DNA from: a virus
Lineage: Duplodnaviria > Caudoviricetes
Reading direction: 5' to 3' (one strand)
Length of the DNA stretch: 57,034 nt
Virus record (IMG/VR): IMGVR_UViG_3300036886_000048
Coordinates: 1-57,034 of that record
Shown here: one piece after another, positions 1 through 57,034 of the stretch
How positions within the stretch are numbered: the stretch's first letter is position 1
Layout: the number at the start of each line of letters is the position of its first letter
The notes under the pieces: generated by a model
Told to the model about the DNA's origin: nothing
Databases searched by the model: none
What the model saw: only the letters and a program-made list of their open reading frames with translations
Made by a program: the position numbers and the translations under genes

Positions 1-148
1 AACAGGCTTGAGCGGTGACGTAACAGGCTTGAGCGGTGACGTAACAGGCTTGAGCGGTGACGTAACAGGCTTGAGCGGTAACGTAACACACTTGATCGGT
101 GACGTAACAGGCTTGATCGGTGACGTAACGTACTTGAGCGGTAACGTA
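1..148 (+). repeat. 21-bp coding tandem repeat (about 7 units)
   Basis: Unit GGT GAC GTA ACA (GGC/CAC/TAC) TTG (AGC/ATC/CGC). Confidence 0.97.
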
Positions 149-235
149 GACGACTGCGAAATTACCGAAAAAAACCGAACTGACGGGGTTAATGTTTTAG
201 ACATTGTACTGGATAACGACAATGACCCACTTTGA
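1..235 (+). CDS. C-terminal part of the same heptad-repeat protein
   Basis: Same GDVTxLx repeats, then a unique tail GNVDDCEITEKNRTDGVNVLDIV...; stop at 235. Confidence 0.85.
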   Translation, partial: TGLSGDVTGLSGDVTGLSGDVTGLSGNVTHLIGDVTGLIGDVTYLSGNVDDCEITEKNRTDGVNVLDIVLDNDNDPL

Positions 236-425
236 GTTTTCCAAAGAGCATGGTTGCAGTAGTACGCCGTGTCAAGCGCACCACTTGACTTTTGGTGGAA
301 GGTGTATAAACTGCGGTTACGATCCTGAACATCACGGCCTAGCACTGGCTCCTACGAGGGTATTTAACGCCACTAATCGGCGCTGGTATTCTGTTCCACT
401 GGCTGACGAGAAGGCAGGAGACTAA
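222..425 (+). CDS. small hypothetical protein, possible Zn-binding
   Basis: C-x2-H...CINCG; overlaps the end of the upstream gene. Confidence 0.6.
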   Translation: MTHFEFSKEHGCSSTPCQAHHLTFGGRCINCGYDPEHHGLALAPTRVFNATNRRWYSVPLADEKAGD

Positions 426-426
426 A

Positions 427-654
427 ATGCAATGTATTTGCCAAGCATTAAAAACTGAAAACCACCAGCTTAAAGAGACGGTGACATTCTTGCGCGGAGC
501 CATCAAGCAAAGTCTCGAATACGGCAATATCACCGATCCTGTATTATATCACGCCTTCGTTGCCACTGAACCCGCCCCGCTAGGCTACGTGGAGAGCGAA
601 GGGGAATTTAATCCTTTCGTGGTAGAACCTCTTGACAAACCACTGACACTGTGA
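427..654 (+). CDS. hypothetical protein
   Basis: AGGAGA RBS; tight packing. Confidence 0.65.
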   Translation: MQCICQALKTENHQLKETVTFLRGAIKQSLEYGNITDPVLYHAFVATEPAPLGYVESEGEFNPFVVEPLDKPLTL

Positions 655-660
655 AATAAT
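632..660 (+). promoter_or_regulatory. sigma70-type promoter
   Basis: TTGACA-17-AATAAT, followed by ACTTTCAAACAGGAG leader. Confidence 0.7.
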
Positions 661-687
661 ATAGCCACTTTCAAACAGGAGAATGCC

Positions 688-1080
688 ATGAAAACACCTA
701 CGGGACACGCTGGAACAGGCGCAATCCAGAACCACAGTTTAGGCGCAGATTACCCGTTTACTATTGTGGGGATCGACACCGATGTTACTATTCACCAGAA
801 GCGTCATTTTTATCGCGCCACGTTGCTGACTACTGGACAGACATGGCCAACCCGTGAAACTTATGAGGAAGCACACGCCGACATTGCCTTGATGAAACTT
901 ACGCGTGAGATTACCAAGAATTGCGCGGAGTCTACACCTTATCGTATGGGTTACATTACATATACGTCTGGATCACGCACGGGCAATCCTTACACTGCCA
1001 ATGAAAGTGACTACGGCATGTTTGGTAAAGGTCATTATGACGCCTTGAGGCTGGCAGGTTTGGAGGAGGCTACATCGTGA
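688..1080 (+). CDS. early hypothetical protein
   Basis: Promoter plus CAGGAG RBS. Confidence 0.75.
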   Translation: MKTPTGHAGTGAIQNHSLGADYPFTIVGIDTDVTIHQKRHFYRATLLTTGQTWPTRETYEEAHADIALMKLTREITKNCAESTPYRMGYITYTSGSRTGNPYTANESDYGMFGKGHYDALRLAGLEEATS

Positions 1081-1373
1081 GCAACCTTGAATGCAATTGG
1101 AATGAAACCTTAACCGGGATCGACCGGAATAACACCAAACCAATATCTGATCCTGACACGACTGCCGGGTTAGACGGCTGCACTCTTTGGGGGTTAATAC
1201 GCGAATACGTGCAAGCAGAAGCGATGTACCAAAGGCACTACGCTAATGGTGGCCCCGGCTCTTCGATAACCAAAACTGCCGCCGAACAAGTGACACGAAC
1301 AGAGACGGCTGCGCGTGATGCATTTCAAAAACTACTGCCGACTAACGTGGAGCTAAGGGGCGCGCATAAATGA
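1077..1373 (+). CDS. hypothetical protein; C-terminus (TNVELRGAHK) is read through an attC-like arm
   Basis: GGAGG RBS, GTGA overlap with upstream gene. Confidence 0.65.
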   Translation: MSNLECNWNETLTGIDRNNTKPISDPDTTAGLDGCTLWGLIREYVQAEAMYQRHYANGGPGSSITKTAAEQVTRTETAARDAFQKLLPTNVELRGAHK

Positions 1374-1429
1374 CCGAACAGAAAATACCTCCCGCTTCGG
1401 GCGAGTCCCTCTTCAGCGGCGGGTTAGAT
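1340..1429 (-). mobile_element. integron attC-like recombination site
   Basis: Minus strand ATCTAAC CCGCC GCT(G)AAG(A)GGG ... CCC CTT AGC TCCAC GTTAGTC: inverse core, 5-nt spacer, two extrahelical bases, core. Confidence 0.75.
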
Positions 1430-1585
1430 GACACGGTGCGATACTGGCTTTGCTGCGGTAGCACAGTATATCCGCATGGAGAAAAAACGTGCTACGAAGC
1501 GAAGATGGGGCATCCTGAGCATGTGCGATATGGAACGGTAAAGGATCACTCAGAATGGCAAAATAGATTGTCTTCTAACGTTTGA
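1370..1585 (+). CDS. hypothetical cassette protein
   Basis: Starts inside the loop of the first attC-like site and ends (SNV*) in the arm of the second. Confidence 0.6.
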   Translation: MTEQKIPPASGESLFSGGLDDTVRYWLCCGSTVYPHGEKTCYEAKMGHPEHVRYGTVKDHSEWQNRLSSNV

Positions 1586-1636
1586 ATTAAGGGGCAGGCC
1601 GCTTCTGGCCTATCCCGCTCGAATGATGGGTTGTAC
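1573..1636 (-). mobile_element. integron attC-like recombination site (64 bp)
   Basis: Minus strand GTACAAC CCATC ATT(C)GAG(C)GGG ATAGGCC AGAAGC GGCCTG CCC CTT AAT TCAAAC GTTAGAA. Confidence 0.85.
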
Positions 1637-1650
1637 ACCGGGCTACGAAG

Positions 1651-2268
1651 ATGAGCGTAACGAACTACGAAGTGCGACACACTGAAAGACGCGCCATAGC
1701 TGCCTTTATTGAGCAGTGGCACTACTCAGGTAGCATAAACGGGTGCATAGCGGACTATTGTTTTTCGTTGCATGACGGTGAACGGATGATCGGCGCAATG
1801 TTCTACGGGCGCATGGCAATGGCGGGACAGTGGAAACGCTTTGCTGGGCAGGAAAGTGACGTAATCGAACTGCGCCGACTTTGCTGCATAGATGATACAC
1901 CGAAGAATACGGAGAGTTTTTTTATCGGAGCAACATTGCGCTGGCTGAAACGCAACACCCCACACAGGATTGTGGTTAGCTACGCGGATGCGGAGCATGG
2001 GCATACTGGAACGATTTACCGAGCCAGCAACTTTACGCTGGAAGGGAAACGAGCCGGGGCAAGGGTAATACTCTTCAACGGGAAGCGGTATCACGACAAG
2101 GCAATACGCACGAAGTACAAAGGCGAACTAAAGCCATTTGCAGCGAGAATCAAGGCTGCACTAGAAACGGGCGAAGCGGTGTATGCAACAACAGCAGGGA
2201 AGTTTTGCTACACTTTCGCATTACGAAAACCGAAGGTGGGGCTAGGCTCTGCGAAAGGTGAAAAATGA
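1651..2268 (+). CDS. Mom-like (GNAT-fold) DNA modification protein
   Basis: HYSG, ELRRL, KNTESFFI and VSYADxxxGHxGxIYRASNF motifs. Confidence 0.8.
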   Translation: MSVTNYEVRHTERRAIAAFIEQWHYSGSINGCIADYCFSLHDGERMIGAMFYGRMAMAGQWKRFAGQESDVIELRRLCCIDDTPKNTESFFIGATLRWLKRNTPHRIVVSYADAEHGHTGTIYRASNFTLEGKRAGARVILFNGKRYHDKAIRTKYKGELKPFAARIKAALETGEAVYATTAGKFCYTFALRKPKVGLGSAKGEK

Positions 2269-2471
2269 AACTAATTAGATCAATATCTATGTACACAGAC
2301 CATACTTTTCACGGAAAACCAATCGAGACAAGCCGGGTAGACCTCTATTGCGACGAGATTCTAACACCTGAACAAATAGAGATAGAAAAGCACAACCAAG
2401 ACATGAAGCTACGCAGCATGGCCAAGCGGATGCCTCACAGGTACTGGCGTGAAGTGCCTAACGTAAAGTAG
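2265..2471 (+). CDS. hypothetical cassette protein
   Basis: ATGA overlap; ends PNVK* in an attC half-site (GCCTAAC 2456-2462). Confidence 0.6.
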   Translation: MKLIRSISMYTDHTFHGKPIETSRVDLYCDEILTPEQIEIEKHNQDMKLRSMAKRMPHRYWREVPNVK

Positions 2472-2542
2472 GGGGTCTTTTGGTGAATCTAAATTTGGCA
2501 ATTGGAGGACAGGCTGGGTTTTCTACTCGCTGAAAATAATAC

Positions 2543-2570
2543 TTGCTTTATTATTTGGTATGTGTATAAT
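2543..2570 (+). promoter_or_regulatory. sigma70-type promoter
   Basis: TTGCTT-16-TATAAT. Confidence 0.65.
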
Positions 2571-2604
2571 TAGCACATCTAAACAGCAAACCAAGGAGAA
2601 CGAA

Positions 2605-2934
2605 ATGAACTATTTGAACATCGGCTTGGCGGTTAATGACTGCAAACCTAACACAATTGAGGAAACTGTCTCAATTGTTTGCGTGGCAGGCGTAGAACTT
2701 TGTGCAGTTGAGTTACAAGAGTCCGACACAGAAGAAACCCTTGTAATATCCACGTATACCCCGGTGACTGAACAGCAACTCCACGAGATTGCCACGAAGC
2801 TGAACCAAGAGGCGGTTGCTTATTATTGTGGTAAGACTTCCAAAGGTATCTTAGTAGGCCCTAATGCTCACGCATGGGGAGACTTTAACCTAGATCGTTT
2901 TCTGTTTAATACTACGTACGGCTTAGAAACTTGA
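2605..2934 (+). CDS. putative SAM lyase (T3 gp0.3-like); paralogous to a domain of the giant protein
   Basis: AAGGAG RBS; SDTEETLVI...IATKLNQEAVAYY...GILVGP resembles the TEEKT...QDCVL pattern I recall for T3 SAMase. Confidence 0.55.
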   Translation: MNYLNIGLAVNDCKPNTIEETVSIVCVAGVELCAVELQESDTEETLVISTYTPVTEQQLHEIATKLNQEAVAYYCGKTSKGILVGPNAHAWGDFNLDRFLFNTTYGLET

Positions 2935-3103
2935 ACTAAGGGCGATTGATACCTGCAACCTTTCCATTGCACCTGCTAAACTTTTCCAGCTAAACTACCC
3001 TCAATTCGGAATAGTTTAGCTGTCCCAATTTTAGTTTACTAAACTTTAATTGATCCAGACTTCCCGGGTCACAACCACCAGTTAAAAATAATCAGTAAGC
3101 CTA

Positions 3104-3132
3104 TTGACAAACCCGAAAAATGAGAGGATAGT
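3104..3132 (+). promoter_or_regulatory. sigma70-type promoter
   Basis: TTGACA-17-GATAGT, then AACAGGAGGCTATCATG. Confidence 0.65.
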
Positions 3133-3156
3133 TCTACCTAACAACAGGAGGCTATC

Positions 3157-3561
3157 ATGGACACTACAGACGTTTACCGGGTTGAAGATATAGACGGAGC
3201 AGGAGCATTCACTTCAAGACACTTCTCCCTTTGTGACATGTTCGCAGAGTACCAGCTTAACTGGGTATACCCGTTTGCAGTTGAAGATTGCGGAAGGGAA
3301 CCATGTGAAGGCGAACTTCATGCAGTAAAGAGTTTGGAACTGTTGGCTTACTGGTTCCCTGCCGAAGCAGTAGAAGAAATGACAGGTATGGCAAGAATAA
3401 AGCACTACAGGGTTGACAGTGATAATGTAACGCACGGTAAGTTTCAGTTGATATTTGATCCGGTCCGTGCTGAACTGGTTGAAGATTTTCCTGTTTCAAA
3501 GCTGTTCGAACTTGTACCAGACTATCCCGATTTTGAAACCATCATTAGGAGGTTATCATGA
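3157..3561 (+). CDS. early hypothetical protein
   Basis: Strong RBS; VYRVE...G.G...WF...Q pattern. Confidence 0.75.
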   Translation: MDTTDVYRVEDIDGAGAFTSRHFSLCDMFAEYQLNWVYPFAVEDCGREPCEGELHAVKSLELLAYWFPAEAVEEMTGMARIKHYRVDSDNVTHGKFQLIFDPVRAELVEDFPVSKLFELVPDYPDFETIIRRLS

Positions 3562-3713
3562 AATACTTATCTTTGTATACTACGCCTTGCGGCAACGATT
3601 TAGACTTTACATTGACTGCGGAATCAGCATGGAGCAAGATCAAGCCTATATCTGAATGCACACTGGTTCAGACGCGGGTTAGGGTTACGATCCATCACGG
3701 AACCGCTTACTAA
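3558..3713 (+). CDS. 51-aa hypothetical protein (not in ORF track)
   Basis: GGAGGTTATCATGAAA start; MKYLSLYTTPCGND... Confidence 0.6.
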   Translation: MKYLSLYTTPCGNDLDFTLTAESAWSKIKPISECTLVQTRVRVTIHHGTAY

Positions 3714-3724
3714 CGGAGGTTATC

Positions 3725-3865
3725 ATGAAAGTATTCCACATCAAAATGTTGCTTGGAACCGGAGAATTAAAGCATGTTATCCGGGCGGCATACAACAAGG
3801 TCGAGGCAAGCCGTGCTGCATGTCTCGAATTCGATGGAGAACTGATTTACGTTATGGAGGATTGA
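3725..3865 (+). CDS. 46-aa hypothetical protein (not in ORF track)
   Basis: Identical GGAGGTTATCATGAAA start; MKVFHIKMLLG... Confidence 0.6.
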   Translation: MKVFHIKMLLGTGELKHVIRAAYNKVEASRAACLEFDGELIYVMED

Positions 3866-4042
3866 TGCAATGAACTCAGCACTGCCAGTTTTGATAGCCT
3901 GCCTGTTGACGCCTTGCCCGACCACGAAAGAACCTTCCGCCCGGTACAGTCTCAGCACTCAGGCTAGTTCAATCGGCCTCAAGGCAACCGGTTCATTGTC
4001 GGGCTTCAAGCCATACGATCAATTGAGGGTTGCTAAAACCCA

Positions 4043-4071
4043 TTGACAAGTTTACTAAAGTATGGTATAAT
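4043..4071 (+). promoter_or_regulatory. perfect consensus sigma70 promoter
   Basis: TTGACA-17-TATAAT with TG extended -10. Confidence 0.85.
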
Positions 4072-4529
4072 TTAGTTGTGGGAGTTTAACTCCGGGTGAC
4101 TTTAGCAGGTTGCCCGGTTATTTTGTGGGGGTCGGAATGAAAGTGGAATTGATCCGGCTCTTACTGGCCGCTGTCCTCAGTATCGCAAACCATCAAGACT
4201 GCACCGGGGTCGAGGAGTATCGTAAACATGAAGCAAAGTGGCCTCACCACCGGAAGCACCATCCAAAGCCTAAATTCTATGGTTCCCGGCCTCGCTAGAG
4301 GGGCTACAACGAGTTAACGCAAGTCTGGATAGGCTGACCTAGCTTGGGAAATCCCGCACGAACTGTCCACGGTTGTTGGCGATTCTTGAGAACCATTGAC
4401 AAACCACCTAGTCTGCCTAAAAAATAGGCAACAATCACAAAAAATAACTGGTTGATTTTATTAGACCGACATTCCCAAAGTGTCGAATTTTACGGGGTTA
4501 TACCTCAAACTTACTAACAGGAGAACTAA

Positions 4530-5624
4530 ATGGCCTCACCTTCAACTTGGGTTAATCGACAAGCTAACGGACTGCCGTTGTTGGTGGATATGCGCCATGA
4601 CGATGTACCGATAGTCAACCAGTTATCAGCCAACTCATGCTCTGCTAATTCCGCAGTTGACGTGATGGAAATATGGGAAGTATGGCACGGCACGCCTTGC
4701 ACCTTGTCCCGGTTGTTCCAGTATTACAACGAACGGACTTACACTCCGGGCGCACTGAACAGTGACAACGGCGCAGAGTCTGGCAGCGTGTTCAAGTCCG
4801 CTGCTGAATTAGGAGTGTGTCTGGAGTCTACATGGCCTTATAATCTTGCAACCGTCCAGACTAAACCATCTCAGGCAGCGTACATGGAAGCGCAAAGCCA
4901 CAAGATTACCAGTTACAGTATGCTACCGCAGGCACAACTGAAAGTCGCATTGGCTATGGGTTATCCTGTACGAGTAGCCATGAACGTTCGAACCGGCTTC
5001 TTTGACGTGTACGGCAGCAAGTCTCAGCAGACGGCACAATTCGCAACTTACCTTCAAACTCCTGTTGTTGGCGGTCATGATATGGTGATCCTTGGCTATG
5101 ACGCAAGAGATAACACCATCCTGATCCGTAACTCATGGGGGACAGGTTGGGGTGATGGTGGCTACTGTTACATGCCTGAGTCTATCCTACTGCAAGACGA
5201 ATTCAACCTTTGGGTTGTCACCGGGTACAATGGTTACACTATGCCTGCATTCTGGACACCTGACAGTACGCCAGTGTCACAGCCCACGGTTGGTGTTTAT
5301 CTTGGCCCCGGAGAACAGTTTATCTCAGCCTGTCCTGCCATGATATACGGCAACACTCCGAGGGGCATGGTCACACTCCTGAAAGCGGCACGGAACAACG
5401 TACTGGATTCGAACATTGGGACATTGGCATTGCCAGACAGAACACTTGAGGACTTGGGACTTCTCCAGCAGGGAAGTTCACTCGAAGTGCGACTGAACGG
5501 TGAACTACTTGCCAGTTTGAACACATCTAACGGTGCAAGTCACCAGTTGATCCTTGCCGATGGAAACCACGTGTTACTTAGGATTAACGCCATAATGACA
5601 CTGGATGGAACGGTAATTTCGTAA
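4530..5624 (+). CDS. papain-family (C1) cysteine peptidase with C-terminal extension
   Basis: NQ..NSCSAN, GGHDMVILGYD, IRNSWGTGWGDGGY. Confidence 0.9.
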   Translation: MASPSTWVNRQANGLPLLVDMRHDDVPIVNQLSANSCSANSAVDVMEIWEVWHGTPCTLSRLFQYYNERTYTPGALNSDNGAESGSVFKSAAELGVCLESTWPYNLATVQTKPSQAAYMEAQSHKITSYSMLPQAQLKVALAMGYPVRVAMNVRTGFFDVYGSKSQQTAQFATYLQTPVVGGHDMVILGYDARDNTILIRNSWGTGWGDGGYCYMPESILLQDEFNLWVVTGYNGYTMPAFWTPDSTPVSQPTVGVYLGPGEQFISACPAMIYGNTPRGMVTLLKAARNNVLDSNIGTLALPDRTLEDLGLLQQGSSLEVRLNGELLASLNTSNGASHQLILADGNHVLLRINAIMTLDGTVIS

Positions 5625-5640
5625 ATAGTTAAGAAAGTGC

Positions 5641-5669
5641 TTGACATTTGTACAGAATTATGAGATAAT
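5641..5669 (+). promoter_or_regulatory. sigma70-type promoter of the structural operon
   Basis: TTGACA-17-GATAAT, then a ~195-nt structured leader. Confidence 0.75.
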
Positions 5670-5867
5670 ACAGTGCCTCAAGGAGAGGAATAACAGTTTG
5701 CAACAGCAAACGTCAACCGGGACAAGGCCACAACCAAGTCCCAACCGTAACAAGGCAGCTACCACCCCGCGCACAGTGGGACTTCGAAGCTGCCTTTCCC
5801 GCTCCTAAAGCCGCCTTACGAAATCTATACGCTTCACTAATGCTACACCAAAAAGGAGACTTACGCA

Positions 5868-6968
5868 ATGAATATTTTTACAATTGGCGATTCGACTGTT
5901 GCTCACGTCGATATGGTTCTTCCCCCCTCAGTGGGTGGAAAAGACCTGTCAAGGATCATCGGGTACATCGAAAACGCTGGAGTACCGTCTGGAGTTGTTC
6001 CTGACTTCATTGGCCAAAAACTGTTTGATACGACCAACCATAACTTTTATTATGCCTACGGACTGTCTGCCGGGAACTGGCGCACTACCACTTCTATCGC
6101 GCTGAGTGCTGGAGAAGTGGCATTCTTGTCTGGAGTAACTGCCGGAACAGGTACAGTGTCTCAGGCACTTGTACTGGATGCAAGTGGCGCAGTTCAGATG
6201 CCTGCAACCGGGACACTTGGTTTGTCCTATGCCGCAGTGAACGCTGCCGGAACCACTCCGGGAACCTATGCGGCCTTGACACACCAGTTGAACTCCGTGC
6301 TGCTGGCTGATAATACGACGGGTGTCGCACTTCCTGCCGCCGTTGGTGGACAAGCCGTGTACATTCTGAATACTGTCCAAAACAAACGCCTTCAAGTTTC
6401 TCCGGTGGCTTCGGGCAATGACCAGATCAACAGCCTGACTGCAAACACTGGCGAATTTTCACTTGCTGCTGGAAAAGGCGCATGGTTTATTCCTACGTCT
6501 GCAACTCAATGGTATGTTGACCGTTCGGTTGAAAACAAACTTGGTGACAACAACGATGGGGCGACTGCTCCTGAAACAATTACCAAAAAGGCCACGATTA
6601 CCTACACAAACTTGGGTACGGCTGGCAAGGTTGACGTGTTGACCCCTGCTTCGGCAACTGCTCAGTATTACGTTTCGAACGTGGTTCTTGTTGGTGGTGG
6701 AACGAGCTTCGGGCCTACAGGCGACAGACTTGTTTCTTTGACCGATGGAACAACAGTCTGGACTACGATTGCCAATGCTGACCTTGAAGCTGCACCATCC
6801 GTTTCACTGCCGTTCGGCAATGCCAAAGTACCGTATCTTACCGGAACAATTACAACGCCAAGTGCAGCAGGCGCACAGATTTACTTCCAGTACAGTGGAG
6901 GAACAACAGATGAAACCACGGCAGGGTCGATTGACTTTTTTGTTACATTGACCAAAGCAACCGTATAA
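5868..6968 (+). CDS. putative virion structural protein
   Basis: AAGGAG RBS; Thr/Ala/Gly-rich, beta-type composition. Confidence 0.6.
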   Translation: MNIFTIGDSTVAHVDMVLPPSVGGKDLSRIIGYIENAGVPSGVVPDFIGQKLFDTTNHNFYYAYGLSAGNWRTTTSIALSAGEVAFLSGVTAGTGTVSQALVLDASGAVQMPATGTLGLSYAAVNAAGTTPGTYAALTHQLNSVLLADNTTGVALPAAVGGQAVYILNTVQNKRLQVSPVASGNDQINSLTANTGEFSLAAGKGAWFIPTSATQWYVDRSVENKLGDNNDGATAPETITKKATITYTNLGTAGKVDVLTPASATAQYYVSNVVLVGGGTSFGPTGDRLVSLTDGTTVWTTIANADLEAAPSVSLPFGNAKVPYLTGTITTPSAAGAQIYFQYSGGTTDETTAGSIDFFVTLTKATV

Positions 6969-7083
6969 TAATGGGGATGCCTCAGGGGGGAAAAACCCAT
7001 AAGTACCCCGGAACGGGTTTTACATCATGACTTTTTTGACATTCCTCAAAGATTTATTCACATTCAAGACAAAGGATATACCA

Positions 7084-7362
7084 ATGCTTACAATCCATAA
7101 CGTAATTGCAGAAAAAATTGCTGCCGCTACCGCGAAGGCAGCCACACTTACCGCAGAAGCAGAAGCAGTTGCCACACAGGAAATTGCCGCTGCAAGGGAC
7201 AAACTTGCAAAAGTGAAGGCCGAAATCGAACCCTCAGTCTCTGCCGAAATTGTTTCACTCAAAAATGACTTGGCAAACGTGGAAGCTGCCGGGGAAACAT
7301 TTTTTAATAAGGGTGTTGACGAACTCAAATCCCTGTTTGATGCAGTGAGCAAACATCTATGA
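7084..7362 (+). CDS. Ala-rich helical hypothetical protein
   Basis: AAGGA RBS before ATG 7084 (the ORF track starts at 7027). Confidence 0.65.
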   Translation: MLTIHNVIAEKIAAATAKAATLTAEAEAVATQEIAAARDKLAKVKAEIEPSVSAEIVSLKNDLANVEAAGETFFNKGVDELKSLFDAVSKHL

Positions 7363-7420
7363 AAACCCTTTCAGGCGGTTGCGGGAAGCCCACACCTAAA
7401 CCTCCCAAAAAATAATTCAA

Positions 7421-7714
7421 ATGTTCGTCCGGTTAAAGTTTATAGTCGCGGACTATTGCAAAAAAGTTTTAACCGCCCGGAACAACCGCGATTGGAGTGC
7501 CACAAAACTTATTGTCCTGATGGGTTCTGGTGTGATGATGTTCGAATTCGTCTACTCCCATTCACAGGAATATTTGCAGTTGGGATTAGGCCTCAGTGCT
7601 TTGATTGCAGCGTTGGCTGGCAAATACTTCGTGGAAAATTCCAACTCGGATGAAGAACCTCGTACTGGTGGTGGTACAGACCACGACCATCCAAGAATAG
7701 ACAAGGATGCTTAA
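7421..7714 (+). CDS. putative holin-like membrane protein
   Basis: Two hydrophobic segments and a charged C-tail. Confidence 0.45.
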   Translation: MFVRLKFIVADYCKKVLTARNNRDWSATKLIVLMGSGVMMFEFVYSHSQEYLQLGLGLSALIAALAGKYFVENSNSDEEPRTGGGTDHDHPRIDKDA

Positions 7715-8170
7715 ATGAGAATATCCAAAGATTCAATAACCCGGATTGCTGCCGACACTACCCAATATTCACTTGGGGATGTTATTACAAATACGGTTGC
7801 CTCAGTATTAAGGTTTGCTACAAACAATAGTTCTGGTTCAATCAATTCTGCAATACTGGTCGATTCGGTAATTGCTGGTGGAACCAAACTTCAAGCTGAT
7901 TTGCTTTTATATTCGGCTGCTCCGACAATCGCAGCAGACAATGCCGCGTTTAGTCCGACTGCCGCACAGGAAACAAACTTGGTTGCAGTAGTTCCGTTTT
8001 TGACAGCAAATTTTGTGGGAGCCGTAACCGCAGGGCATACGGTAAGTGTTCTGACTGCCCCAATTCCATTTGTAGCTCCTGACGGAGTTTTGTACGGAGT
8101 TTTAGTTGCGCGTAGTACGTATACGCCAACTGGAGCAGAGGTAATTACTATCAATTTAGGTATAGTGTGA
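7715..8170 (+). CDS. putative virion protein
   Basis: Beta-rich; contiguous in the operon. Confidence 0.55.
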   Translation: MRISKDSITRIAADTTQYSLGDVITNTVASVLRFATNNSSGSINSAILVDSVIAGGTKLQADLLLYSAAPTIAADNAAFSPTAAQETNLVAVVPFLTANFVGAVTAGHTVSVLTAPIPFVAPDGVLYGVLVARSTYTPTGAEVITINLGIV

Positions 8171-8427
8171 TGACTGTTCCGAATGGTTGGCAACTCGATA
8201 AGACCGTTTCGATTGGGCATATTGTTACCACATTGACAATTATCATATCTTTGTTTGTCTGGATTGAGAGAGTTGACTTACGGCTCATTGTTTTAGAAAC
8301 AGAGATTGTCCAAATGAAGGGTAATGAATCCCGGTTAGAAGCCACTCAGAAAGAAAACGTTGACGAACTAAAATCCATTCTGTTACGAATTGAACAGAAA
8401 CTGGACGACAAGGCCGATAAAAAATGA
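8167..8427 (+). CDS. membrane-anchored coiled-coil protein
   Basis: One TM segment, then coiled coil ending IEQKLD. Confidence 0.6.
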   Translation: MMTVPNGWQLDKTVSIGHIVTTLTIIISLFVWIERVDLRLIVLETEIVQMKGNESRLEATQKENVDELKSILLRIEQKLDDKADKK

Positions 8428-10583
8428 GTGTTTATTATCCCGACACGGTTGCAGGAACGGCGCAATCCCAACCTTCCATGCAACAAAACGCTGCCGGGGA
8501 TACTTTTGCTGTTCCTCCGCAAGTACCCAAACAGGGAATGATTCTACCCTATCAGAGTACGGACACTGTTTTATTGTTGGCAGATCGGTACGCCCGTGGA
8601 ATTGAAGGAATGGCTAAGTGGGCGGAAGAAGCAAAGAAATGCACGGACATGACAGAAGGTGCTCAATGGACACCTGAAGCACTGGCCGTATTGGAAGCAC
8701 AGGATCGTAAAGCGTTTAAGTGGAACGAGATTGCTCCAATCGTCCGGTTGGTATTGGGGTATCAGCGCAGTACAAAAACCGATTTGAAGATTACCCCAAG
8801 TTGGCAAGGTTCAGCAACTACTCAGACTGCCGATGCGCTGACCTCTATCCTGAAACAGTTGGCTGAGAATTGCCAGCAATCGTATGTGGATACCGAAGTA
8901 TTCATGGATGGGATTATAACAGGTCGGGGTTTTTATGATGCCCGACTGAATTTTGAAGATAATGAATTGGGTGAAGTTTTCATTACATCCAGTGATCCGT
9001 TTAGTACGATACTTGACCCTGATGGGGATCAATACGACTTGAACGAATTGAATTATATCATTGACGATAGATGGGTTACGATTGACGAAGTCGAATCCGT
9101 GTATGGGCCGGATGCAGGAATGATGCTCAGACCGTTGTTCAGTGCCGCAGGCATGGCTGGATTACCGAATAGTTCTCTCTCTGCCCTTTTACAGACTGCT
9201 GCACCTTGGCGGTATTTTGGCGGTGCAAAAGAAACATTTGGAAGTCGTACACTTGAAAGTTATTATTTGCAATCATATGATCCTGCCAGAAAGAACATCC
9301 GGCTTTTGGATTGTCAGTCTTACGTTCGATGCCGTCGCAGGTACTGGATTGACCTCGAAACTGGACGCAAGGAGCCTGTAGATGATTCGTGGACTCCGCA
9401 ACAAGTTCAAGCCGTGTTGGATTGGAGTAACCAGAAATATCAGGCGATGGGCAAGCAAAGTCCTATCAGGTTGGTGGTAAGACCGGGGAAAAGGATTCGC
9501 TGGACTACGATGGTTGGCGACATTGTGGTTTATGACGGCTGGAGTCCGTACAAAACGTACACCAAGATCGGTTTCTTCCCGTGGTTTCGCCGGGGAAAAA
9601 CGATGGGCATGGTGTCCGACATGATCGAACCTCAAGAGGCTATCAACAAAATGGGCAGTTCTGAAATGGATATTGTTGCCCGTTCCGCAAATAGCGGTTG
9701 GAAATATCACCATGACTCACTTACCGCCGAAGAAAAAGATCGGTTGCAAGAGGAAGGTGCTTCTCCCGGATACAATATGGAATGGAAGGGCAGTGTTCCT
9801 CCAGAACGAATCGAACCCGGTGCGCCTCCCACACAACTAGAACATTTGCAATTAAGGAACAGAGATTCGTTGAAAAGTATTTCGGGAATTAACGATTCTG
9901 CCCTTGGACAAATTGACCGGGTGCAATCAGGTGTAGCGGTGGAAGCCAGACAGCGGCAGTCAGTTATATCTGTTCAGGTATACATGGATAACTTTAGTAG
10001 AAGTAAGGAGTTACTTGGGCGTAAGGAACTCGAACTCATACAGGATCACTACACCGAAACCCGCACGTATCGTCTGATGGGTGATGATGGGAAGAACCAG
10101 CAGGTAACGATCAACGAAAAACTGGAAAGTGGTGAGATTCGGAACGATGTGACGAACGGTGAATACAAGTTTGTTGTGGATGAAACCCCGTTGGCAAAAT
10201 CCTTCGCTTCGGCTCAGTTCGATGAAACAATGAGTTTGATACAGAACGGCGTTTTGAATATCCAGATACCTGCCGTGCGTGACCAGATCATCGACTTGTC
10301 CAGTTTGCCAAACAAAGACCAGTTGAAACAGGCTATTCAACAATGGCAACAGTCTCAGGCTTCTGCAATGCAGTCACAAAACAAACGTCCTCCCTCGGAG
10401 TCTCTCAATTATAAAGATGCACCCGATGATGTGAAACGGCAGATCGAACAACAGGCAGGATTACAACCCTCTCAGTTACAGCCGCAACAGGCCGTGGCAG
10501 GGCAACCGCAAGGTGGCGGGACTCCTACTGCACAACCATCACAACAACCCGCGCAAAACGCGCCTATCGCGGTTCAGGGGTAA
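8424..10583 (+). CDS. portal protein (P22-like)
   Basis: G.QW...N.I.P.V..VLG, DGIITGRG, PQEAINK, SGVAVEARQ; Gln/Pro-rich tail. Confidence 0.9.
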   Translation: MSVYYPDTVAGTAQSQPSMQQNAAGDTFAVPPQVPKQGMILPYQSTDTVLLLADRYARGIEGMAKWAEEAKKCTDMTEGAQWTPEALAVLEAQDRKAFKWNEIAPIVRLVLGYQRSTKTDLKITPSWQGSATTQTADALTSILKQLAENCQQSYVDTEVFMDGIITGRGFYDARLNFEDNELGEVFITSSDPFSTILDPDGDQYDLNELNYIIDDRWVTIDEVESVYGPDAGMMLRPLFSAAGMAGLPNSSLSALLQTAAPWRYFGGAKETFGSRTLESYYLQSYDPARKNIRLLDCQSYVRCRRRYWIDLETGRKEPVDDSWTPQQVQAVLDWSNQKYQAMGKQSPIRLVVRPGKRIRWTTMVGDIVVYDGWSPYKTYTKIGFFPWFRRGKTMGMVSDMIEPQEAINKMGSSEMDIVARSANSGWKYHHDSLTAEEKDRLQEEGASPGYNMEWKGSVPPERIEPGAPPTQLEHLQLRNRDSLKSISGINDSALGQIDRVQSGVAVEARQRQSVISVQVYMDNFSRSKELLGRKELELIQDHYTETRTYRLMGDDGKNQQVTINEKLESGEIRNDVTNGEYKFVVDETPLAKSFASAQFDETMSLIQNGVLNIQIPAVRDQIIDLSSLPNKDQLKQAIQQWQQSQASAMQSQNKRPPSESLNYKDAPDDVKRQIEQQAGLQPSQLQPQQAVAGQPQGGGTPTAQPSQQPAQNAPIAVQG

Positions 10584-10586
10584 ATT

Positions 10587-10706
10587 ATGAAATCCGGACT
10601 TGAAGGATTTGCAGGATTCGCCGGGTGTGTAATCGTAATCATTGCAGCAGTGGTTTTGACGAGTTGCATTTCGCTTTCGTCAATATTTAAGAAAAAATTC
10701 AAATGA
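10587..10706 (+). CDS. 39-aa membrane peptide, possible lipoprotein
   Basis: Hydrophobic stretch ending VLTSC; ATGA overlap with the next gene. Confidence 0.4.
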   Translation: MKSGLEGFAGFAGCVIVIIAAVVLTSCISLSSIFKKKFK

Positions 10707-11242
10707 GCTATCGTAAAAACATAAAGCATTTGCACGATTTACCTGACCATTGGCTTACTGCCCGTGCAGTGGAATGGCTTCTCAGGAACATTAAAACCTG
10801 TTGGTGGATTATGAGTTTTACTGCCGATGGCACACCAGTTTCAGCTTCGTTCGGGAACGGGGTAAGGGGGATTGGAGATAACCCCAACGGTAAAACGTTG
10901 GATGGAAAAGATGCCAAACTGAAAACTTGGCATCCTCCAATTGAAAAACAACAGTTCGCCAAAGAGATATGCGAATATCTTAATCTGTCATGTAATGGCG
11001 GCGGGGCATGGATGGCCGGATGGGTTGACCTCACAGTTGAACAGGCGTTTTACTTAATTTGGAAAGACTTCGATGGAGATATACAACTGGACATCGAGTT
11101 TCCGCAGTCGTCCGACGAACTGATGAACAAATGGAATCCTGATAGTTTTGTAAATTTAGCACTGACTGCCATTGAAACTTGGCAAGAACAACGAGTAGCA
11201 CTTGCACTCAGGCCGGATCAAATAACATCGTTAGCACACTAA
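10703..11242 (+). CDS. hypothetical protein
   Basis: 179-aa ORF in operon. Confidence 0.7.
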   Translation: MSYRKNIKHLHDLPDHWLTARAVEWLLRNIKTCWWIMSFTADGTPVSASFGNGVRGIGDNPNGKTLDGKDAKLKTWHPPIEKQQFAKEICEYLNLSCNGGGAWMAGWVDLTVEQAFYLIWKDFDGDIQLDIEFPQSSDELMNKWNPDSFVNLALTAIETWQEQRVALALRPDQITSLAH

Positions 11243-11243
11243 A

Positions 11244-11771
11244 ATGACAATCTGGATTAAGTTGATTATTTTCTTGGCGATTATTGCCGTTGCGTCAGGA
11301 ACCGCATGGCATCTCAGAGGTATTGAAGCGGATCGGGACATAGGCGTTTTAAAACAGCAAGTTCAAGGCGAGATAATCAAACAGCAAGATTTGGTCGCAA
11401 AATATACTCAAACTTTACAGATAGTTGCAAACGGTGTGGAGGAACAAACCAATGTTGATACAAAAAAACACAATGCTGAAATTGCTTATTATAAGCAGCT
11501 TGTCAATCAGTCTGGAGGCTTGTACGACAACGGCACTTCCGTCCGTAAAGGGGATAGTGCAACTGCCGGAAATTCCGGTAGCGATAACCCAACCTCCAGC
11601 GGGACAGGACTTCCAGAAATCGTTGATCGACCACTTTCAGAAGAAAACACTGCCTTCCTCCTCGACCAAGCAAACAAAGCCGACAGAGTCGTTGACCAAT
11701 ACCTCACCTGTCAACAATACGTCAAAAAATTAACAGATTTTTCTAAACTGCATCAAGGGGACCCGAAATGA
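11244..11771 (+). CDS. Rz-like spanin
   Basis: N-terminal TM, coiled coil, LS..FL...A.KAD.V...CQ.Y tail. Confidence 0.65.
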   Translation: MTIWIKLIIFLAIIAVASGTAWHLRGIEADRDIGVLKQQVQGEIIKQQDLVAKYTQTLQIVANGVEEQTNVDTKKHNAEIAYYKQLVNQSGGLYDNGTSVRKGDSATAGNSGSDNPTSSGTGLPEIVDRPLSEENTAFLLDQANKADRVVDQYLTCQQYVKKLTDFSKLHQGDPK

Positions 11772-12058
11772 AAGAAATGAATTGCAAGCAATGCAAAGAC
11801 AAGGGCGCAGACGAATCCGCAAAACACGAAGGAACCGAATCCAAAAAGGTTGAGGCCGGAGAACCTGCTGAACCGGGTGATCCTAAAAAGAACTGGATTG
11901 CCGGAGCCATTGGAAAACCGGGTGCGCTTCATACCCAAATGGGTGTTCCTTCCGGGGAAAAAATTCCAACCGGAAAACTGGATGCCGCTGCAAAGAATAA
12001 AGGATTGTTGGGTAAACGCGCACGGTTGGCGATTATCCTGAGTAAGTTTCATCACTAA
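11768..12058 (+). CDS. small basic phage protein
   Basis: KNWIAGAIGKPGALH...GEKIP...GKRARLA. Confidence 0.7.
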   Translation: MKEMNCKQCKDKGADESAKHEGTESKKVEAGEPAEPGDPKKNWIAGAIGKPGALHTQMGVPSGEKIPTGKLDAAAKNKGLLGKRARLAIILSKFHH

Positions 12059-12188
12059 GTTTGGCGGAAGGCATTCCGCGAACGTGTCGCCTACGTTAAA
12101 GGGCGTATGAGAACCGAACTCTAAATCGGGAAAACCAGTCGCCGTGGTAATCCGGGCGTGTCGTTAGTCTATCGAAAAGGACAAGAAA

Positions 12189-13211
12189 ATGCCTCAAGAA
12201 CTATCACCAGAAGAAGTAGCGTTGCAGGAGTCTACAGCAGCTTTAGCAAAAGAGGAAGCGGATCGTTTGGCAAAAACCGATGAAAAATTCGGGGATCAGT
12301 CGAAACAATCAGCACAGGTTGCGGAAGCAAAGATTGAAGAAACCAAAACCGAGCCAGTAGAAGTAAACATAGGCGAAACCGAATCTGTTGCAAAAGTAGT
12401 TGAAAAACAACGTGGCAATCCCGTCGATGCAATCGTGGCTTTACGCAAGCAATTGCAAGAGGAACGTGAGCAAAGAATCTTGGTACAAGGACAAAATCAA
12501 GTTCTGTCCCAAGTATTGCAATCGGGAGGACAACCCCAACAACAGCAACAACGAGTTGATCCGGCAGTATTGCTGAACCAGATCGAAGATGCCAAGTTGG
12601 AAGCGGCAGACAAGGTGGACAAAGGCGAGTTGACCGTCCGTGAATATGAGCAAACCCGTTCGCAACTCGAACGCAATGCCCGTCAGATCGAACAGCAACT
12701 TTACTTGGAGCAACAGTCGAGACAACAACCTGTGCAAGTAGCGAAACAAGATGATTTGTATCTCGCCCAACAGACTGAGGAACTGGCTAATGCGTATCCT
12801 TTCTTGGAGGAATTATCTGCCGATGATTTGGAACCTTTTCACCAACTTGCTTTGCGGCAGGCTGTAAAAGAGGGAAACCCGATTCAGTCAGGGCCACTCG
12901 AAACACTGCGACTACGTACACTGATGGTGCAACTTGCGGCAAAAGTGTATCAACCTGAGGAAACGAAAGCCGCTGCAAGTGTGACACAACCGAGTTCTGC
13001 CGATGCCCAAAAAGCGTTAGATGCAAAACTGGCCATGCAAGCGACAATGCCCCCGGACACTAGCAAACTAGGTAGCGGAAGTTCAGCCGCAGGAATGACA
13101 GAAGCAGAATTGGAACGCAGGTTGACTGCACCCAATTTGACTGACGCGCAAGCGGAAGCGTTGCTCTCCAGCATTTCCCCGGCACTCCGCGAAAAACTGA
13201 GCATACGTTAA
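12189..13211 (+). CDS. capsid scaffolding protein
   Basis: Acidic, Gln-rich coiled coil directly upstream of the capsid gene. Confidence 0.75.
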   Translation: MPQELSPEEVALQESTAALAKEEADRLAKTDEKFGDQSKQSAQVAEAKIEETKTEPVEVNIGETESVAKVVEKQRGNPVDAIVALRKQLQEEREQRILVQGQNQVLSQVLQSGGQPQQQQQRVDPAVLLNQIEDAKLEAADKVDKGELTVREYEQTRSQLERNARQIEQQLYLEQQSRQQPVQVAKQDDLYLAQQTEELANAYPFLEELSADDLEPFHQLALRQAVKEGNPIQSGPLETLRLRTLMVQLAAKVYQPEETKAAASVTQPSSADAQKALDAKLAMQATMPPDTSKLGSGSSAAGMTEAELERRLTAPNLTDAQAEALLSSISPALREKLSIR

Positions 13212-13244
13212 GTGTGCTTGTAATTTAAACGATAGGAGAATAAC

Positions 13245-14354
13245 ATGGGCTTTACTGCATTTGGCGCGTTGAGTGCCTTGCAAAAAAGAGTCTGGTTGGA
13301 TCAAGTCTCTGTTCAGGGTCGTCACCGTGCCTTCTGGCTGGCGAACGGCTTTGTAAGCAATGACGAAACCAACACAGGCTTGCCTGTTACGAAAGTTACC
13401 AAACTGAATGAAACTGAGCGCGGGACAGAAGCGGTTATGCCGTTGATTCCTGACTTGGATATTAACTCAGGTGTGGTTGGTGACAACCGTTTGGAAGGGA
13501 ACGAAGCCGTACTTGGCGCAGATTCCCAAACCATTCGTATTGACCAACTTCGTAATGGTGTGAAATCAAAAGGGGCGATGGCTGAACAGGAAACTGTTAT
13601 CCAGTTTCGCGCACAAGCACAGGACAAACTGGCATTTTGGCTGGCTGACGTTAAGGACGAACTGATGTTCTTGACCGTGGCTGGACGTGCCTATACCCTG
13701 ACAACTGGTGGCGCAACTCGCGGTACATCGCAATTGTCAAGTTTGAAATTTGCCAACGACGTTGTTGCAGCTTCCACTCACCGTATTATTTACGGTGGTG
13801 CAGCTACAACCGAAGGAACCCTGACAGCGGCAGACACTATGACATGGAATCTGGTTGTGAAATCGGCAGCGTTTGCAAAACGCAAAGCCATACAGCCTAT
13901 CCGTCAAGGTGGACGTGAATATTATGCAATCGTAATGTCCACAGAGCAAATGCGCGACTTGGTTCAATCTGCCGATTACAAGGCAATTGTGTCTCAAGCC
14001 GAAGCGCGTGGTTCCGACAATCCTCTGTTCGCAAATGCGAAAGTGGTCATTCAAGGTGTTGTGTTGTATGAACACCAAAAAGTGTATCACACTCTGGATG
14101 GTACAGGTTGGGGTGCAGCTAATGCAATCCACGGCGCACAAGCAGTTCTTCTGGGGGCGCAAGCACTCGGTATCTGTGAATTGCGTGGGAAAGCACAAAT
14201 GGCAGAATCCGATAACACCGACTACGGCAATCAGCCGGGTATTGCGATCAAGAATATCTTCGGTATTCTGAAACCGCAGTTTAAATCGAAATACGATAGC
14301 AATGCAGTTGAAGATGCCGCAGTAGTTAGCATCAAAACCGCTGCTGCCGCCTAA
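13245..14354 (+). CDS. major capsid protein (N4 gp56/DUF4043-like)
   Basis: GVVGDNRLEGNE, IDQLRNGV, NPLF, LLGAQAL, DYGN. Confidence 0.9.
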   Translation: MGFTAFGALSALQKRVWLDQVSVQGRHRAFWLANGFVSNDETNTGLPVTKVTKLNETERGTEAVMPLIPDLDINSGVVGDNRLEGNEAVLGADSQTIRIDQLRNGVKSKGAMAEQETVIQFRAQAQDKLAFWLADVKDELMFLTVAGRAYTLTTGGATRGTSQLSSLKFANDVVAASTHRIIYGGAATTEGTLTAADTMTWNLVVKSAAFAKRKAIQPIRQGGREYYAIVMSTEQMRDLVQSADYKAIVSQAEARGSDNPLFANAKVVIQGVVLYEHQKVYHTLDGTGWGAANAIHGAQAVLLGAQALGICELRGKAQMAESDNTDYGNQPGIAIKNIFGILKPQFKSKYDSNAVEDAAVVSIKTAAAA

Positions 14355-14369
14355 TAGGAGGAAACGAAA

Positions 14370-15062
14370 ATGTCGCAATTTGAACGTGTAAGTTTCCAAC
14401 TGTATGACCAAGACGGTATTGCAATCAATGCAACTGGCGGTCAGGTACAAGTAAACACTGTATCTACCTGTCATAAGGCGACACTGTATGACAAAAATGG
14501 GGTTGCAGCAACTAACCCTGTTACGTTGTCCACAGGTGGTGCGGAATTCTACGTTTTGAGTTCTGTATCCACGGTTGACCTTTACATTGACGCGCCTCAC
14601 GGTCAGTACGCAGTAAAAAAAGGCGTAGTTGTAGGCGGTTCTTACAACTACAAAGTCAACACTAACGAAAAACAGCAAGTGTATGTGATACCTTTCAGTA
14701 TTACTGACGCCGCTGCGACTGTCGAACATGATACAGGGGTTGTTCTTCCTGCCCATGCTCAAGTTGGTTCCAAGTACCAAGGTGCAACAATCCGTACCGT
14801 GACGCTTGAATCTGGCAAAACAATCGACGTTGGCACACTCTCTAGTCAAGCTGGAGGCGATGCAAACGGTTACGTCAATGCCAATTCGTTGACAAATGCT
14901 GCACAGTTGATTATCACGGAAGGTGCGTTATACACAACCGCAGGCGAAGCCGCGTTTGTTGATACCAATCCTGCTGCTGTAAATATCTCGTATACCTTGA
15001 GTTCTGCTACCAGTGTTGCGGAAGGGTTCATCATTCTTCCTGTGATTTTGGAAACAGCATAA
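14370..15062 (+). CDS. putative capsid decoration/minor structural protein
   Basis: Directly follows the capsid gene; AGGAGG RBS. Confidence 0.6.
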   Translation: MSQFERVSFQLYDQDGIAINATGGQVQVNTVSTCHKATLYDKNGVAATNPVTLSTGGAEFYVLSSVSTVDLYIDAPHGQYAVKKGVVVGGSYNYKVNTNEKQQVYVIPFSITDAAATVEHDTGVVLPAHAQVGSKYQGATIRTVTLESGKTIDVGTLSSQAGGDANGYVNANSLTNAAQLIITEGALYTTAGEAAFVDTNPAAVNISYTLSSATSVAEGFIILPVILETA

Positions 15063-15066
15063 AAGG

Positions 15067-15095
15067 TTGACTTGATAGGTAATTTGTGATACAAT
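15067..15095 (+). promoter_or_regulatory. sigma70-type promoter
   Basis: TTGACT-17-TACAAT. Confidence 0.65.
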
Positions 15096-15150
15096 GCAGG
15101 GGTAGTATTGAGAAGTATTATCTCTGCATTTAACCACAAGGAGTTTAACT

Positions 15151-15642
15151 ATGGAACAAGTACAAAACAAAGAAGATGTTGGATACGTCATTGATACGCT
15201 TGCCGTTGCTGATAAACGTATTCACAAGATACCTGTCTCTTTTGACAGTCAGAACAAACCCGTTTCGTTCAAACATTATAGTTTGAGCGCGAACGAGGAA
15301 ACAGAAATGCCGATAAATCATGCCATGTATTTCTTGGTGGATAGTGCATTTATCGTAAAAGATGGAAACAAGGTAGTTCTCAAAGCTCTCGCCAATCAAG
15401 AGCAGGCGACCCACATAGCGATACCGGAAGGATTCGTGCTGGCTGAGTATTCGGAACTGAACCGTGACGCCTTAGTGACCCGCTGCAAGGTCTTGCCGGG
15501 GTCGGCACACATCCATCCTGTAAAAACCAAAGTGGACGAGTTGATTGCTTTTTTGAAATCGGCTCAACCAGTTGTTGCGGATACAAAAAAGTTCGATGAA
15601 GTCGGAATAACGGCTCTCGACAAAATGTTCGGTGACGCATAA
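15151..15642 (+). CDS. hypothetical protein
   Basis: AAGGAG RBS. Confidence 0.7.
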   Translation: MEQVQNKEDVGYVIDTLAVADKRIHKIPVSFDSQNKPVSFKHYSLSANEETEMPINHAMYFLVDSAFIVKDGNKVVLKALANQEQATHIAIPEGFVLAEYSELNRDALVTRCKVLPGSAHIHPVKTKVDELIAFLKSAQPVVADTKKFDEVGITALDKMFGDA

Positions 15643-15652
15643 TGAATGACGG

Positions 15653-16384
15653 GTGGAAAGAGTGAGTGCCAAGTTTAAAGTGGCGGAAATAGCCGAACTT
15701 GCATTGGGCAAGATCGGGGCGTTTACCGTTGCGATGGTAGCAGCCGATCCCGATGAAATGGTTCGAACCGTCAAATGGATGGATATTGTGGTAGCCGAAC
15801 TGGTCGGAACAAACCGGGCGTATTGGCTTACCCCTCAAAGTGTGACAGCCGTTTTAACAGCGGCTGTTCCCACATATACACTTTCAACACTGTTGGGAAC
15901 GAGTTACCCGGCAGACGGGATACAATTCCCTACACAGGCGTTTATCGTGGACGCGGCTGGTTCTTCAAACGAAGTCGAACTTATTTCACGACAGGCATAT
16001 GAGAGAATCGACACAAAAACTGACGTAGGTTCCCCTACGAAGATTTACATTGATCGACTCAATGACACACAAAAAATTTCAGTGTATCCAGTTCCTTCTG
16101 ACGGAACACTGAGTTTGCGTTTGGTATTCCAAACTTTCGCTACAAACTTGACAGAAGGAACACCTGAGTTTGGTGGTAATGTTCGTCATGGTTTTTCTGT
16201 CGAATGGCAAAAATGGTTGATTACTGCAACTGCTGCCGAAATTGGAAATGGCCCGGTTCGTAGATTGCCGTTGCAGGAAGTTCACGACATGAAACAGGAT
16301 GCGTCAATCTCATTGCTTACCCTTATCAATTATTCAAACACTCAAAAAACTACAACACCCAAACGAACCAAGGGGATGATTTAA
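15653..16384 (+). CDS. head-tail adaptor protein
   Basis: ALGKIG N-terminus; G.P...Y...VYPVP motif. Confidence 0.7.
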   Translation: MERVSAKFKVAEIAELALGKIGAFTVAMVAADPDEMVRTVKWMDIVVAELVGTNRAYWLTPQSVTAVLTAAVPTYTLSTLLGTSYPADGIQFPTQAFIVDAAGSSNEVELISRQAYERIDTKTDVGSPTKIYIDRLNDTQKISVYPVPSDGTLSLRLVFQTFATNLTEGTPEFGGNVRHGFSVEWQKWLITATAAEIGNGPVRRLPLQEVHDMKQDASISLLTLINYSNTQKTTTPKRTKGMI

Positions 16385-18525
16385 TGACTACCGCTTATTC
16401 GATTAACGAATTCTCGTTGGCAAATAAACTGTACCGAAACAGCGATGTTACATTTTACACTATTTCTGGAGGTGTAAAGACAACCACCAAGGCCGTTTTG
16501 TATGCTGACTCTACTGCTACGACAGTGTTACGTAACCCTCAAACGCTGGATACTGAGGGAAAATTTGTTCAATCAGTTTTTGTTACGGTTCCAGTAATTG
16601 CAACTATTTCAGGTTTAACATTCCCGGATCACGATACTGGAATAAACACAAATTCGATTTTTGTGGTTGCGACAGACAAAGGATTGACTGACGCCGATGT
16701 GGTTCTCACTCACGCTGATGTAGTTCTTACCCACGCAGATGTAGTTTTGACGCAAGCCGATGTTGTAACTGCTACAACCCAAGCTGGACTTGCTACAACC
16801 CAAGTTGGACTTGCTACAACAAACGGGGCAGCGCAAGTAGTTCTGGCAACCGCACAGGCGGTCATTGCCACGAATGAAGCAGGCACGGCTACAACTCAAG
16901 CTGGTATTGCAACTACCCAAGCTGGACTTGCTACAACAAACGGGGCAGCGCAGGTTGTATTGGCAACGACTCAGGCAGGAAACGCTTTGACTTCTGCCAA
17001 TAACGCTGCAACGAGTGAAACGAACGCACTGAACTATGCAAATAGACTGACAGGCACTTCGACTACCACGTTGACTCCTGCAATCGCTTCCAAAGTATTC
17101 ACGACGCAGGCAGGGAAAGATTTTGATGTAGGAACTACAATTTTTGCAGTATCTGCTGCCGACCCTACAATTTGGATGTTCGGCGATGTCACAGGCTACG
17201 CAACAACGACACTAACCGTGAACGTGACTGTTATTGGAACTGCGTCTTCAAAAGCTGACTGGAACATTTATGGCAGGGCTGGAATTCGTGGCGCAACTGG
17301 CGCAACCGGAGCGGCAGGCTCAATTCCAATCGCAAGTGGGGCTGGAACAGTTGACGCAATAACTGCGAACTTTACACCCGATATTGCTTTGGCTGACATG
17401 CAATTATGTACGGTTGTGTCAAGCGGAGCCAATACCTCAACAACGCCCACATTTGCGCCTGACGGATTAACCGCACACACAATCACTACCCGTGGTGGTG
17501 CAGCATTAGTCGCCGGGGATATTGGTCCTGCCGGATTCGTTGGAATTTACGAATACAACTTATCAAATACCAGATGGGAATTATTGAATCCTGCAAAAAC
17601 CCTCGTTGCCCGTGTAACTGTAGCATCCCACGCAACAACCGCAGACATTTGGGGTGCTGCCGGGAACCAAATCGACTGGACAGGTACAGCAACTACAACA
17701 GCATTCCCTAACGCGCCACAAGCGGGGGTGGAACGTGTGCTGATATGCGCAGGGGCTTGCTCGTTCACAGCCGGAGCAAACATGCTGATAGATGGTGTGG
17801 CTTCAACAGCAACAGTGACCTGCGCAGTAAATGACCAAGTAATTGTTAGGGCCGTGTCAACAACCCAGTTCAAACTAAGTAGGATCAAATATGATGGAAC
17901 ACCTCAAGTATCTTCTAGCGTGTTTCCTGATGGAATTACATGGACAAGTCGAACCAGTGCTGCCGATAATAGTTGGCGTAGTGTAACTTACGGAAACGGC
18001 TTGTTTGTCGCTGTGAGCGCTGATGGAACAGGCAATCGTGTAATGACCTCTCCAGATGGAATTACATGGACAATCCGATCAAGTGCTGTTGATAACATGT
18101 GGCTTAGTGTAACTTACGGAAACGGCTTGTTTGTCGCTGTGAGTTCTGATGGAACAGGCAATCATGTAATGACCAGTGGAGTACCTTTGCTAGATACTTT
18201 ACGATGCCCATCAGTAACTGTGCCAACACGAACCTTAAATACAACATACGCAAACACTAGTGGTAGGAGCATTCTAGTCACAACAACATTTCGGTGTGCA
18301 GTAACTACATTAAACGGGAACGCTTATGCTATTGCAAAGGCAGCCCAAGCATCACCTCCAACAACTGCAATAAGTGGAAATGTTGGAATTCAAACGGGAT
18401 TGCTCAATGAAGATGCCACATTTCAATTATGTTTTGTGGTTGTTCCGGGACTTAATTACAGAGTGGATTCTGTAGCAACTAACGGAACGGTAACACTAGG
18501 CTCGTGGTTTGAGTACGCTTATTAA
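16384..18525 (+). CDS. tail fibre protein
   Basis: NPQTLD anchor domain, Ala/Thr repeats, short collagen-like GATGATG, duplicated DGITWT/YGNGLFVAV blades. Confidence 0.8.
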   Translation: MTTAYSINEFSLANKLYRNSDVTFYTISGGVKTTTKAVLYADSTATTVLRNPQTLDTEGKFVQSVFVTVPVIATISGLTFPDHDTGINTNSIFVVATDKGLTDADVVLTHADVVLTHADVVLTQADVVTATTQAGLATTQVGLATTNGAAQVVLATAQAVIATNEAGTATTQAGIATTQAGLATTNGAAQVVLATTQAGNALTSANNAATSETNALNYANRLTGTSTTTLTPAIASKVFTTQAGKDFDVGTTIFAVSAADPTIWMFGDVTGYATTTLTVNVTVIGTASSKADWNIYGRAGIRGATGATGAAGSIPIASGAGTVDAITANFTPDIALADMQLCTVVSSGANTSTTPTFAPDGLTAHTITTRGGAALVAGDIGPAGFVGIYEYNLSNTRWELLNPAKTLVARVTVASHATTADIWGAAGNQIDWTGTATTTAFPNAPQAGVERVLICAGACSFTAGANMLIDGVASTATVTCAVNDQVIVRAVSTTQFKLSRIKYDGTPQVSSSVFPDGITWTSRTSAADNSWRSVTYGNGLFVAVSADGTGNRVMTSPDGITWTIRSSAVDNMWLSVTYGNGLFVAVSSDGTGNHVMTSGVPLLDTLRCPSVTVPTRTLNTTYANTSGRSILVTTTFRCAVTTLNGNAYAIAKAAQASPPTTAISGNVGIQTGLLNEDATFQLCFVVVPGLNYRVDSVATNGTVTLGSWFEYAY

Positions 18526-18568
18526 TTAAGGCAAACACAAATGATCCAGACCGCCACAACCAGTATCA

Positions 18569-18640
18569 GCTAATGGTGCGACTGGAACCAACGGCGGCCC
18601 CGGCGGAGAGAGCTACGCAATGATTCAATACAACGCATAA
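18569..18640 (+). pseudogene. orphan Gly-rich C-terminal remnant of another fibre gene
   Basis: ANGATGTNGGPGGESYAMIQYNA* with no in-frame start (stop at 18542). Confidence 0.45.
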
Positions 18641-18649
18641 GGATAAATC

Positions 18650-19042
18650 ATGGCAATGATGTGGACATACGTGGTTGATACTGGTTACTTATACGATCCC
18701 GATGGTGTAAGCGTAGCTGCTGGTTATGCTGGTGGCAATTGTGGCAAAAATCCAGAAGGTAAGAACAATCCCGACATGCAGGATCGAAAATCAATTGGCC
18801 CATTGCCTTGCGGATTTTACACTTTCGGACAACCCGTTCTACAATCTCACCTTGGCCCATTTGCAATTCCTTTGATTCCATACCCTGATAATGAAATGTT
18901 TGGACGTGGCGGTTTTTACATTCACGGCGACACTACTCCGGGAGGAAACGCTTCGGAAGGTTGTATTATTCTTCCAAGGTTAATTCGGAATCAATTGTGG
19001 AATTCTACCGATCACAAACTGGAAGTAGTTTCAGGAGAATAA
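18650..19042 (+). CDS. Tlde1/DUF2778-like L,D-transpeptidase-fold peptidoglycan enzyme (probable lysin)
   Basis: GYAG, GPLP.G.Y, GRGGFYIHGD, ASEGCII. Confidence 0.85.
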   Translation: MAMMWTYVVDTGYLYDPDGVSVAAGYAGGNCGKNPEGKNNPDMQDRKSIGPLPCGFYTFGQPVLQSHLGPFAIPLIPYPDNEMFGRGGFYIHGDTTPGGNASEGCIILPRLIRNQLWNSTDHKLEVVSGE

Positions 19043-19043
19043 A

Positions 19044-20909
19044 ATGGCAGTTACACGAATTGCAGAATTTGATTTATGGCGTAACGGATATGGCGGAAGT
19101 CTTGTCAATGTGTATTTATCTGGAACAACCACGCTTGCATCAATCTACACTGATGAAGCGTTGAGTATTGCTGCACCAAATCCGCAAACTCTGGACAGTC
19201 TAGTAATTGACAACGAAATATATGGAAAATTTACCGTGCCGCTTTACATTGGTGCGGCCTACTATCTCGATGTAGTAACTAAGAACCAAACCGGAATCAT
19301 ACGTCCTCCACTGACCACATTGACAGGACAGGTAGCAGACGAAGCCACAGTTATTCCGACAGGCGGTGCAGTAGCGAATCCGTTGGATGATTTACTTGGG
19401 CGTGAATTTTATGCCACAGATACTGCTGCATTTACTACAAGTGCATCTACAAACAATGCCACGCTTACAACAGCCTTGGGCCGTGCCGCTTCTGCTGGCG
19501 GTGGCAAAATATTACTTCCAGATAACACTGCGTTAGTCTTTACCCAACTGACTCTGGCTAACGGTGTTCAACTAGAAGGTCGTGGACGTTCGGGAACCCC
19601 TACAATCCTTCAAAGTCAAGTTGCCGATAAAATCGTTACGTTGAACACTGGTTCAGGTTTGCAAAATTTGGCTCTCGACGGAATCAATAACGTTGCGTCT
19701 GGAATCGCACTGTACGCCAAGGCAACAAATGAAACTAATTTACGAAACGTTCTCATAAAACGATTCGATACGGGAATCAAACTTGTCGGTGGAAGATATG
19801 CGAACTGGCACGAAGTTTATGTCGATTCTTGTGCAATAGGTGCAACCCTGCAAGGCAATCTTGATACGGCTGGAGGCGACCAGTATAGTGACAATAGTTG
19901 GTATGGAGGAAAAATTTCAAACTGCACTACTGTTGGAATTCGTCTGACATACGAAGATCGAATCGTTTCCAATGTGAAACTCGCTAATCTGATTTTTGAT
20001 GGTAATACTGGAACGGCTCTCGATGTGAACGGCGCACGTTTTGTTACGTTGGAAAATGTTAAATTTCTGAACAACACAATCAACATTGCAATTGCAGACG
20101 ATACGTTGAATACAGTCAGCGACAACACGATCAAGTCGTTCTCGATGGTTGGAGGTTCGATTGCTGGAGGCGTAGTCAATATCGACGGGTCGTGTCAAAA
20201 CGTCGTATTTAAACGTGTGGATTTTTCAAACGTCCAATTCAATTTCACAAATATCGGAAACAATATTACTTTTGTTGACTGTGTTGAAAATTCGGGAGTT
20301 GTTTTTACTGGTCAAGGAACCAGAGTTACCAGAGTACATGAAACGTTCGGAGACTTTCCTGCTTCGGCGGTGACAACTACCGATGCGACTGTGACAAAGA
20401 TTTGGGAAATTTCGTTGGAACCCGGTCAAAAAGCATTCCTAGAAGCCAAAGTAATTGGCGTGATGCGTAACGGAGTCGATTACGGCATGTATCACTACGG
20501 CAGAGCAGTACATCGTCCCGGAGCCACTCTCGCTTACGATGGGCAGACAGGAAACTTTACAAAAGGTTTGATTGTGGTAGGGCATACGAGTGGGGCAACT
20601 GCCAGAATAATTGCAGATGCTGATGCTGGAGTGACAGGTACACTGACTTTGAAAAGTATTTTGGGTACGTTTGTTGATAACGAACTGTTGACAGACACGT
20701 CTACGGGTAGCGCGACTGCAAATGGAACACTTACGTTGGTAGACTGTGCGTTACTTGGATCACTCGCGGCTATCGAAGCCGATGTAGAAACCGTTGGCGC
20801 ATGGGGTGCTGCGTATGCAGTTGCTGCTGGAAACATTGAACTTCAAGTGACGGGTGCTGCGGTTACGGTTATTGATTGGGTTGCCAACGTTTCAAGTTCG
20901 GTGAACTAA
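19044..20909 (+). CDS. tailspike with beta-helix (pectate-lyase-like) domain
   Basis: NPQTLD anchor; GGGKILLP...GVQLEGRG; Asn-rich repeats. Confidence 0.75.
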   Translation: MAVTRIAEFDLWRNGYGGSLVNVYLSGTTTLASIYTDEALSIAAPNPQTLDSLVIDNEIYGKFTVPLYIGAAYYLDVVTKNQTGIIRPPLTTLTGQVADEATVIPTGGAVANPLDDLLGREFYATDTAAFTTSASTNNATLTTALGRAASAGGGKILLPDNTALVFTQLTLANGVQLEGRGRSGTPTILQSQVADKIVTLNTGSGLQNLALDGINNVASGIALYAKATNETNLRNVLIKRFDTGIKLVGGRYANWHEVYVDSCAIGATLQGNLDTAGGDQYSDNSWYGGKISNCTTVGIRLTYEDRIVSNVKLANLIFDGNTGTALDVNGARFVTLENVKFLNNTINIAIADDTLNTVSDNTIKSFSMVGGSIAGGVVNIDGSCQNVVFKRVDFSNVQFNFTNIGNNITFVDCVENSGVVFTGQGTRVTRVHETFGDFPASAVTTTDATVTKIWEISLEPGQKAFLEAKVIGVMRNGVDYGMYHYGRAVHRPGATLAYDGQTGNFTKGLIVVGHTSGATARIIADADAGVTGTLTLKSILGTFVDNELLTDTSTGSATANGTLTLVDCALLGSLAAIEADVETVGAWGAAYAVAAGNIELQVTGAAVTVIDWVANVSSSVN

Positions 20910-20910
20910 A

Positions 20911-22311
20911 ATGTCAGTATCCCGCGACATTTCGATTAGCGATAAATTATTCCTTAATTGCAAGGAGTCGTGCCTTACAGGAGGAACCGCTGCCCTCGAA
21001 AACGCCTATCAAAATGAACTAGGCGGAATCAGTCGATTCCCCGGCTTAAAGTCCTTTGCCACGTTATCGGGTAATGCTAACACGTACCTGCACGAATGGC
21101 AGGAAGATTTGATTGCAGTCTCAGGATCAAGAATTTGGAGAGTAGACAAAAACGGAGTCACCACCGAAGTTACGGGAGTTCAACTGAGTGGCAAGAACCG
21201 GGTAGTTTTTGATCGTACGCCGAACGAACTTATTATGGCGGCTGGAGGACCTATTTTAAGGCTTGCGGCAGGCCACACTGAACTTTTGAGTGCAGATGCC
21301 CCCGAATCGACTCATGTGGGCTATGTGGGTGGTTACGTGCTTGCTACGGAGACAAATACCGGACTTATCTATAACAGTGCCGCGAATAATTTTCAATCGT
21401 GGAGTCCGTTGGATGTTTTTGCGATAGATTCTAAACCAGACTTCGTAAATGCCATGATAATCACCCCGTTCAACGAAATTCTGTTGTCTGGAAAAGATTC
21501 GCTGGAACAATGGGAACAACTCCCTGCCGGATCGGTCCCCGCATTTCAATACAGATGGTCAATCGGTCAAGGTAATTACGTGCCATACAGTCTGACTTTT
21601 GCAGATAACGGCGTTTGGAACATTAACCGGGATCAAGAATTAGTCAGATCGTCCGGGCAACTGGCTCAACAAGTGAGTGACAGTATCCACGGCGGTGTGC
21701 TGGAACCTGTTGATGATTTTTCTGATGCGTGGTGTTGTCCCATAATGGTTGCTGGACAAAAATTTGTCATGGTACAAATACCTCATGCCACAAATATCTA
21801 TGGGACTACCGGAATAACCGTTCTATATGATTATCGGCAGCATAAGTGGTTTTCTCTGTTCGGATGGGACAACGATTTGGCACTTCCTAAAATTTGGCCG
21901 GGAGTGAGTTATTATCGTCTGTGGGGAAAACATTTTATCGGAGCCGCTGGAAAAATTTACGAGTTGTCTACCACGACTTATGCAAATGGTGGCGACTTGC
22001 AACGAGTTTTGTGGAGGTCTGGTAATCAAGATTTGGGAGAAATACGTATTGACAATCTCATGTTGCGGTTGAAACGTGGGGTTGGAGAATCTAATACCAA
22101 ACGCAAATTGATGAGATTGCGAGTTTCGTTTGATGGTAAACCGTGGACAAAATGGCGCAAACAAGATTTGGGATTGTACGGCGAAAATGTCGCGTGGGTA
22201 GATTTTGGTCAAATGGGTTGTGGAAACACTTTTCAGGTGGAAATTGATATGACAGACTCCGCCGAATTCGAACTTGTAAAAATGCGTGTGTTATACACGC
22301 CGTTGGGGTAA
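20911..22311 (+). CDS. tail/DNA-stabilisation protein (P22 gp10-like)
   Basis: RFPGL, propeller-like repeats, LRVSFDG..W...LG.YGE. Confidence 0.75.
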   Translation: MSVSRDISISDKLFLNCKESCLTGGTAALENAYQNELGGISRFPGLKSFATLSGNANTYLHEWQEDLIAVSGSRIWRVDKNGVTTEVTGVQLSGKNRVVFDRTPNELIMAAGGPILRLAAGHTELLSADAPESTHVGYVGGYVLATETNTGLIYNSAANNFQSWSPLDVFAIDSKPDFVNAMIITPFNEILLSGKDSLEQWEQLPAGSVPAFQYRWSIGQGNYVPYSLTFADNGVWNINRDQELVRSSGQLAQQVSDSIHGGVLEPVDDFSDAWCCPIMVAGQKFVMVQIPHATNIYGTTGITVLYDYRQHKWFSLFGWDNDLALPKIWPGVSYYRLWGKHFIGAAGKIYELSTTTYANGGDLQRVLWRSGNQDLGEIRIDNLMLRLKRGVGESNTKRKLMRLRVSFDGKPWTKWRKQDLGLYGENVAWVDFGQMGCGNTFQVEIDMTDSAEFELVKMRVLYTPLG

Positions 22312-22313
22312 TC

Positions 22314-23105
22314 ATGGCAACAGGCGAACCGTTAAAACCGCCACGCACCACAGGCGACCCTCAAACCGACTTGCTCATTTTGGTCAAATACCTTCACGAT
22401 TTGTATGAAGCTATTCAACGTACTTATCTGAAACAAAGTCAGTTGGGGCCGGATGTTCAAAAAAGTACACAAATGCTTGCGGCGATAGCGAATGTAGTTC
22501 CTTTTGCAAACACCCTGACTTATTTTACAACACCTACAACTGCCACACTTACGCCTTTAACTGCATTTGCAAGGGCAATTCTTGCAACCACGACTGCCGG
22601 AGACTTCGTCGCAACATTGGGTTTAGGATTGCTTTCGACCAAAGATAAAATTTCAACTGGAGATATTAACGATTCTCAAGTCACTTACACCAAAATCCAA
22701 GATGTAAGTGCGTCAAGTAAGTTGTTAGGTAGAACGTCAACGGGCGCAGGAACTATTGAAGAAATCTCGTTTACAAAAACTCCAGTCGGCGGAACAATTT
22801 CGCAACTAGCTACCCGGAGTACAGGCGTGACTTTAAATGGTACTTGTGGGGTAATAACTACAGCTACTACTTCACTTGCAGCAGGATCAACCGCAACATT
22901 CACTGTCAGTAATTCGTCAGTGGTAGCAACCGATATAGTGATTGTTTCGCAACAATCTGGAAGTAATAGCGGAAACACGTCGGTCGAAATAGTGGCGACA
23001 ACTTCCAGCGCATTTGATATTCGCGTTTCTAACCGCGCACTTGTTACGGCTGAGACAGGGGCAATCAATATAAATTTCGCAGTTTTGAAGTCAATTTTGA
23101 GTTAA
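22314..23105 (+). CDS. tail-associated protein
   Basis: LTAFARAIL, VTYTKIQDVS, TGVTLN..CGVIT. Confidence 0.6.
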   Translation: MATGEPLKPPRTTGDPQTDLLILVKYLHDLYEAIQRTYLKQSQLGPDVQKSTQMLAAIANVVPFANTLTYFTTPTTATLTPLTAFARAILATTTAGDFVATLGLGLLSTKDKISTGDINDSQVTYTKIQDVSASSKLLGRTSTGAGTIEEISFTKTPVGGTISQLATRSTGVTLNGTCGVITTATTSLAAGSTATFTVSNSSVVATDIVIVSQQSGSNSGNTSVEIVATTSSAFDIRVSNRALVTAETGAININFAVLKSILS

Positions 23106-23111
23106 TTTAGA

Positions 23112-23140
23112 TTGACTTTGTAGCTAGTTCGTGGTATAAT
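23112..23140 (+). promoter_or_regulatory. sigma70-type promoter
   Basis: TTGACT-17-TATAAT, extended -10. Confidence 0.75.
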
Positions 23141-23161
23141 GAATTAGTATTGGAGAAATAA

Positions 23162-24757
23162 ATGGCGTCAATTAATTCGTTTAATGCAGGATATGCTCCG
23201 CAAAATGATTTGTACACTAACAGGGTGGACAAGTATAACGATTACAGGGCGTCTGGAAATCTGGCAAATGTTTCGGATGTTACGGGGTTAGGTGTCACTG
23301 ATTCGACTACTACTCCAGTGGATACGCCTACTGGGGGTGGAGGTGGTGGCACGGCAATTACCGACGTTATAAATCCTACACCTACTCCTACCCCTCCGCC
23401 GATTACGCCGTATTCGCCTGCCCCGTACAATCCGTCGTACCCTACATCTAACCCTAGTCCGGGTTCATCCGTATCGACGCCTCACCCTACAGTTGCTCCT
23501 ACTACACCGGGTTCTTCCCCCACAATCACGCCTTATACCCCTCCTACATACGTCCCTCCATCTGCCCCAAATTTGCCTACAACTAGTTACAATAATCCTT
23601 ACAATAATCCGTCGAGTCCTTCGACAGGTTCTGCTGGCGGTTTAGCAACACTCGTTGGTGCTGGTGCGTTGATTGACAAGCTTACAGGCGGTACAATCTC
23701 TGGTTGGATAAAAGATCAATACGGGAATCTGGTTCCATCGACGGGCGGAAATACTGCAAACTTGACTTCTGGAGGGGTGTCTGCAAGTAATCCTGTAACC
23801 GGAAACCAATATAGTTTGGCTGGATCAAATAATATTACACCTACTGCAACTTCGCCTTACAGTTTGGCTACCAATTACACTGGCCCAACATTAGGTTTGA
23901 ACATGCCATCAAGTTCCCTTACGGGGAGTGTTACTGCCGGAACTGGCGCGGGTCTTTCAAGTCCCGGATTTTCATCGGCAACACCTGTTGATTTTAATAA
24001 TCCCGATTACAGTCTCGCGCAAAGTCCCACATCGTCTACTTTCGGAAACGGCGGTCAATTACCGTCCACGTCTGGAACCGATATGTTGGGAAACAATGTC
24101 GGTTCGATTCAAAATATGGCTACGGGAGCAGTTGCTGGAGCAATCGGAACAGGTCTTTTAAAAGCAGTGGGTGCGAATGGCCCAATAAGTTCTGCTGGAG
24201 GTTCGGCGATTGGTGCATGGGTTGCTGGTGCTGGCCCTGTCGGAATTATCGGTGCTGCAATTTTTGGTGCGATAATGGGTGGCGGTTTATTCGGCGGGAG
24301 CGCCCCTGTGCCGTATACACAAACGGGATTTAACAATATAGTATCGAATGCGGTTACTCCGGATACTGCCACATTAGGTTACGGCGATTACACTCCGCCT
24401 ATAGGAGCCGCCACAGTGACAGGTAATCCTGCCGCATATGTAAATTCCTATAACTACTCCGATCCTACAATGGCGAATGTGACTAAGGCTGCGACAATCG
24501 CAAGTCCTCAATATGCAACCGCCTTGAATAATTTTAACAGTCAAACAGGTGTAAATAATCCTGCCGCAATTCAACAGTACGTTGCTGCAAATAATATCAC
24601 GACTATTCCGCAATACGTCAAGGCAGTTAATAGCACTGGCGCAAACGCATATAGTGTCGGGGCTGCAATGGGTTTAACCGAACAACAAACCGCACAACAA
24701 CTTTTATTGGCAGGTTATAGTGTTGCCCCTAACGGATCAATTGTTACTAGTTATTAA
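23162..24757 (+). CDS. putative ejection protein, Pro/Thr/Ser-rich with Gly-rich hydrophobic segments
   Basis: Position after tail genes; low complexity. Confidence 0.6.
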   Translation: MASINSFNAGYAPQNDLYTNRVDKYNDYRASGNLANVSDVTGLGVTDSTTTPVDTPTGGGGGGTAITDVINPTPTPTPPPITPYSPAPYNPSYPTSNPSPGSSVSTPHPTVAPTTPGSSPTITPYTPPTYVPPSAPNLPTTSYNNPYNNPSSPSTGSAGGLATLVGAGALIDKLTGGTISGWIKDQYGNLVPSTGGNTANLTSGGVSASNPVTGNQYSLAGSNNITPTATSPYSLATNYTGPTLGLNMPSSSLTGSVTAGTGAGLSSPGFSSATPVDFNNPDYSLAQSPTSSTFGNGGQLPSTSGTDMLGNNVGSIQNMATGAVAGAIGTGLLKAVGANGPISSAGGSAIGAWVAGAGPVGIIGAAIFGAIMGGGLFGGSAPVPYTQTGFNNIVSNAVTPDTATLGYGDYTPPIGAATVTGNPAAYVNSYNYSDPTMANVTKAATIASPQYATALNNFNSQTGVNNPAAIQQYVAANNITTIPQYVKAVNSTGANAYSVGAAMGLTEQQTAQQLLLAGYSVAPNGSIVTSY

Positions 24758-24768
24758 AGGATCGTAAA

Positions 24769-25254
24769 ATGTTTCCACAACCTCAACAACAACAACAACC
24801 TCAACAGACCCAAGGCAACGGACAAGCTGCACCGATCAATCCTCAAAATGGTGGGCAACCTTCTCCTGCTGACTTGCCTCGTATGATCCGCCAATTGGCT
24901 CTCCAAAACTTGACTCCGCAAGAAATCCAAGTTTTGAACCAATCACTGACTCCGCAATTCATTCAGATCATGGCGAAACTCTACGGGCCGCAGGAAATGA
25001 TGAAACTAGCCCCCCTGATGAACTTGGGGCAACATCCGTCAGATCAGCAAATGATGCAAGGTGGCGTACAATCTGCACCGCAAAATGGCAGTCTTATGCA
25101 AAATTTCAATGCACCGTCGCAACAGCAACAAGAACCCGTTCCGCAAATGATGGGGAATCTGGGTGAAGGTAGCGGGGGAAATGCGAACCAGAGTGTTGTA
25201 AATTCGTTGAGGCAAGCACCAACACCAGTAAGGTTTGGAAATAAAGGGGCGTAA
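24769..25254 (+). CDS. Gln-rich hypothetical virion protein
   Basis: AAGGA RBS; in operon. Confidence 0.6.
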   Translation: MFPQPQQQQQPQQTQGNGQAAPINPQNGGQPSPADLPRMIRQLALQNLTPQEIQVLNQSLTPQFIQIMAKLYGPQEMMKLAPLMNLGQHPSDQQMMQGGVQSAPQNGSLMQNFNAPSQQQQEPVPQMMGNLGEGSGGNANQSVVNSLRQAPTPVRFGNKGA

Positions 25255-25256
25255 TC

Positions 25257-26657
25257 ATGGATGATTCTTCGTGGTTAGATAATGCGGGAAATATAAATTG
25301 GGGCAATGTCGCCGTAGGTTTGGTAAACTACGGTTTGGCTACCAATGCGAACAACACCGCGACAAACGCTGTAACAACTGCTTCTAATACTGCGACAGGG
25401 ATAAACACTGCGGCAAGTTTAGCGGCACTGAAATTAATTACTGATTCTCAATCTGCCGCTGCTGCACAAATCACTGCCGCGAATACTGCCGCCCAACAAT
25501 TTGCGATAGATTCTTCCGCAAAAGCAGCACAAACACTCGCTGACACAAGTACTGCCGCTATCAAAGCATTGACTGATGCGCGAGACAACGCTTTGCAATA
25601 TGCGTCTGCCGGAAATGCCGCCGCAGTGCAAGCCAGTGCAGGAGCATACAATTCTGCAATCGCTGCAATCAGTAGTGCCAGAGATTCGGCGTTGCAATAT
25701 GCCGCTACCGGAAATGCGAACGCTAGTGCCGCAAGTACCGCCTCATACAAAGATGCCGTATCTGCAATTAATTCTGCGACAAGCAGTGCTTTAAATTATA
25801 CGAACCAAGCAAACGCGCAGGTTCAGAAAACACTTGCGCCTGAAATTGCCAGTTCGCAAAGCGGCATTCAAAGACTGAACCAAATTGTAGCAAATGGTTC
25901 TGCATTGCGCCCAGATCAAATTCAACAACAACAGGATATTCAAAGACAAACCGGAGCAAGACTTGCGTCGCAAGTTGGAGGTCGTTCGGCTTCAGCTATA
26001 GCGTTAGATGCAGGCCAAAGATTTTATGCAGCAGGCGCAGGCCAAAACTATCAGGATGCAAATTCTGCCGCAAATACACTTGCCGGGATTTACGCTTCCG
26101 CGATATCCCAATCCACTAATTCTACACTGCAAACAGGTTTGACGAATGCAGGAACAGTTGCGAATGCCGGAAATCAATTGTCGAATGCTTCCACGAATTA
26201 TGGAAATACGCAGGCCAATCTTGCAAGCAATTTTGGGAATACGAATGCTAACATTGTTTCGAGTGCCGGAAATAATATTGCCAACGCCGCTAATGTATAC
26301 GGTACTAACGCCGCCAATCTTGCAGATTCGTTGGGTAAAACTCAAGCCAACATTGCAACGGGTACAGCCACCGGGATAGCTAATACCGCATCCACAATAG
26401 GAACAGGAACAGCTAATTTGCAATCGAGTTTGGGCAACACTCTTGCGAATACTACGTTGAATACCGGAAACAATCTTGCACAAAATATAACTACTACTGG
26501 AACGGCAGGAGCAAACGCACTGTTAGGTGTAGGTTCGACAAATGCGAATAACGTTTTAACTGCCGGAACAGCAAACGCCAACAATACTTTAGCCAATACG
26601 AGTGCAGGAATAACCCAACTTAATAATCTGGCTTACGGCAGACCTTCGGGATATTAA
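25257..26657 (+). CDS. putative ejection (DNA transfer) protein
   Basis: Ala/Asn-rich ~11-aa periodic helical repeats. Confidence 0.65.
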   Translation: MDDSSWLDNAGNINWGNVAVGLVNYGLATNANNTATNAVTTASNTATGINTAASLAALKLITDSQSAAAAQITAANTAAQQFAIDSSAKAAQTLADTSTAAIKALTDARDNALQYASAGNAAAVQASAGAYNSAIAAISSARDSALQYAATGNANASAASTASYKDAVSAINSATSSALNYTNQANAQVQKTLAPEIASSQSGIQRLNQIVANGSALRPDQIQQQQDIQRQTGARLASQVGGRSASAIALDAGQRFYAAGAGQNYQDANSAANTLAGIYASAISQSTNSTLQTGLTNAGTVANAGNQLSNASTNYGNTQANLASNFGNTNANIVSSAGNNIANAANVYGTNAANLADSLGKTQANIATGTATGIANTASTIGTGTANLQSSLGNTLANTTLNTGNNLAQNITTTGTAGANALLGVGSTNANNVLTAGTANANNTLANTSAGITQLNNLAYGRPSGY

Positions 26658-26659
26658 TC

Positions 26660-27895
26660 ATGGCAAATCTAAATTTAATTGGCGGTGAATTTTTCAATCA
26701 ACTCGACCAAAACAGACGCGCAAACCAGTTGAACCAGTTGCAAGTCGATGCACTGAGGCGTCAACAACTCGAACACAACAATGCCGATACGTTAGCTGGA
26801 AAGCTGGCGTCGATTCAGTCCGAACCTACCCCGATTGCCCCCGCACCAACTACACAACCCGTTTTTGGTCAAAATAGTAATGACATAACCACTTCTCCGA
26901 ACATTACCGATGCTGCAACCAATCAGGCTTTAGGAATTCCTTCGCCTAATCCTCCAGCATCTTCTGACATTAGCACTCAGGCTGCAATGCAAATCCCTAC
27001 TGGACAATCTGCACTTCAATCAGTCACTGCTCCCCCCGATACTCGCGCTGCAAGAACCTCGGCACTAATGGCGTCAGATACTGGCCCCGGAACAGGGGAA
27101 ATGAAGTTGAACTACATGGCAGGACAAAACAAATTAAATTTTGAATCTGCCAAATACCAAGGCGACTTGCAAGATAAAGCTCTTGCCGCATACATGAACA
27201 ATCCAGAAGAAGGTTTGGTTTACGCTCAAATGCATGGACTCACCGATGTTCAGCAAATGTTTGCTCAACCTAAATTCAAACAGTTTATTGGTACAATGAG
27301 CATTTTAACGCAGGGCAATAAATATTTCAAAGATGATGCCACGAAAGTTAAATTTGCCAGCGAAGCTCTCGGAAATCTAAAGAGTGGCATGAGTCAAAAC
27401 GACGCAATCGTAAATGCGTACATGACTCCCGGTTTAGTTCAACCTGAAGTCAAATCGTCTTTCACTAACGATGTTGGAGCAGTAACCCAAACTGACAAAT
27501 TTGGAAACGTTATAAATAAAACTGCACCGGGAGTTGGAAAATCTAACAGTGTCTTGCTCCGTTCTCAACTTGCCAAGTTGCAACCCAATAAAGTTCAGAG
27601 TACATACACTGCTGCCGACGGAACTCGCCACATGACCATGAAAGACGGAACCGATCAACAAGCAGTAGATCAAGACGGTAACGCAATTCAATCTTCCGAG
27701 ATTCGCAAGTTTGCGGGTCAAATTTATCTCAAGAATGCAGGAATGCCCGGAAACACTATCGGTTCAGCTCAAGGGACGGCTAGTCAGTTGTTTGGTGGAA
27801 ATAATCAACAGACTCCGAACAAAGTTTTAAATTTTGTACCCGGTCAAGGTTTTATAACAGCAGACCAGCAACAACCCGACCAATCTCAAGAATAA
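26660..27895 (+). CDS. putative ejection protein
   Basis: Gln-rich; precedes the giant gene. Confidence 0.6.
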   Translation: MANLNLIGGEFFNQLDQNRRANQLNQLQVDALRRQQLEHNNADTLAGKLASIQSEPTPIAPAPTTQPVFGQNSNDITTSPNITDAATNQALGIPSPNPPASSDISTQAAMQIPTGQSALQSVTAPPDTRAARTSALMASDTGPGTGEMKLNYMAGQNKLNFESAKYQGDLQDKALAAYMNNPEEGLVYAQMHGLTDVQQMFAQPKFKQFIGTMSILTQGNKYFKDDATKVKFASEALGNLKSGMSQNDAIVNAYMTPGLVQPEVKSSFTNDVGAVTQTDKFGNVINKTAPGVGKSNSVLLRSQLAKLQPNKVQSTYTAADGTRHMTMKDGTDQQAVDQDGNAIQSSEIRKFAGQIYLKNAGMPGNTIGSAQGTASQLFGGNNQQTPNKVLNFVPGQGFITADQQQPDQSQE

Positions 27896-27899
27896 TGTG

Positions 27900-27928
27900 T
27901 TGAACTTTTAGGTGGAACGTGCTATAAT
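27900..27928 (+). promoter_or_regulatory. sigma70-type promoter of the giant gene
   Basis: TTGAAC-17-TATAAT, extended -10. Confidence 0.65.
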
Positions 27929-27961
27929 GTCTACCTGAACAGGCATACCTAGAGGCTTCGC

Positions 27962-30900
27962 ATGACCACTACTGTAAATCTCCCCGATGGAACCCAACTG
28001 AATTTCCCTGACGGCATGGACAACCAATCCATGCAGTCTGCAATTTACACGTCGTTTCCTCAGTACGCCCCAAAACCAGCTCCATCCTTTTTTGAACGGA
28101 CACAGCAAAAAATTGCTGCGGCGGTTGCGCCTACATCTGATGTTTCGGTTATGGATCAGATCAAGAATATTTCTAGTGGACAGATCAAAAATGCGACTGC
28201 CAAATTCAATGCCCCAGATAGTACGATAGGCTTCGATCAAAATGGAATCAGCGATACCGGAACTCGTTCGTTGACTCAAGCCATTCTAAACCAATCTCCT
28301 GTGCGGAAAGTAGAAACAAATCCTGCAACTCTGGAACCAGATTATGTTGCTCCGGTTCAACAATCGTTGACACCTGTCGAAACCGCTTATACTAACGTCG
28401 GAAAGATTTTGGATAACGCAAAGACAGGCGCAGTAGATTTAGCTGTTCCTCAGAATACCGAACAGGTTCTTGCAAGAGATTCACAAAACATGCATCCGAC
28501 TGAAAAACCTGTGGTTACTGACATTGGAAACGCCATTGCAGAAACTGCTAAAAGTTCAGGTCGTTCTATCGAAGATTTATATGCAAGTCTTGGCGGAGGT
28601 ATGCATATCCTTAACCAAGATTATGCCGCAGGAATTGTTGCAGATAACATGAAAGCTGGAGACAGCAGTTATCGTGCTACAAGGTTTCCCGGCAAAGTAG
28701 TTGAAAACGCATTGCCTTTAGTTCCAGCGGTGGCCTCGTTCTTTATACCCGGAGTTGGAGAGGTTTTAGGTTCGGCAATGTTGGCTGCTCAGTTTGGATG
28801 GGGTTCTGGAAAAGACGCGATAGATCAAGGGAAAAGCGTGGGTAACGCTCAACTAAAAACTGCAGAATATGCAGTACTTGGAACTTCGTTAGGAGGATTG
28901 GTAACAGGTGGAGCTACAAAAGCACTGAGTATAATTCCCGGAATCGGGAAAGCATTTGTTCCGGCAGCAGCAGATACTGTAGGACAGTATGCCTCAAGAA
29001 TGGCGCAAGGTGCTGCTGGAATGGCGGCATTTGTTCCTGTTGGAACAGCGATCAATCAAGGCACAGATGTTCTTACAGGACAGTCTGGCAAACCAGAAGA
29101 TTACCAATATATGCCTACCGTCGATCAACTCATGGCGGGCGCATTACTTCCTGTGCCTCATGCTACACGCGATTTTGTGCAACGCAATACGATGCCCGAA
29201 AAATATATCGGATTGCCCAACGGTGACACAGCAATGTCTCATAGTTACGGAGCACTTTTTTCGTCTGAAGATGCGGCAAATTCTTTCATAGAGTCAAACG
29301 GTTTAACTCGTGGATGGGAACCGCAAGCACTTACCGTTTCAGGCAACAAATTGGGTTTCGTAGTAAAAGCAAAGCCAGCATTGGAAGTGGACTTAACTCC
29401 TAAGCGCACTGCCTCTGATGGTTCAACACCACTTGATTTTTCTCAGCCTGAACCATCAACACAACCACCTATCCCGGAACTAACTGACGCAGTTGGCGGA
29501 ACTCCTGTTGGAAATCAAGAAGTTAATTCTCAGATGGCAAACGCATTCCGTTCTGCAACAGAGGATGCCGCATACAAACAAGTCGAACAGCAGAAACAGG
29601 CTTCAATCGAAAAGGCATATAACTTAAATTTTGCTGAGAACCAATTTCAAAAATATCAAGGAGAACAAAATGTCCCAAGAAACGAGACTGTACATCCCGA
29701 AATACCTACGCAAAGCACTCAAGGAGAAACTGGTGTCACCGGAGGAAGCACTGAAAATGGCATTCTACGATCAGATAATGGCGGGGGCGAGTCAGGGTCT
29801 AATCCAGTACGCCAAGATCAGCAAGGACTTAAAACAGTCCTCGACGCTGTTAAAACAGGAACAGATCAAGTTTCTAATGCGGGGCAACAAACTGAACTGA
29901 CAGGCCGTAGAAATCACATTGAGTCGGTTCCTCCAGAACTGGATCAACGCAGTGGTTTAGATCAACGCCATGACGAAATAATGCGTATGCAAGTTGCTCA
30001 CATGACTCCTGAAGAATTGCGCCATACTATTTTGCACGACGAACTTACCGATTTACCAAATCTTAGAAATTTCAACGAATCCCCTGTACAAGCGATAGTT
30101 GGCTTTGGTGACGTAAACGGATTGAAAGGGTTGAATGATACACATGGACACCCTGCTGGTGATGCATTGATAGCAGCTACTGGACATATTCTTAAAAAAG
30201 TAACCATATCTACAGGAGGTAGAGTAACTTTTTACCGCAGGGGAGGCGATGAATTTCTTGTATACGGCCCGGATGAAAAAGCTGTAAATGCCGCGATTGC
30301 ACTGGCCAGGAGAGAACTTAAAAAGGCATCTTTCGATTTTCAAACTATAGACGGACAAACGGGAACTCAAAAGGGTATCAGTATTGCCTTTGGTATAGGC
30401 AAGGATGTTGCATCAGCCGAAGTTAAAATGAAAGCTGACAAAGCTAGGCAAAAAGCCAACGGTGCAGCAGCAAGGGGAGAATTATCTTCAGGTTTAAGTT
30501 TACACAATCCTGTGCAAGACGCAACCAATAATGCAATTGACGCTTTGGCGCAACAGCACGGAGTTTCTACAACACCAGTTGCACCAATTGACGACCATAG
30601 AACACAGGTTCCAGCCGTAGCGAAGTTAGATAAAACTCTTCGCATCATTCAAAATTTGCCTGAACAACGTGTTAATCAAACAAACACATTACCGGAACCT
30701 GTCGAAATTCCAGCAAAAAACGAACAGGTTATTGAACAAAAACCTTCTACTCAAGTCCAAGGATTAAGGCCGATTATTGAGGACATGATCCGAAACAAAG
30801 TAGTTGCGTCAAGGCCGAACAAAGCAGGACAGAGATTAGACCTTGCTCCAGCTATTCAACGTGCCAAGGAAATCCTGTCAGGAACGCGCACAGCGACTCC

Positions 30901-33900
30901 GGCAGAAGTTTCGTGGTGGACACGTACTGCAAAACGTTTTGAAGGCGTGGATGCTCCTTCCGGGCAGGCAGCGAGGGCAATCATTGATTATCTCAAGTCA
31001 GGAAAAACAGAAATTCAGAAAAGTGTTCATGTTTACCCCGGAGAATCGACACCCGAAATTCTGCATAACCAAGACACCAAAAATGCGATCATCAAACAGG
31101 TACAGTTAGACCATCCTACGTGGGGTGATGCAATTACCAAGTTACTCGAACGTGCCGACAACGGACAACGGGGCGGTTTGGTAATTGGCAGTGAAAAAGA
31201 AAATCTGCAACGTGCCGCCGAAATGTTGGCACAGAAAAATGGCACTACAGTACAACATGAGCTTGACAGATTGAGCAGTGCAACGCAACAAAGTATTACC
31301 GTGATCCGTGCAAAAACCGAAGATGAAGCGCATAAAATTGCTTCCGCAGTCGGTGGTCGTGTTGGTTCTGACTTGCAAGGATGGAAAGTTGAAACAAGTA
31401 CGCCTGTAACTGGGCCGTTGCAATACAGTATTGCCGCTTATGAAGGATTATCACCCGAAGAAATAACAACCAATCCTTCCAGTAGCAAACTTTTAGGATT
31501 GCTCAACCGAGTGGAAAAAGCAAAGCGAACTGCGATTTTGCGCGGTCTTGTAGATGATGCGGGAAATTTGCATGTGTGGGCGGCACACGATGCGATACAC
31601 CCAGAAGGTGCGAAAGCCTCAGGTATACCTTACGACTATACCAAACGAGTGGTAATTACAAAAACCGAAGGACTTCCGTATTTTAGTTTCGTTGACTTAG
31701 GTATAAACAAATCTGACTTAATTAGGCGTTATGGAAATAACGAAGTGTTGTTTGATGTTCCGGGCAAAGGTATTGCAACAGGTGCAGAATATGCGAAACA
31801 GGAAAATATCAAATCCGATAAACTACTGCATGACTTGAGGATTGAACCTCTGCAATATAGCAAAAATCAAATGGGTTTTTATAGCCAATTGAAAAACGCG
31901 ATTGATTCGGCTTCGGATAAAATATTTACAACAGGGCAACAAGTTAAATCGTGGTTGGATGCCAACGCTGGAAAACTCGGAGTCAAGAAAGATGAAATCT
32001 ATTGGTCAGGATTGACAGAATATCTGGAAATGAACCCCGGCAAAATCACCAAGCAAGCCGTTAAGTCGTTCTTGCAGATTTACGGTAATGTCGAAGTCAA
32101 AGAAGTAACTCTTGGAGGTTTTAAAAACGAGTGGGAAATTCTAAGTGAACACACTGGAAAAAGAATCGGCGGAACGTACCCGACTGAACTTGCAGCCAGA
32201 CGTGCCGCTAACGATTCTCCAGTTGGTGACAATCCAATAGTAAATCAGGTACGTGCAGACAACACAGGAGGTGCACCAAAGTATTACGTTTATCAACTTC
32301 CCGGTGGAGAGAATTACAAAGAGCTATTGCTGACGCTTCCAGAAAAAAACGATTCTACAGAAAAACTAAAAGATGCTCTTGATAAAGAATACAGAGTGCA
32401 TGGAAATTCTGAACATTATGACGAGCTTCTGGCGCAGCAAAAAAAGATAAGGGATGAAAATAAAAATTTTACATCGCAGCACTTCAACGAAAAAAACATC
32501 CTTGTTCACATCCGATTTAACGAGCGCACTGATGCAAACGGCAAGAAGGTTTTATTCATTGAAGAAATCCAATCTGACTGGGGACAGAAGGGAAAGAAAG
32601 AAGGATTTGTAACCGATGGTAAATTGCCAACTGACTGGACGGTACACCAGACTGGCCCGGATGGGTCTTGGTATGTACTTGATAAATCCAATACCCAAGT
32701 TGGTATCTACGGACGAACACGCGAGGAAGCCATTGCGACAGCACTTAATCCGAAGGGATATACAGGTGGCGTATCTAATGCCCCATTCGTGACAGATACA
32801 AAATCATGGACGACCCTTGCGTTAAAACGCATGATTATCTACGCTGCAGAAAACGGTTACGATAAAATTGCGTGGACAACAGGAGAACAACAGGTCGATA
32901 GATATAACCTTGCACACCAATTACAAAAGATAACCGCAATAAAACGAGGCGACACGTTTCAGATTCTTGGAATTGGAACTGACGGACAATCTCATAATTT
33001 TGGGGATCATACCGTTGCAGAGTTACCAAATGTCGTAGGAAAAGAACTAGCCGAAAAAATAGCAAATCAAGAAATGCCGAATGAAGTGTACGCAGGAAAT
33101 GATTTGAAGATTGGCGGCGAAGGAATGAAAGGTTATTATGACCAGATCGTTCCGCAGGTTGCAAACGAGATTCTGAAAAAGGTTGGTGGTGGGAAAGTTG
33201 AGCCTGTCGGAATAAATACTAGACATGAAGGTGCGGTATCGGGTGAAATGGTGATGAATCAATGGCATATTCCGATGGACCAACAAGATCGGTATTGGCA
33301 TGACATGACTTTAACGCAACGTTATACTGCAATTCATGCGTTTAGATCGGAAAAAGATGTTCAACCCGGATTTGTTATTACCCCTGAATTACGGACAAAA
33401 ATTCAATCCGAAGGTCTGCCGTTATTCAGCAAACAAAACACACGCACGCCAGGTTTCTATAGTCCTGAACTCGGAACAGCGTTTGTCAATCATGACGAAG
33501 TATCCGTAAAAGATGCGAGTGCAATTATCCTCCACGAAATGACTCACTCCGCCGACACTAAGACGCATCCCACGGATACTGACGGAAGAATGACCATCAT
33601 TGGAAAACAAGTTGTAACGCGCATGAACACGCCCGGAGTAATGGGATTACCTGTTTACGCTCGTGTGTGGGACAGACTGGTAAACGCGGGAGAAACAAAC
33701 AATCCACGCGAAGCTTTGAATTATCTTGTGGAAGAAACTTTGAACGATGCCAAACGATTCGGTTATTCTCGACTGGACAAAGGATTCATGGGATGGCTTC
33801 AACGTCAAGGATTTGCTGTATCCAAACCTGTAAAGGAATGGGTTGCGAATATCCGGGCAGCAATGTACGAACACGGAATTTCTGTGAAGGTTGAAGATTT

Positions 33901-36900
33901 AACAGTGGACGACATGATTGCTGCTGCTACTCGCGGAATGAAACGTGTTGCAGAAGGAAAACAAGAAGTTGCCGGATTAGAAAATAAAGCAATCTTGAAT
34001 GTTGGTTTAGACATTCCCGGTGGAGGAAAACTCAATCCAGAAGATGTACGTTCAAGTGTTGAGAAACTCGGAGTAAAGGTTCTGAGTGAAAATCTTCATC
34101 AATCCGATACAGAAATGACTTCGGTTTTGAGATTGTCTCGCCCATTGACAAAAGACGAAGTGTATCAATTGGCAGTCGAACACAAGCAAGACGCGATTGC
34201 ACAACGACTTCCAAACGGAACAGGTTTCCTCGCTGGCCCCAAGGCCGCAGATTGGGGAGACTATAATCCTGAATATTTCAAAATGCCAAACGGAAAATCT
34301 GCATCCGAATCAAATACTATTCAAGGTTCGGAACGAGGATCAAAACCCGGAGAAATTTCTGTAACCGGAGTTCACTATGGCAAGAAACTTTTCTCAGAAT
34401 TAAGTGGAAAATTTTTCGGTACGGCTGGCGCAGGTGCTGAACGCGACTGGTTGAATAAATTGCCAAAAGACGATCCATTGCAAACTCGGCTTGCGTTTTA
34501 TGTGAACGAAGGAAACGGAACATTCCCTGAATTGCAGAACGGTGTGGGTCATGTTCCGCACGAAGTTCCATTAAACAATCTTTATGACGTTGGATCAAAA
34601 CTTATAAAGACTCCTGTGGGAGATTACGCCGCCTTTGAACATGAAGTTTTGAAACAAGGTTACAGCGGCTACTACATCAAGAATGCTCAAGGTGTTGGCA
34701 AACGCCAGCAAGGTGTTGCGGTTCTTCTTGGCGATGCTGCAAAATCGCTAACGGTTCCTTCGCAAATTCAATTTTCTAAAAAAGAAACATTTGAAAATCT
34801 TAAAACAACGGTTGATGATTTAGCTGACCGAGTTAAATCAAACAAATCTATGTCAACCGTTTCAAGCGGAATATCTGGCGCGTGGGACGGAATTCAACGA
34901 GCCTTCGCTCCGCAATATCGTTCGCCGGAAGCAAGAGAGGTTTCCAGAATTTTGATTGAAGGACTTGGCACAAAAGAAATGGAAGGAATCCGTTTCCGTG
35001 CCAAACTGAACAACGCGAGTAAAGTCAACAATGAAGAACTGACGCTTTCTCAAAAAGCCAGAGACATTGTTGAAAAAGGTTTAACGGTTGCCGCAGATAA
35101 AGTCTTTCTAAGAAACAGCAAGGAAGAAAACTACGCATTTATGCAGGCAATGGACACCGGAGATTCTGCTTATTTTTCTACACGTCCCGAACTAAAAAGT
35201 ATGGCATACGTGATGGGCAAAATGTTCTACGACAAAGCGCGAGAAGTTCAATCTCTTGGTACAGGCGCACTCGAAACTATCCGTGAAAATTATTTTCCCC
35301 ATATCTGGAACCGCGAACCTTCTGGTGATACACAACGTCAAATTATGACCGCACTTTCAAAACGTCCATTTGAAGGACAAAAAGATTTTGTCAAGGCGCG
35401 TATTTTTGATGATTTCAATGCCGGAATTAAAGCTGGACTCGAACCTGTTTCTGATAACCCTCTCGATTTAGTTCTACTCAAGATGGAGGAAATGGACAAA
35501 TATATTCTGGCGCATAAAACTCTTCGGACGATTGCAGAAAATTCAGACGCAGTTACATTGATTGGTGCTGGAGATAAAAAACCTGCCGGGTACGAGGATG
35601 TAAACGGACGATTCGGATTCATCACAATCGGAAATGAGAAACTCAGATACGTTGCGCGTGACGACGTAGCTCAGGTCATTAACAATTATCTTTCTCCAAA
35701 TCTGTATCACAATAAGTATGTCGGTAAATTATATACTGGCGGAATGTCAGCCGCAAACACTTTGAACCAGTTTCAACTTGGGGTTTTCTCAGCATTTCAC
35801 GCCGGGTTTACTTCGTTTGAAGCCGTTATTTCTCACGCCGCAGTAGGTATTAAGGCACTTTCTGGTGGAGATTTCAAAGCCGCTGCACATTATATTGGAA
35901 CTGCTCCGGCAGCATGGATCAATAATCCAAAGATGGGTGACAGAATTATAAAGGAAATGCTGACTAAAGGTTCACACCCCGAAATGGCTCAGATCATCGA
36001 AGGGCTTCAACTCGCCGGATTTAAGTGGCAAATGGATACTCGGTTAAGAACCGATTCCACAAAGAGAATGATTCAGGCTTGGGGCGAAGGGAGACAAATA
36101 GTTGCCGCCGCGCATTCGCTCAACGCAGTAGTCGAACAATCGGCTCGTCCGATTCTTGAGTGGCTTGTGCCTCGTCAAAAGTTCGGTGTATTCGGTGAAA
36201 TGTATAACAAATGGATTCAAGATAACCCGAATGCGTCACATGAAGAATTGAGGAATTCCGCCCAACAAATTTGGAACAGAGTTGATTCACGTCTAGGCCA
36301 AGTGGTATATACACGACTGTTCATGCACAACGTCACAAAGAATTTTGGACAACTTCTGCTTCGTGCGCCGGGATGGACAGGCGGAACGATTCTCGAAGTG
36401 GGTGGCGGCATGAAAGACCTTGCGCTTTACGCAAAGGATGTGGCAACAGGAAAAAATCCCGGAGAAATTAGTGACCGGGCAGCGTACACGTTGTCGATGT
36501 TGTTGGTAACTTCAATTTCAAACGCACTTCTGACAACGTTATTTACTGGTAGTGCGCCGAAAGATTGGAAAGACCTTGTTGCATTCCGCACAGGTAACGT
36601 AGACGAACACGGCAGACCAGAACGATTTATGCTACCCACATATATGAAAGACGTGTATGCGTATGCTCACGACCCCGTCAAAACATTGTTGCACAAAACT
36701 CACCCGTTGCTATCGGTAGTCTCTGACATTGCCCGAAACAGAGACTATTATGGAACCGAGATTCGTAGCGAGGACGACGGACTTTTAAGGCAGCTAGGAG
36801 AGGCAGCAGGGTACGTTGCTGGCTCGTTCGTTCCGTTCTGGATGAAAGGTGTTCAAAAAGAACACGCGAGGGGAGGTAGCCTTATGACTGAGGCTTTGCC

Positions 36901-37306
36901 TTTAGTTGGGGTTATGCCAGCACCATCGGACATAAATAAGTCGAGAGCCGAAATTCTAATGAGCGAATACAGTGCCGACAGATTGCCTCAAGGAACCAGA
37001 ACTCGCGCACAGGCAGAAAAGGCAGCAGCTTCGTCAGAAATTTATTCCGCTATCAGGAAGAACGACATTGCAAAAGCACAGAAACTATTTGCGGAAGATC
37101 AGGCAAAAGGAATCTTGACTGCTCAAGACTATCGAAAAATTGCCATGTCGTCTGGAAACAATTATTTCGTGAACACATTTAAGAAGTTGACTTACGAACA
37201 GGCAGTTCGAGTTATGGCAGTAGCAACTCCAACAGAACAAAAAGAACTTGCTTTTGTATTTGCCCGGAAAAGGGCAACCTTTATTCAGAAAGGCGGCAGG
37301 CCATGA
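27962..37306 (+). CDS. giant polyvalent internal virion protein (GGDEF, EEIQSDW domain, HExxH zincin, SAM-lyase-like, ART-like)
   Basis: LPDGTQLNFPDG N-terminus; DELTDLPN..DVNGLKGLNDTHGHPAGD..RRGGDEF; FIEEIQSDW; ILHEMTH; HYG...GYSGY. Confidence 0.85.
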   Translation: MTTTVNLPDGTQLNFPDGMDNQSMQSAIYTSFPQYAPKPAPSFFERTQQKIAAAVAPTSDVSVMDQIKNISSGQIKNATAKFNAPDSTIGFDQNGISDTGTRSLTQAILNQSPVRKVETNPATLEPDYVAPVQQSLTPVETAYTNVGKILDNAKTGAVDLAVPQNTEQVLARDSQNMHPTEKPVVTDIGNAIAETAKSSGRSIEDLYASLGGGMHILNQDYAAGIVADNMKAGDSSYRATRFPGKVVENALPLVPAVASFFIPGVGEVLGSAMLAAQFGWGSGKDAIDQGKSVGNAQLKTAEYAVLGTSLGGLVTGGATKALSIIPGIGKAFVPAAADTVGQYASRMAQGAAGMAAFVPVGTAINQGTDVLTGQSGKPEDYQYMPTVDQLMAGALLPVPHATRDFVQRNTMPEKYIGLPNGDTAMSHSYGALFSSEDAANSFIESNGLTRGWEPQALTVSGNKLGFVVKAKPALEVDLTPKRTASDGSTPLDFSQPEPSTQPPIPELTDAVGGTPVGNQEVNSQMANAFRSATEDAAYKQVEQQKQASIEKAYNLNFAENQFQKYQGEQNVPRNETVHPEIPTQSTQGETGVTGGSTENGILRSDNGGGESGSNPVRQDQQGLKTVLDAVKTGTDQVSNAGQQTELTGRRNHIESVPPELDQRSGLDQRHDEIMRMQVAHMTPEELRHTILHDELTDLPNLRNFNESPVQAIVGFGDVNGLKGLNDTHGHPAGDALIAATGHILKKVTISTGGRVTFYRRGGDEFLVYGPDEKAVNAAIALARRELKKASFDFQTIDGQTGTQKGISIAFGIGKDVASAEVKMKADKARQKANGAAARGELSSGLSLHNPVQDATNNAIDALAQQHGVSTTPVAPIDDHRTQVPAVAKLDKTLRIIQNLPEQRVNQTNTLPEPVEIPAKNEQVIEQKPSTQVQGLRPIIEDMIRNKVVASRPNKAGQRLDLAPAIQRAKEILSGTRTATPAEVSWWTRTAKRFEGVDAPSGQAARAIIDYLKSGKTEIQKSVHVYPGESTPEILHNQDTKNAIIKQVQLDHPTWGDAITKLLERADNGQRGGLVIGSEKENLQRAAEMLAQKNGTTVQHELDRLSSATQQSITVIRAKTEDEAHKIASAVGGRVGSDLQGWKVETSTPVTGPLQYSIAAYEGLSPEEITTNPSSSKLLGLLNRVEKAKRTAILRGLVDDAGNLHVWAAHDAIHPEGAKASGIPYDYTKRVVITKTEGLPYFSFVDLGINKSDLIRRYGNNEVLFDVPGKGIATGAEYAKQENIKSDKLLHDLRIEPLQYSKNQMGFYSQLKNAIDSASDKIFTTGQQVKSWLDANAGKLGVKKDEIYWSGLTEYLEMNPGKITKQAVKSFLQIYGNVEVKEVTLGGFKNEWEILSEHTGKRIGGTYPTELAARRAANDSPVGDNPIVNQVRADNTGGAPKYYVYQLPGGENYKELLLTLPEKNDSTEKLKDALDKEYRVHGNSEHYDELLAQQKKIRDENKNFTSQHFNEKNILVHIRFNERTDANGKKVLFIEEIQSDWGQKGKKEGFVTDGKLPTDWTVHQTGPDGSWYVLDKSNTQVGIYGRTREEAIATALNPKGYTGGVSNAPFVTDTKSWTTLALKRMIIYAAENGYDKIAWTTGEQQVDRYNLAHQLQKITAIKRGDTFQILGIGTDGQSHNFGDHTVAELPNVVGKELAEKIANQEMPNEVYAGNDLKIGGEGMKGYYDQIVPQVANEILKKVGGGKVEPVGINTRHEGAVSGEMVMNQWHIPMDQQDRYWHDMTLTQRYTAIHAFRSEKDVQPGFVITPELRTKIQSEGLPLFSKQNTRTPGFYSPELGTAFVNHDEVSVKDASAIILHEMTHSADTKTHPTDTDGRMTIIGKQVVTRMNTPGVMGLPVYARVWDRLVNAGETNNPREALNYLVEETLNDAKRFGYSRLDKGFMGWLQRQGFAVSKPVKEWVANIRAAMYEHGISVKVEDLTVDDMIAAATRGMKRVAEGKQEVAGLENKAILNVGLDIPGGGKLNPEDVRSSVEKLGVKVLSENLHQSDTEMTSVLRLSRPLTKDEVYQLAVEHKQDAIAQRLPNGTGFLAGPKAADWGDYNPEYFKMPNGKSASESNTIQGSERGSKPGEISVTGVHYGKKLFSELSGKFFGTAGAGAERDWLNKLPKDDPLQTRLAFYVNEGNGTFPELQNGVGHVPHEVPLNNLYDVGSKLIKTPVGDYAAFEHEVLKQGYSGYYIKNAQGVGKRQQGVAVLLGDAAKSLTVPSQIQFSKKETFENLKTTVDDLADRVKSNKSMSTVSSGISGAWDGIQRAFAPQYRSPEAREVSRILIEGLGTKEMEGIRFRAKLNNASKVNNEELTLSQKARDIVEKGLTVAADKVFLRNSKEENYAFMQAMDTGDSAYFSTRPELKSMAYVMGKMFYDKAREVQSLGTGALETIRENYFPHIWNREPSGDTQRQIMTALSKRPFEGQKDFVKARIFDDFNAGIKAGLEPVSDNPLDLVLLKMEEMDKYILAHKTLRTIAENSDAVTLIGAGDKKPAGYEDVNGRFGFITIGNEKLRYVARDDVAQVINNYLSPNLYHNKYVGKLYTGGMSAANTLNQFQLGVFSAFHAGFTSFEAVISHAAVGIKALSGGDFKAAAHYIGTAPAAWINNPKMGDRIIKEMLTKGSHPEMAQIIEGLQLAGFKWQMDTRLRTDSTKRMIQAWGEGRQIVAAAHSLNAVVEQSARPILEWLVPRQKFGVFGEMYNKWIQDNPNASHEELRNSAQQIWNRVDSRLGQVVYTRLFMHNVTKNFGQLLLRAPGWTGGTILEVGGGMKDLALYAKDVATGKNPGEISDRAAYTLSMLLVTSISNALLTTLFTGSAPKDWKDLVAFRTGNVDEHGRPERFMLPTYMKDVYAYAHDPVKTLLHKTHPLLSVVSDIARNRDYYGTEIRSEDDGLLRQLGEAAGYVAGSFVPFWMKGVQKEHARGGSLMTEALPLVGVMPAPSDINKSRAEILMSEYSADRLPQGTRTRAQAEKAAASSEIYSAIRKNDIAKAQKLFAEDQAKGILTAQDYRKIAMSSGNNYFVNTFKKLTYEQAVRVMAVATPTEQKELAFVFARKRATFIQKGGRP

Positions 37307-37614
37307 CGGATTTAAAACCCGGTGACAGATGTATTGTAATTCGAAGTGATTTGGGAAACGAGGGGAAAATCTGCACAGTTACGGATTATTTCTTTGGTGG
37401 AGAATTTGACGGAAAGCGGGTATCGTTTATTGCCGATGTGATTATCACCAGCATGGGTTCTCCATTTAAGATTGCGTCATTGAATGGAATAAAACGGAGT
37501 ACAATGACTACCCCCGCATATTCGCGTAATCTCAGGAAATTGCCCGACATCCTTGACGAACAACCAGCGGAACAAGTTCGATTACCACTCTTGGGTAAAA
37601 AGAGCGAGAAGTAA
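37303..37614 (+). CDS. hypothetical protein (SH3/KOW-like start)
   Basis: LKPGDRCIVI...N.GKICTV; ATGA overlap. Confidence 0.6.
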   Translation: MTDLKPGDRCIVIRSDLGNEGKICTVTDYFFGGEFDGKRVSFIADVIITSMGSPFKIASLNGIKRSTMTTPAYSRNLRKLPDILDEQPAEQVRLPLLGKKSEK

Positions 37615-37638
37615 AACATAAACCGCAGCACAAAAGAA

Positions 37639-37680
37639 AACGGTCAGTACGATAAAATCTCTGACCGTTAATTTTTTATT
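37639..37680. terminator. bidirectional terminator between convergent operons
   Basis: AACGGTCAG/CTGACCGTT stem flanked by A-rich and T-rich tracts. Confidence 0.6.
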
Positions 37681-37682
37681 AG

Positions 37683-39560
37683 TCATTGCAATTCCAATAA
37701 TTTTTCATCAAAATAAAGAGGGAAGTTAAGTTGCTGCTGGCTGACTCCTATTCCGGCGAGAATATCTTGCGCCTTCCGGATATACCAATCGTAGTCTACG
37801 TCGGTTGGAAACACGTCTGGAAGTTGCATTAACGGCATTGCGCCCTGACTGTCTGGAACCATGTTTCCTGTAGTCTTGTAGTGGATGGCAGTGCCAGTAG
37901 ACGTACTATGATAAAATCGAATTGCTTTTCCAACATAACAACCATCCTTCAATGCTCCACCGTTCACTTTTCGAACTGTGACGAACTTCCGAATATCGGT
38001 TGCCTTAGAAATTGTTTCTTCTAATGGAACGTCGTCACGCAAATATGCGATTACGGACTCTCCACATATTTCATTTAACGGACTATGTTTCAGATCAACT
38101 TCTGATCCTTCAACCAAACCGTAGTCACGGAAGATTCCAATTTTTTTAATCTTGCCGTTCATTTTGACTGCAAAATAATTATTCACATCGCGGGTATGCA
38201 ACATTAGATAAGGCGTTTCTTCCGTTTCAAAACCAGTTTGTTTTTCCCAAACCGAAACAATTTCCAACATTTTGTCTCGAAACAAACGAGGACACGCAAT
38301 CACCACGCCATCGGTATTTGCACTTACAACCGGAATGTGAGCAAGCTCCAACGCTTCGATTAGCATGAGCGACGCCAGTTGTCCAGTTAATGTAATCTGG
38401 AGCATCATCTTCGGAGCATATAGTTTAGAATACTTGCTATTTGTTTTACCAAAGGTTCCGTTAATCAAAACTTTCAATGATTCGGCATCATCTACATTTC
38501 CTTCGTCTTTGGTTTTCAATCTCGCCACAACAAAGATTTTAAATATTTTTAGAAACAACTCGGTCAGGTGCGGCGGAAACAAACCGCAGTTCAAAATAAT
38601 CGACGGATAATAACTGCGAACGTCCCTGTCAACCAGTATCGTGTCCAGATCGGTTTTATGCGAGGTGTTTGACTCACACGAATGTAAACCTCCCATTCCT
38701 AGTTGATATTCTTTTCCACAAATAGATATTGTTTTGTCTGATAGTTCGGGGTCTAGTCCGGTCAAGGTTCCGTTTGGTTGTGTAACAAAAGTCGAATTGA
38801 GAACTCGCTGGAGAACAGTGTTTAATTTCTCAGTTTGAAATGATATGAACTGTGGCGCAGAATATACGAATTTCATCCCCGCACGAAACTGAGGTCGTTT
38901 TACCGGGCCGTCCATGACTTTCTGAATTTCCGAACAAATGACGGCTTCGGCGCACTGAGCGTCGGATTTACTTCTCAGGTCAAGTCCGTATTTCTCTGAC
39001 ATTTTCACTCGAAGTTCGATAGGCCGTTTCAAAGCCGCATACAATTCCAGAGTAATCTGAATGTCGTTTCCACAATATTCTGCCACCGGGCGCATTTGAT
39101 CCAGTGTAAGCACGTCTGATGGGTCGTAGGGGAGGTCTTGCATCTTTTTGGTATGTAGCCTACCACCGTAGATTTTTAAGCTGTCTGCGACCCCCGGAGC
39201 GACTTCTATCAGGTCAATCTGGTCAAAGCGAGAATCGTTTATAAAGGCAAACGGTTTTAAATCGAATTCGTCATAGAATTGCCATGATTTTATACCGAAA
39301 ACAATGATCCTGTCGTTTGCAGATTTCAGTTGTTCGTTTGTTGCCCCTGATAAGGCATATGCAATCATCGGGAAATCGTAGTTGATCCCGTTGAAGGTAA
39401 TGACGGTATATTTCATCAGAACAGTTTTTAGACCGTCAACATCAAGTGGATGGCCTTCGTAAAGTTCGAAGTCCTTTGTTTTTCCGGTTTCCAGATTCTT
39501 AAATTTGCATAGCCAGTAATTCGGAAAACACTCTGTATCCATACCGCAAACGGGTTTCAT
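37683..39560 (-). CDS. family B DNA polymerase with 3'-5' exonuclease
   Basis: DTE, FNGINYD, YCGND; DVRSYYPS, K..INGTFGK, ANTDG. Confidence 0.93.
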   Translation of the reverse strand: MKPVCGMDTECFPNYWLCKFKNLETGKTKDFELYEGHPLDVDGLKTVLMKYTVITFNGINYDFPMIAYALSGATNEQLKSANDRIIVFGIKSWQFYDEFDLKPFAFINDSRFDQIDLIEVAPGVADSLKIYGGRLHTKKMQDLPYDPSDVLTLDQMRPVAEYCGNDIQITLELYAALKRPIELRVKMSEKYGLDLRSKSDAQCAEAVICSEIQKVMDGPVKRPQFRAGMKFVYSAPQFISFQTEKLNTVLQRVLNSTFVTQPNGTLTGLDPELSDKTISICGKEYQLGMGGLHSCESNTSHKTDLDTILVDRDVRSYYPSIILNCGLFPPHLTELFLKIFKIFVVARLKTKDEGNVDDAESLKVLINGTFGKTNSKYSKLYAPKMMLQITLTGQLASLMLIEALELAHIPVVSANTDGVVIACPRLFRDKMLEIVSVWEKQTGFETEETPYLMLHTRDVNNYFAVKMNGKIKKIGIFRDYGLVEGSEVDLKHSPLNEICGESVIAYLRDDVPLEETISKATDIRKFVTVRKVNGGALKDGCYVGKAIRFYHSTSTGTAIHYKTTGNMVPDSQGAMPLMQLPDVFPTDVDYDWYIRKAQDILAGIGVSQQQLNFPLYFDEKLLELQ

Positions 39561-39886
39561 TGAATACGCTTTCTCAGATTTTGCATGTTGACACTATGCG
39601 GGACACACCTTAATTTTTCGTATCGGTTATCGTCCCGGCAATGAAACTTGTGGTCAATATCCCGATCATCTGCAACCGAACCGTGCATATAAATCCAAAC
39701 CAATCGGTGAGCCTTATATTGAACTCCGTCGATTCGAATGACAACGTACCCATCCATGTTGATTGTTCCAAGTATATCACCCGGACGAACACCTTTAGAA
39801 CCTCTACCACGTTTCACCAAAGAAGTAAACAGACCAGTTTCAGGATCGTAGGTTACTAATTCTTTAAGTCGAGCTTGGGTAATCAT
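39557..39886 (-). CDS. HNH homing endonuclease-like protein
   Basis: YDPETG, AHRLVW, IDH...DN...LR...N. Confidence 0.85.
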   Translation of the reverse strand: MITQARLKELVTYDPETGLFTSLVKRGRGSKGVRPGDILGTINMDGYVVIRIDGVQYKAHRLVWIYMHGSVADDRDIDHKFHCRDDNRYEKLRCVPHSVNMQNLRKRIQ

Positions 39887-40008
39887 TGTTCAGGGCAAGA
39901 CTTGGATGCCAGACTAATTGACTTTGCATTATTCAACCTGACTAAACCGCACTTGGCACAATAGTGCCATTTAAGAATGTGCAAAGTAAATGCGTGAGGA
40001 TTATTCAT
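39883..40008 (-). CDS. 41-aa putative Zn-binding protein (not in ORF track)
   Basis: MNNPHAF...WHYCAKCGLVRLNN...C; ATGA overlaps on both sides. Confidence 0.6.
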   Translation of the reverse strand: MNNPHAFTLHILKWHYCAKCGLVRLNNAKSISLASKSCPEQ

Positions 40009-40610
40009 TTTCCCCTCGAAGTAATTGTTAAATCTCGATAGACTTTCACTCCCGGAATACTGAGTGTTTCTTGTTGGCTCAACGCAAAGGCATTTAAAAC
40101 CTTGTTGTCAAGTGCTAGAACTGCCCGGTAAGGTTTTCCTTTTTCAGTAGCGAGAAACTTGAGTAATTTCTCGAATGCCTTTGGATCGTTCGAATCGAGG
40201 TCTGCCTTCCAACGTTTCGATACTGAATTTCCAGCAGATTTTGATATAGGAATAACGACTTCTGTTCCAGACTTACGATCAAGAAATTGTTGTACTTCCT
40301 GTTCAGTAATGAACTTTTTCATTTCAGAATCCAGCAACGTTTTGCACTGGCCTAAAATATCAAGAGGACTTCGAAACAAATTCATTGCCGCCGCATGAGC
40401 CTCGTTCAATGGCCCGGTAATCGTTGCGCGTTTTTCCTCAAGAATTTTAATCTTGGATTTGATCGAGATAAGTTCTTCCCCGGCAAGTTCGTATGTGGCG
40501 GGACTGTCAACTTTAATTGCAATAGTTACGGTGTGCGCCGACTCTGCATCTGATAGAAGTTCGGCAAGATTGAGTGAACCGATTGCAAGTTGAATGTGCT
40601 GGTTTTCCAT
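40005..40610 (-). CDS. coiled-coil recombination-module protein
   Basis: LEEKR..IT.PL...F..P, IPGVKVY tail; next to exonuclease and ERF. Confidence 0.65.
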   Translation of the reverse strand: MENQHIQLAIGSLNLAELLSDAESAHTVTIAIKVDSPATYELAGEELISIKSKIKILEEKRATITGPLNEAHAAAMNLFRSPLDILGQCKTLLDSEMKKFITEQEVQQFLDRKSGTEVVIPISKSAGNSVSKRWKADLDSNDPKAFEKLLKFLATEKGKPYRAVLALDNKVLNAFALSQQETLSIPGVKVYRDLTITSRGK

Positions 40611-41320
40611 TATTTATTCCTTTCTTTCCATTCTTCGGCAGCATTGATGGCAGCAGTATTTGCATGGATTCTTGCCAGCAAAATTTTAAACAACTCCCAA
40701 TCCTGTTTGTATTTCCATTCGTCGTGAACGATCAACTGGTATTTTCCAGTTTTTTTAAGCCAGAGCGTTGCACGTTTTGCATCCCGTAATCGGCTATATT
40801 CTTCATTCTTGTGGCTGGCGTCATAGGGAACCATTGCTTTTTTCGCTTCCTGATACGCGACCAATTGGACACTGGCAGTCTTGCAAATAGCCGCAGTGTT
40901 TTTTACATCAACAAAATAAAGTTCAGGCATTTCCAGAAGAAAGTCCATAGTTCCTGCATATCTTAGTTCTGAATGAAAAACCTTTTGTTCACTCGAAACA
41001 ATCTTCGGTTTTTTTTCCTCGACAAACATTTTGAAAGCCTCGAAATAAGGCTCAGTTTCAACGAAGAACTCGTATTCGTCGAGGTCGTCTGGACAAGTTT
41101 CTGAAACAGATTGAAGTAACGGGTTCTCATTGTTCTTTTCTTTCGCGTAAATTTCTATTGCCCGGTGAATTGTAGTTCCTCTATCGGCAGCATGTTTTAA
41201 TACTTCTGGACGGATCATTGAAAAGTCATTGAGCGCGGAAATTACATTCGTGACGCTCGGAACTATTTGCCCGTCCAGATAGTAAGCGTGAACCTTTTCA
41301 TCGAAAACTAAGTCACTCAT
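40610..41320 (-). CDS. PD-(D/E)XK (Cas4-like) exonuclease
   Basis: PSVT, RGT.IH, YAGTMD, VDVK, QLVAY. Confidence 0.85.
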   Translation of the reverse strand: MSDLVFDEKVHAYYLDGQIVPSVTNVISALNDFSMIRPEVLKHAADRGTTIHRAIEIYAKEKNNENPLLQSVSETCPDDLDEYEFFVETEPYFEAFKMFVEEKKPKIVSSEQKVFHSELRYAGTMDFLLEMPELYFVDVKNTAAICKTASVQLVAYQEAKKAMVPYDASHKNEEYSRLRDAKRATLWLKKTGKYQLIVHDEWKYKQDWELFKILLARIHANTAAINAAEEWKERNK

Positions 41321-41964
41321 TTTTTGCCTTTCAGCGTAGTCTTGATTGCCACAAACTCTGCCTTGGTCATTTCTTTGTAGTCCTCACCAAGCAGTCGATC
41401 AATCCCTGCCTCAGTCAAAATATCCGAAACGCTAGTTTCTTTAAGGGCCTTGAATTTTGCTTTGATGAACGCAATTTCGCCTACTTCGGCGGGAGGGCTG
41501 TCTGTGGCGGAAACTGTCGGTTCAGGCTGAGTTTTAGGTGAAGCCTTAGGTTTTGTTTTTCCGTTTGGTGTCTGTTGAACACCGTCTGTATCGCCTGTCA
41601 TTTGATCTAGGGCGTCGTGTTCGACAATCTCAAGCGCAGTTGTCCAAAGATACCTACGCAAATACGATTCCACCGCACCCAAATTTTGAACAGGGTGGCA
41701 ACCTTTTAAAGCCGCTTCGGACATGGGCGAAGTAACTATCACTTCGCTATTATCGTCGGTATCCGTGATCGTAAGTGTGGCTAATTCGCCAGTATAACGA
41801 ACTAATCCACAAAGTCCGAGTTTATGAAAAATTAGTTGTATTGCCGGAAGAAAATCTTCAAGTTCGAAGTAACTATTGCCGGAATACTCGTTTTTTCCGG
41901 TCTTTTTAAGCGAAGTTGCTTGAAGGTCTACTCTGGCCTGCATCAGTTTTTTAAGTACGCTCAT
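41317..41964 (-). CDS. ERF-family single-strand annealing protein
   Basis: KK.G.N....Y.EL.D, Q.LGAVESYLRRY; GGAG RBS before ATG 41964. Confidence 0.85.
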   Translation of the reverse strand: MSVLKKLMQARVDLQATSLKKTGKNEYSGNSYFELEDFLPAIQLIFHKLGLCGLVRYTGELATLTITDTDDNSEVIVTSPMSEAALKGCHPVQNLGAVESYLRRYLWTTALEIVEHDALDQMTGDTDGVQQTPNGKTKPKASPKTQPEPTVSATDSPPAEVGEIAFIKAKFKALKETSVSDILTEAGIDRLLGEDYKEMTKAEFVAIKTTLKGKK

Positions 41965-42067
41965 TTTGCGGTTCTCCGTGGAAAAATTGAACGGGTTACG
42001 GTTCCCGCTTTGCCCGGTAATGCCTCGCCCACATTCGGGTGGTATCTCTGGCAACGATTTGAGGCAC

Positions 42068-42096
42068 ATTAAACCACAGTTTGATTCAAATGTCAA
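42068..42096 (-). promoter_or_regulatory. leftward sigma70 promoter
   Basis: Minus strand TTGACA-17-TTTAAT, extended -10. Confidence 0.75.
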
Positions 42097-42129
42097 GCGA
42101 TTTAACTTGGCGAGGGCGGTTAATAAACC

Positions 42130-42158
42130 TTGACTTTTAACCGAAGTTATGGTAAGAT
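42130..42158 (+). promoter_or_regulatory. rightward sigma70 promoter of the ncRNA cluster
   Basis: TTGACT-17-TAAGAT, extended -10. Confidence 0.75.
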
Positions 42159-42166
42159 GTATGCAA

Positions 42167-42234
42167 GGTTGTGAAATTGATTAAATGTTGCCCGACAAAA
42201 CTTAATTGGTATTCGGAACAACAATTTTGCAACC
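42167..42234 (+). ncRNA. structured RNA domain 1 (unknown)
   Basis: 13-bp closing stem GGTTGTGAAATTG/CAATTTTGCAACC with G-U pairs. Confidence 0.55.
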
Positions 42235-42235
42235 G

Positions 42236-42344
42236 TTGCCGCATGATCCCATGAGTCGATAGTAGGTGAATGGGAATGGTTCGTTACCGATAAAAGTAAT
42301 CCTCCGAATAACGTGAACGGAGGCGTCTATCGACAAAGCGGCAA
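42236..42344 (+). ncRNA. structured RNA domain 2, possible pseudoknot
   Basis: TTGCCGC/GCGGCAA, GTCGATAG/CTATCGAC, CCTCCG/CGGAGG; crossing TCCCAT/ATGGGA. Confidence 0.6.
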
Positions 42345-42349
42345 GATTT

Positions 42350-42425
42350 CGAGGGGTAGCTCAGTCTGGTAGAGCTGGAGCCTCATAAGCTCAATGTCGC
42401 AAGTTCGAATCTTGCCCCCGCAACC
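42350..42425 (+). tRNA. tRNA-Met(CAT) with initiator-like acceptor end
   Basis: D stem GCTC/GAGC, CT-CAT-AA loop, GCAAG-TTCGAAT-CTTGC T arm, C1:A72. Confidence 0.9.
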
Positions 42426-42530
42426 GAACTTAGACGTTACCGAAAACCGTAGATTACCGGGCAAGCCGCATTGCTACGTCAGTAGGGTAAATCGAAGTTG
42501 ACTTACGCCGGATGGAAAGAATCTGGCACG

Positions 42531-42592
42531 AATTGCAACAGAGAAGGAGGTGATCCTAGTCTGAACAGACCCGAAGAGAGTCGATTGCAGTT
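42531..42592 (+). ncRNA. structured RNA with extended 16S-complementary element
   Basis: AATTGCAA/TTGCAGTT stem enclosing AAGGAGGTGATCC. Confidence 0.55.
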
Positions 42593-42594
42593 TT

Positions 42595-42631
42595 AGACCA
42601 ACATAATTCCGGTTAGTTGGTCTTTTTTTTT
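42595..42631 (+). terminator. intrinsic terminator
   Basis: AGACCAAC/GTTGGTCT followed by a long T run. Confidence 0.9.
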
Positions 42632-42648
42632 GCTCAAAAATATTTATG

Positions 42649-42852
42649 TTGACAGTTTTTTAAATTTGTGTTAAACTACGAGCGTGTTCAAACGGAGTAT
42701 AACCCTCTTTTAATAACTATATCACTAAAGGTTTTACGTTATATACGTTGTTAGAAAGAGTAATTATATCCACAAAATACTAGATATTAATATTAATACT
42801 ATATACGCGAGAGAATAAACCGTTTGCTTTTTCTTGCGGTTTGTGCTAGTAT
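42649..42852 (+). other. AT-rich putative replication origin with promoters
   Basis: TTGACA-17-TAAACT; long imperfect inverted repeat; ATATCCACA; directly upstream of helicase/primase. Confidence 0.45.
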
Positions 42853-42860
42853 TCGTGCCT

Positions 42861-44315
42861 ATGGAACTTCGAACTTATCAATCAACCTGTATCGAAAATT
42901 GCCGAAAAGCACTCGCTGAGGCATTTTCTGTAATCTTGTTGTATTCACCCACTGGTTCTGGAAAAACGGTGGTTGCATCGAACATCATGGAACGAGCCGC
43001 GACCAAAGGAAAACGGGTTATTTTTGTGGTGAATAGGGTTCACTTGGTCAAGCAGGCCAGCAAACATTTAAAAAACATCGGACTCACTCACGGTATTGTT
43101 CAATCCGACAACACATGGGGAACTGACAGAAACGTTTTGGTGTGTTCTGTACAAACACTTACCCGTCGCGGTTATCCTGACGCAGACTTGGTGATAATCG
43201 ACGAGGCTCACGGCATAACTTCGGACACATACCAGCGACTGATCGAGTATTATCGTTCAAATAACGTTCCGATCATTGGTCTGACAGCCACACCTTTCAC
43301 CAAAGGGTTAGGAAAAACCTTCCAGAAACTAGTTGTGGCAGCGACGATTCCAGAATTGATTAAATTGGGGCATCTGGTAGACTGTGAAATTTATGCACCA
43401 CCGGGGCCGGATTTGACGAACGTGCCGATAGTGAACGGTGATTACGAAGAACAATCCCTTGGAAAAGCGGTAGACCAGCACGACCTGATTGCAGACATTG
43501 TTGATACGTGGCTCGAACACAGTGGAGGACTTTCGACAATTCTGTTTGCCACAAACATTTTGCATAGCAAACACTGTTGCGACGAATTCAATTCTCGCGG
43601 TATTCCGGCAGAGCATGTGGATTGTTACACTTCTGACGACGAACGGGAAGCAGTCCAGCAACGCTTCGATACAGGTGTCACACTCGTTTTATGCAATGTG
43701 GATGTGTACTCTGAAGGTTGGGACTGTCCGAGGGCCACAGTGATGATTCTAGCACGTCCTACGCGCAAATTAACTAGATACATCCAACGTGCAGGACGGA
43801 TTTTAAGACCGTTTCCGGGAAAAACTATTGGATTGATTTTAGATCATTCAAAAACGTCATGGGAGTTTGGTTATCCTACTGACGAACTGCCTTTGGAACT
43901 CAATACTAAAACGCCTGCGAAGAAAAGCGAACCTTCCGACAAAAAGGAAAAAATCGCAAAACCTTGTCCCAAGTGTCACTTCCTGATTCCCCCCGGAGTA
44001 TACCCGTGTCCGAAATGCGGATTCGCAATGCAGGCGCAAAACGAAATCGAAGTAGGGGAAGGAAAACTAACAAAACTCCAGCGTAAATACCTGTTTACAC
44101 CGGATCAATTGCAGGAATTCTGGGGCGGTTGTTTGTTCTTGGCTGAGAAGCGTGGAAAACCCCGGACATGGGCGGCAAGGCTCTACAGCGACATTACTCA
44201 CAAATGGCCTAAAGGTTTGAACGAAATATCTTGCAATCCCAATCAGACTGTGTTAAACTTCGACGTACACGCTAGGATTAAGGCGAGTTTTTACAACAAA
44301 AGGAAATCGTCATGA
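42861..44315 (+). CDS. SF2 DEAH helicase with C-terminal Zn finger
   Basis: LRTYQ, SPTGSGKT, DEAH, GLTATP, QRAGRILR, CPKC-CPKC. Confidence 0.93.
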   Translation: MELRTYQSTCIENCRKALAEAFSVILLYSPTGSGKTVVASNIMERAATKGKRVIFVVNRVHLVKQASKHLKNIGLTHGIVQSDNTWGTDRNVLVCSVQTLTRRGYPDADLVIIDEAHGITSDTYQRLIEYYRSNNVPIIGLTATPFTKGLGKTFQKLVVAATIPELIKLGHLVDCEIYAPPGPDLTNVPIVNGDYEEQSLGKAVDQHDLIADIVDTWLEHSGGLSTILFATNILHSKHCCDEFNSRGIPAEHVDCYTSDDEREAVQQRFDTGVTLVLCNVDVYSEGWDCPRATVMILARPTRKLTRYIQRAGRILRPFPGKTIGLILDHSKTSWEFGYPTDELPLELNTKTPAKKSEPSDKKEKIAKPCPKCHFLIPPGVYPCPKCGFAMQAQNEIEVGEGKLTKLQRKYLFTPDQLQEFWGGCLFLAEKRGKPRTWAARLYSDITHKWPKGLNEISCNPNQTVLNFDVHARIKASFYNKRKSS

Positions 44316-44503
44316 TAACTCCAAATGTTCCAGCATTTCCAACCTCACCCGAACTTCGAGGGGGCTTGACTAAACGGGAATATTATGCGGCAGAAGCAAT
44401 GAAATCTTTAATCATACTTGAGGGTGCTAACCCTTGTTTAAAGCGAGTTGCAGCACAGGCATGGATTCAGGCTGACGCGCTGCTGGAAGCCGAAGAAAAA
44501 TGA
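44312..44503 (+). CDS. conserved small phage protein
   Basis: PAFP...GLTKREYYAAEAM...ADALL. Confidence 0.75.
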   Translation: MITPNVPAFPTSPELRGGLTKREYYAAEAMKSLIILEGANPCLKRVAAQAWIQADALLEAEEK

Positions 44504-45447
44504 ACTTTCAAGAACAGACTAGAGGACATTGGAGACAGATTCTCTCGGAATTGATAGGAGAAGAATTTGTCACAGGAAAACACGGAGCCTGCCCCTTGTG
44601 TGGAGGAACGGATCGTTTCAGGTTCGACAACAAAGACGGATTGGGAACGTATTATTGCAACCAGTGCGGAGCCGGAACAGGAATTACGCTGGTTTGTAAG
44701 TATCTCGAAGTGCAACTTTCTGACGCATGGAAAACTGTAATCGCATTGCTGCCATCAACCGAAGCCGAACAAGAAAAACCAAAATCAGATCACCGTAACG
44801 TAATAAAGTTTTTATGTAGCTCGTCGGTTCCGGCAGGTGACAGTGTACACGAATATCTTCGAAACAGGGGAATCCTAGTCGTTCCAATTGCAATTCGGCA
44901 AGTAAAGTTTGTAGATTATTCTGATCCAGAAAATAAATCCTATCAGGCCATGATTTGCACGATGCAAAAAAATAAACGGGTAACGGGTATCCACCTGACG
45001 TTAGTTGAGGATGGAAAAAAAGCACCGATTCCCAATCCTCGCAGACTTTTTAAAATGTCAGACGGAGCATTAAAGGGATCGTCAGTACATCTTTTTCCTG
45101 ATGTATGGGCGGCTACAAATTCTACACTTTTGGAACAACTTGAAATACCGAAAGAGCAGGCTTCGATTGTAACTGGTGAAGGAATCGAAACTACTCTTTC
45201 GGCAATGGTTTTAGCAAAAAGCCGTAGTTTAAATTATGACGGAATTGACATAATTGCAAGTGATAATGATTTTAAATATGGAGGCCAAGCGGCAGCGTAT
45301 GCTCTTGCCTATAGATTATCCAGAACCCGTCAGGTAAAAGTTATTGTTCCTGAACGGGTAGGTTCTGATTGGAACGACTATTTAATGTCGCTCCCGCCAG
45401 AAACTCGCAAACAACTGTGGAACGAATTTGTCAGGAGAACAACGTGA
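44500..45447 (+). CDS. DNA primase (Zn-binding + TOPRIM) with permuted TOPRIM segments
   Basis: CPLCGGTDRFRFD, YLRNRGI, EGIET, SDND, DWND. Confidence 0.88.
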   Translation: MNFQEQTRGHWRQILSELIGEEFVTGKHGACPLCGGTDRFRFDNKDGLGTYYCNQCGAGTGITLVCKYLEVQLSDAWKTVIALLPSTEAEQEKPKSDHRNVIKFLCSSSVPAGDSVHEYLRNRGILVVPIAIRQVKFVDYSDPENKSYQAMICTMQKNKRVTGIHLTLVEDGKKAPIPNPRRLFKMSDGALKGSSVHLFPDVWAATNSTLLEQLEIPKEQASIVTGEGIETTLSAMVLAKSRSLNYDGIDIIASDNDFKYGGQAAAYALAYRLSRTRQVKVIVPERVGSDWNDYLMSLPPETRKQLWNEFVRRTT

Positions 45448-45860
45448 GAAAATTATTATGCGAATTTTTTCCACTGACGTTGATGTTGGCGGATGACGAA
45501 AAGACCTTGGGACGTATACTGGATCAATACGGAATCTCCGCAGTTGAGTTTCCCGGTCCACACTCGGCGGTTACGATAACCGCGGTGACGCCTCAATACG
45601 GATTAGTTGCGATTGTGGCTTTTGGAAATTATTCAAACACTACCATGATCGAAGTTATATCTACTTTTTTCCATGAAGCAGTCCATGTCCAACAGGCCGT
45701 TTTTAGATACGTTGGCGGAAGTGACTTTAGTGATGAAACCGAAGCCTACGGAATTGAATATTACGGGCGGTACTTACTCAAAGAGTATTTGTATCGCAAA
45801 CAGAAGAAACTCCAAACCGGGAGATTGAAGAAACTCCAAACCGGGAGATTGAAGAAATGA
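45444..45860 (+). CDS. small HExxH protein
   Basis: HEAVH...E.EAY; AGGAG RBS before GTG. Confidence 0.7.
   Translation: MRKLLCEFFPLTLMLADDEKTLGRILDQYGISAVEFPGPHSAVTITAVTPQYGLVAIVAFGNYSNTTMIEVISTFFHEAVHVQQAVFRYVGGSDFSDETEAYGIEYYGRYLLKEYLYRKQKKLQTGRLKKLQTGRLKK
45803..45857 (+). repeat. perfect 24-bp tandem duplication
   Basis: GAAGAAACTCCAAACCGGGAGATT x2 + GAAGAAA. Confidence 0.95.
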
Positions 45861-46129
45861 AATATCTACTTTGTCGCGTTGAAGTTATTCCGTCAGAGAA
45901 AATTACAGACAATGTTAAAAAAACAGTGCTGGCTGAATTTGATTGTTCTTTGAACGGATTGGAAAACGCATGTATGGCGGCAGATCGTTTCCAGTTTGCA
46001 GACGGTTTTCCGTTAGTGACGTATGAGGTATTCGAGTCTGGAACTAACACTTCGATTTTCAAAGGTCGTTATGGAAAATATCTCGAAATATTTCTTGCTA
46101 GAGTAAAAAGTTATTCGGAGACTGACTAA
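45857..46129 (+). CDS. hypothetical protein
   Basis: ATGA overlap. Confidence 0.65.
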   Translation: MKYLLCRVEVIPSEKITDNVKKTVLAEFDCSLNGLENACMAADRFQFADGFPLVTYEVFESGTNTSIFKGRYGKYLEIFLARVKSYSETD

Positions 46130-46347
46130 TGAACACTCGTCTGGTTTTGATAGAATGCGGAACAACGTCCGAACGTGTTGCTCACGTCGTATTTGAATGC
46201 AGGAATAAAGTGATAACGATTTTTCTTTCTGGAGTTATGACCAACCTTCAAGCTCTCGACGAATATCGTATGCGTCCATTTGAGTTTGTCAGAAAGTACG
46301 GCGGCGAAATTTTGGAAGTACCCGAACATTTTGGACTGAGGAAGTAA
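46129..46347 (+). CDS. hypothetical protein
   Basis: TAATG overlap; GGAG RBS. Confidence 0.6.
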   Translation: MNTRLVLIECGTTSERVAHVVFECRNKVITIFLSGVMTNLQALDEYRMRPFEFVRKYGGEILEVPEHFGLRK

Positions 46348-46349
46348 TC

Positions 46350-46694
46350 ATGGAACCAGTAGAAAAATTTCTGTTAGCAGTTAGCGCGGTTTGTTTTGCA
46401 TTACTGTTGGCACTCTACGTTAATAAACCAGTGGCGCAGGAACTATCTATGACCGACCAGATTGTTAGCCAAGTGACTGCCACTCCAGTAGTTGCCCCTG
46501 ACGGAATTGTTTTATCGAAAGAGGACGTGATGAAGATTGAAGAAGAATACGCGCAGTATGAAACACGACTGACTGCCGAACGAAAAGAAACCCACTACTG
46601 GTTTGGAGAATATCAGAATTTGAAAAAATGTATCCAGTTCGCATCAAAGAAACATGTTCCAACCCTGTCGTGTATTGGATACAAAACCTTTTAA
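46350..46694 (+). CDS. membrane-anchored hypothetical protein
   Basis: N-terminal TM plus coiled coil. Confidence 0.6.
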   Translation: MEPVEKFLLAVSAVCFALLLALYVNKPVAQELSMTDQIVSQVTATPVVAPDGIVLSKEDVMKIEEEYAQYETRLTAERKETHYWFGEYQNLKKCIQFASKKHVPTLSCIGYKTF

Positions 46695-46704
46695 GGACGC
46701 TCGT

Positions 46705-47664
46705 ATGATACTCGAACCGTTATCGTTGGAAGAACTTACTCGCACTGCCGAAGCTCTCGAACAAACTGGAGGCAACATTACTCGTGCAGCTAAGTTATTG
46801 GGACTTAATCGACAATGTGTTTCAAGACGAATTCCTGTTTTAATAAAACGTGGAATTTTTGTTGAAGCAGTTGCAACTGAGAAGGAAACCGATCCTACCA
46901 AACCAATCAAGATTTTTATTATTCCTGACGCGCAAGTTAAACCCGGAATAAATCTCGATCACTTAACGGCGGCAGGAGAATACGCTGCCAGAAAACATCC
47001 AGATGTGATTGTATGTATCGGAGATTTTGCTGATATGGAGAGTCTCAGTTCATACGACATTGGCAAACGGTGTTTTGAAGGGCGTACCTACCGGGCAGAC
47101 GTTGATGCTGCAACTGCAGGGATGAAAGCCTTTATGACGCCTGTACGCAGAGAAATGAAAGCGAGTGGCTGGAACCCTCGTCTGGTGTTCACCTTGGGCA
47201 ACCATGAAGATCGTATCACTCGCGCAATCGAACTGGATCGTAAATTGGAAGGAACAATTTCGCTTACGGATTTGGGTTATGAAAAATGGGGATGGGAAGT
47301 GCATTCATTTCTTGAAGTGGTGGACATACACGGTGTCATGTTCTCTCATTACTTTACCAGCGGGGTAATGGGGCGTCCAATTACTACTGCGGCTGCCATC
47401 ATATCAAAGAAACACCAATCGTGTGTTGCAGGCCACCAGCAGGGGCGCATGGTGGCCTATGGAACGAAGGCCGACGGTACTCAAATGACAGCGATTATTT
47501 GTGGATCGTGTTATCTTCACGAAGAAAAATTTCTAGGCACTCAGGGAAACAAACACTGGAGAGGTTTTGTCATGTTGCACGAAGTTGTGAACGGCGCAAG
47601 CGATGAAATGTTTGTTTCGACAAACTACATTTTGAAATACGGAAAGAAAGGGCGTGAACAATGA
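46705..47664 (+). CDS. metallophosphoesterase with N-terminal Fis-like HTH
   Basis: ALEQTGGNITRAAKLLG; IPD.Q, GDFAD, GNHE, SHY, GHQQ. Confidence 0.88.
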   Translation: MILEPLSLEELTRTAEALEQTGGNITRAAKLLGLNRQCVSRRIPVLIKRGIFVEAVATEKETDPTKPIKIFIIPDAQVKPGINLDHLTAAGEYAARKHPDVIVCIGDFADMESLSSYDIGKRCFEGRTYRADVDAATAGMKAFMTPVRREMKASGWNPRLVFTLGNHEDRITRAIELDRKLEGTISLTDLGYEKWGWEVHSFLEVVDIHGVMFSHYFTSGVMGRPITTAAAIISKKHQSCVAGHQQGRMVAYGTKADGTQMTAIICGSCYLHEEKFLGTQGNKHWRGFVMLHEVVNGASDEMFVSTNYILKYGKKGREQ

Positions 47665-48110
47665 AAATTTATTTAATCGGTTCGCTTCGCAACAATGAAG
47701 TTCCCCTTATTGGAAAACGATTGCGCGACTGCGGATTCGATATATTTGACGATTGGTTTTCGGCTGGTGAAAGAGCCGACGATTCGTGGAAAGAATATGA
47801 AATTAAGCGAGGCCGAAATTATTCCGAAGCACTCGAAGGATTTGCTGCAAAGCACGTTTTTCAATTTGACAAGTACCACTTGGATACATCTAACGCAGGA
47901 ATACTGGTTCTTCCTGCCGGAAAATCTGGACATTTGGAATTAGGATATTTGGCAGGGCAAGGAAAACCTACTTTCATTTTAATGCCACAGGTGGTTGAAA
48001 GCGAATTGCGATGGGACGTGATGTACCAGTTTGCGACAAGAGTTTGTTTCGATGTGGATGAACTTGAAAACGAACTGCTGTTTTATAAAATAAACCAGCG
48101 CAACATATGA
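47661..48110 (+). CDS. nucleoside 2'-deoxyribosyltransferase-like protein
   Basis: KIYLIGS, F..D...L, G.SGHLELGY. Confidence 0.75.
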   Translation: MKIYLIGSLRNNEVPLIGKRLRDCGFDIFDDWFSAGERADDSWKEYEIKRGRNYSEALEGFAAKHVFQFDKYHLDTSNAGILVLPAGKSGHLELGYLAGQGKPTFILMPQVVESELRWDVMYQFATRVCFDVDELENELLFYKINQRNI

Positions 48111-48139
48111 TTGACACACCGTGTTCGTTGTGGTAATAT
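48111..48139 (+). promoter_or_regulatory. sigma70-type promoter
   Basis: TTGACA-17-TAATAT, extended -10. Confidence 0.7.
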
Positions 48140-48166
48140 GTATTTGTTGAATAACAGGAGAACGTC

Positions 48167-48379
48167 ATGACCGAACAAGCCAACACCGGAAAATCCAACG
48201 GCTGCAAAAAGACCGGGAAAAAGAGGAAAAGCTCCCAAAATGCGCGATACGTTGCAGAAAAACGCGCAGACATTCATAAGGCGAAACGCATTGCCAAACA
48301 TGCAAAAGCTGTTTCTACAAAAGCTGCCGGGATCAAGGTTCGTCGAGGAACCGCAAGGGCTAACCGTCGTGGAGGGTGA
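48167..48379 (+). CDS. small highly basic protein
   Basis: CAGGAG RBS; Lys/Arg-rich. Confidence 0.7.
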   Translation: MTEQANTGKSNGCKKTGKKRKSSQNARYVAEKRADIHKAKRIAKHAKAVSTKAAGIKVRRGTARANRRGG

Positions 48380-48380
48380 T

Positions 48381-48608
48381 ATGACAACTGTTCAATTTAG
48401 CCCGTATAAAACCTACCGTGTCGTCGAAATAGATGAGTACACATGGGAAGTTTGGGGGTACGGCGACAAAAATTCTACCGGGACATATCATGATCCCGAA
48501 CTCGCCGCCAAACGGTGCAAACATTTTGAGGACGAATCCCGCGACAATTTTATGCGGTCGAGTTGGGGCAAAGCAAAACCAGTGACTGTTTCAACCAAGG
48601 AAAAATAA
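48381..48608 (+). CDS. hypothetical protein
   Basis: GGAGGG RBS before ATG 48381. Confidence 0.55.
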   Translation: MTTVQFSPYKTYRVVEIDEYTWEVWGYGDKNSTGTYHDPELAAKRCKHFEDESRDNFMRSSWGKAKPVTVSTKEK

Positions 48609-48859
48609 TGTTTGCGTCTGGCAAAGTAGAAAGAACCGAAGAGGAAATAGCTATTCGATTGGATCAGCTTATCGAGGAACTTAACCGCGCTCCAACTGGA
48701 CGAACGTATGTAAGACTATTCGTATTACAGTACCTGCTTCCACCAAGCGAAGCGGAACTACGTTGGAAAGACGCCGATAACCATGTTCGATATGCAGCAG
48801 TTTTAGAATCTCAATGGCTTTACGGTTACAGAGATAAACCTTGGGAGGATTGCGAATAA
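48608..48859 (+). CDS. hypothetical protein
   Basis: TAATG overlap; AAGGA RBS. Confidence 0.55.
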   Translation: MFASGKVERTEEEIAIRLDQLIEELNRAPTGRTYVRLFVLQYLLPPSEAELRWKDADNHVRYAAVLESQWLYGYRDKPWEDCE

Positions 48860-49038
48860 TGGTTAATTTTAGTAACGAGGCGGTTATTCGACGCTATTTC
48901 GAATCTAGGCATTCTTCTAAATCGTTGAAACGGGATGTATCGGGTAGGTATAAGGATGCTAAAATTCAGAGTTTATGGAAAGACTACCGAAGAGGCTGGC
49001 TGACGTGCAACTCCGCACTCATTGAAAGTATTTCGTGA
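48859..49038 (+). CDS. hypothetical protein
   Basis: GGAGG RBS; FE...L.R...G.Y....Q..W..Y pattern. Confidence 0.6.
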   Translation: MVNFSNEAVIRRYFESRHSSKSLKRDVSGRYKDAKIQSLWKDYRRGWLTCNSALIESIS

Positions 49039-49733
49039 ACAGAAAAATAATTGATTGGGCGGCATTTGAAGTTTTGTATGTTGCCGGAGTGGTTCCGATT
49101 GGTGAAAAAAACCAACCGGGAACCCTTTGCCACCAGTTCGATGTTACGCCGGGGCGTGTCTCGCAATACGTTAAAGAGAAAGGTTTGGAACGTAATCTTG
49201 AGGCGCGTATTCGTGTGGCGACTCAGAACAAATTGAACCGTTCGCTTGTTGCTCAAAAAACAAAACACGAAACAGAAATGACCGAACAATTGGCTGTAGA
49301 AGCTGTTGCAACAGTAACGTCCGAGTTACTTTTGAAACATCGTAAAGACATTGCCAAGTACCAGTCGATGTGCGACGAATTTTTAGTAGAATTGAAGTCA
49401 AAATCTTTGACACTTAAAGATTTAAAAGCGTTGGCTGAATTGAAGGCGTTGGCCGAAACTCAATGCGGTGAAAAAGTAAATCCGGCTGATGTAGAACGAT
49501 TGATGAAGGCTTACGCCAAGTTGTTTACCCTTGGAAATCGCGCAGACACTTTCAGACAGCTTGTAGAAGCAAAAACTAAACTGGTTGCAATTGAACGTCA
49601 GGCGTTCGGGGTTAAGAGCGACGACGATAGCGGAAAAGCGAATTCGATTAGCTTCTATTTGAATTTGGCGGGTAATCCCGAAAAGGAAGTGAAAAATGAA
49701 ATTGACGGAGAATCAGTTAGAATTAATCCGTAA
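49035..49733 (+). CDS. terminase small subunit
   Basis: IDW...E..Y.AG HTH start; ERQAFG; upstream of TerL. Confidence 0.75.
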   Translation: MNRKIIDWAAFEVLYVAGVVPIGEKNQPGTLCHQFDVTPGRVSQYVKEKGLERNLEARIRVATQNKLNRSLVAQKTKHETEMTEQLAVEAVATVTSELLLKHRKDIAKYQSMCDEFLVELKSKSLTLKDLKALAELKALAETQCGEKVNPADVERLMKAYAKLFTLGNRADTFRQLVEAKTKLVAIERQAFGVKSDDDSGKANSISFYLNLAGNPEKEVKNEIDGESVRINP

Positions 49734-50088
49734 AGCGAGTAGGGTCGAAGGCCCGTTCGAATTGTGTGATTCTGACCCGTCGAGGTCGTTTGTATACGAT
49801 AGGTGTTATGGGTTTTTTAAGGTAGGGTATGCTTCGCACTCTCATTTAATGGCACTGCTTTTAGCGTTCCATCTTGGGTTCGACAACGTAAAGGAACTTG
49901 AAGCGTCCCGCGGCTGGAAATGGCCTTTCGAAATGTCCGATAACTTTTTGAAAACTCTGCCCGGAACGTGTTATCTTTCATCTTGCGGAATTGTTCCAGA
50001 GTGTGCATACAAATACAGTCTGACTCCGAGTGAAAAACGCTTTTTCGGCGACGTTGAGTATATTTTCGAGAACGAACATGTTGCCTGA
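49696..50088 (+). CDS. hypothetical protein between TerS and TerL
   Basis: AAGGA RBS; overlaps the TerS end. Confidence 0.55.
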   Translation: MKLTENQLELIRKASRVEGPFELCDSDPSRSFVYDRCYGFFKVGYASHSHLMALLLAFHLGFDNVKELEASRGWKWPFEMSDNFLKTLPGTCYLSSCGIVPECAYKYSLTPSEKRFFGDVEYIFENEHVA

Positions 50089-50283
50089 ATTCTCTCATGC
50101 CGACGCCTTCGAAAACCTCATAGAATCGGTTCGAGATAATTCCGAGCGACCTTGGCCGCACAACTTGGTAATACCGTCGCGGCAGGCCGTTCTCGCCTTC
50201 CAGCGAGGCTTAAATCCGTATTGTTCGTGGCCTATTCATGGATGTTCCTATAACATGGTTGATTATCCATCAAAGGCAGAAGA

Positions 50284-50526
50284 ATGATTGACCAGTTTGT
50301 TATTTTCGTTACAGGGCCTGCTGCAATTTGGCTGAGCCAAACCCGAAAACCCGAACTTGAAAAGTGGGCATCTTTGATCGGTTTGTTTGGTCAGCCGTTT
50401 TGGTTATATGCCGCATGTATGGCAGCACAATGGGGAATATTTTCGGCAGATATTTTGTACACGTATATGTGGTGGACAGGTTTTAGAAACTGGTGGATTA
50501 TTCCCAAATCGGATAAATTAAAATGA
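50284..50526 (+). CDS. small 3-TM membrane protein
   Basis: GL.GQPFWLY....QWG. Confidence 0.7.
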   Translation: MIDQFVIFVTGPAAIWLSQTRKPELEKWASLIGLFGQPFWLYAACMAAQWGIFSADILYTYMWWTGFRNWWIIPKSDKLK

Positions 50527-52049
50527 CAGACGTGCGATATACTGCTGAACCCACGATGGCAAGATTTCATTCCAGCGATGCCTTTATTCGAGGTCTGATG
50601 GGGCCTGTCGGTAGCGGAAAAAGTGTGGCTATGTGCATGGAAATAATCCGCCGGGCGACAGAACAACGTTGTTTTCAGGATACGAAAATTCGCCGTTCCA
50701 AGTGGGGGGTTATCCGTAATACCTATGTCGAATTGAAAAGCACCACGATACGGACGTGGCTCGAATGGGTTCCTGAGACACTTGGAAAAATTAAATGGGA
50801 TGCTCCTATTACCCACGTAGTCAGGTTTCCGTTGCCGGACGGAACGACTGTCGAACTCGAAGTTTTATTTGTCAGTTTTGATCGACCGGACGACATTAAA
50901 AAGTTGAAGTCACTGGACTTGACCGGACTATTTATTAACGAAGTATGCGAAGAACCAAAGGCAGTGCTGGATATGGGGGCAGCGAGGGTAGGGCGTTTCC
51001 CGGCAAAACGCGATGGAGGAACGACGTGGTGCGGTGTTATCATGGACACTAATGCGATGGATACCGATCACTGGTATTATTCGCTGGCTGAAAAAGATTT
51101 GACTACTGAGCGAGGCCGCAAGATTTGGCAAGAAATTCATGACGCCGAACTGGTGATGCGGAACGAGGGGATGTTGAGAGAGAACCAAAGCCTGATGGAA
51201 TTTTTTAAACAGCCTCCCGCATTGTCGTATGAGCATGGCTTATGGGTTCCCAATACTGGCGCAGAAAACATTAAGAACCTTAATGGCGGATTTGCGTATT
51301 ACTTGAGACAAGTTGCTGGAAAATCCCACGAATGGATCAACACTTATCTTGCTGGAAATTACGGGAAAGTGGTGGACGGCAAACCTGTTTATTACGATTA
51401 TGTCGAGAGCGTCCATGCTCAGGGCAGAGAGATTAATCCGGTGGAAGGATTGCCTATCATTATCGGATTGGACTACGGATTGACCCCTGCAGCGGCTTTA
51501 ATCCAGTGCGATTTGCGCGGGAAGGTGCGTGTAGTGGGCGAACTCTGTTCGGATGGTATGGGGATACAGCGGTTCCTTTCCGACGCCTTGAAACCATATC
51601 TAGCAACGAACTTCAGCGGGTTCGAATTCAAATGCACTGGTGATCCTGCTGGAAAAAACCGAGAGGGAAACGAAAAGACTTGTGAAGAATACGTCATTGA
51701 TGCGGGATTCGAATACGAACCTGCAAAAACAAACGCTCCTATTGCCCGTATCGAAGCAGTATCGTACTTCCTTAATCGCCGTGATGGATTTGAAATGGAT
51801 TTGTCCTGCCAGATGATCCGCAAAGGATTTGCTGGAGGGTATCATTACAAGCGGGTTCAAGTTCTAGGTGACGAACGGTTCAAGGAAGAACCAGACAAGA
51901 ACATGTATTCCCACATCCACGACGCCTTGCAATACGCATGTCTTTTTGTTGGTGGAGTGCAGGCAGTAAGAGCCAGGGAAGACGAACGACCCGAATGGAT
52001 GAAGGAAATGATGCGGCATAGAAATCGTGGCGGATTTATGGCAAGATAA
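50523..52049 (+). CDS. terminase large subunit
   Basis: GPVGSGKS, IRNTY.EL..TT, INEV, GLDYG, GDPAG, H.HDALQY. Confidence 0.93.
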   Translation: MTDVRYTAEPTMARFHSSDAFIRGLMGPVGSGKSVAMCMEIIRRATEQRCFQDTKIRRSKWGVIRNTYVELKSTTIRTWLEWVPETLGKIKWDAPITHVVRFPLPDGTTVELEVLFVSFDRPDDIKKLKSLDLTGLFINEVCEEPKAVLDMGAARVGRFPAKRDGGTTWCGVIMDTNAMDTDHWYYSLAEKDLTTERGRKIWQEIHDAELVMRNEGMLRENQSLMEFFKQPPALSYEHGLWVPNTGAENIKNLNGGFAYYLRQVAGKSHEWINTYLAGNYGKVVDGKPVYYDYVESVHAQGREINPVEGLPIIIGLDYGLTPAAALIQCDLRGKVRVVGELCSDGMGIQRFLSDALKPYLATNFSGFEFKCTGDPAGKNREGNEKTCEEYVIDAGFEYEPAKTNAPIARIEAVSYFLNRRDGFEMDLSCQMIRKGFAGGYHYKRVQVLGDERFKEEPDKNMYSHIHDALQYACLFVGGVQAVRAREDERPEWMKEMMRHRNRGGFMAR

Positions 52050-52052
52050 TGC

Positions 52053-52081
52053 TTGCGTTTTTTATTTAAATATGGTAATAT
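52053..52081 (+). promoter_or_regulatory. sigma70-type promoter
   Basis: TTGCGT-17-TAATAT, extended -10. Confidence 0.55.
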
Positions 52082-52110
52082 GAAAGCCAATCAACCACGC
52101 GGAGAACGAA

Positions 52111-52338
52111 ATGACATTTTTGTTTGTTATAGTGTTTTACTTGGTGTTTATAGTTTTTGTAGCACCAATGTCGTATCATAATGCTGCCAAATCGTTGGTA
52201 TGGCGCGTTACCATTTTTCTGACCACGTTTATAAACCTTTTTATTGACCTTTTTAATATCGCCTATATGCTGGCGATTGCGCTAGGAATTCCAGTAGCTG
52301 TTGCATATCACACTGTTCGAGGAAACAGGGTTCGGTAA
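52111..52338 (+). CDS. small membrane protein
   Basis: GGAG RBS; hydrophobic. Confidence 0.6.
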   Translation: MTFLFVIVFYLVFIVFVAPMSYHNAAKSLVWRVTIFLTTFINLFIDLFNIAYMLAIALGIPVAVAYHTVRGNRVR

Positions 52339-52628
52339 TGAGACTCGCCGCCAGAACTGATTCTAACCAAACCGAAGTGGTGAAACAATTTCGAAAATTC
52401 GGCTGTTCGGTTGCTATAACCAGTTCGTTGGGCCACGGTTTTCCAGACATTATTGTAGGCAAGAATTTTAAAAACATTCTGGTCGAAATAAAAGATGGAA
52501 ACAAGACTGAAAGTGCAAGAAAACTTACTAGCGATGAAGTCGATTTTGCCGCAGACTGGAAAGGTTTGATTTGCATTGTCGAAAATTTGAGTGATGTGAT
52601 TGCTGTAGTGAAAGCCTTGGAAAAATGA
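52338..52628 (+). CDS. VRR-NUC-like endonuclease / putative resolvase
   Basis: RTDSNQ, GFPDIIVG, LVEIK, LT..E. Confidence 0.8.
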   Translation: MRLAARTDSNQTEVVKQFRKFGCSVAITSSLGHGFPDIIVGKNFKNILVEIKDGNKTESARKLTSDEVDFAADWKGLICIVENLSDVIAVVKALEK

Positions 52629-52838
52629 TATATGTATACTTGGGTTTGATTGCAGTATTCGGGGCGGCGTGCATTGCGCTTTTGATAGAGTGGAACCGTA
52701 CTAATCCGTGGAGATAAAAATGAGATCGGAATGGATTTACGTCGCAGTATTGGTGGTATTGGGGCTAATTTGTATCGGGCTAGGGCAATCCTCCGAACCC
52801 GAACTGAGGTTAATTGACAATTTGACTATCATCGTCCC

Positions 52839-53021
52839 ATGAACAATTCCAAAATAAAAGTTCAACTGTCTGCGTATGACGACAAAGGAAAACTTATAAC
52901 CGGGTCTGAAACTACGTTTTTCATTATGAGTTATTCCGAAAGCGAAGCTAAACGGATTGTCCAAACACTCTGGTTTACATTTTGGGAAAAGATTGTGATG
53001 ATGGGATTGAGGGAAGAATGA
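52839..53021 (+). CDS. hypothetical protein
   Basis: ATGA overlap with ninB. Confidence 0.5.
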   Translation: MNNSKIKVQLSAYDDKGKLITGSETTFFIMSYSESEAKRIVQTLWFTFWEKIVMMGLREE

Positions 53022-53446
53022 AAAAAGTTTTCATTTTGGCGCATGAACAGGCTAGGGATTTAGCCGCTCAATTTGCATTGATCCATGCCGCGACTGGAAC
53101 TCAATGTGTGTTCTCCGAACCGACAAGGAATCTTGACCAAAACGCAAGGTTTCATGCCGTGTGTAACGCTCTTGCGAAATCTCAGTTTAAATGGTTTGGC
53201 AAACCTAGAACTGCGTTAGAGTGGAAGTTGCTCATGGTATCCGCACACGCCAAAGCTACGGGCGACGAGGTAGACATTGTGCCGGGATTGGAAGGCGAAC
53301 TAGTAAATTTGAGGGAACCGACTCACGAAATGGGCAGACGGCGATTTGCTTCTCTTATAGAATATACCCAAGCATTTTGCGATTGCAATTCCATTGATTA
53401 TAGTGTAGAATATGAAAAACTCAAAGCGCGAGGTTTAACAGCATGA
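53018..53446 (+). CDS. ninB: NinB-like recombination protein
   Basis: TRNLDQNARFHA, W.G....EWK, PGLEGE, F.SLIEY. Confidence 0.8.
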   Translation: MKKVFILAHEQARDLAAQFALIHAATGTQCVFSEPTRNLDQNARFHAVCNALAKSQFKWFGKPRTALEWKLLMVSAHAKATGDEVDIVPGLEGELVNLREPTHEMGRRRFASLIEYTQAFCDCNSIDYSVEYEKLKARGLTA

Positions 53447-53554
53447 ATACTGTTTTGACTGGTTGGAGAGTTTGGAACATGCGAACCGAACAATATGTTC
53501 AAGCCGCTCGTTGGATGCAGTATTGTCCCTACATTCTTTTTCCGAAAGAACTTT

Positions 53555-53857
53555 ATGTCCAATCCGACATATTCTGAAAAACGGTACTGGTCTAAATTGG
53601 CGGAATTGGGTTGTATTGCTTGCGCCCAAGACGGGATATTTAATCCTGTCGTTAGTATTCATCATTGCGAAGGCCGAACAAAAGACGGTTGCCACATGAG
53701 GGTGTTGCCGCTTTGCGCGGGGCATCACCAAGATGGAAGCGAACCGGGCAGCGACAAGATTGCGGTTCACCCGTGGAAAAAACGTTTTGAGAAAAAATAC
53801 GGCACTCAGGAATATCTGATGGGCTATTGCAACGAACTTTTGGAAGTAGGAGATTGA
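53555..53857 (+). CDS. Ref-like HNH nuclease
   Basis: LGCIAC, IHH, LPLCAGHH, FE..YG. Confidence 0.8.
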   Translation: MSNPTYSEKRYWSKLAELGCIACAQDGIFNPVVSIHHCEGRTKDGCHMRVLPLCAGHHQDGSEPGSDKIAVHPWKKRFEKKYGTQEYLMGYCNELLEVGD

Positions 53858-53887
53858 CATGTTTTTACAAATGAAAGGAATATCATC

Positions 53888-54340
53888 ATGTCGGTGAACA
53901 AAGTTATCTTGATTGGACGATTGGGAAAAGACCCGGAAGTACGGTATATGACGAGTGGGGAGGCTGTAGCTAACGTCACGCTTGCTACCAGCGAGAAGTA
54001 CAAGGACAAGTCCGGTGAAAAGGTCGAAAAGACCGAATGGCACAACCTCGTATTCTATCGCCGCTTGGCGGAAATTGCCGGGGAATATTTGAAAAAAGGA
54101 TCGTTGATTTATGTGGAAGGGAAACTGCAAACCCGGAAATGGCAAACCAAGGACGGACAAGATCGTTATTCTACTGAAATTCTAGCGGATCAGATGCAGA
54201 TGCTAACCGAACGTGGAAGTAGGAATGAACCCGATCCTGTTCCAGAAAAATCCCCGGCTCAACCCGAAAAAAAGACGGCAAAAAAAGCTCCTGCCAAACA
54301 GTCAGGTTTCGATAATTTCGATGATGATGTTCCATTTTAA
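53888..54340 (+). CDS. ssb: single-stranded DNA-binding protein
   Basis: [25 protein letters not shown] tail. Confidence 0.97.
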
Positions 54341-54364
54341 GTTATTTTAAAACAAGAGGTTACA

Positions 54365-54568
54365 ATGAATATGACGCCCGTTGCATCATCGTTTATCGTG
54401 GCGATTGGATATGATCCCGATCAAGCGGTTTGCGCCGTTCAATTCAAGAATGGCGATGTAAAATATTACTCAGGAATCTCGTTAGGCCAGTACCAGAATT
54501 TTTCAGATGCGCCTTCTCTGGGAAAGGCTTTCCCGACAATTCGAGATGCTGCTTCGTCGGTTGCATAA
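54365..54568 (+). CDS. KTSC-domain protein
   Basis: V.SS.I.AIGYD, V.F.NG..Y.Y, A.S.GK. Confidence 0.85.
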   Translation: MNMTPVASSFIVAIGYDPDQAVCAVQFKNGDVKYYSGISLGQYQNFSDAPSLGKAFPTIRDAASSVA

Positions 54569-54573
54569 AGTGC

Positions 54574-54602
54574 TTGACTTGCGATTCATTTTGTGGTTTA
54601 AT
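54574..54602 (+). promoter_or_regulatory. sigma70-type promoter
   Basis: TTGACT-17-TTTAAT, extended -10. Confidence 0.75.
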
Positions 54603-54609
54603 GTGTCTC

Positions 54610-54822
54610 AGTAAGTGGTCATTGGCAACTAAGGGTGGACTGCGAGGTTTTCGAGCCAGACGTAATCCGGTTGACAAAAAGAGCGGATAACTAGACCGTG
54701 GCAAGTTTAGGTAAACCGCAGCCCTGACAGCCAAGGATGGGAAGATCATAATGTGCCGGGAAGTACCCGACTAAAATTGATCGTAACAGGATGAACACCC
54801 TAGTTACCAATGACCACTTGCT
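54610..54822 (+). ncRNA. ~213-nt structured RNA of unknown family
   Basis: ~27-bp closing stem starting at the predicted transcription start; internal stems. Confidence 0.7.
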
Positions 54823-54851
54823 TTTCCCCCATAATTTTTGAAAGGATTGAA

Positions 54852-55094
54852 ATGACGACTATCCAATATCTCACCGACACTGCGAAGGCTTTGGGTGGCC
54901 CGGTAATTATCCTCACGATTATTGCCGCTTTGCTGATAGTATTCGGGCTCACTGGGCGTGCCAATGCAACAACGTTTTCGCCTCTGGCGAGTATTGCCGC
55001 AACGATGGACGACCAACCTGTAACTGCAACCGAACGTTTCAAGAAAATCAAGTTGCCCCAAGTTGTCGAACGTGGGCGTAAGGCCAAGAAGTAA
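54852..55094 (+). CDS. small membrane protein
   Basis: AAGGA RBS; one TM. Confidence 0.6.
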   Translation: MTTIQYLTDTAKALGGPVIILTIIAALLIVFGLTGRANATTFSPLASIAATMDDQPVTATERFKKIKLPQVVERGRKAKK

Positions 55095-55122
55095 TCGAAC
55101 TTAAAAATTCCTTATACGAATG

Positions 55123-55156
55123 AAGCCGCCCCCGGTAAATCCGGGGGTTTTATTTT
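55123..55156 (+). terminator. intrinsic terminator
   Basis: CCCCCGG/CCGGGGG followed by a T-rich tract. Confidence 0.75.
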
Positions 55157-55212
55157 GCTTGACATTTTCATAATTTAGGAGTAAGGTGCGATTATGTTTA
55201 GGAGACACGACC

Positions 55213-55401
55213 ATGAACCATCTTATTGAAGCATCCAGATTAGAATCCGAAGCAGACGACCTATTTACGACTGCCGCGATGTACCTTAATGCAAAGGTGA
55301 TTAGCAAAAACGACTTCAATAATCGCCGGATCGAGGCTGTTCGTTTATATTTAAAGGCTCTTGCATTGAAGGGCGATTTGATAACAAAGGAATCATCATG
55401 A
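55213..55401 (+). CDS. early hypothetical protein
   Basis: TTGACA promoter 55159-55187; AGGAG RBS. Confidence 0.65.
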   Translation: MNHLIEASRLESEADDLFTTAAMYLNAKVISKNDFNNRRIEAVRLYLKALALKGDLITKESS

Positions 55402-55592
55402 TTGCGTCTATAACCGAACGTGACCGACTTTTACAGATAAAGTCTACATTAGAACTGATGCGGTATATGACTGTTCACCACAACTGCAGGTTATACGAAC
55501 CCGGTTACGGCAAGAATGTAGTTGCAATGTTTCAAGATGGAACCTTAATTTTGAATGCAAAAGCGAAGGAACTCTTAAAATGCGTAAGCTAA
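55398..55592 (+). CDS. hypothetical protein
   Basis: AAGGA RBS; ATGA overlap. Confidence 0.6.
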   Translation: MIASITERDRLLQIKSTLELMRYMTVHHNCRLYEPGYGKNVVAMFQDGTLILNAKAKELLKCVS

Positions 55593-55653
55593 CGATCCAG
55601 ACCCCAACAGGTGCGTACACGGTTTACTTTAGACGCACCAAGAAGTAGCAACT

Positions 55654-55682
55654 AGCCCTGTTAAAATCAGGGCTTTTTATTT
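55654..55682 (+). terminator. intrinsic terminator
   Basis: AGCCCTG/CAGGGCT followed by a T tract. Confidence 0.8.
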
Positions 55683-55691
55683 ACTATCTGC

Positions 55692-55720
55692 TTGACTTTT
55701 CTAGGCAATTGTGATATAAT
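55692..55720 (+). promoter_or_regulatory. sigma70-type promoter
   Basis: TTGACT-17-TATAAT. Confidence 0.8.
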
Positions 55721-55743
55721 TATCATACTAATTGGAGGTAAAT

Positions 55744-56025
55744 ATGTCCGATAACATAGTACGTCCTTCTCGACAAGATTATTTGAACGGCATAGTGGCT
55801 CAATCCGAATATTATCAGGGAGTTGCGGCTGATGTTGGGTTTGAAAACGACTTTTTGCAGAGACTTCGAGGAATGGTAAAAAAACAAACTTCTATGAAGT
55901 TGTGGGACGAACTGGCGAACGCTAACGGAAGTAAAATAGGTAAAGCTCTGGAGTTGCACGGGGATCACTTCTCTGTATCGGCTGGTTCAAAGGTTTTGAT
56001 TGCCGCTGCCAACTTGCCCTTTTAA
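55744..56025 (+). CDS. early hypothetical protein
   Basis: GGAGGT RBS. Confidence 0.7.
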   Translation: MSDNIVRPSRQDYLNGIVAQSEYYQGVAADVGFENDFLQRLRGMVKKQTSMKLWDELANANGSKIGKALELHGDHFSVSAGSKVLIAAANLPF

Positions 56026-56033
56026 AATTTGAC

Positions 56034-56061
56034 TTGACATTTACGGTTATTCGTGTATGAT
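56034..56061 (+). promoter_or_regulatory. sigma70-type promoter
   Basis: TTGACA-16-TATGAT, then ACTTTCAAACAGGAGG. Confidence 0.7.
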
Positions 56062-56088
56062 TAGCTTACTTTCAAACAGGAGGCTACC

Positions 56089-56280
56089 ATGAAAAACCAT
56101 ACACCAGTTGAGCGTACTGGCCCGACGACCAACGGACAAACCAAGTTAGGCGAAAACATTGCGACTGTCTTGGGATTGCGTACCAATGAATTCGGCAGGT
56201 ATAATACAACCGTTGGCGACAAAACGGCACTCGGCCTGTACCTGACAATCAGGCGGATCGTGGAGGGGGAAACATTATGA
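56089..56280 (+). CDS. early hypothetical protein
   Basis: Strong RBS; GRY.T..GDKTALGL. Confidence 0.7.
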   Translation: MKNHTPVERTGPTTNGQTKLGENIATVLGLRTNEFGRYNTTVGDKTALGLYLTIRRIVEGETL

Positions 56281-56504
56281 AACCCTCTATTTTAAAGTTC
56301 AGTCTCAGTGCAGATGATGGAACCTACATTTCAGCTTTTCGGCCTTATGACTGCTTGACCAGTTTAAAAGTGACAGTTGGAGATATTAAAACCACGACCA
56401 CTAAGACGACAGGGTTTGTTGAAGTCACACTTAGCAGGTCGCTGACATTGAAAGAACTGGTAGCAGTATCTCAGGAGTGCAAGCAAAAGGTAGTTCAATC
56501 GTGA
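56277..56504 (+). CDS. hypothetical protein
   Basis: GGAGG RBS; ATGA overlap. Confidence 0.6.
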   Translation: MKPSILKFSLSADDGTYISAFRPYDCLTSLKVTVGDIKTTTTKTTGFVEVTLSRSLTLKELVAVSQECKQKVVQS

Positions 56505-56652
56505 CTGCTCTGGACGTAATGATTGCGATAGCTTACCGGGTAGTGGTAGACTTGCCTGATTGTGAACTGCGCCGGGAACTACTCCAGTATGCCCACAGAC
56601 GCCTGATGCAAAGAAAGACCGAAGAACTTTCTAACCGATTTAGGAGAACGTA

Positions 56653-57034
56653 ATGAAGAAATCGCTGACACAACTCGGAAAAACTGGTTTATACTATATC
56701 TTTGATGGAAATAAAATTTTCGGATCACATAGAGGCTTGCGCGGTGACGTAACATACTTGAGCGGTGACGTAACACACTTGCGCGGTGACGTAACAGGCT
56801 TGCGCGGTGACGTAACAGGCTTGATCGGTGACGTAACACACTTGATCGGTGACGTAACGTACTTGAGCGGTGACGTAACATACTTGAGCGGTAACGTAAC
56901 ACACTTGATCGGTGACATAACATACTTGATCGGTGACGCAACGTACTTGAGCGGTAACGTAACACACTTGATCGGTGACGTAACACACTTGATCGGTGAC
57001 GTAACATACTTGAGCGGTGACGTAACATACTTGC
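56653..57034 (+). CDS. N-terminal part of heptad-repeat (GDVTxLx) protein; runs off the window end
   Basis: AGGAGA RBS then ATG at 56653 (MKKSLTQLGKTGLYYIFDGNKIFGSHRGLRGDVTYLSGDVTHL...). No stop before the end, so absent from the ORF track. Confidence 0.85.
   Translation, partial: MKKSLTQLGKTGLYYIFDGNKIFGSHRGLRGDVTYLSGDVTHLRGDVTGLRGDVTGLIGDVTHLIGDVTYLSGDVTYLSGNVTHLIGDITYLIGDATYLSGNVTHLIGDVTHLIGDVTYLSGDVTYL
56734..57034 (+). repeat. 21-bp coding tandem repeat (about 14 units)
   Basis: Same unit as at the window start; implies a circular or permuted genome broken within the array. Confidence 0.97.

Follow-up and report, generated by a model that had tools for sequence, protein, structure and literature searches.

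A probable pair of integron cassettes, one with a Mom-family DNA-modification gene, in a phage operon

The phage record analysed here, a stretch of 57,034 nucleotides that is referred to at its full length as the window, includes two attC sites at nucleotides 1340-1429 and 1573-1636 that are real and far beyond what chance would produce. The region from 1340 to 2240 is best read, with a probability of roughly 0.85, as two integron cassettes lodged in a plus-strand phage operon. Such an arrangement is a CALIN, defined in IntegronFinder as two or more neighbouring attC sites on a single strand with no integrase nearby; the two sites of the window lie on the minus strand 143 nt apart, and the record has no integrase. 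One unit, cassette B, would consist of a 71-aa ORF and attC site 1, and the other, the Mom cassette, of a gene of the Mom family and attC site 2 (Table 1).

The sites were identified with three covariance models that served as surrogates for the model of IntegronFinder and whose E-values are rough: R1 was made from 9 real class 1 attC sites, R2 from 18 real attC rows, and R3 from 24 attC-like sites located in other viral contigs, none of them taken from the window. When the whole window was scanned with R1 on both strands and with filters off, site 2 ranked first (36.1 bits, E 9.4e-7) and site 1 second (19.1 bits, E 0.021), and the third-best match had 13.0 bits. R2 gave 30.4 bits for site 2 and 22.5 bits for site 1, with noise at or below 11.3 bits, and R3 gave 62.4 bits (E 1.4e-14) and 50.1 bits (E 3e-11), respectively, with noise in the window at or below 10.3 bits. 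All three surrogate models therefore score significantly the two complete attC-like sites that an earlier note on this DNA had proposed. Over 556 kb of unrelated phage DNA the top R1 score was 16.4 bits, and R3 returned no match at E<=1. Genuine attC sites held out of the models scored 39.5 (dfrA12), 25.8 (dfrA5) and 24.2 bits (dfrA1) with R1 and 23.9 (qnrVC4) and 21.4 bits (arr-2) with R2, in the same range as the window sites. An Rfam scan of nucleotides 800-3000 gave no match, which is uninformative because the real aadA1 attC does not get an attC match either; Rfam appears to be without a usable attC model.

R1, R2 and R3 agree in locating the two sites on the minus strand, which reverses the orientation given in the earlier note; no plus-strand match reached the reporting limit of the models. 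As the extrahelical bases are located on the 5' arm only in the minus-strand reading, the elements that had been called inverse core and core must be exchanged. In the minus-strand orientation, site 1 shows the R'' box ATCTAAC (1429->1423, 7/7 matches) and the R' box GTTAGTC (1346->1340, 6/7), and site 2 has the R'' box GTACAAC (1636->1630) and the R' box GTTAGAA (1579->1573), both with 6/7 matches. In both sites the terminal R'' and R' boxes are in inverse orientation and the L'' and L' boxes form imperfect inverted repeats with unpaired bases on the R''-L'' arm, the model alignments showing three unpaired positions on the 5' arm and all R and L box pairs kept with the exception of two in site 1. 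Site 1 has a loop enlarged by about 28 nt, in which the plus strand contains the stop codon of a 98-aa ORF and the ATG of the 71-aa ORF. As a consequence of the minus-strand location of both attC sites, the Mom gene and the 71-aa ORF, which are on the plus strand, are antisense to them; cargo located upstream of attC on the same strand, a usual but not defining trait of cassettes, is absent.

Table 1. Location of the features discussed in the text, in window coordinates.
Feature	Position	Strand	Basis and remarks
Candidate sigma-70-like promoter	632..660	+	TTGACA, 17 nt, AATAAT, with TG; upstream of the 688-2471 block
98-aa ORF	1077..1373	+	ORF list; no Pfam or PHROG family
attC site 1 (90 nt)	1340..1429	-	R1, R2 and R3 matches; alignment with real attC sites
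Cassette B (probable)	1346..1578	-	Inferred from the R' boxes of both sites; cargo 1578->1430 plus site 1
71-aa ORF, cargo of cassette B	1370..1585	+	Antisense to its own attC; no Pfam or PHROG family
attC site 2 (64 nt)	1573..1636	-	R1, R2 and R3 matches; near-identical sites in viral contigs
Mom cassette (probable)	1579..2239	-	Site 2 plus Mom gene, the gene antisense to attC
Mom-family DNA-modification gene, 205 aa	1651..2268	+	PF25680; predicted activity
68-aa ORF	2265..2471	+	ORF list; no Pfam or PHROG family

Eroded half-sites had also been proposed at 1169-1175, 2241-2247 and 2456-2462. R3 had no match at either of the last two, and for the first it gave only a noise-level 9.5 bits at 1127-1175. 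The box motifs are found in the window at or below chance frequency (GTTRRRY, 58 vs 65.3+-9.0 expected; RYYYAAC, 61 vs 67.0+-7.8 expected). With the half-sites unsupported and the motifs at chance level, only the middle one of three complementary box pairs that had been described across the intervening segments, 1423-1429 with 1573-1579, rests on verified sites, and the other two do not rise above chance.

Folding was likewise at odds with the covariance models. The window contains 237 box pairs that are separated by 50-150 nt and have no more than one mismatch in either box; when candidates are ordered by fold energy per base, those claimed as sites come 37th to 239th of 474. Their fold z-scores (+1.04 to -0.60) are no better than those of shuffled sequence, vs -1.33 to -8.46 for 15/15 real attC sites, and neither window site has a stable fold of the recombining strand. 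The stems of the window copies are weakened: the bottom strand of site 2 folds with -7.0 kcal/mol vs -11.0 to -13.6 in the loci L098, L091 and L175, three of its closest relatives, and the fold z-scores of its close relatives range from -1.59 to -3.96. The window has an A at nucleotide 1612; the other copies have a G there, and that G closes the stem. A lesson for method is that a covariance model found at once sites that motif counts and fold energy had missed.

The Mom-family gene is identified by a Pfam PF25680 match over residues 6-193 of its 205 (E 4.8e-35, 121.5 bits with a cut-off of 27.1), and its ATG at 1651 is separated from site 2 by the 14 nt between 1637 and 1650, as had been noted before. 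The right-hand end of the Mom cassette falls within the last codons of the gene, and no GTT box is recognisable there in the window. The start of the 71-aa ORF falls within the site 1 loop, and its stop codon within the site 2 spacer. Comparison of contigs has shown that the same cassettes occur with other neighbours elsewhere with breakpoints at the crossover box, in agreement with the earlier proposal that the sites bound mobile units: cargo together with its own attC was found in varied contexts for both the Mom unit and the 71-aa ORF. Contigs from the runs X4 and X6 and the locus L175 share nucleotides 1576-2238 with the window (~94% identity) and have different flanks on both sides. L175 is 93.5% identical to the window over 1576-1854 and unrelated to it left of the R' box, a different ORF, of 76 aa, preceding the same Mom unit there. 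Where the Mom unit recurs in other contigs, the similarity begins no more than 3 nt from the site 2 crossover point, a core-site breakpoint of the kind that had been anticipated. At the other end, nucleotide 2238 is joined to another attC in the X4 and X6 contigs, and the similarity of L001 to the window also stops at 2235. The single relative of the 71-aa ORF among 5.8 billion proteins, P0002 (80 aa, on a 2,777-nt contig), is 83% identical to it up to ...SSNV, which corresponds to the R' box of site 2, and then continues with a different C-terminal sequence. Relatives of Mom are far more numerous, with 108 confirmed in IMG/VR, of which the best 80 were kept. No excision or joined forms were seen among the contigs compared, a kind of material that cannot reveal rare forms.

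In IMG/VR contigs the attC family of the window was shown to adjoin genes that qualify by profile match as true integron integrase genes, in the canonical geometry. Sites that match site 2 with 84-98% identity over 42-60 nt are present in 9 viral contigs that are unrelated in other respects, and the 22-nt core of site 2 recurs without change in 9 IMG/VR contigs, which carry same-strand attC arrays and have nothing else in common with the window. The locus L091 includes an integron integrase gene at 3214-4236 (TIGR02249, 477.5 bits with a cut-off of 265), on the 5' side of which there are three attC sites of the family and an attI-like region composed of two direct repeats and a core box. R3 matches were found in about 47 of 71 IMG/VR loci with IntI relatives, and 182/187 of these matches were on the strand opposite to intI and on its 5' side. 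The family also shows covariation that preserves the structure, with 93.5% of cells paired vs at most 47.7% in slid controls, and 81 double changes vs 26.1 in shuffles, a value that none of 500 shuffles reached. Cargo of the Mom family recurs with the same geometry in the IntI-linked arrays L130 and L137, and the recognisable cargo of the cassette pool consists mostly of DNA-modifying enzymes. A GC3 strand test of 92 inter-attC stretches assigned 28 to the same strand and 32 to the opposite strand, 32 being unclear, and a local tblastn search with the small ORFs of the window against 85 integron-related loci found Mom relatives only. Since the integrases found with this family are on prophage-like contigs, the source need not be a host integron, as the earlier note had assumed.

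The window itself is not a complete integron. The whole record, which is 72% complete, has no PF00589 match, in accord with the absence of a visible integrase reported before, and it has no attI. Among the structural proteins of the phage are a portal of the P22-like type and a major head protein; no relatives were found among GenBank phages by megablast with nucleotides 1-20000 or in IMG/VR by pattern searches with the 98-aa, 71-aa and 130-aa ORFs. Both cassettes lie in a block of five plus-strand genes (688-2471) preceded by the candidate promoter of Table 1; the promoter consensus scan of nucleotides 1-8500 found 13 sites vs 9.3+-3.0 in shuffles. The final 11 codons and the stop codon of the 98-aa ORF fall within attC site 1, and no evidence was found for this ORF being a cassette. 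The 68-aa ORF overlaps the Mom stop codon (ATGA). The ORF at 2605-2934 matches phrog_11722, and so do residues 2009-2109 of a 3114-aa protein encoded in the window. A repeat finder applied to nucleotides 1-8500 did not detect any repeat family joining both attC sites, and a search for the motif CCGCTTCNGG gave 13 matches vs 8.0+-2.7 expected, which is not significant. An N4-like hairpin promoter for the virion polymerase was considered and dropped because the phage has the P22-like portal and the major head protein mentioned above and the hairpins are explained as attC sites.

Taken as two integron cassettes, the region could have originated as follows. The attC family would be one used by integrases of prophage-like integrons from soil, peat and freshwater samples, and both cassettes were probably drawn from the pool that these integrons share. 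They may have entered by the action in trans of an integrase when the phage infected a cell with such an integron, or through ordinary recombination that captured a stretch of an array; capture of a piece of an array would fit the data as well as integrase action. Both cargo genes would be transcribed from the phage operon and not from an integron promoter, and the Mom protein would protect the phage DNA from restriction. More tentatively, at something short of even odds, the window could be an offshoot, without an integrase, of a separate and hitherto undescribed class of integrons that reside in phages. In members of this class intI would adjoin a prophage integration module, and the arrays would carry mainly N6/N4 and C5 methyltransferases, PAPS-reductase-like enzymes and Mom, that is, counter-restriction functions. 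The cargo would be systematically antisense to attC, with some ORFs beginning within an attC loop, and the array would as a consequence be transcribed toward intI. Phages lacking the integrase, such as that of the window, would use the same cassette pool.

To a different explanation we give nearly even odds as well. Homologous or illegitimate recombination may have copied the segment attC1-ORF71-attC2-Mom once from an integron array, for example that of a prophage. The phage would then never have been acted on by an integrase, and the sites would now be decaying intergenic spacers. This inert relic shares its origin with the two-cassette reading and differs from it only in the mechanism and in present activity. 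The weakened stems of both sites, with A1612 instead of the G of other copies, are consistent with decay, as are the non-canonical right boundary at 2239-2247, the lack of further sites above noise and of an integrase in the record, and the identical arrangement in runs of two studies. The breakpoints seen in L175 and P0002 do not discriminate, since internal boundaries would be inherited from the donor array. On the other hand, an R' box with 6/7 matches persists at the left boundary (1340-1346), the R and L box pairs have been kept apart from two in site 1, and comparable phage attC sites were recombined by IntI1 in 5/6 cases tested (PMC9892861).

It is improbable that the assembly misjoined a fragment of an integron to a phage contig through a repeated attC. 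In these metagenomes the attC sequences are repeated, and run X2, which comes from an independent study, has contigs that end at them, at 1325/1342, 1529 and 1625/1632; among the X2 contigs listed the link 1326-1341 is unbridged, the array is 1.3 kb from the end of the contig, and many IntI contigs likewise end within arrays. Against a misjoin, nucleotides 25-5000 of the window are found in X2 at an identity of at least 99% in 5/6 contig records compared and in 30/30 bins. One X2 contig spans 1596-2811 through the Mom gene and the 68-aa ORF with no difference, and those covering 1342-1529 and 1509-1625 overlap in unique cargo sequence. The phrog_11722 matches of the ORF at 2605-2934 and of the 3114-aa protein also argue against a misjoin.

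The possibility that the sites belong to a palindromic repeat of the REP or MITE kind unrelated to integrons, or are phage regulatory hairpins that resemble attC, is strongly disfavoured and we regard it as very unlikely. Both sites include a plus-strand Shine-Dalgarno-like AAGGGG, followed in site 1 by a start codon, and both are at gene junctions. Against this reading are the canonical position by IntI of 182/187 family matches, the attI-like region in L091, and the scores obtained with models derived from class 1 attC only. A chance coincidence of common 7-mers, a small hairpin and ribosome-binding sequences, to which the motif counts, the fold ranks, the near-zero z-scores and the location of site 1 entirely inside two ORFs might point, is refuted by the covariance models, in which both sites stand 6 to 52 bits above the rest of the 57 kb with no comparable match in the 556 kb of controls, and by near-identical copies that adjoin integron integrases.

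Integrons are known mainly as bacterial collectors of resistance genes. Recent preprints describe them also as stores of anti-phage defence systems, and the window would represent the opposite camp making use of the same kind of device, in the form of a phage with a Mom-type modification gene as an integron cassette. If confirmed, this would be a testable route for the fast exchange of counter-restriction genes among unrelated phages, and it raises a question of design, namely what explains the antisense position of the cargo relative to attC and in what way the genes of such cassettes are expressed. Should a phage-resident class of integrons exist, its members would be exchangeable stores of phage counter-defence that mirror the defence-storing integrons of bacteria.

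The sites of the window share with class 1 attC sites the R'' and R' boxes, the 5-nt spacer, the L boxes, the unpaired bases on the R''-L'' arm and the variable loop. Site 2 resembles the attC of aac(6')-Ib in both arms and has the same R'' box, GTACAAC, as that of estX. In contrast, the window copies are thermodynamically weak compared with class 1 sites, and cargo that in class 1 plasmid control arrays is upstream of attC on the same strand is on the opposite strand in the window. Complete prophage-like integrons carry the attC family of the window together with intI (TIGR02249) and an attI-like region, both of which the window lacks; their arrays occupy the strand opposite to that of intI, on its 5' side, and their recognisable cargo points toward intI and not away from it. 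In the Mom/Com system of phage Mu, as in the window, a small ORF and a hairpin lie upstream of a Mom-family gene. In the window, however, the 71-aa upstream ORF has no Pfam match and probably belongs to a separate cassette, and the hairpin is an attC site and not a translational operator.

The closest precedent is a set of integrase-less attC clusters in phages published in 2023, in which 17 CALINs were described in 10,705 isolate phage genomes (Qi et al. 2023, Front Microbiol, PMC9892861). As in the window, the clusters of that survey have at least two attC sites and no integrase in a phage genome, the cargo it describes includes DNA-modification genes (methyltransferases), and a bacterial integrase was suggested to be able to act on them. 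The main text of the survey has no occurrence of Mom, and a Mom cassette and cargo antisense to its own attC have apparently not been reported before. Whereas the arrays described there are typical, with genes and sites co-oriented, the cargo of the window is antisense with one ORF starting within an attC loop, and its attC family is tied to integrases on other viral contigs.

Sites 1 and 2 of the window belong to an attC family that is used by real integrons. The earlier note had read these two stretches as complete attC-like sites, and they are exactly the two best matches in the window to R1, a covariance model built from nine of 15 real class 1 attC sites that came from class 1 integrons in nine plasmid records. 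The third-best R1 match in the window scored 13.0 bits and the maximum over 556 kb of unrelated phage DNA was 16.4 bits, while held-out real sites scored 39.5, 25.8, 24.2 and 14.8 bits, with two missed. R2, built from 18 real attC rows, gave 30.4 and 22.5 bits for the two sites with noise at or below 11.3 bits (held-out qnrVC4 and arr-2 attC, 23.9 and 21.4 bits). R3, built from 24 attC-like sites of viral contigs with the window sequence excluded, gave 62.4 bits for site 2, 50.1 bits for site 1, at most 10.3 bits for anything else in the window, and zero matches over the 556-kb control. All three are surrogate attC models, and their E-values are rough. Three eroded half-sites had also been proposed, none of which rose above noise under R3. 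The sole R1 match in the control is a hairpin directly upstream of another Mom gene, and is probably due to chance.

Chance was also the first verdict on the two sites, from motif counts and fold tests, and it was reversed by the positive controls and the covariance models. On the plus strand of the window GTTRRRY occurs 58 times (65.3±9.0 expected) and RYYYAAC 61 times (67.0±7.8 expected), and 237 box pairs lie 50-150 nt apart with at most one mismatch per box. Ranked by fold energy per base among 474 strand readings, the claimed sites take places 37 to 239. Folded as single-stranded DNA, no strand of the two sites is more stable than its shuffles (z +1.04 to −0.60), the bottom strands of the 15 real sites giving z −1.33 to −8.46. 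All of site 1 is contained in two overlapping ORFs. An Rfam scan around the sites gave no match, which is uninformative because the real aadA1 attC likewise gets no attC match in Rfam.

The 22-nt core of site 2 is found exactly in nine IMG/VR contigs carrying same-strand attC arrays of up to about nine sites, with 84-98% identity over the approximately 58-nt site; the contigs have nothing else in common with the window, and tblastx found no match. In locus L091, one of the nine contigs, an integron integrase is preceded directly 5′ by an attI-like region that has a core box and two direct repeats; beyond this region lie three attC sites on the strand opposite the integrase. Relatives of this integrase are encoded in 71 IMG/VR loci, and R3 located 187 attC sites across about 47 of them, 182 having the canonical geometry (5′ side of intI, opposite strand). 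In the family alignment 93.5% of cells are paired, with 81 double changes vs 26.1 in shuffles and at most 47.7% pairing in slid controls, figures favoured by the fitting of the alignment to its own model. In five sampled loci intI lies beside phage integrase (tyrosine or serine type), tail and lysis genes, and seven of the ten ORFs scanned beside it matched a PHROG; the integron-bearing elements in these loci are prophage-like. intI genes are common in IMG/VR contigs (L104-L174), many of which have the array between intI and the contig end.

Sequence comparisons mark the window cassettes as mobile units whose breakpoints fall at the crossover box (the R′ box of site 2); we infer the mode of their entry into the window phage. 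The earlier note had proposed a cassette array that includes the Mom-like gene; the Mom unit and the 71-aa ORF recur elsewhere with other neighbours and breakpoints at that box. Among contigs from four metagenome runs compared with window 1-5000, several have only 1342-1428 or 1575-1632 in common with it, both flanks diverging. Contigs of runs X4 and X6 keep site 2 and Mom together (block 1576-2238, about 94% identity), and three letters connect this block with the end of an attC resembling site 1. The 1,210-nt metagenome contig L175 carries the Mom unit within a three-site attC array (68.2, 55.5 and 55.3 bits); it is 93.5% identical to window 1576-1854 and unrelated to the window left of the R′ box, where it has a different 76-aa ORF. 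A search among 5.8 billion proteins found one relative of the 71-aa ORF, 83% identical, whose continuation differs after ...SSNV, at the R′ box. Among Mom genes of IMG/VR the nearest, in L001 (88% at the protein level), has DNA similarity to the window over 1643-2235 only, and no attC. Mom-family cargo also occurs in two IntI-linked arrays (L130 and L137), the L130 gene starting 36 nt from its attC.

Features of the window and of related loci
Feature	Sequence	Coordinates	Strand	Evidence
21-nt repeat, at least six head-to-tail copies	window	1-168		first copies 92-100% identical; extreme left end
Site 1	window	1429-1340	minus	R1, 19.1 bits, E 0.021 (filters off)
71-aa ORF	window	1370-1585	plus
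Site 2	window	1636-1573	minus	R1, 36.1 bits, E 9.4e-7 (whole window, filters off)
Mom gene	window	1651-2268	plus, opposite attC	Pfam
109-aa ORF	window	2605-2934		phrog_11722, E 8.6e-14
Promoter match	window	4043-4071		perfect TTGACA-17-TATAAT, upstream of the 364-aa ORF
364-aa ORF, papain-family cysteine protease domain	window	4530-5624		Peptidase_C1, E 2.6e-14
3114-aa protein	window	27962-37306		residues 2009-2109 match phrog_11722
ORF run-in to attC	window	1340-1373
ORF run-in to attC	L091	about 1845-1923, 2114-2195
ORF run-in to attC	L175	597-610
C5 methylase, PAPS reductase	L091		opposite attC	Pfam
Integron integrase	L091	3214-4236		TIGR02249, 477.5 bits (cut-off 265); Phage_int_SAM_4, Phage_integrase
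APH-family phosphotransferase ORF	L151	3567-4364	canonical	Pfam APH, E 2.8e-33
Short hairpin, AAC/GTT ends	L003	3034-3064		R1, 16.4 bits, E 1

Cargo genes with Pfam support, in the window as in the L091 array, lie on the strand opposite their attC sites. Three lines agree on the orientation of the sites: the unpaired-base side, the place of intI and attI in complete integrons, and the travelling of Mom with an attC at its 5′ end (X4, X6 and L175). Pfam support was found for three of five opposite-strand ORFs vs none of five same-strand ORFs in locus L093, where one of the three (DUF1376) is found in an inter-attC gap of 2.5 kb and is possibly not part of a cassette, and for 10 of 11 vs one of nine in nine further loci, one of the ten (DHH/DHHA1, L107) being below the Pfam curated cut-off. 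The cassettes were chosen for long ORFs, so these counts are a sample and not a census of cargo strand. By GC3, 92 inter-attC stretches divided into 28 on the strand of the attC, 32 on the opposite strand and 32 with no clear strand. Canonically oriented cargo is also present, as an APH-family gene in L151, whose integron belongs to a provirus predicted in the genome of an isolate, and a lipoprotein-like ORF (by eye) in L175. In each of two expanded loops, those of site 1 and of L175:281-403, an antisense cargo ORF has its ATG, together with a Shine-Dalgarno-like sequence. ORFs that run into a neighbouring attC did so in the same frame in 6/6 cases inspected, with the box AAC read as Asn and recurrent tails ...NVELRG... 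or ...PNVQIE...; the other two frames stop immediately at TAA.

Sites 1 and 2 are alike, and the window copies look worn. The bottom strand of site 2 folds at −7.0 kcal/mol vs −11.0 to −13.6 in three of its closest relatives, and its A1612 is a G that closes the stem in other copies. The loop insert of site 1 (about 28 nt) carries one stop and one start codon; long-loop relatives are known in the family, including L175:281-403 with its ORF start in the loop. In the window no GTT box marks the Mom cassette on its right.

The record, from peat metagenomes, is part of a phage genome and encodes a P22-like portal, a major head protein and the 3114-aa protein; of the words sampled from window 900-2800, 96% were present in a run of a second study. 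The genome had been described as integrase-less, in agreement with which no tyrosine recombinase was found in this linear, 72% complete record. Five plus-strand genes (688-2471) lie downstream of a sigma-70-like promoter match. A contig of run X2 extends about 2.2 kb past the left end of the window, which is therefore not the genome end. Immediately to the right of the cassettes, the 109-aa ORF matches the S-adenosylmethionine lyase family weakly and below threshold (17.2 bits, cut-off 28), and it may add a second counter-restriction gene to Mom.

A full-text literature search over the main text of articles yielded no description of a Mom-bearing cassette, this attC family or cargo that is systematically antisense. 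Both arms of site 2 resemble those of the aac(6′)-Ib attC. For virulent and temperate phages, an article of 2023 (PMC9892861) describes attC clusters that lack an integrase, their methyltransferase cargo and recombination by IntI1.

Follow-up and report, generated by a model that had tools for sequence, protein, structure and literature searches.

A 57-kb phage record from peat raises the question of how repeats resembling integron attC sites come to lie between small genes of its early operon, with those genes facing the opposite way from the genes of bacterial cassettes. Integrons are known as bacterial devices, and according to recent work their cassettes store anti-phage defences. The window, by which we mean the whole stretch of DNA that was analysed (57,034 bases), is the entire IMG/VR virus record, linear and with a completeness estimate of 72%. 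Its identified genes include a portal, a major head protein, a terminase, a family-A DNA polymerase, a helicase and a primase, as well as the recombination proteins Erf-like, exonuclease and NinB/Orf. No integrase of any kind was found among the 59 open reading frames (ORFs) scanned against PHROGs and Pfam, and a six-frame search of the 57-kb record, at its 72% completeness, returned no match to the integron integrase model TIGR02249 at E ≤ 0.01. The sites lie in an operon of five tightly packed ORFs (Table 1), which is probably driven, as a lead only, by a sigma-70-like promoter upstream of 688-2471.

Table 1. Features of the early operon, its attC sites and its cassettes (positions in the window)
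Feature	Position	Strand	Description
Sigma-70-like promoter (putative)	632-660	+	TTGACA, 17 bases, AATAAT; consensus scan, 11/12 matches; such sites not above shuffles in this region
Early operon, five tightly packed ORFs	688-1080, 1077-1373 (98 aa), 1370-1585 (71 aa), 1651-2268 (Mom-like), 2265-2471 (68 aa)	+	ORF list
98-aa ORF, left flank of array	1077-1373	+	Ends ...PTNVELRGAHK-stop; last 9 codons (NVELRGAHK) and stop in S1 5′ arm and loop
attC S1 (bottom strand on +)	1340-1429	+	Model R1 25.1 bits, E 2.5e-4 (span 1343-1426); 13/13 aligned pairs standard
S1 R′ box	1340-1346	+	GACTAAC; predicted crossover between A1345 and C1346
S1 L′	1353-1361	+	Pairs with L′′ 1405-1417
S1 variable loop	1362-1404	+	Model alignment; ATGA 1370-1373 inside
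S1 L′′	1405-1417	+	Unpaired T1406, T1410, C1414
S1 R′′ box	1423-1429	+	GTTAGAT
Cassette A, 233 bases, crossover to crossover	1346-1578	+	S1 and 71-aa gene body; block shared with L083
71-aa gene	1370-1585	+	Begins MTEQKIPPASGESLFSGGLDD, ends ...SSNV-stop; start codon in S1 loop; residues 1-20 encoded by loop, L′′ and R′′; stop TGA 1583-1585 just past S2 crossover
attC S2 (bottom strand on +)	1573-1636	+	Model R1 41.8 bits, E 7.5e-9; 4/16 pairs broken
S2 R′ box	1573-1579	+	TTCTAAC; predicted crossover between A1578 and C1579
S2 R′′ box	1630-1636	+	GTTGTAC
Compound cassette B, 883 bases	1579-2461	+	S2, Mom-like gene, attC remnant, 68-aa gene; bounded by S2 and S3 crossovers
Mom-like DNA modification gene, 205 aa	1651-2268	+	Pfam PF25680 E 4.8e-35; PHROG 1384 E 2.3e-60
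attC remnant, 17 bases	2231-2247	+	Fused to the end of Mom; retains the 3′ end (L′′/R′′) of a fourth attC, with GCTAGGC for GTTAGGC
68-aa gene	2265-2471	+	ATGA overlap with Mom at 2265-2268; ends ...VPNVK-stop across S3 crossover
S3, truncated attC	2456-2478	+	R′ box and part of L′ only; predicted crossover between A2461 and C2462

Elsewhere in the record, positions 1-150 hold about seven tandem copies of a 21-base unit, which in one frame, open from the record edge to 235, read as a heptad repeat (TGLSGDV...). After the tail genes lies a giant ORF of 3,114 aa (27962-37306, +), which may encode an injected multi-domain protein; its only matches are a GGDEF-like stretch (residues 692-832, Pfam 4.7e-11), a lysin-like stretch and a PHROG 11722 stretch (residues 2009-2109). 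The PHROG 11722 family recurs in a small early gene directly after the array (2605-2934, +), which is preceded by a promoter-like TTGCTT-17-TATAAT at 2543-2571, identified by eye, and has a sub-threshold Pfam match to S-adenosylmethionine lyase (E 0.0051, 17.2 bits; cut-off 28), suggesting, together with Mom, an anti-restriction neighbourhood. Relatives of the phage as a whole were sought by megablast of positions 1-20000 against phage records, with 0 matches, and through the portal, with a relative whose layout differs.

The repeat within the operon, CTAACGT-N4-6-TARGGGG, occurs three times on the + strand (1342, 1575 and 2458) versus 0 times in 100 shuffles, a count made with a motif that was derived from the same three sites; by itself, CTAACGT shows no enrichment (7 occurrences in the window versus 5.9 expected). 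CTAACGT is always read xCT AAC GTx at the ends of three genes, giving TNV..., SNV-stop and PNVK-stop, and TARGGGG, 4-6 bases later, falls in three different phases, so what repeats is a DNA element rather than a motif of the proteins. Promoters of a phage RNA polymerase, either of T7 type or of N4 hairpin type, were considered on account of TAAGGGG and the 3,114-aa ORF, and were rejected: the copies number only three and lie within a 1.1-kb stretch, and nothing in the giant ORF matches a polymerase.

On the bottom strand of an attC site, R′ carries AAC (5′-RYYYAAC-3′) and is complementary to R′′ (5′-GTTRRRY-3′), the arm across from AAC holds the extrahelical bases, and the crossover separates the second A of AAC from its C (Nivina 2016). 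The R boxes of S1 agree with this definition at 6/7 and 7/7 positions and form five standard pairs plus a G-T, and those of S2 agree at 6/7 positions each and form just four standard pairs plus a G-T. Both sites have an L box with extrahelical bases opposite AAC, of 9 pairs in S1 (1353-1361 with 1405-1416, all three unpaired bases lying on the 3′ arm) and of 7/9 pairs in S2. When folded as single strands, the two sites do no better than shuffled sequence: the minimum free energy (MFE) structure of the + strand is the attC hairpin for S1 (z −0.30; with flanks +0.51) and retains the loop hairpin only for S2 (z −0.50; with flanks −0.28), compared with z −5.7 and −6.7 for bacterial sites of the family described below and −3.2 and −3.8 for sites in the metagenome contig L086.

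The family to which these sites belong was identified through a metagenome-assembled genome (MAG) of the Gallionellaceae, G001, in which an array adjoins an integron integrase on contig C4 (TIGR02249, 478.6 bits versus a cut-off of 265) and a pattern search located a cluster of sites on contig C20. In the array, a site of the form RYYYAAC ... GTTRRRY follows each cassette gene. Eight sites of this genome, both integrase-linked and others, and no phage sites, were used to build covariance model R1. In their alignment, the R box comprises 7 pairs and the L box 9, with three unpaired bases on one arm; the unpaired T, G and G of the consensus occupy the same columns as the extra bases of S1, and 93.7% of the cells in this structure are paired versus 35-57% with partner columns slid. 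An insertion sequence (IS110-like, 358-aa transposase; L103 4550-6070 and L098 6800-8350) lies inside attC sites of this genome and splits the array over contigs C4 and C20. Insertion into attC is a habit of the attC-targeting IS110/IS1111 group.

Model R1 recognizes S1 and S2, with 146 bases between the two matches. It also gives 15 matches in G001 itself, four each in the metagenome contigs L086 and L087, which carry a homologue of the 68-aa gene and contribute four more sites of the same architecture, one in contig L083, and matches in 102/121 genomes of G001's family, with 0 matches at E ≤ 1 in about 580 kb of unrelated control loci (L002-L085, L083 apart). A site in viral contig L110 matches S2 at 94% identity over 64 bases, and the central part of S2 is, by eye, nearly identical to an attC of the integrase-linked MAG array (L103 4032-4091). 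By these comparisons, S1 and S2 are true relatives of integron attC sites, in the family of Gallionellaceae chromosomal integrons, a membership that points to the Gallionellaceae as the likely host lineage of the phage. A search of G001 itself found no Mom. A further weak R1 match in the window, far from the array (56235-56303, − strand; 15.1 bits, E 0.13), is probably due to chance.

The remaining traces in the array are fragments. S3 retains only the first ~20 bases of an attC: its similarity to an intact L086 site (3195-3257) covers that site's 5′ arm and stops at window position 2478. Model R1 does not detect S3 at E ≤ 10. Window 2231-2478 aligns as a whole to L086 2967-3217 at 87%, and L086 2920-2983 is again an intact site (48 bits), of which the remnant at the end of Mom would preserve the 3′ end. 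With two model matches close together and no integron integrase nearby, the locus is a CALIN, defined by at least two attC sites close together without such an integrase (Qi 2023, PMC9892861). A complete integron comprises an integrase, attI and a cassette promoter, and no integrase was found in this 72% complete record.

Orientation sets these sites apart from bacterial ones. On the + strand of the window, AAC belongs to the 5′ arm of S1, whose 3′ arm carries the extra bases left unpaired; in the G001 array, the same attC reading lies on the strand opposite the cassette genes, from which the integrase diverges. The + strand is thus the canonical bottom strand, and the phage genes are antisense to those of textbook cassettes. 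In a textbook cassette the gene is on the attC top strand with its attC downstream; here all three cassette genes are on the bottom-strand side with the attC upstream. Judged from the ORFs and their conservation, the window cassettes are mirror images of textbook ones, in which attC precedes each gene as a leader and would in part be read as protein. The sequence-only reading of this locus had proposed attC-like sites antisense to the genes, and the R1 matches on the + strand, the extra bases on the 3′ arm and the comparison with the MAG array all bear it out. It was also right that a stop and a start overlap as ATGA inside the S1 loop, as delimited by the model alignment, and that genes end SNV-stop and PNVK-stop in attC arms, as the 71-aa and 68-aa genes do. 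Of the three sites, S1 and S2 stand by model R1, and the third (2456-2478) is reduced to a truncated arm.

The junction at S1 illustrates how closely site and genes would be joined. The stop of the 98-aa ORF (TGA 1371-1373) and the start of the 71-aa gene (ATG 1370-1372) share the ATGA, and S1 contains everything from the predicted ribosome-binding site to codon 20 of the 71-aa gene, its start codon included. The sole homologue of the 71-aa protein, P0002 from L083 (83% identity), has the same ATG and stays in frame, its indels being multiples of three, which supports the start at 1370. Because the predicted AA/C crossover splits a codon of the gene upstream, whatever sequence adjoins it would supply each gene's final residues and stop; the 71-aa protein ends SSNV-stop in the window versus SSNVSYTPAKITE-stop in L083. 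The predicted 98-aa protein has no homologue but itself among 5.8 billion proteins, and no relative in the viral contigs. Mom starts 58 bases after the AAGGGG of S2 and ends ...VGLGSAKGEK-stop, its last nine residues (GLGSAKGEK) being encoded, by comparison of this tail with L086, partly by the attC remnant and partly by the following gene's leader. Eight homologues of the 68-aa protein were found, 3/8 ending PNV or PNA plus 0-2 residues and 5/8 otherwise; the family has no match in the viral contigs or in 301 genomes of G001's family.

Eighty Mom loci share the Mom coding sequence only, without an attC site. The closest Mom relative (L002, 88% identity) has CTAACCC on both flanks (3937-3948 and 4586-4640), and a hairpin-containing stretch after its Mom gene resembles an attC in top-strand orientation; model R1 finds none there. 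The pattern GGGTTNNNCACNNGCTACGAAG gave two viral matches, both inside coding sequence of an unrelated phage and read as chance.

The mirrored layout extends beyond this phage. A consensus pattern identified 22 viral contigs with the family, containing 72 R1 matches that, within each contig, all lie on one strand. When the direction of each cassette was assigned by its longest ORF, a crude rule that left 42/102 cassettes undecided, the viral cassettes were 20 antisense, 4 sense and 25 ambiguous (n = 49; L120, a duplicate of L112, gives 3 of the 25 ambiguous segments) and the bacterial cassettes of G001 and G033 were 3 antisense, 33 sense and 17 ambiguous (n = 53). Among those decided, 20/24 viral versus 3/36 bacterial cassettes are antisense (Fisher p = 3.3e-9), in a contrast between two bacterial genomes only and a viral set chosen by one family's pattern. 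In the same samples, a stop in the frame of AAC falls within 3 codons of it in 37/74 viral versus 1/49 bacterial sites (p = 1.3e-9), and sites of at least 80 bases make up 14/74 versus 0/49 (p = 7.5e-4). Read along the bottom strand, 20/75 sites have the stop of the upstream ORF at +10 (AAC GTN stop) and 17/75 have it at +3 (the TAA of the R box). A stop/start overlap in the variable loop recurs in four long sites, as ATGA (the window and L127), GTGA (L117) and TAATG (L086), and in the 5/5 sites examined, these four and that of L083, the R′′ box is read as G/R-L. Five other viral records with arrays, one of them complete with terminal repeats, have no integron integrase above cut-off. On these sequence counts, the mirrored layout is general in phages of the sampled attC family.

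Translation of the sites themselves is less uniform than the sequence-only reading supposed. Its claim that the arms are translated would hold for S1, judged from ORFs and conservation; in L083, the 5′ arm of the S1 copy is intergenic and untranslated, and S2 and most viral sites are likewise intergenic, the stop falling within codons 1-4 of the site and the next start usually following ~17-30 bases later. The further proposal, that protein bodies are swapped onto a fixed translational coupling, is not supported in that form: the attC, with its predicted ribosome-binding site and start, travels with the downstream gene, as seen in the block that the window shares with L083.

That block provides the clearest view of a mobile unit. 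L083 is a 2777-base contig of the uncultured Gallionellaceae MAG G001 with phage-like genes, including an RNA ligase (PHROG 968). Window 1344-1581 corresponds to L083 2445-2681 at 91% identity over 241 bases, the only block shared between the two by blastn and tblastx. It consists of S1, the gene and the next core, and ends within 2-3 conserved bases of both predicted AA/C crossovers; on sequence grounds, it is exactly the unit that an integron integrase would excise. Two substitutions in the L083 copy of S1 break pairs without compensation. The left flank in L083 is not an attC by model R1, and AAC is present at both joints, which fits integrase-mediated insertion outside att sites. With no attC in the left flank, homologous exchange is ruled out as the source of this unit in L083.

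Other breakpoints are less tidy. In Logan contigs of runs X4 and X6, from two other studies, a Mom gene of ~94% identity ends 3 bases after window position 2238 at an S1-like arm, the reading of which would give ...VYNVELRG. By this comparison, Mom is a cassette of its own in these relatives, and a deletion in the present phage has fused it to the next cassette. Breakpoints inside sites and away from the crossover occur at 2478 (S3), 1365 (X6) and 1588 (an X3 hybrid). Contigs of run X3 over 1575-1632 contain an S2-like attC at higher depth with at least three different upstream and two different downstream flanks, and one contig joins an S1-like 5′ arm to the remainder of S2 at 1588; from these assemblies, the sites themselves appear as mosaics in natural populations. 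Excision joints numbered 0 in assembled contigs aligned to the window, a count that is uninformative either way, contigs being unable to show rare joints. As read from its sequence, the array in the present phage is eroding: one site is truncated, one is cut to 17 bases, the two remaining hairpins are weak and there is no integrase.

We consider it probable that the locus is an integrase-less attC cluster within an early operon, made of sites of the Gallionellaceae family, and that its mirror-image cassettes were exchanged via a host integrase and are now eroding. The attC bottom strand would be the coding strand, each gene running up to or across the AA/C of the next site. A host integron integrase working on the folded + strand would most likely have put the cassettes together and moved them from phage to phage, a step that we infer, and the array would then have eroded in the present phage by truncation of S3, by the deletion that fused Mom to the next cassette and by weakening of its hairpins. 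The sites could instead be mere patches of homology, repeats of ~60 bases between which phage recombination proteins shuffle genes with no integron integrase. We regard this as unlikely, although the window encodes Erf-like, exonuclease and NinB/Orf proteins, the breakpoints at 2478, 1365 and 1588 lie inside sites, and Mom and the 68-aa gene are fused in an 8-base overlap (2231-2238) between two similarity blocks. Exchange between repeats does not account for a unit in L083 that ends at the crossover on both sides, one of them next to a flank without an attC to pair with, and homology alone would not preserve what the viral copies keep, namely the complete attC layout, its extra bases confined to a single arm, and, in L086, folds that are significant; the matches within any contig are, moreover, all on one strand.

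Less probable still is a selected function at the RNA level, with the sites serving as processing signal, stabiliser, weak terminator or translational coupler, and recombination as history only. The bottom strand is indeed the mRNA-sense strand, the L′ arm is Shine-Dalgarno-like (GAGGGG or AAGGGG), the viral sites have gained in-frame stops and start codons, and attC sites are thought to contain weak terminators (Qi 2023, PMC9892861). No T run follows the hairpins, however, and a scan of the + strand found neither a terminator nor a sigma-70 promoter within the sites; Rfam, run over the whole window, matched a tRNA and nothing else; the AAGGGG of S2 has no start codon in reach, given where Mom starts; and the cassette-shaped units common to unrelated contigs would be left unexplained. 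We give almost no credence to the idea that the attC likeness arose by chance or from a shared C-terminal peptide motif ([STP]NV), although the lack of enrichment of CTAACGT and the unexceptional fold energies would favour it: it is refuted by R1 matches at E 7.5e-9 and 2.5e-4 with 0 control matches. The identity of S2 to the L110 site, the near-identity of its central part to the L103 site and TARGGGG falling in three phases count against it as well.

Short hairpin repeats between small early phage genes have a known parallel. In T4-type phages, promoter-early stem-loop repeats, recombined by homology, shuffle small early genes. The window resembles that system in having such repeats among genes of that kind, with modules exchanged there; it differs in that its sites are related to attC, have a defined crossover and delimit a cassette unit of integrase type. 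Sedentary chromosomal integrons (contigs C4 and C20 of G001 and the arrays of G033) share with the phage the attC family, with its R box, its L box with unpaired T and G and its variable loop. The bacterial arrays have an integrase, attI, sense genes (33/36), folds of z ~ −6 and post-AAC stops in 1/49 sites, and the phage copies reverse these features. A single cassette with one attC and non-attC flanks, as in L083, resembles integrase insertion outside att sites (Loot preprint, 10.1101/2022.09.11.507474), which concerns textbook cassettes in bacterial genomes, its abstract mentioning neither a phage context nor mirrored orientation.

The closest precedent is the report of 17 CALINs in phages, in which IntI1 recombined 5/6 tested phage attC sites with attI1, the cassettes of two virulent phages were oriented as is typical in bacterial arrays and a third phage had divergent sites (Qi 2023, PMC9892861). 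Those clusters are alike in having at least two attC sites, no integrase and DNA-modification cargo, there a DNA methyltransferase, that could counter restriction; antisense genes, post-crossover stops and starts in the loop are not described in the abstract and section 3.4 of that study. A full-text literature search turned up no account of phage attC sites that are both antisense and translated; the supplements of Qi 2023 may list orientations. Clusters of attC sites in phages have been known since 2023, as ordinary cassettes.

A wider possibility, which we put forward tentatively, is that phages of integron-bearing bacteria keep a mirror-image cassette pool of their own, in which attC has been reshaped into translation units, either by an in-frame stop shortly past the crossover or by a hairpin that encloses ribosome-binding site, start codon and leader peptide, and the host integrase shuffles early counter-defence genes such as Mom from one phage to another, as in a market. 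If this is true, the reversed polarity would also work as a filter: host cassettes landing in a phage array, and phage cassettes landing in the host's, would face the wrong way and stay silent. If the reversal is systematic, phages would not just be carrying stray bacterial cassettes but running a parallel cassette economy on the host's recombinase; the signs of it here are sites adapted to protein reading and cassette-shaped units common to unrelated phages. It would amount to a new route of gene exchange in the arms race between phages and their hosts. The attC family would also serve as a marker of host lineage, here the Gallionellaceae, and so offer a new means of assigning hosts to uncultured phages.

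Follow-up and report, generated by a model that had tools for sequence, protein, structure and literature searches.

Why should a phage encode what looks like one small domain twice, once as a gene of its own and once deep inside a giant protein, and does this domain belong with the S-adenosylmethionine (SAM) lyases? The question is raised by a 57,034-bp record of an uncultured phage, analysed here over its whole length (the window), for which a first-pass annotation had proposed a SAM-lyase-like module in two copies, one delivered with the DNA and one re-made from an early gene, as a two-stage defence against type I restriction-modification (R-M) and BREX. SAM lyases convert SAM to methylthioadenosine and homoserine lactone, and known ones (Svi3-3, Orf1, T3 SAMase) can rescue an E. 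coli ilvA deletion strain; the phage enzymes are homotrimers with active sites between subunits, and they are a classic phage counter-defence that, to our knowledge, is known only in the form of small early proteins.

Two copies of one domain

A 109-aa ORF (P0003, positions 2605 to 2934, + strand) and residues ~2006-2113 of the giant protein (positions 33977 to 34300, + strand) are paralogues. A BLASTP comparison of the small ORF with the giant protein yields 32 identities in 96 positions (33%), 52 positives and 1 gap at E 2e-13; residues 19-114 of the small ORF (124-aa numbering) are aligned to 2012-2106 of the giant. Each copy separately matches phrog_11722, a family of unknown function, the solo ORF at 9.8e-14 over profile positions 5-121 of 124 and the giant copy at 5.4e-12 over positions 3-122. 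A six-frame search of the whole record locates the domain at exactly two places, 2560-2931 and 33980-34282. That the same domain is encoded twice, as proposed at first pass, is thus borne out by the pairwise alignment, and the peptide strings quoted in support are both present in the translations. The span given there for the embedded copy, 33992-34288, begins properly at the first base of the Ile2011 codon and runs three codons too far, as the last residue, F2106, ends at 34279; profile and model put the domain at ~33977-34300.

The domain family comprises 1284 representatives (50% identity) at E<=1e-3, of which 512 still reach E<=1e-10. Its members are either solo genes of ~110 aa, which some cultured phages (e.g. 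Achromobacter phage Axy09) also have, or parts of giant mosaic proteins, the latter prevailing among the best matches; the matches listed include 90 proteins of at least 1000 aa, 28 of 200-999 aa and 33 below 200 aa, the window's small ORF being counted twice in the last class. All 120 solo relatives among the matches listed lack a precomputed Pfam domain and are named 'hypothetical protein' only, and a word-index search with the single protein found no homologue beyond itself.

Conservation across 150 domain copies is enzyme-like in pattern, with N5 (99%), G7 (99%), S40 (99%), E43 (99%) and T45 (100%) followed in the C-terminal half by Q68 (100%), E/D69 (95%), G85 (100%) and W91 (99%). At the family-invariant positions the solo copy keeps N5, G7, S40, T42, E43 (codon 2731-2733), T45 and Q68-E69, as well as G81, G85-P86, W91, F94 and F99. 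The key residues of the giant copy are N2013, G2015, S2048, T2050, E2051 (34112-34114) and T2053 in the N-terminal part and Q2076-D2077 (34187-34192), G2092-P2093, W2098, Y2101 and F2106 in the C-terminal part.

Relation to phage SAM lyases

In order to compare the family with known lyases a profile of 145 family sequences was aligned by hhalign with a broadened SAM-lyase profile of 15 sequences (T3, POP72, Vibrio phage N4, three further annotated lyases and 9 T3 relatives), giving a probability of 86.9% and P 4.1e-6 over 45 columns. The real pair scores 40.7, as against 12.2 for the reversed SAM-lyase profile and 9.0-14.3 for 20 column shuffles. In this alignment E43, at the end of the T-loop and start of β3, falls on T3 E68 (E69 in Svi3-3), a Glu that the lyases need for activity, T45 on T70 (S71 in Svi3-3), and the B-loop pair Q68-E69 on Q94-D95 (Q104-E105 in Svi3-3). 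These Glu and Gln-Asp/Glu positions bind SAM in T3 SAMase and Svi3-3 (Guo 2021, PMC7877911), and the equivalents of E43 and Q68 in solved lyases are E69/E71 and Q104/Q108 (PMC7877911; PMC12255297). Judged by these profile comparisons, the domain family is a real but distant relative of the phage SAM lyases over the β3-α2-β4 core.

Narrower comparisons are weak, with P 0.0064 and a probability of 5.9% when the family profile is set against 17 T3 relatives and P 0.11 when 150 excised domains are compared with 45 T3 relatives. It is the broadened set of SAM lyases that yields the good score, and over 45 columns only. A low-mact extension added low-confidence columns only, so that the comparison with the lyases does not reach the N-terminal strand or the C-terminal motif. 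Against 177,635 PDB sequences the family profile yields two matches at E<=10, and no SAM-AMP lyase entry appears at that threshold. The T3 SAM lyase 7ock (E 0.47) ranks first and is aligned in the register described above; a single-sequence PDB search gave nothing meaningful (best E 0.56, MIP18).

Assignment of the domain to Pfam PF23780 (S-AdoMet_lyase) was tried and fails. The solo ORF reaches 17.2 bits (E 0.005) against a gathering threshold of 28 bits, the giant's copy has no Pfam match even at E<=10, a six-frame PF23780 search of the whole record returns no match, and none above the cut-off is found in the 5 related records searched. Sub-threshold PF23780 matches occur in 8 of 31 family members (E<=1), the best of them at E 5e-5 (23.7 bits), and the five with coordinates (4 of 10 members and the window's ORF) share one register. 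In the ESM Atlas the ten best named clusters are all PF23780, with scores of 0.75-0.83, a range that the search tool itself grades as leads only.

The AlphaFold2 models of the solo copy (pLDDT 93.4, pTM 0.85) and the giant copy (pLDDT 96.4, pTM 0.88) have the same order of secondary structure, β1-α1-β2-β3-α2-β4-β5 plus a short helix, so that both contain the β1-α1-β2-β3-α2-β4 arrangement and the predicted fold is ferredoxin-like (PII-type) over ~105 aa. The first-pass annotation had suggested a Foldseek and profile check against T3 SAMase and Svi3-3; Svi3-3 6zm9 is indeed the top PDB match for both models (E 3e-3 and 1.5e-3), but with a TM-score of only 0.42-0.48 and an RMSD of 6-7 Å, and ACT domains of phosphoglycerate dehydrogenase are about as good (TM 0.50-0.54 over 74-83 columns). 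E43 is placed by the model at the end of the β2-β3 loop and Q68 in the α2-β4 loop. The β2-β3 loop, or T-loop, consists of residues 40-43 only, 4 residues as against 10-12 in the lyases. Among 150 copies there is no conserved aromatic 11 residues before the Glu that would be equivalent to Svi3-3 Tyr58, and the counterpart of Svi3-3 Gly56 is uncertain, G29 (84%) sitting 14 residues before the Glu. The invariant aromatics W91, F/Y94 and F99 are located in the C-terminal extension.

The domain thus shares with T3 gp0.3 (7OCK, 8BB1) and Svi3-3 (6ZM9, 6ZNB) the character of a small phage protein, a ferredoxin-like β-α-β-β-α-β core, and, from HMMER and hhalign, a Glu-x-Thr/Ser at the start of β3 and a Gln-Asp/Glu in the α2-β4 loop. 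It differs from the lyases in size (~105 aa versus 125-152 aa), in having its own N-terminal L-N-I-G-L strand and its own invariant C-terminal G-x-L-x-G-P-x-A-x-x-W-G-x-F-N-P-x-x-F segment, and in that the family, known here from sequence and models, resides mostly inside giant proteins. What survives of the original SAM-lyase reading is a distant homology that places Glu and Gln-Asp/Glu on SAM-binding residues; a score below the Pfam cut-off, the shortened T-loop and the missing Tyr58 equivalent speak against a closer kinship.

The giant protein and the solo gene in their surroundings

The giant ORF (P0001, 3114 aa, positions 27962 to 37306, + strand) is the last gene of a + strand virion block in which portal (8424), major head protein (13245) and head closure (20911) precede it. 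It contains a GGDEF domain at residues 692-832 (30035 to 30457, + strand; Pfam PF00990, E 4.7e-11, 43.2 bits versus a cut-off of 23.8) whose motif is intact at residue 761. About 150 residues before the embedded domain a motif match identifies HEMTH, an HExxH of zincin type, at residues 1858-1862 (33533 to 33547, + strand), making this region a candidate processing peptidase; neither Pfam nor PHROG gives a peptidase match in the giant protein, and HExxH is present in 60 of 75 family giants (at least 1500 aa) versus 3.8 in shuffled sequences. The methyltransferase motif [DNS]PP[YFW] is found in 0 of 75 family giants, versus 5.3 in shuffles. Directly after the domain comes a module without a name (residues ~2128-2257, 34343 to 34732, + strand) that recurs at variable positions in 37 of 113 large family proteins, has 38-41% identical coding stretches in two phage records of 39-40 kb, and has no PHROG match.

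The domain is the only segment common to all 113 large family proteins, other segments of the giant being shared with 0-38 of them. PHROG and Pfam searches of those other segments and of neighbouring genes return almost nothing beyond large PHROGs without names and a weak SU10-adaptor match (23.8 bits versus 27). The giant gene has no Megablast match in cultured phages, no giant family member was found in 50,697 phage records, and no Pfam LPD family matches the giant protein at E<=0.1.

P1 DarB-like packaged proteins are an example of phage-type polyvalent proteins. The giant protein looks like a member of that class as described by Iyer 2017 (PMC5512222), where unrelated enzyme modules are joined in a giant encoded among virion genes and are shuffled between relatives or occur as solo genes; further traits of the class are a zincin-like metallopeptidase for self-processing, for which the HEMTH motif is a candidate here, and packaging in the virion with injection alongside the DNA. 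It joins unrelated biochemistries (GGDEF, the HEMTH motif, the SAM-lyase-like domain and the recurrent module), its gene stands at the end of the portal-to-tail block, and it shows mosaic sharing with its 113 relatives. The same paper has 40 unnamed LPD domains, and its text contains no mention of SAMase, SAM hydrolase, S-adenosylmethionine or AdoMet; our literature search found no paper tying a SAM lyase to polyvalent or packaged proteins. Judged by gene position only, the giant protein is presumably packed in the virion and ejected with the DNA.

The solo gene most likely starts at ATG 2605 and not at ATG 2560, because a putative Shine-Dalgarno sequence, AAGGAG (2593-2598), precedes it by six bases and the homologues have their starts there too. 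This site is one of several possible expression signals read by eye between 2543 and 2598 (+ strand), along with a possible promoter composed of TTGCTT (2543-2548), a 16-nt spacer and TATAAT (2565-2570), which a promoter scan omitted on account of a -35 with just 3 of 6 positions matching. These TTGCTT/TATAAT signals are no evidence of early timing. A sigma-70 scan of 1-8500 detects 13 sites versus 9.3 +/- 3.0 expected, with no overall excess, and the region is therefore not called early on that basis.

The early expression proposed at first pass is not evident from gene order: the ORF immediately precedes the virion block, 5.5 kb before the portal gene, and the record is linear and incomplete (72% by CheckV). 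If the record ends adjoin, the solo gene would have the terminase genes (49-52 kb) on one side and the portal gene (8.4 kb) on the other, a position that is not typically early. The solo homologue of Achromobacter phage Axy09, like that of Ralstonia phage vRsoP-WM2, is the third gene from the left end, the same region that holds the T3 SAM lyase gene. In having solo genes at the left (early) end of genomes of Autographiviridae the family resembles the T3-type lyases. Near the solo copy is a Mom-like DNA-modification gene (1651 to 2268, + strand; phrog_1384, E 2.3e-60). The neighbourhood appears to be accessory and of anti-restriction type, with the Mom-like gene there instead of a methylase.

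Readings of the domain and of its two copies

Tentatively, and with slightly less than even confidence, we take the domain to represent a distant sister family of the SAM lyases that likely cleaves SAM or a close derivative, with the giant copy packaged and the solo copy separate. Binding and cleaving SAM, or a close derivative of it, would be the likeliest activity because the Glu-x-Thr at the start of β3 and the Gln-Asp/Glu of the α2-β4 loop are kept, positions that in solved lyases contact SAM at its amino group, its ribose and its carboxylate end. Loss of SAM would starve SAM-dependent defences (type I R-M, BREX). The embedded copy would be a cargo module of the polyvalent protein from the end of the virion gene block, presumably packaged and then ejected with the DNA and perhaps released by the giant protein's own HExxH peptidase, while the solo copy would be made from a separate gene that has its own putative ribosome-binding site and adjoins the Mom-like gene. 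The data themselves show the paralogy, the size and architecture of the family, the predicted fold and a profile-level homology to SAM lyases over the core; what the domain acts on, whether it forms trimers, how the giant is packaged, ejected and processed, and when each copy is expressed are points that we infer.

The domain might instead be PII/ACT-like and bind or hydrolyse a different small molecule (a phosphorylated nucleotide, say, or a second messenger used in immunity), serving as a sponge or degrader against signalling defences and not against SAM. This we consider unlikely. ACT-type ferredoxin-like domains match the fold about as well as Svi3-3 does, an intact nucleotide cyclase domain (GGDEF) occurs in the same giant protein, the T-loop that shapes the SAM pocket of the lyases (PMC12255297) is cut to 4 residues, and the invariant S-D/N-T-E-P loop resembles both the phosphate-binding loop of phosphoglucomutase domain IV (PGM_PMM_IV; 3 of 31 members, best E 0.008) and the arsenate-reductase segment 'SGTEPT'. 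The last two matches are, however, short and non-significant, whereas the SAM lyases provide the only significant profile-profile match (P 4e-6), and the Glu and Gln kept here are the pair whose structural conservation extends from SAM lyase to SAM-AMP lyase (PMC12255297).

That Glu and Gln alone are conserved between those two enzyme types, and that both are kept, would equally suit a lyase of a SAM conjugate such as SAM-AMP, in which case the domain would be directed against type III CRISPR and not against restriction or BREX. According to PMC12255297 the SAM-lyase family includes SAM-AMP-specific enzymes. Those encoded at type III CRISPR loci share with our domain the superfamily and the two conserved residues, as does the phage AcrIIIB4 candidate, which like the embedded copy is fused to another domain; in the assay of that paper a fused phage protein cleaved SAM-AMP, apparently not SAM. 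We nevertheless regard this substrate as quite improbable, given that the PDB profile search matched T3 SAM lyase and no SAM-AMP lyase entry at E<=10 and that the solo homologues are located where T3-type phages keep their SAM lyase; nothing observed in the domain family points to a SAM-AMP-specific pocket. Very improbable, in our estimation, is a likeness to SAM lyases that reflects convergence at the level of the fold, the domain being a module without enzymatic activity that serves structure or protein binding, with the solo copy a detached version of it. The missed PF23780 threshold, TM-scores below 0.5 and two unconvincing hhalign runs out of three would fit such an account, but seven polar residues that are 95-100% invariant in 150 copies would be unusual for a purely structural module, all sequence matches fall in one register, and the domain switches readily from solo to fused form or back and takes varied positions in giants, as cargo modules do.

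Returning to the reading of a SAM-lyase sister family, at least 1284 sequence clusters without annotation share the lyases' SAM-binding Glu and Gln, mainly in giant, probably injected proteins. Should the family cleave SAM, the known range of the SAM-lyase class would be much wider, and phages would bring the enzyme with their DNA, closing a time gap that is open to restriction. A broader proposal, somewhat unlikely in our view, is that the short-T-loop family constitutes a major unrecognised SAM-destroying branch, mostly ejected polyvalent cargo that starves defences before transcription, to which this phage and G009 would add a renewing solo gene and hence a two-stage depletion of SAM.

The two-stage pairing envisaged at first pass is rare: among near-complete (at least 90%) related viral records 0 of 12 have both forms, and of 8 other records with a giant, 1 has a second domain copy. 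The idea that two copies are the norm is thereby rejected. The two in the window are old and were probably acquired separately, because they are only 33% identical. A recent internal duplication is ruled out by that value together with the 59% identity of the giant copy to the domain of another giant, P0004, and the long branch of the solo copy in a FastTree phylogeny of 110 columns. On this tree, which is poorly resolved, there are at least 13 switches between solo and giant forms.

Two copies of the domain and its family

The first-pass annotation held that one domain is encoded twice, within a giant protein (33992-34288) and as a separate gene at 2605-2934, and the paralogy proves to be real. 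Translating the small ORF (2560/2605-2934) and the giant ORF of 3114 aa (27962-37306), both on the + strand, gives the peptides quoted there, and BLASTP aligns residues 19-114 of the small ORF with 2012-2106 of the giant with 32/96 identities and one gap (E 2e-13). The end given for the embedded copy lies three codons beyond the last residue quoted. A six-frame search of the whole 57,034 bp with the small protein finds only these two sites, each of which matches nearly all of the profile phrog_11722, function unknown (E 9.8e-14 for the solo and 5.4e-12 for the giant copy). Translation of the small gene most likely begins at ATG 2605, because AAGGAG lies six bases 5' of it and homologues begin at the same point; this predicts a protein of 109 aa.

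From 1.84 billion representative proteins a profile of both copies retrieved 1284 with E<=1e-3, of which 512 have E<=1e-10; among the matches listed 90 are at least 1000 aa long, 28 have 200-999 aa and 33 fewer than 200 aa, the last including the window's small ORF twice. Restricting the search to short proteins gave 164 matches, and in all 120 of those listed a precomputed Pfam domain is absent and the only name is 'hypothetical protein'. In 150 excised copies N5, G7, S40, T/S42, E43, T45, Q68, E/D69, G81, G85, P86, W91, F/Y94 and F99 (solo-ORF numbering) are 95-100% conserved, and all are present in both window copies.

Pairing of a solo and a giant copy in one phage is uncommon. Among 37 IMG/VR records holding the domain 8 have it in frames of 1000 aa or longer and 29 as a solo gene, with two separate copies only in G009 (64% complete), where one is embedded in a 3434-aa ORF (locus L046, 3595-13899) and the other (locus L045, 1-183) is in an ORF that is cut at its 5' side by the contig edge and stops shortly beyond the domain. 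G009 is a high-GC viral record unrelated to the window. Completeness is 90% or more in 12 records; the solo form alone is found in 11 of these and the giant alone in one (G008). On a poorly resolved FastTree phylogeny of 263 domain copies solo copies tend to group with solo copies and giant with giant (13 changes of state versus ~75-87 with shuffled labels); the window's giant copy groups with the domain of another giant (59% identity), and a long branch leads to its solo copy. The pair is therefore old and was probably put together from separate sources.

Relation to the SAM lyases

The methods agree in direction with unequal strength. Weak signals come from the Pfam SAM-lyase family PF23780, from narrower profile comparisons and from the ESM Atlas. 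The solo ORF reaches 17.2 bits against the PF23780 cut-off of 28 and the giant's copy gave no PF23780 match in the Pfam search; sub-threshold matches occur in 8 of 31 family members (best E 5e-5), and all five for which coordinates were seen share one register, protein ~38-90 on profile 47-98. A 31-sequence profile places the T3 SAM lyase 7ock at E 1.3 in the PDB, after arsenate reductases at E 0.5, and hhalign is weak both in a narrow comparison with 17 T3 relatives (P 0.0064) and for 150 domain cuts versus 45 T3 relatives (P 0.11). The ESM Atlas gives PF23780 for all ten best named clusters, at scores (0.75-0.83) rated as leads only. Stronger results were obtained with a 145-sequence family profile, for which only two of 177,635 PDB sequences reach E<=10, the first being T3 SAM lyase (E 0.47), with the family E-x-T on E68-K-T70 and Q-D on Q94-D95. 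Aligned with 15 SAM lyases (T3, Pectobacterium phage POP72, Vibrio phage N4, Erwinia pEp_SNUABM_10, two Klebsiella phages and nine T3 relatives), this profile gives the same register over 45 columns at a probability of 86.9% and P 4.1e-6 (hhalign), the real pair yielding 40.7 versus 12.2 for the reversed lyase alignment and 9.0-14.3 for 20 column shuffles. There is thus good evidence, at the level of sequence profiles, for a distant homology over the β3-α2-β4 core; the SAM-lyase likeness claimed originally is partly supported.

AlphaFold2 models of the two copies are confident (pLDDT 93.4 and 96.4), with element order β1-α1-β2-β3-α2-β4-β5 plus a short helix. A Foldseek search, as had been proposed, returns the Svi3-3 SAM lyase 6zm9 as top PDB match for both models (E 3e-3 and 1.5e-3), with TM-scores of only 0.42-0.48, and ACT domains of phosphoglycerate dehydrogenase match almost equally well. 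A viral model library yields nine matches at E<=1e-3, none of them to a characterised protein; named phages account for five (three of Ralstonia and one each of Achromobacter and Curvibacter). The first annotated SAM hydrolase is at rank 33 (E 0.025). E43 closes the β2-β3 loop in the models and Q68 lies between α2 and β4, the positions that PMC7877911 and PMC12255297 assign, in SAM and SAM-AMP lyases, to the catalytic Glu at the end of the T-loop and to the Gln of the B-loop. In contrast to SAM lyases, the β2-β3 loop has four residues rather than 10-12, Gly56 and Tyr58 of Svi3-3 are without clear counterparts and there is a distinct invariant C-terminal segment, G-P-x-A-x-x-W-G-x-F-N-P; the domain family is therefore a sister family of the SAM lyases and not a member of PF23780.

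Phage SAM lyases are the closest known family, with the two ligand-binding residues kept, and we tentatively regard counter-defence by cleavage of SAM or a SAM derivative as the best single explanation, one that falls somewhat short of an even chance. Another small-ligand activity is a less probable reading; the arsenate reductase and ACT-domain matches speak for it, and the profile-profile match to SAM lyases speaks against it. A SAM-AMP-type lyase, which has the same Glu and Gln placement, is improbable, and a non-enzymatic module, in line with the low TM-scores but at odds with the near-invariance of E43 and Q68, is more improbable still. Our literature search for a paper tying SAM lyases to polyvalent or packaged proteins found none; the one paper in which both terms occur has them solely among its references.

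Architecture of the giant protein

The sole Pfam match in the giant is a GGDEF domain (residues 692-832; 30035-30457, + strand) with an intact motif at residue 761; a GG[DE]EF motif is absent from all 75 other giants of the family with 1500 aa or more. A HEMTH motif lies at residue 1858, and HExxH is found in 60 of 75 such giants versus 3.8 in shuffled sequences, as compared with 0 of 75 and 5.3 for the methyltransferase motif [DNS]PP[YFW]. By BLASTP the domain is the only segment common to all 113 large family proteins, residues ~1300-1850 being common to 17-24 and a nameless module at 2128-2257 (34343-34732, + strand) to 37, among which its placement relative to the domain varies. This module has no PHROG match; coding stretches 38-41% identical to it are found close to where the Phage zth2-2 record begins, unannotated there, and in Limnohabitans phage DC33, where the CDS is labelled 'hypothetical protein', and it may be another early-effector module. 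The giant has the mosaic make-up of the phage-type polyvalent proteins described by Iyer 2017 (PMC5512222), which notes that GGDEF is rare in them and proposes that they are injected together with the DNA and processed by a peptidase of the zincin type. Its gene ends the + strand virion block (portal 8424, major head protein 13245, head closure 20911, tail-fibre-like gene 22314), a position from which packaging in the virion is presumed.

Genomic setting of the solo gene

Replication genes occupy 37.7-47.7 kb and terminase genes 49-52 kb. The solo ORF belongs to a small-ORF cluster (0.2-5.6 kb) followed by the portal gene; on its two sides this cluster holds a Mom-like DNA-modification gene (1651-2268; phrog_1384, E 2e-60) and, at 4530-5624, a gene resembling a peptidase (phrog_16701, E 1e-12), which suggests an accessory counter-defence island directly upstream of the portal gene. 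Its designation as an early gene is not borne out in the window: the TATAAT hexamer upstream (2565-2570) has a weak -35, a promoter scan gives no overall surplus of sites, and the linear record is incomplete (72%, CheckV). Family context supports an early role for solo members in other phages: counted from the left terminal repeat, the solo homologue comes third among the genes of both Achromobacter phage Axy09 and Ralstonia phage vRsoP-WM2, the region in which T3 has its SAM lyase gene. Neither of these two phages has a PF23780 match over the cut-off.

The stretch 4043-4127 comprises a perfect sigma-70 consensus (TTGACA, 17 nt, TATAAT, with TG; 12/12) and, no more than ~20 nt after it, a GC-rich hairpin of 11 bp with a T-run; these could produce a transcript of very small size or act as an attenuator before the 62-aa ORF at 4110-4298. 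The SU10 adaptor family is weakly matched at 15653-16384 (Pfam PF24175, 23.8 bits vs cut-off 27); with the 72% completeness this hints at a podovirus of ~79 kb whose tail would be kuravirus-like. At the contig start (1-148) a 21-bp unit is present in seven tandem copies with 90% matches, encoding a peptide repeat of heptad-like character; the ORF concerned continues past the record end.

Follow-up and report, generated by a model that had tools for sequence, protein, structure and literature searches.

A conserved candidate small RNA with a Shine-Dalgarno-like box upstream of the helicase operon of uncultured peat phages

The stretch of DNA analysed here, which we call the window, is a linear IMG/VR virus record of 57,034 bases, estimated to be about 72% complete. 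Near-identical DNA was found only in peat metagenome runs (seven runs from five studies), with no RNA dataset among them. Siphophages of Alteromonas, Acidovorax, Pseudomonas, Burkholderia and E. coli (Seurat) have DNA polymerases 44-46% identical to that of the window, a similarity that gives a weak hint of a proteobacterial host, and no cultured phage has a helicase above 36% identity. The nearest cultured phages are too distant to carry the conserved element described below. PHROG matches and open reading frames place two divergent modules in this part of the genome: a leftward recombination module, in which exonucleases accompany an Erf-like annealing protein (41317-41964, minus strand), and a rightward module with a helicase (42861-44315, plus strand) and a primase. 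About 900 nt of intergenic DNA lie between the two, and the non-coding RNA unit that is our subject sits there.

An earlier reading of the letters alone (the sequence-only reading) had described this unit as a protein-free series of back-to-back structured RNAs around a tRNA, and the promoter, the tRNA, the strong terminator and the lack of a credible open reading frame are all borne out. The unit opens with a sigma-70-like promoter at 42130-42158 on the plus strand (TTGACT-17-TAAGAT, with TG before the -10), whose -35 and -10 blocks align with positions 3563-3591 of a related contig, L082 (TTGACT-17-TATGAT, 10/12 matches); promoter-like sites in the region number four against 3.2 +/- 1.5 in shuffles, that is, no excess. 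It closes with an intrinsic terminator at 42595-42631 (plus strand), an 8-bp outer stem followed by nine T, with a folding energy of -11.7 kcal/mol and a z-score of -4.33 that none of 200 shuffles equalled. A simple terminator scan missed this site, which we attribute to its 13-nt loop. The helicase operon has a separate promoter 18 nt past the terminator (42649-42677, plus strand; TTGACA-17-TAAACT, 10/12 matches, with TG), which is kept in L082 at 3784-3812. Only six open reading frames overlap the unit, of 25-45 aa, and none of these six small frames has a Pfam match at E<=0.1. Folded as a whole, the transcript has a z-score of -2.40 (0/100 shuffles equally stable), a figure that includes the tRNA and the terminator. 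Contigs from four of the seven peat runs differ over the region by four single-base variants only.

The unit belongs to no Rfam family. A search of Rfam had been recommended for the RNAs flanking the tRNA, and the tRNA proved to be the sole match to Rfam 15, in the window at gathering scores and also at E<=10 across 41900-42900; the suggestion that ribozymes might be present found no pointer there. The loci of the relatives gave a tRNA plus sub-threshold chance matches. CC2171, which scored over the element of the relative L083, was rejected (20 bits against a gathering score of 75, E 0.71, and no counterpart in the window).

The close relatives of the helicase, P0002 and P0006, are 74% and 62% identical to it, and their contigs were taken from IMG/VR as L082 and L083/L084. 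Our comparison consists of three sequences, namely the window, L082 and L083; ten further helicase relatives (P0003-P0005 and P0007-P0013, 50-67% identical, on Logan/ENA contigs) lie outside it. In both L082 and L083, a non-coding unit oriented rightward immediately precedes the promoter of the helicase operon. The L082 unit runs from its promoter at 3563-3591 to a terminator at 3749-3765 followed by eight T, and no tRNA was found at the locus or anywhere across the 41.7-kb record. The L083 unit holds a tRNA-Met (3120-3194) and a terminator at 3280-3306. The terminators of both relatives were flagged by the scan tool; the L083 promoter (TTGCTT-17-TAAAAT) was unflagged by the scan and was read by eye. 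With that promoter counted, a promoter, the conserved element and a terminator follow one another in the same order upstream of the helicase-operon promoter in 3/3 phages. The comparison therefore supports, at the level of sequence, a protein-free unit bounded by promoter and terminator and kept in both retrieved relatives.

In the entire window ARAGORN finds a single tRNA, a tRNA-Met (CAT) at 42350-42425 on the plus strand, which scores 55.6 bits in Rfam and has C1.A72 and A3.G70 mismatches. It is homologous to the L083 tRNA, with four compensatory pairs between them, and position 1:72 is unpaired in both. In bacterial initiator tRNAs, positions 1 and 72 are mismatched and the anticodon stem has three G-C pairs at its base. 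By reading, the L083 tRNA has A1.A72 and four G-C pairs in that stem, and the stem of the window tRNA runs G.A, G-C, A-U, G-C, C-G, which suggests that the L083 tRNA fits the initiator type and the window tRNA does so only in part. At lowered stringency (-ps85 only), ARAGORN also proposed a permuted tmRNA spanning 42110-42422, its tag reading ...NNNFATVAA*; no such call was made at default thresholds. A tmRNA has a tRNA-like domain lacking an anticodon arm and a conserved tag frame, and its charging with alanine requires G.U at 3:70. The unit does share with tmRNA the joining of a tRNA-like part to an mRNA-like part, but tmRNA was ruled out: the tRNA is full-length with an anticodon arm, its 3:70 pair is A.G, and the tag frame stops early in L082. 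Since in L082 the element follows only a 5' hairpin, the tRNA appears to be a passenger, a movable piece within an RNA gene that existed before it. Release by tRNA processing, which the sequence-only reading had made the principle of the whole unit, is thus not what is conserved, because L082 carries its unit without a tRNA.

The stems that had been named around the tRNA do occur in the sequence, and stem-closed domains exist, but their folds beat shuffled sequences only modestly and one is at chance. The 5' hairpin (42167-42234, plus strand; minimum free energy -18.6 kcal/mol) is, together with the promoter, common to the window and L082 and is missing from L083. The segment 42160-42235 has a z-score of -2.65 (5/200 shuffles equally stable). 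Across the window and L082, 25 of the 26 cells of its 13-pair outer stem are paired, with two both-sided and four one-sided changes between the two phages; 113 of 500 shuffles pair equally well, and two sequences give this comparison no statistical power. Domain 2 (42236-42344, plus strand) is the 5' flank of the tRNA, found in the window only, with the nested perfect stems 42236-42/42338-44 and 42255-62/42327-34 and a z-score of -2.46 (4/200). Domain 3 (42426-42530, plus strand), the 3' flank of the tRNA, is likewise specific to the window; it scores -1.83 over its full length (12/200), and its segment 42433-42527 folds as chance would have it (z -0.50, 53/200). Two of the stems assigned to domain 3, GACGT/ACGTC and GATTACC/GGTAAATC, cross, so that both cannot be nested, and the clean hairpin is confined to 42507-42527. 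ARAGORN proposed further tRNA-like folds, hidden within domains 2 and 3, at -ps70 only, beside seven other implausible calls, and these were discarded.

The two tRNA-flanking domains have no counterparts in L082 or L083 (42236-42344 and 42433-42527 were both sought), and a BLAST search of 42130-42860 against the records of both relatives returned only 36 nt near the helicase start. Between hairpin and element, the window accordingly has about 290 nt more than L082, made up of domain 2, the tRNA and domain 3. Of the four structured non-tRNA domains originally described, the last is therefore common to all three phages, the 5' hairpin occurs in two, and the remaining two domains belong to the window. 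The idea that all four are separate functional RNAs cut loose by tRNA processing is, in our judgement, the least probable of the accounts weighed here. The domains do abut and fold independently, and two contig variants, 42524 T>C and 42259 A>G, keep their pairing, at low depth. Against this stand the absence of domains 2 and 3 from both relatives, folds for these two that lie at or near chance, the tRNA-less unit of L082, and flanking domains that match nothing in Rfam.

What is shared by all three phages is the element at 42531-42592 (plus strand), in which a P1 stem (42531-38/42585-92) encloses an invariant core. Its identity to the window sequence is 51/65 aligned bases (78.5%) in L082 and 50/64 (78.1%) in L083. 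Since the DNA of the helicase gene is 71.7% identical to the window in L082 and 61.6% in L083, as against 78% for the element, the comparison indicates that this non-coding element is at least as conserved as an essential gene. The blocks common to the three phages come in the same order, AATTGCA...CAG...AAGGAG-N9-GTCTNAANAG, then the closing strand and the terminator, and the core has the consensus AAGGAG-(N)-GUGAU...GUCURAAYAG. Two boxes stand out within it: a Shine-Dalgarno (SD)-like box AAGGAGGTGATCC at 42544-42556 (plus strand), 13 nt of which are complementary to the 3' tail of 16S rRNA, and a second, invariant box GTCTGAACAG at 42559-42568 (plus strand), which reads GUCURAAYAG in all three phages.

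The element folds alike alone and within the full transcript, with a z-score of -2.32 in the window (7/200 shuffles equally stable); in L082, element plus terminator reach just -0.44 (62/200). In an RNAalifold consensus of the three phages, 90.7% of 75 cells are paired, against 77.6 +/- 3.4 in shuffles, none of 500 of which attains the observed level, and 29-51% with slid partners. Covariation among related phages, which the sequence-only reading had looked to for confirmation, is present but unevenly placed: of the eight pairs with both-sided changes, the terminator, whose helix is kept in all three phages, holds seven and P1 one, the latter together with two wobble changes, whereas the inner hairpins of the element show no compensatory changes among the three. 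It appears, from this distribution, that the core is selected as sequence rather than as an elaborate fold, and that it is framed by a stem and a terminator.

Further members of the family were sought widely. A profile of the core finds one copy per record, with E-values from 3e-13 to 5e-15, and the next best match has E>=0.9. Searches with nhmmer covered 133 and then 146 loci (936 kb in total), and no further copies of the element were found in 80 IMG/VR and 47 metagenome loci of helicase relatives with 25-52% amino-acid identity. Among 60 more distant loci scanned for a tRNA-Met there was none, and one has a tRNA-Gln. A blastn search of INPHARED matched the tRNA part only, in two records. 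In IMG/VR, a strict exact-pattern scan returned the two relatives only, and a looser pattern returned these plus four matches that we read as lying inside coding DNA; patterns built from two conserved leaders found L082's record only. Three pattern matches in GTDB were rejected as unrelated; we read one of them as a true and another as a likely start of a gene.

Duplexes with the 16S rRNA 3' tail were sought along both strands of each of the three complete records, with the E. coli (13 nt) and B. subtilis (15 nt) tail sequences as printed in PMC5732282, either of which may not match the tail of the phages' own host. With the 15-nt tail, the box ranks first in every record: -22.5 kcal/mol in the window (next -17.8), -19.4 in L082 (next -17.2) and -22.3 in L083 (next -18.2). 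With the 13-nt tail it ranks first in the window (-21.6 kcal/mol, next -16.7) and second in L082 (-15.4, best -16.1) and L083 (-18.1, best -18.2); the three ranks are not independent events, because the three sequences are homologous. Shuffles of the element reach the observed energy 0-6 times in 1000. In the window, the 13-nt complementarity to the E. coli tail is contiguous, and in L082 and L083 the duplex is broken by a 1-nt bulge. AAGGAGG occurs once in the 57-kb window, in this box. The box may be only partly accessible: predicted folds pair its GGA in part with a UCC close by, in a hairpin of 3-4 bp, and the probability that AAGGAG is unpaired averages 0.34, 0.40 and 0.66 across the three phages.

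The phage's own genes have GGAG 6-9 nt before ATG. No frame common to the three phages opens behind the box, and no start codon lies there at a working distance. Mini-ORFs beginning GUG-AUC... were rejected by reading (2-5 codons, 0-1 nt spacing, frame not conserved). A six-nucleotide SD sequence (AGGAGG) outperforms shorter or longer ones in E. coli, according to PMC2176067. Because six nucleotides work best there, a 13-nt match suggests, by analogy, binding rather than initiation.

The same observations bear on the possibility that the box once served a small gene as its ribosome-binding site, the gene having since decayed and left a unit that now does nothing. The layout of an SD sequence, some 7 nt and then TCT-AAA-CAG does resemble real gene starts, and the pattern matched a true gene start in a Blastocatellia MAG. 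However, an intact frame is found at the site in no relative, promoter, terminator and boxes have persisted in three phages despite helicase genes that diverge by 28-38% in DNA sequence, and the identity of the element exceeds that of coding DNA. We consider such a relic highly improbable.

Binding to a protein rather than to an RNA would be another use for a purine-rich box, and the element might, with its GGA motifs, titrate CsrA/RsmA, Hfq, S1 or a RegB-like nuclease. It contains AAGGAG with its GGA partly in a small hairpin, the window hairpin at 42507-42527 displays GGAAAGA in its loop, and the terminator with its U tail, together with the AU-rich stretch before it, resembles the arrangement of Hfq-type sRNAs. 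Known CsrA sponges, however, carry many GGA sites, and each element has a single conserved one, in contrast to CsrB and RsmZ, which present many of them in hairpin loops; the GUGAU extension and the GUCURAAYAG box are presumably no part of CsrA- or Hfq-type protein motifs. A protein decoy is, in our view, very unlikely.

The position of the unit raises the question of whether it acts in cis. An attenuator, or a nut/put-like antitermination signal, could gate read-through into the helicase/primase operon, with which the unit is co-oriented and directly upstream of which it lies in 3/3 phages, and the element contains a small conserved hairpin, GUCU-RAAY-AGRC. But the terminators are strong, with runs of 8-9 T in the window and L082, the operon has in both of these a separate near-consensus promoter within about 20 nt, and no alternative anti-terminator pairing, as a leader or riboswitch would use, is common to the three phages. 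We regard a cis-acting leader as unlikely. One further candidate was rejected, namely pairing of the small RNA with the helicase start region: the complementary stretch is 9 nt long in the window (42525-33 with 42851-59) and 8 nt long in L083, none of at least 7 nt occurs in L082, and the duplex energies fall within those of shuffles (fractions 0.17, 0.51 and 0.04). Alternatively, a short transcript whose sequence matters little might activate or prime a replication origin by the helicase and primase genes. The unit adjoins AT-rich DNA just ahead of the replication genes (stretch 42680-42830), and the AT-rich leader there is conserved, measures about 180 nt and contains short repeats. An origin role would, however, leave the invariant boxes in the transcript and their fit to the 16S tail unexplained; small open reading frames intervene between unit and helicase in L083, and iterons common to all three phages are absent. 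We think this role quite unlikely.

Our preferred reading, which we hold tentatively and at somewhat less than even confidence, is that the unit encodes a trans-acting phage small RNA that pairs through its first box, either with the anti-SD tail or with a CU-rich RNA. The conserved RNA would be about 100-120 nt long, consisting of the stem-closed module of some 62 nt (42531-42592) and the intrinsic terminator directly after it, and would form the 3' end of a short, gene-free, sigma-70-driven transcript between divergent early promoters. The sequences show the homology, the conservation, the frame from promoter to terminator and the complementarity of this RNA; its transcription, processing, partner and effect we infer as follows. 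Transcription would begin early in infection from the sigma-70 promoter. In the window and L083, the small RNA would be the 3' trailer of an initiator-like tRNA-Met, freed by ordinary tRNA 3'-end processing, and in L082 it would act within a primary transcript some 180 nt long. The purine-rich box, GAAAGGAG-(N)-GUGAU(C), would then pair with its partner in trans. If that partner is the anti-SD tail of the 30S subunit, the tail would be masked or competed for against mRNAs; if it is a CU-rich regulatory RNA, the small RNA would serve as a sponge.

The more specific proposal, that the element masks the anti-SD sequence of the 16S tail and re-programmes initiation early in infection, we consider quite unlikely, and it would have the following consequences. 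SD-led host messages would be damped and messages whose conserved start regions lack an SD sequence would be spared; the helicase message of the phage has such an SD-less conserved start region in the window and L082. The masking RNA would also share its precursor with an initiator-type tRNA in two of the three phages. A general mask would, on the other hand, also hit phage genes, because these use SD sequences, and we found no natural RNA acting by occupying the 16S tail in the literature as judged by paper titles.

Small RNAs of phages are still few and come mostly from model phages, and what we describe is a conserved predicted small RNA from uncultured phages of peat. That it could be produced as a tRNA trailer or from a unit without a tRNA is what marks the tRNA as a movable insert. 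The best complement to the 16S tail, with no gene behind it, makes for a testable proposal, namely that the RNA occupies the anti-SD sequence or sponges anti-SD-like regulators. If that idea is wrong, the element would stand as an ordinary new small RNA family with three members.

Several known systems invite comparison. Among those that act on the ribosome, the Val-tRF of Haloferax is associated with ribosomes and competes with mRNA on the small subunit, and does not do so via SD/anti-SD pairing, according to PMC5711459. Like it, the phage element would be a tRNA-connected small RNA able to lower initiation through occupancy of the small subunit; unlike it, the phage element has anti-SD complementarity as its only lead. 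Among phages, the nearest precedent seems to be RNAC and RNAD of T4, which presumably lie in the T4 tRNA cluster. The predicted RNA of the peat phages would resemble them in being a stable, phage-encoded small RNA tied to tRNA genes; they are classed as late, whereas the peat-phage unit has a sigma-70-type promoter in an early divergent control region, and a sequence relation between them and the phage element is not evident. In PMC9697503 they are called RNAs 'of yet unknown functions'.

By mode of production, the system that we judge nearest is 3'ETS-leuZ of E. coli, which we take to derive from the glyW-cysT-leuZ operon by RNase E cleavage. That RNA is a spacer of a tRNA operon which sponges small RNAs (Lalaouna et al. 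2015, as presented in PMC7213987). It differs from the phage RNA in being a host RNA with known small RNA partners, whereas the phage RNA has an SD-like box and no sequence similarity to it. The trailer layout, directly after a tRNA and ending at a terminator, is seen at the gene level in the window and L083, and L082 has no tRNA. Where the layout is present, the phage RNA would, like 3'ETS-leuZ, be the 3' trailer of a tRNA transcript ending at the operon terminator, and the trans base-pairing of 3'ETS-leuZ is what we propose for the phage RNA.

On the minus strand, comparison of the window (41965-42100) with L082, the locus of one of the two nearest relatives (2941-3075), showed 75% identity over the leftward promoter with its roughly 95-nt leader; read by eye, the window's promoter is TTGACA-17-TTTAAT at about 42097-42069. 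Within the window's leader lies a terminator-like hairpin (42009-41990), whose pairing is preserved between the two phages through the paired change CGGG/CCCG to CUGG/CCAG. The hairpin may be an attenuator, or some other structure of the 5' region, that has been conserved. After the common leader, also on the minus strand, come different annealing-protein genes: that of the window (41317-41964) is Erf-like, whereas we read the product of L082 2155-2940 as a zinc-finger Rad52-like protein. The C-terminal 60 or so residues of the two proteins are almost the same, and the pair looks like the outcome of a domain swap in which a common tail was retained.

A perfect 12-nt inverted repeat joins the leftward leader (42010-42021) to domain 3, the window-only 3' flank of the tRNA (42453-42464). 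Because the repeat is inverted, the 12-mer AUUACCGGGCAA is common to the leftward leader RNA and the domain 3 RNA; by our own estimate about 0.02 such 12-nt matches would be expected by chance in the region. The copies could serve as a decoy for a leader-binding factor, or as paired operator sites. Two contig variants from the peat runs both fall within predicted stems, and both retain pairing: T>C at 42524 converts G.U to G-C in the domain 3 hairpin 42507-42527, and A>G at 42259 converts A-U to G.U in the domain 2 stem 42255-62/42327-34. With a depth below 5, these variants may be errors.

On the rightward side, the helicase-operon leader (window 42678-42860; L082 3813-4000) is an AT-rich stretch of about 180 nt with block-wise conservation, in which palindromes and short repeats resembling TATATACG occur. 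No GGAG was found within 20 nt of the helicase start in either the window or L082. This leader may hold operators, an origin, or a start region independent of a Shine-Dalgarno sequence. Elsewhere in the window, a 3114-aa ORF (27962-37306) gave only weak and patchy PHROG matches, one stretch being endolysin-like; it probably encodes a giant protein of the virion or tail.

The conserved RNA element of L083, the second relative (L085 3001-3099, minus strand), matched one Rfam family, the Caulobacter sRNA CC2171, below threshold (20 bits, E 0.71, against a gathering score of 75). We take this match as chance, since the Rfam search found no CC2171 match for the window's own element. At a lowered threshold (-ps85), ARAGORN called a permuted tmRNA at 42110-42422 with the tag VARQNLIGIRNNNFATVAA*. 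We dismiss this call as an artefact arising from the T arm of the real tRNA, given that position 3:70 is A.G and the tag frame is broken in L082. That A3.G70 mismatch belongs to the window's tRNA-Met (42350-42425), which encodes just CC, followed by G, whereas the tRNA-Met of L083 (3120-3194) encodes CCA. In both phage genes 1:72 is unpaired, as in an initiator tRNA.
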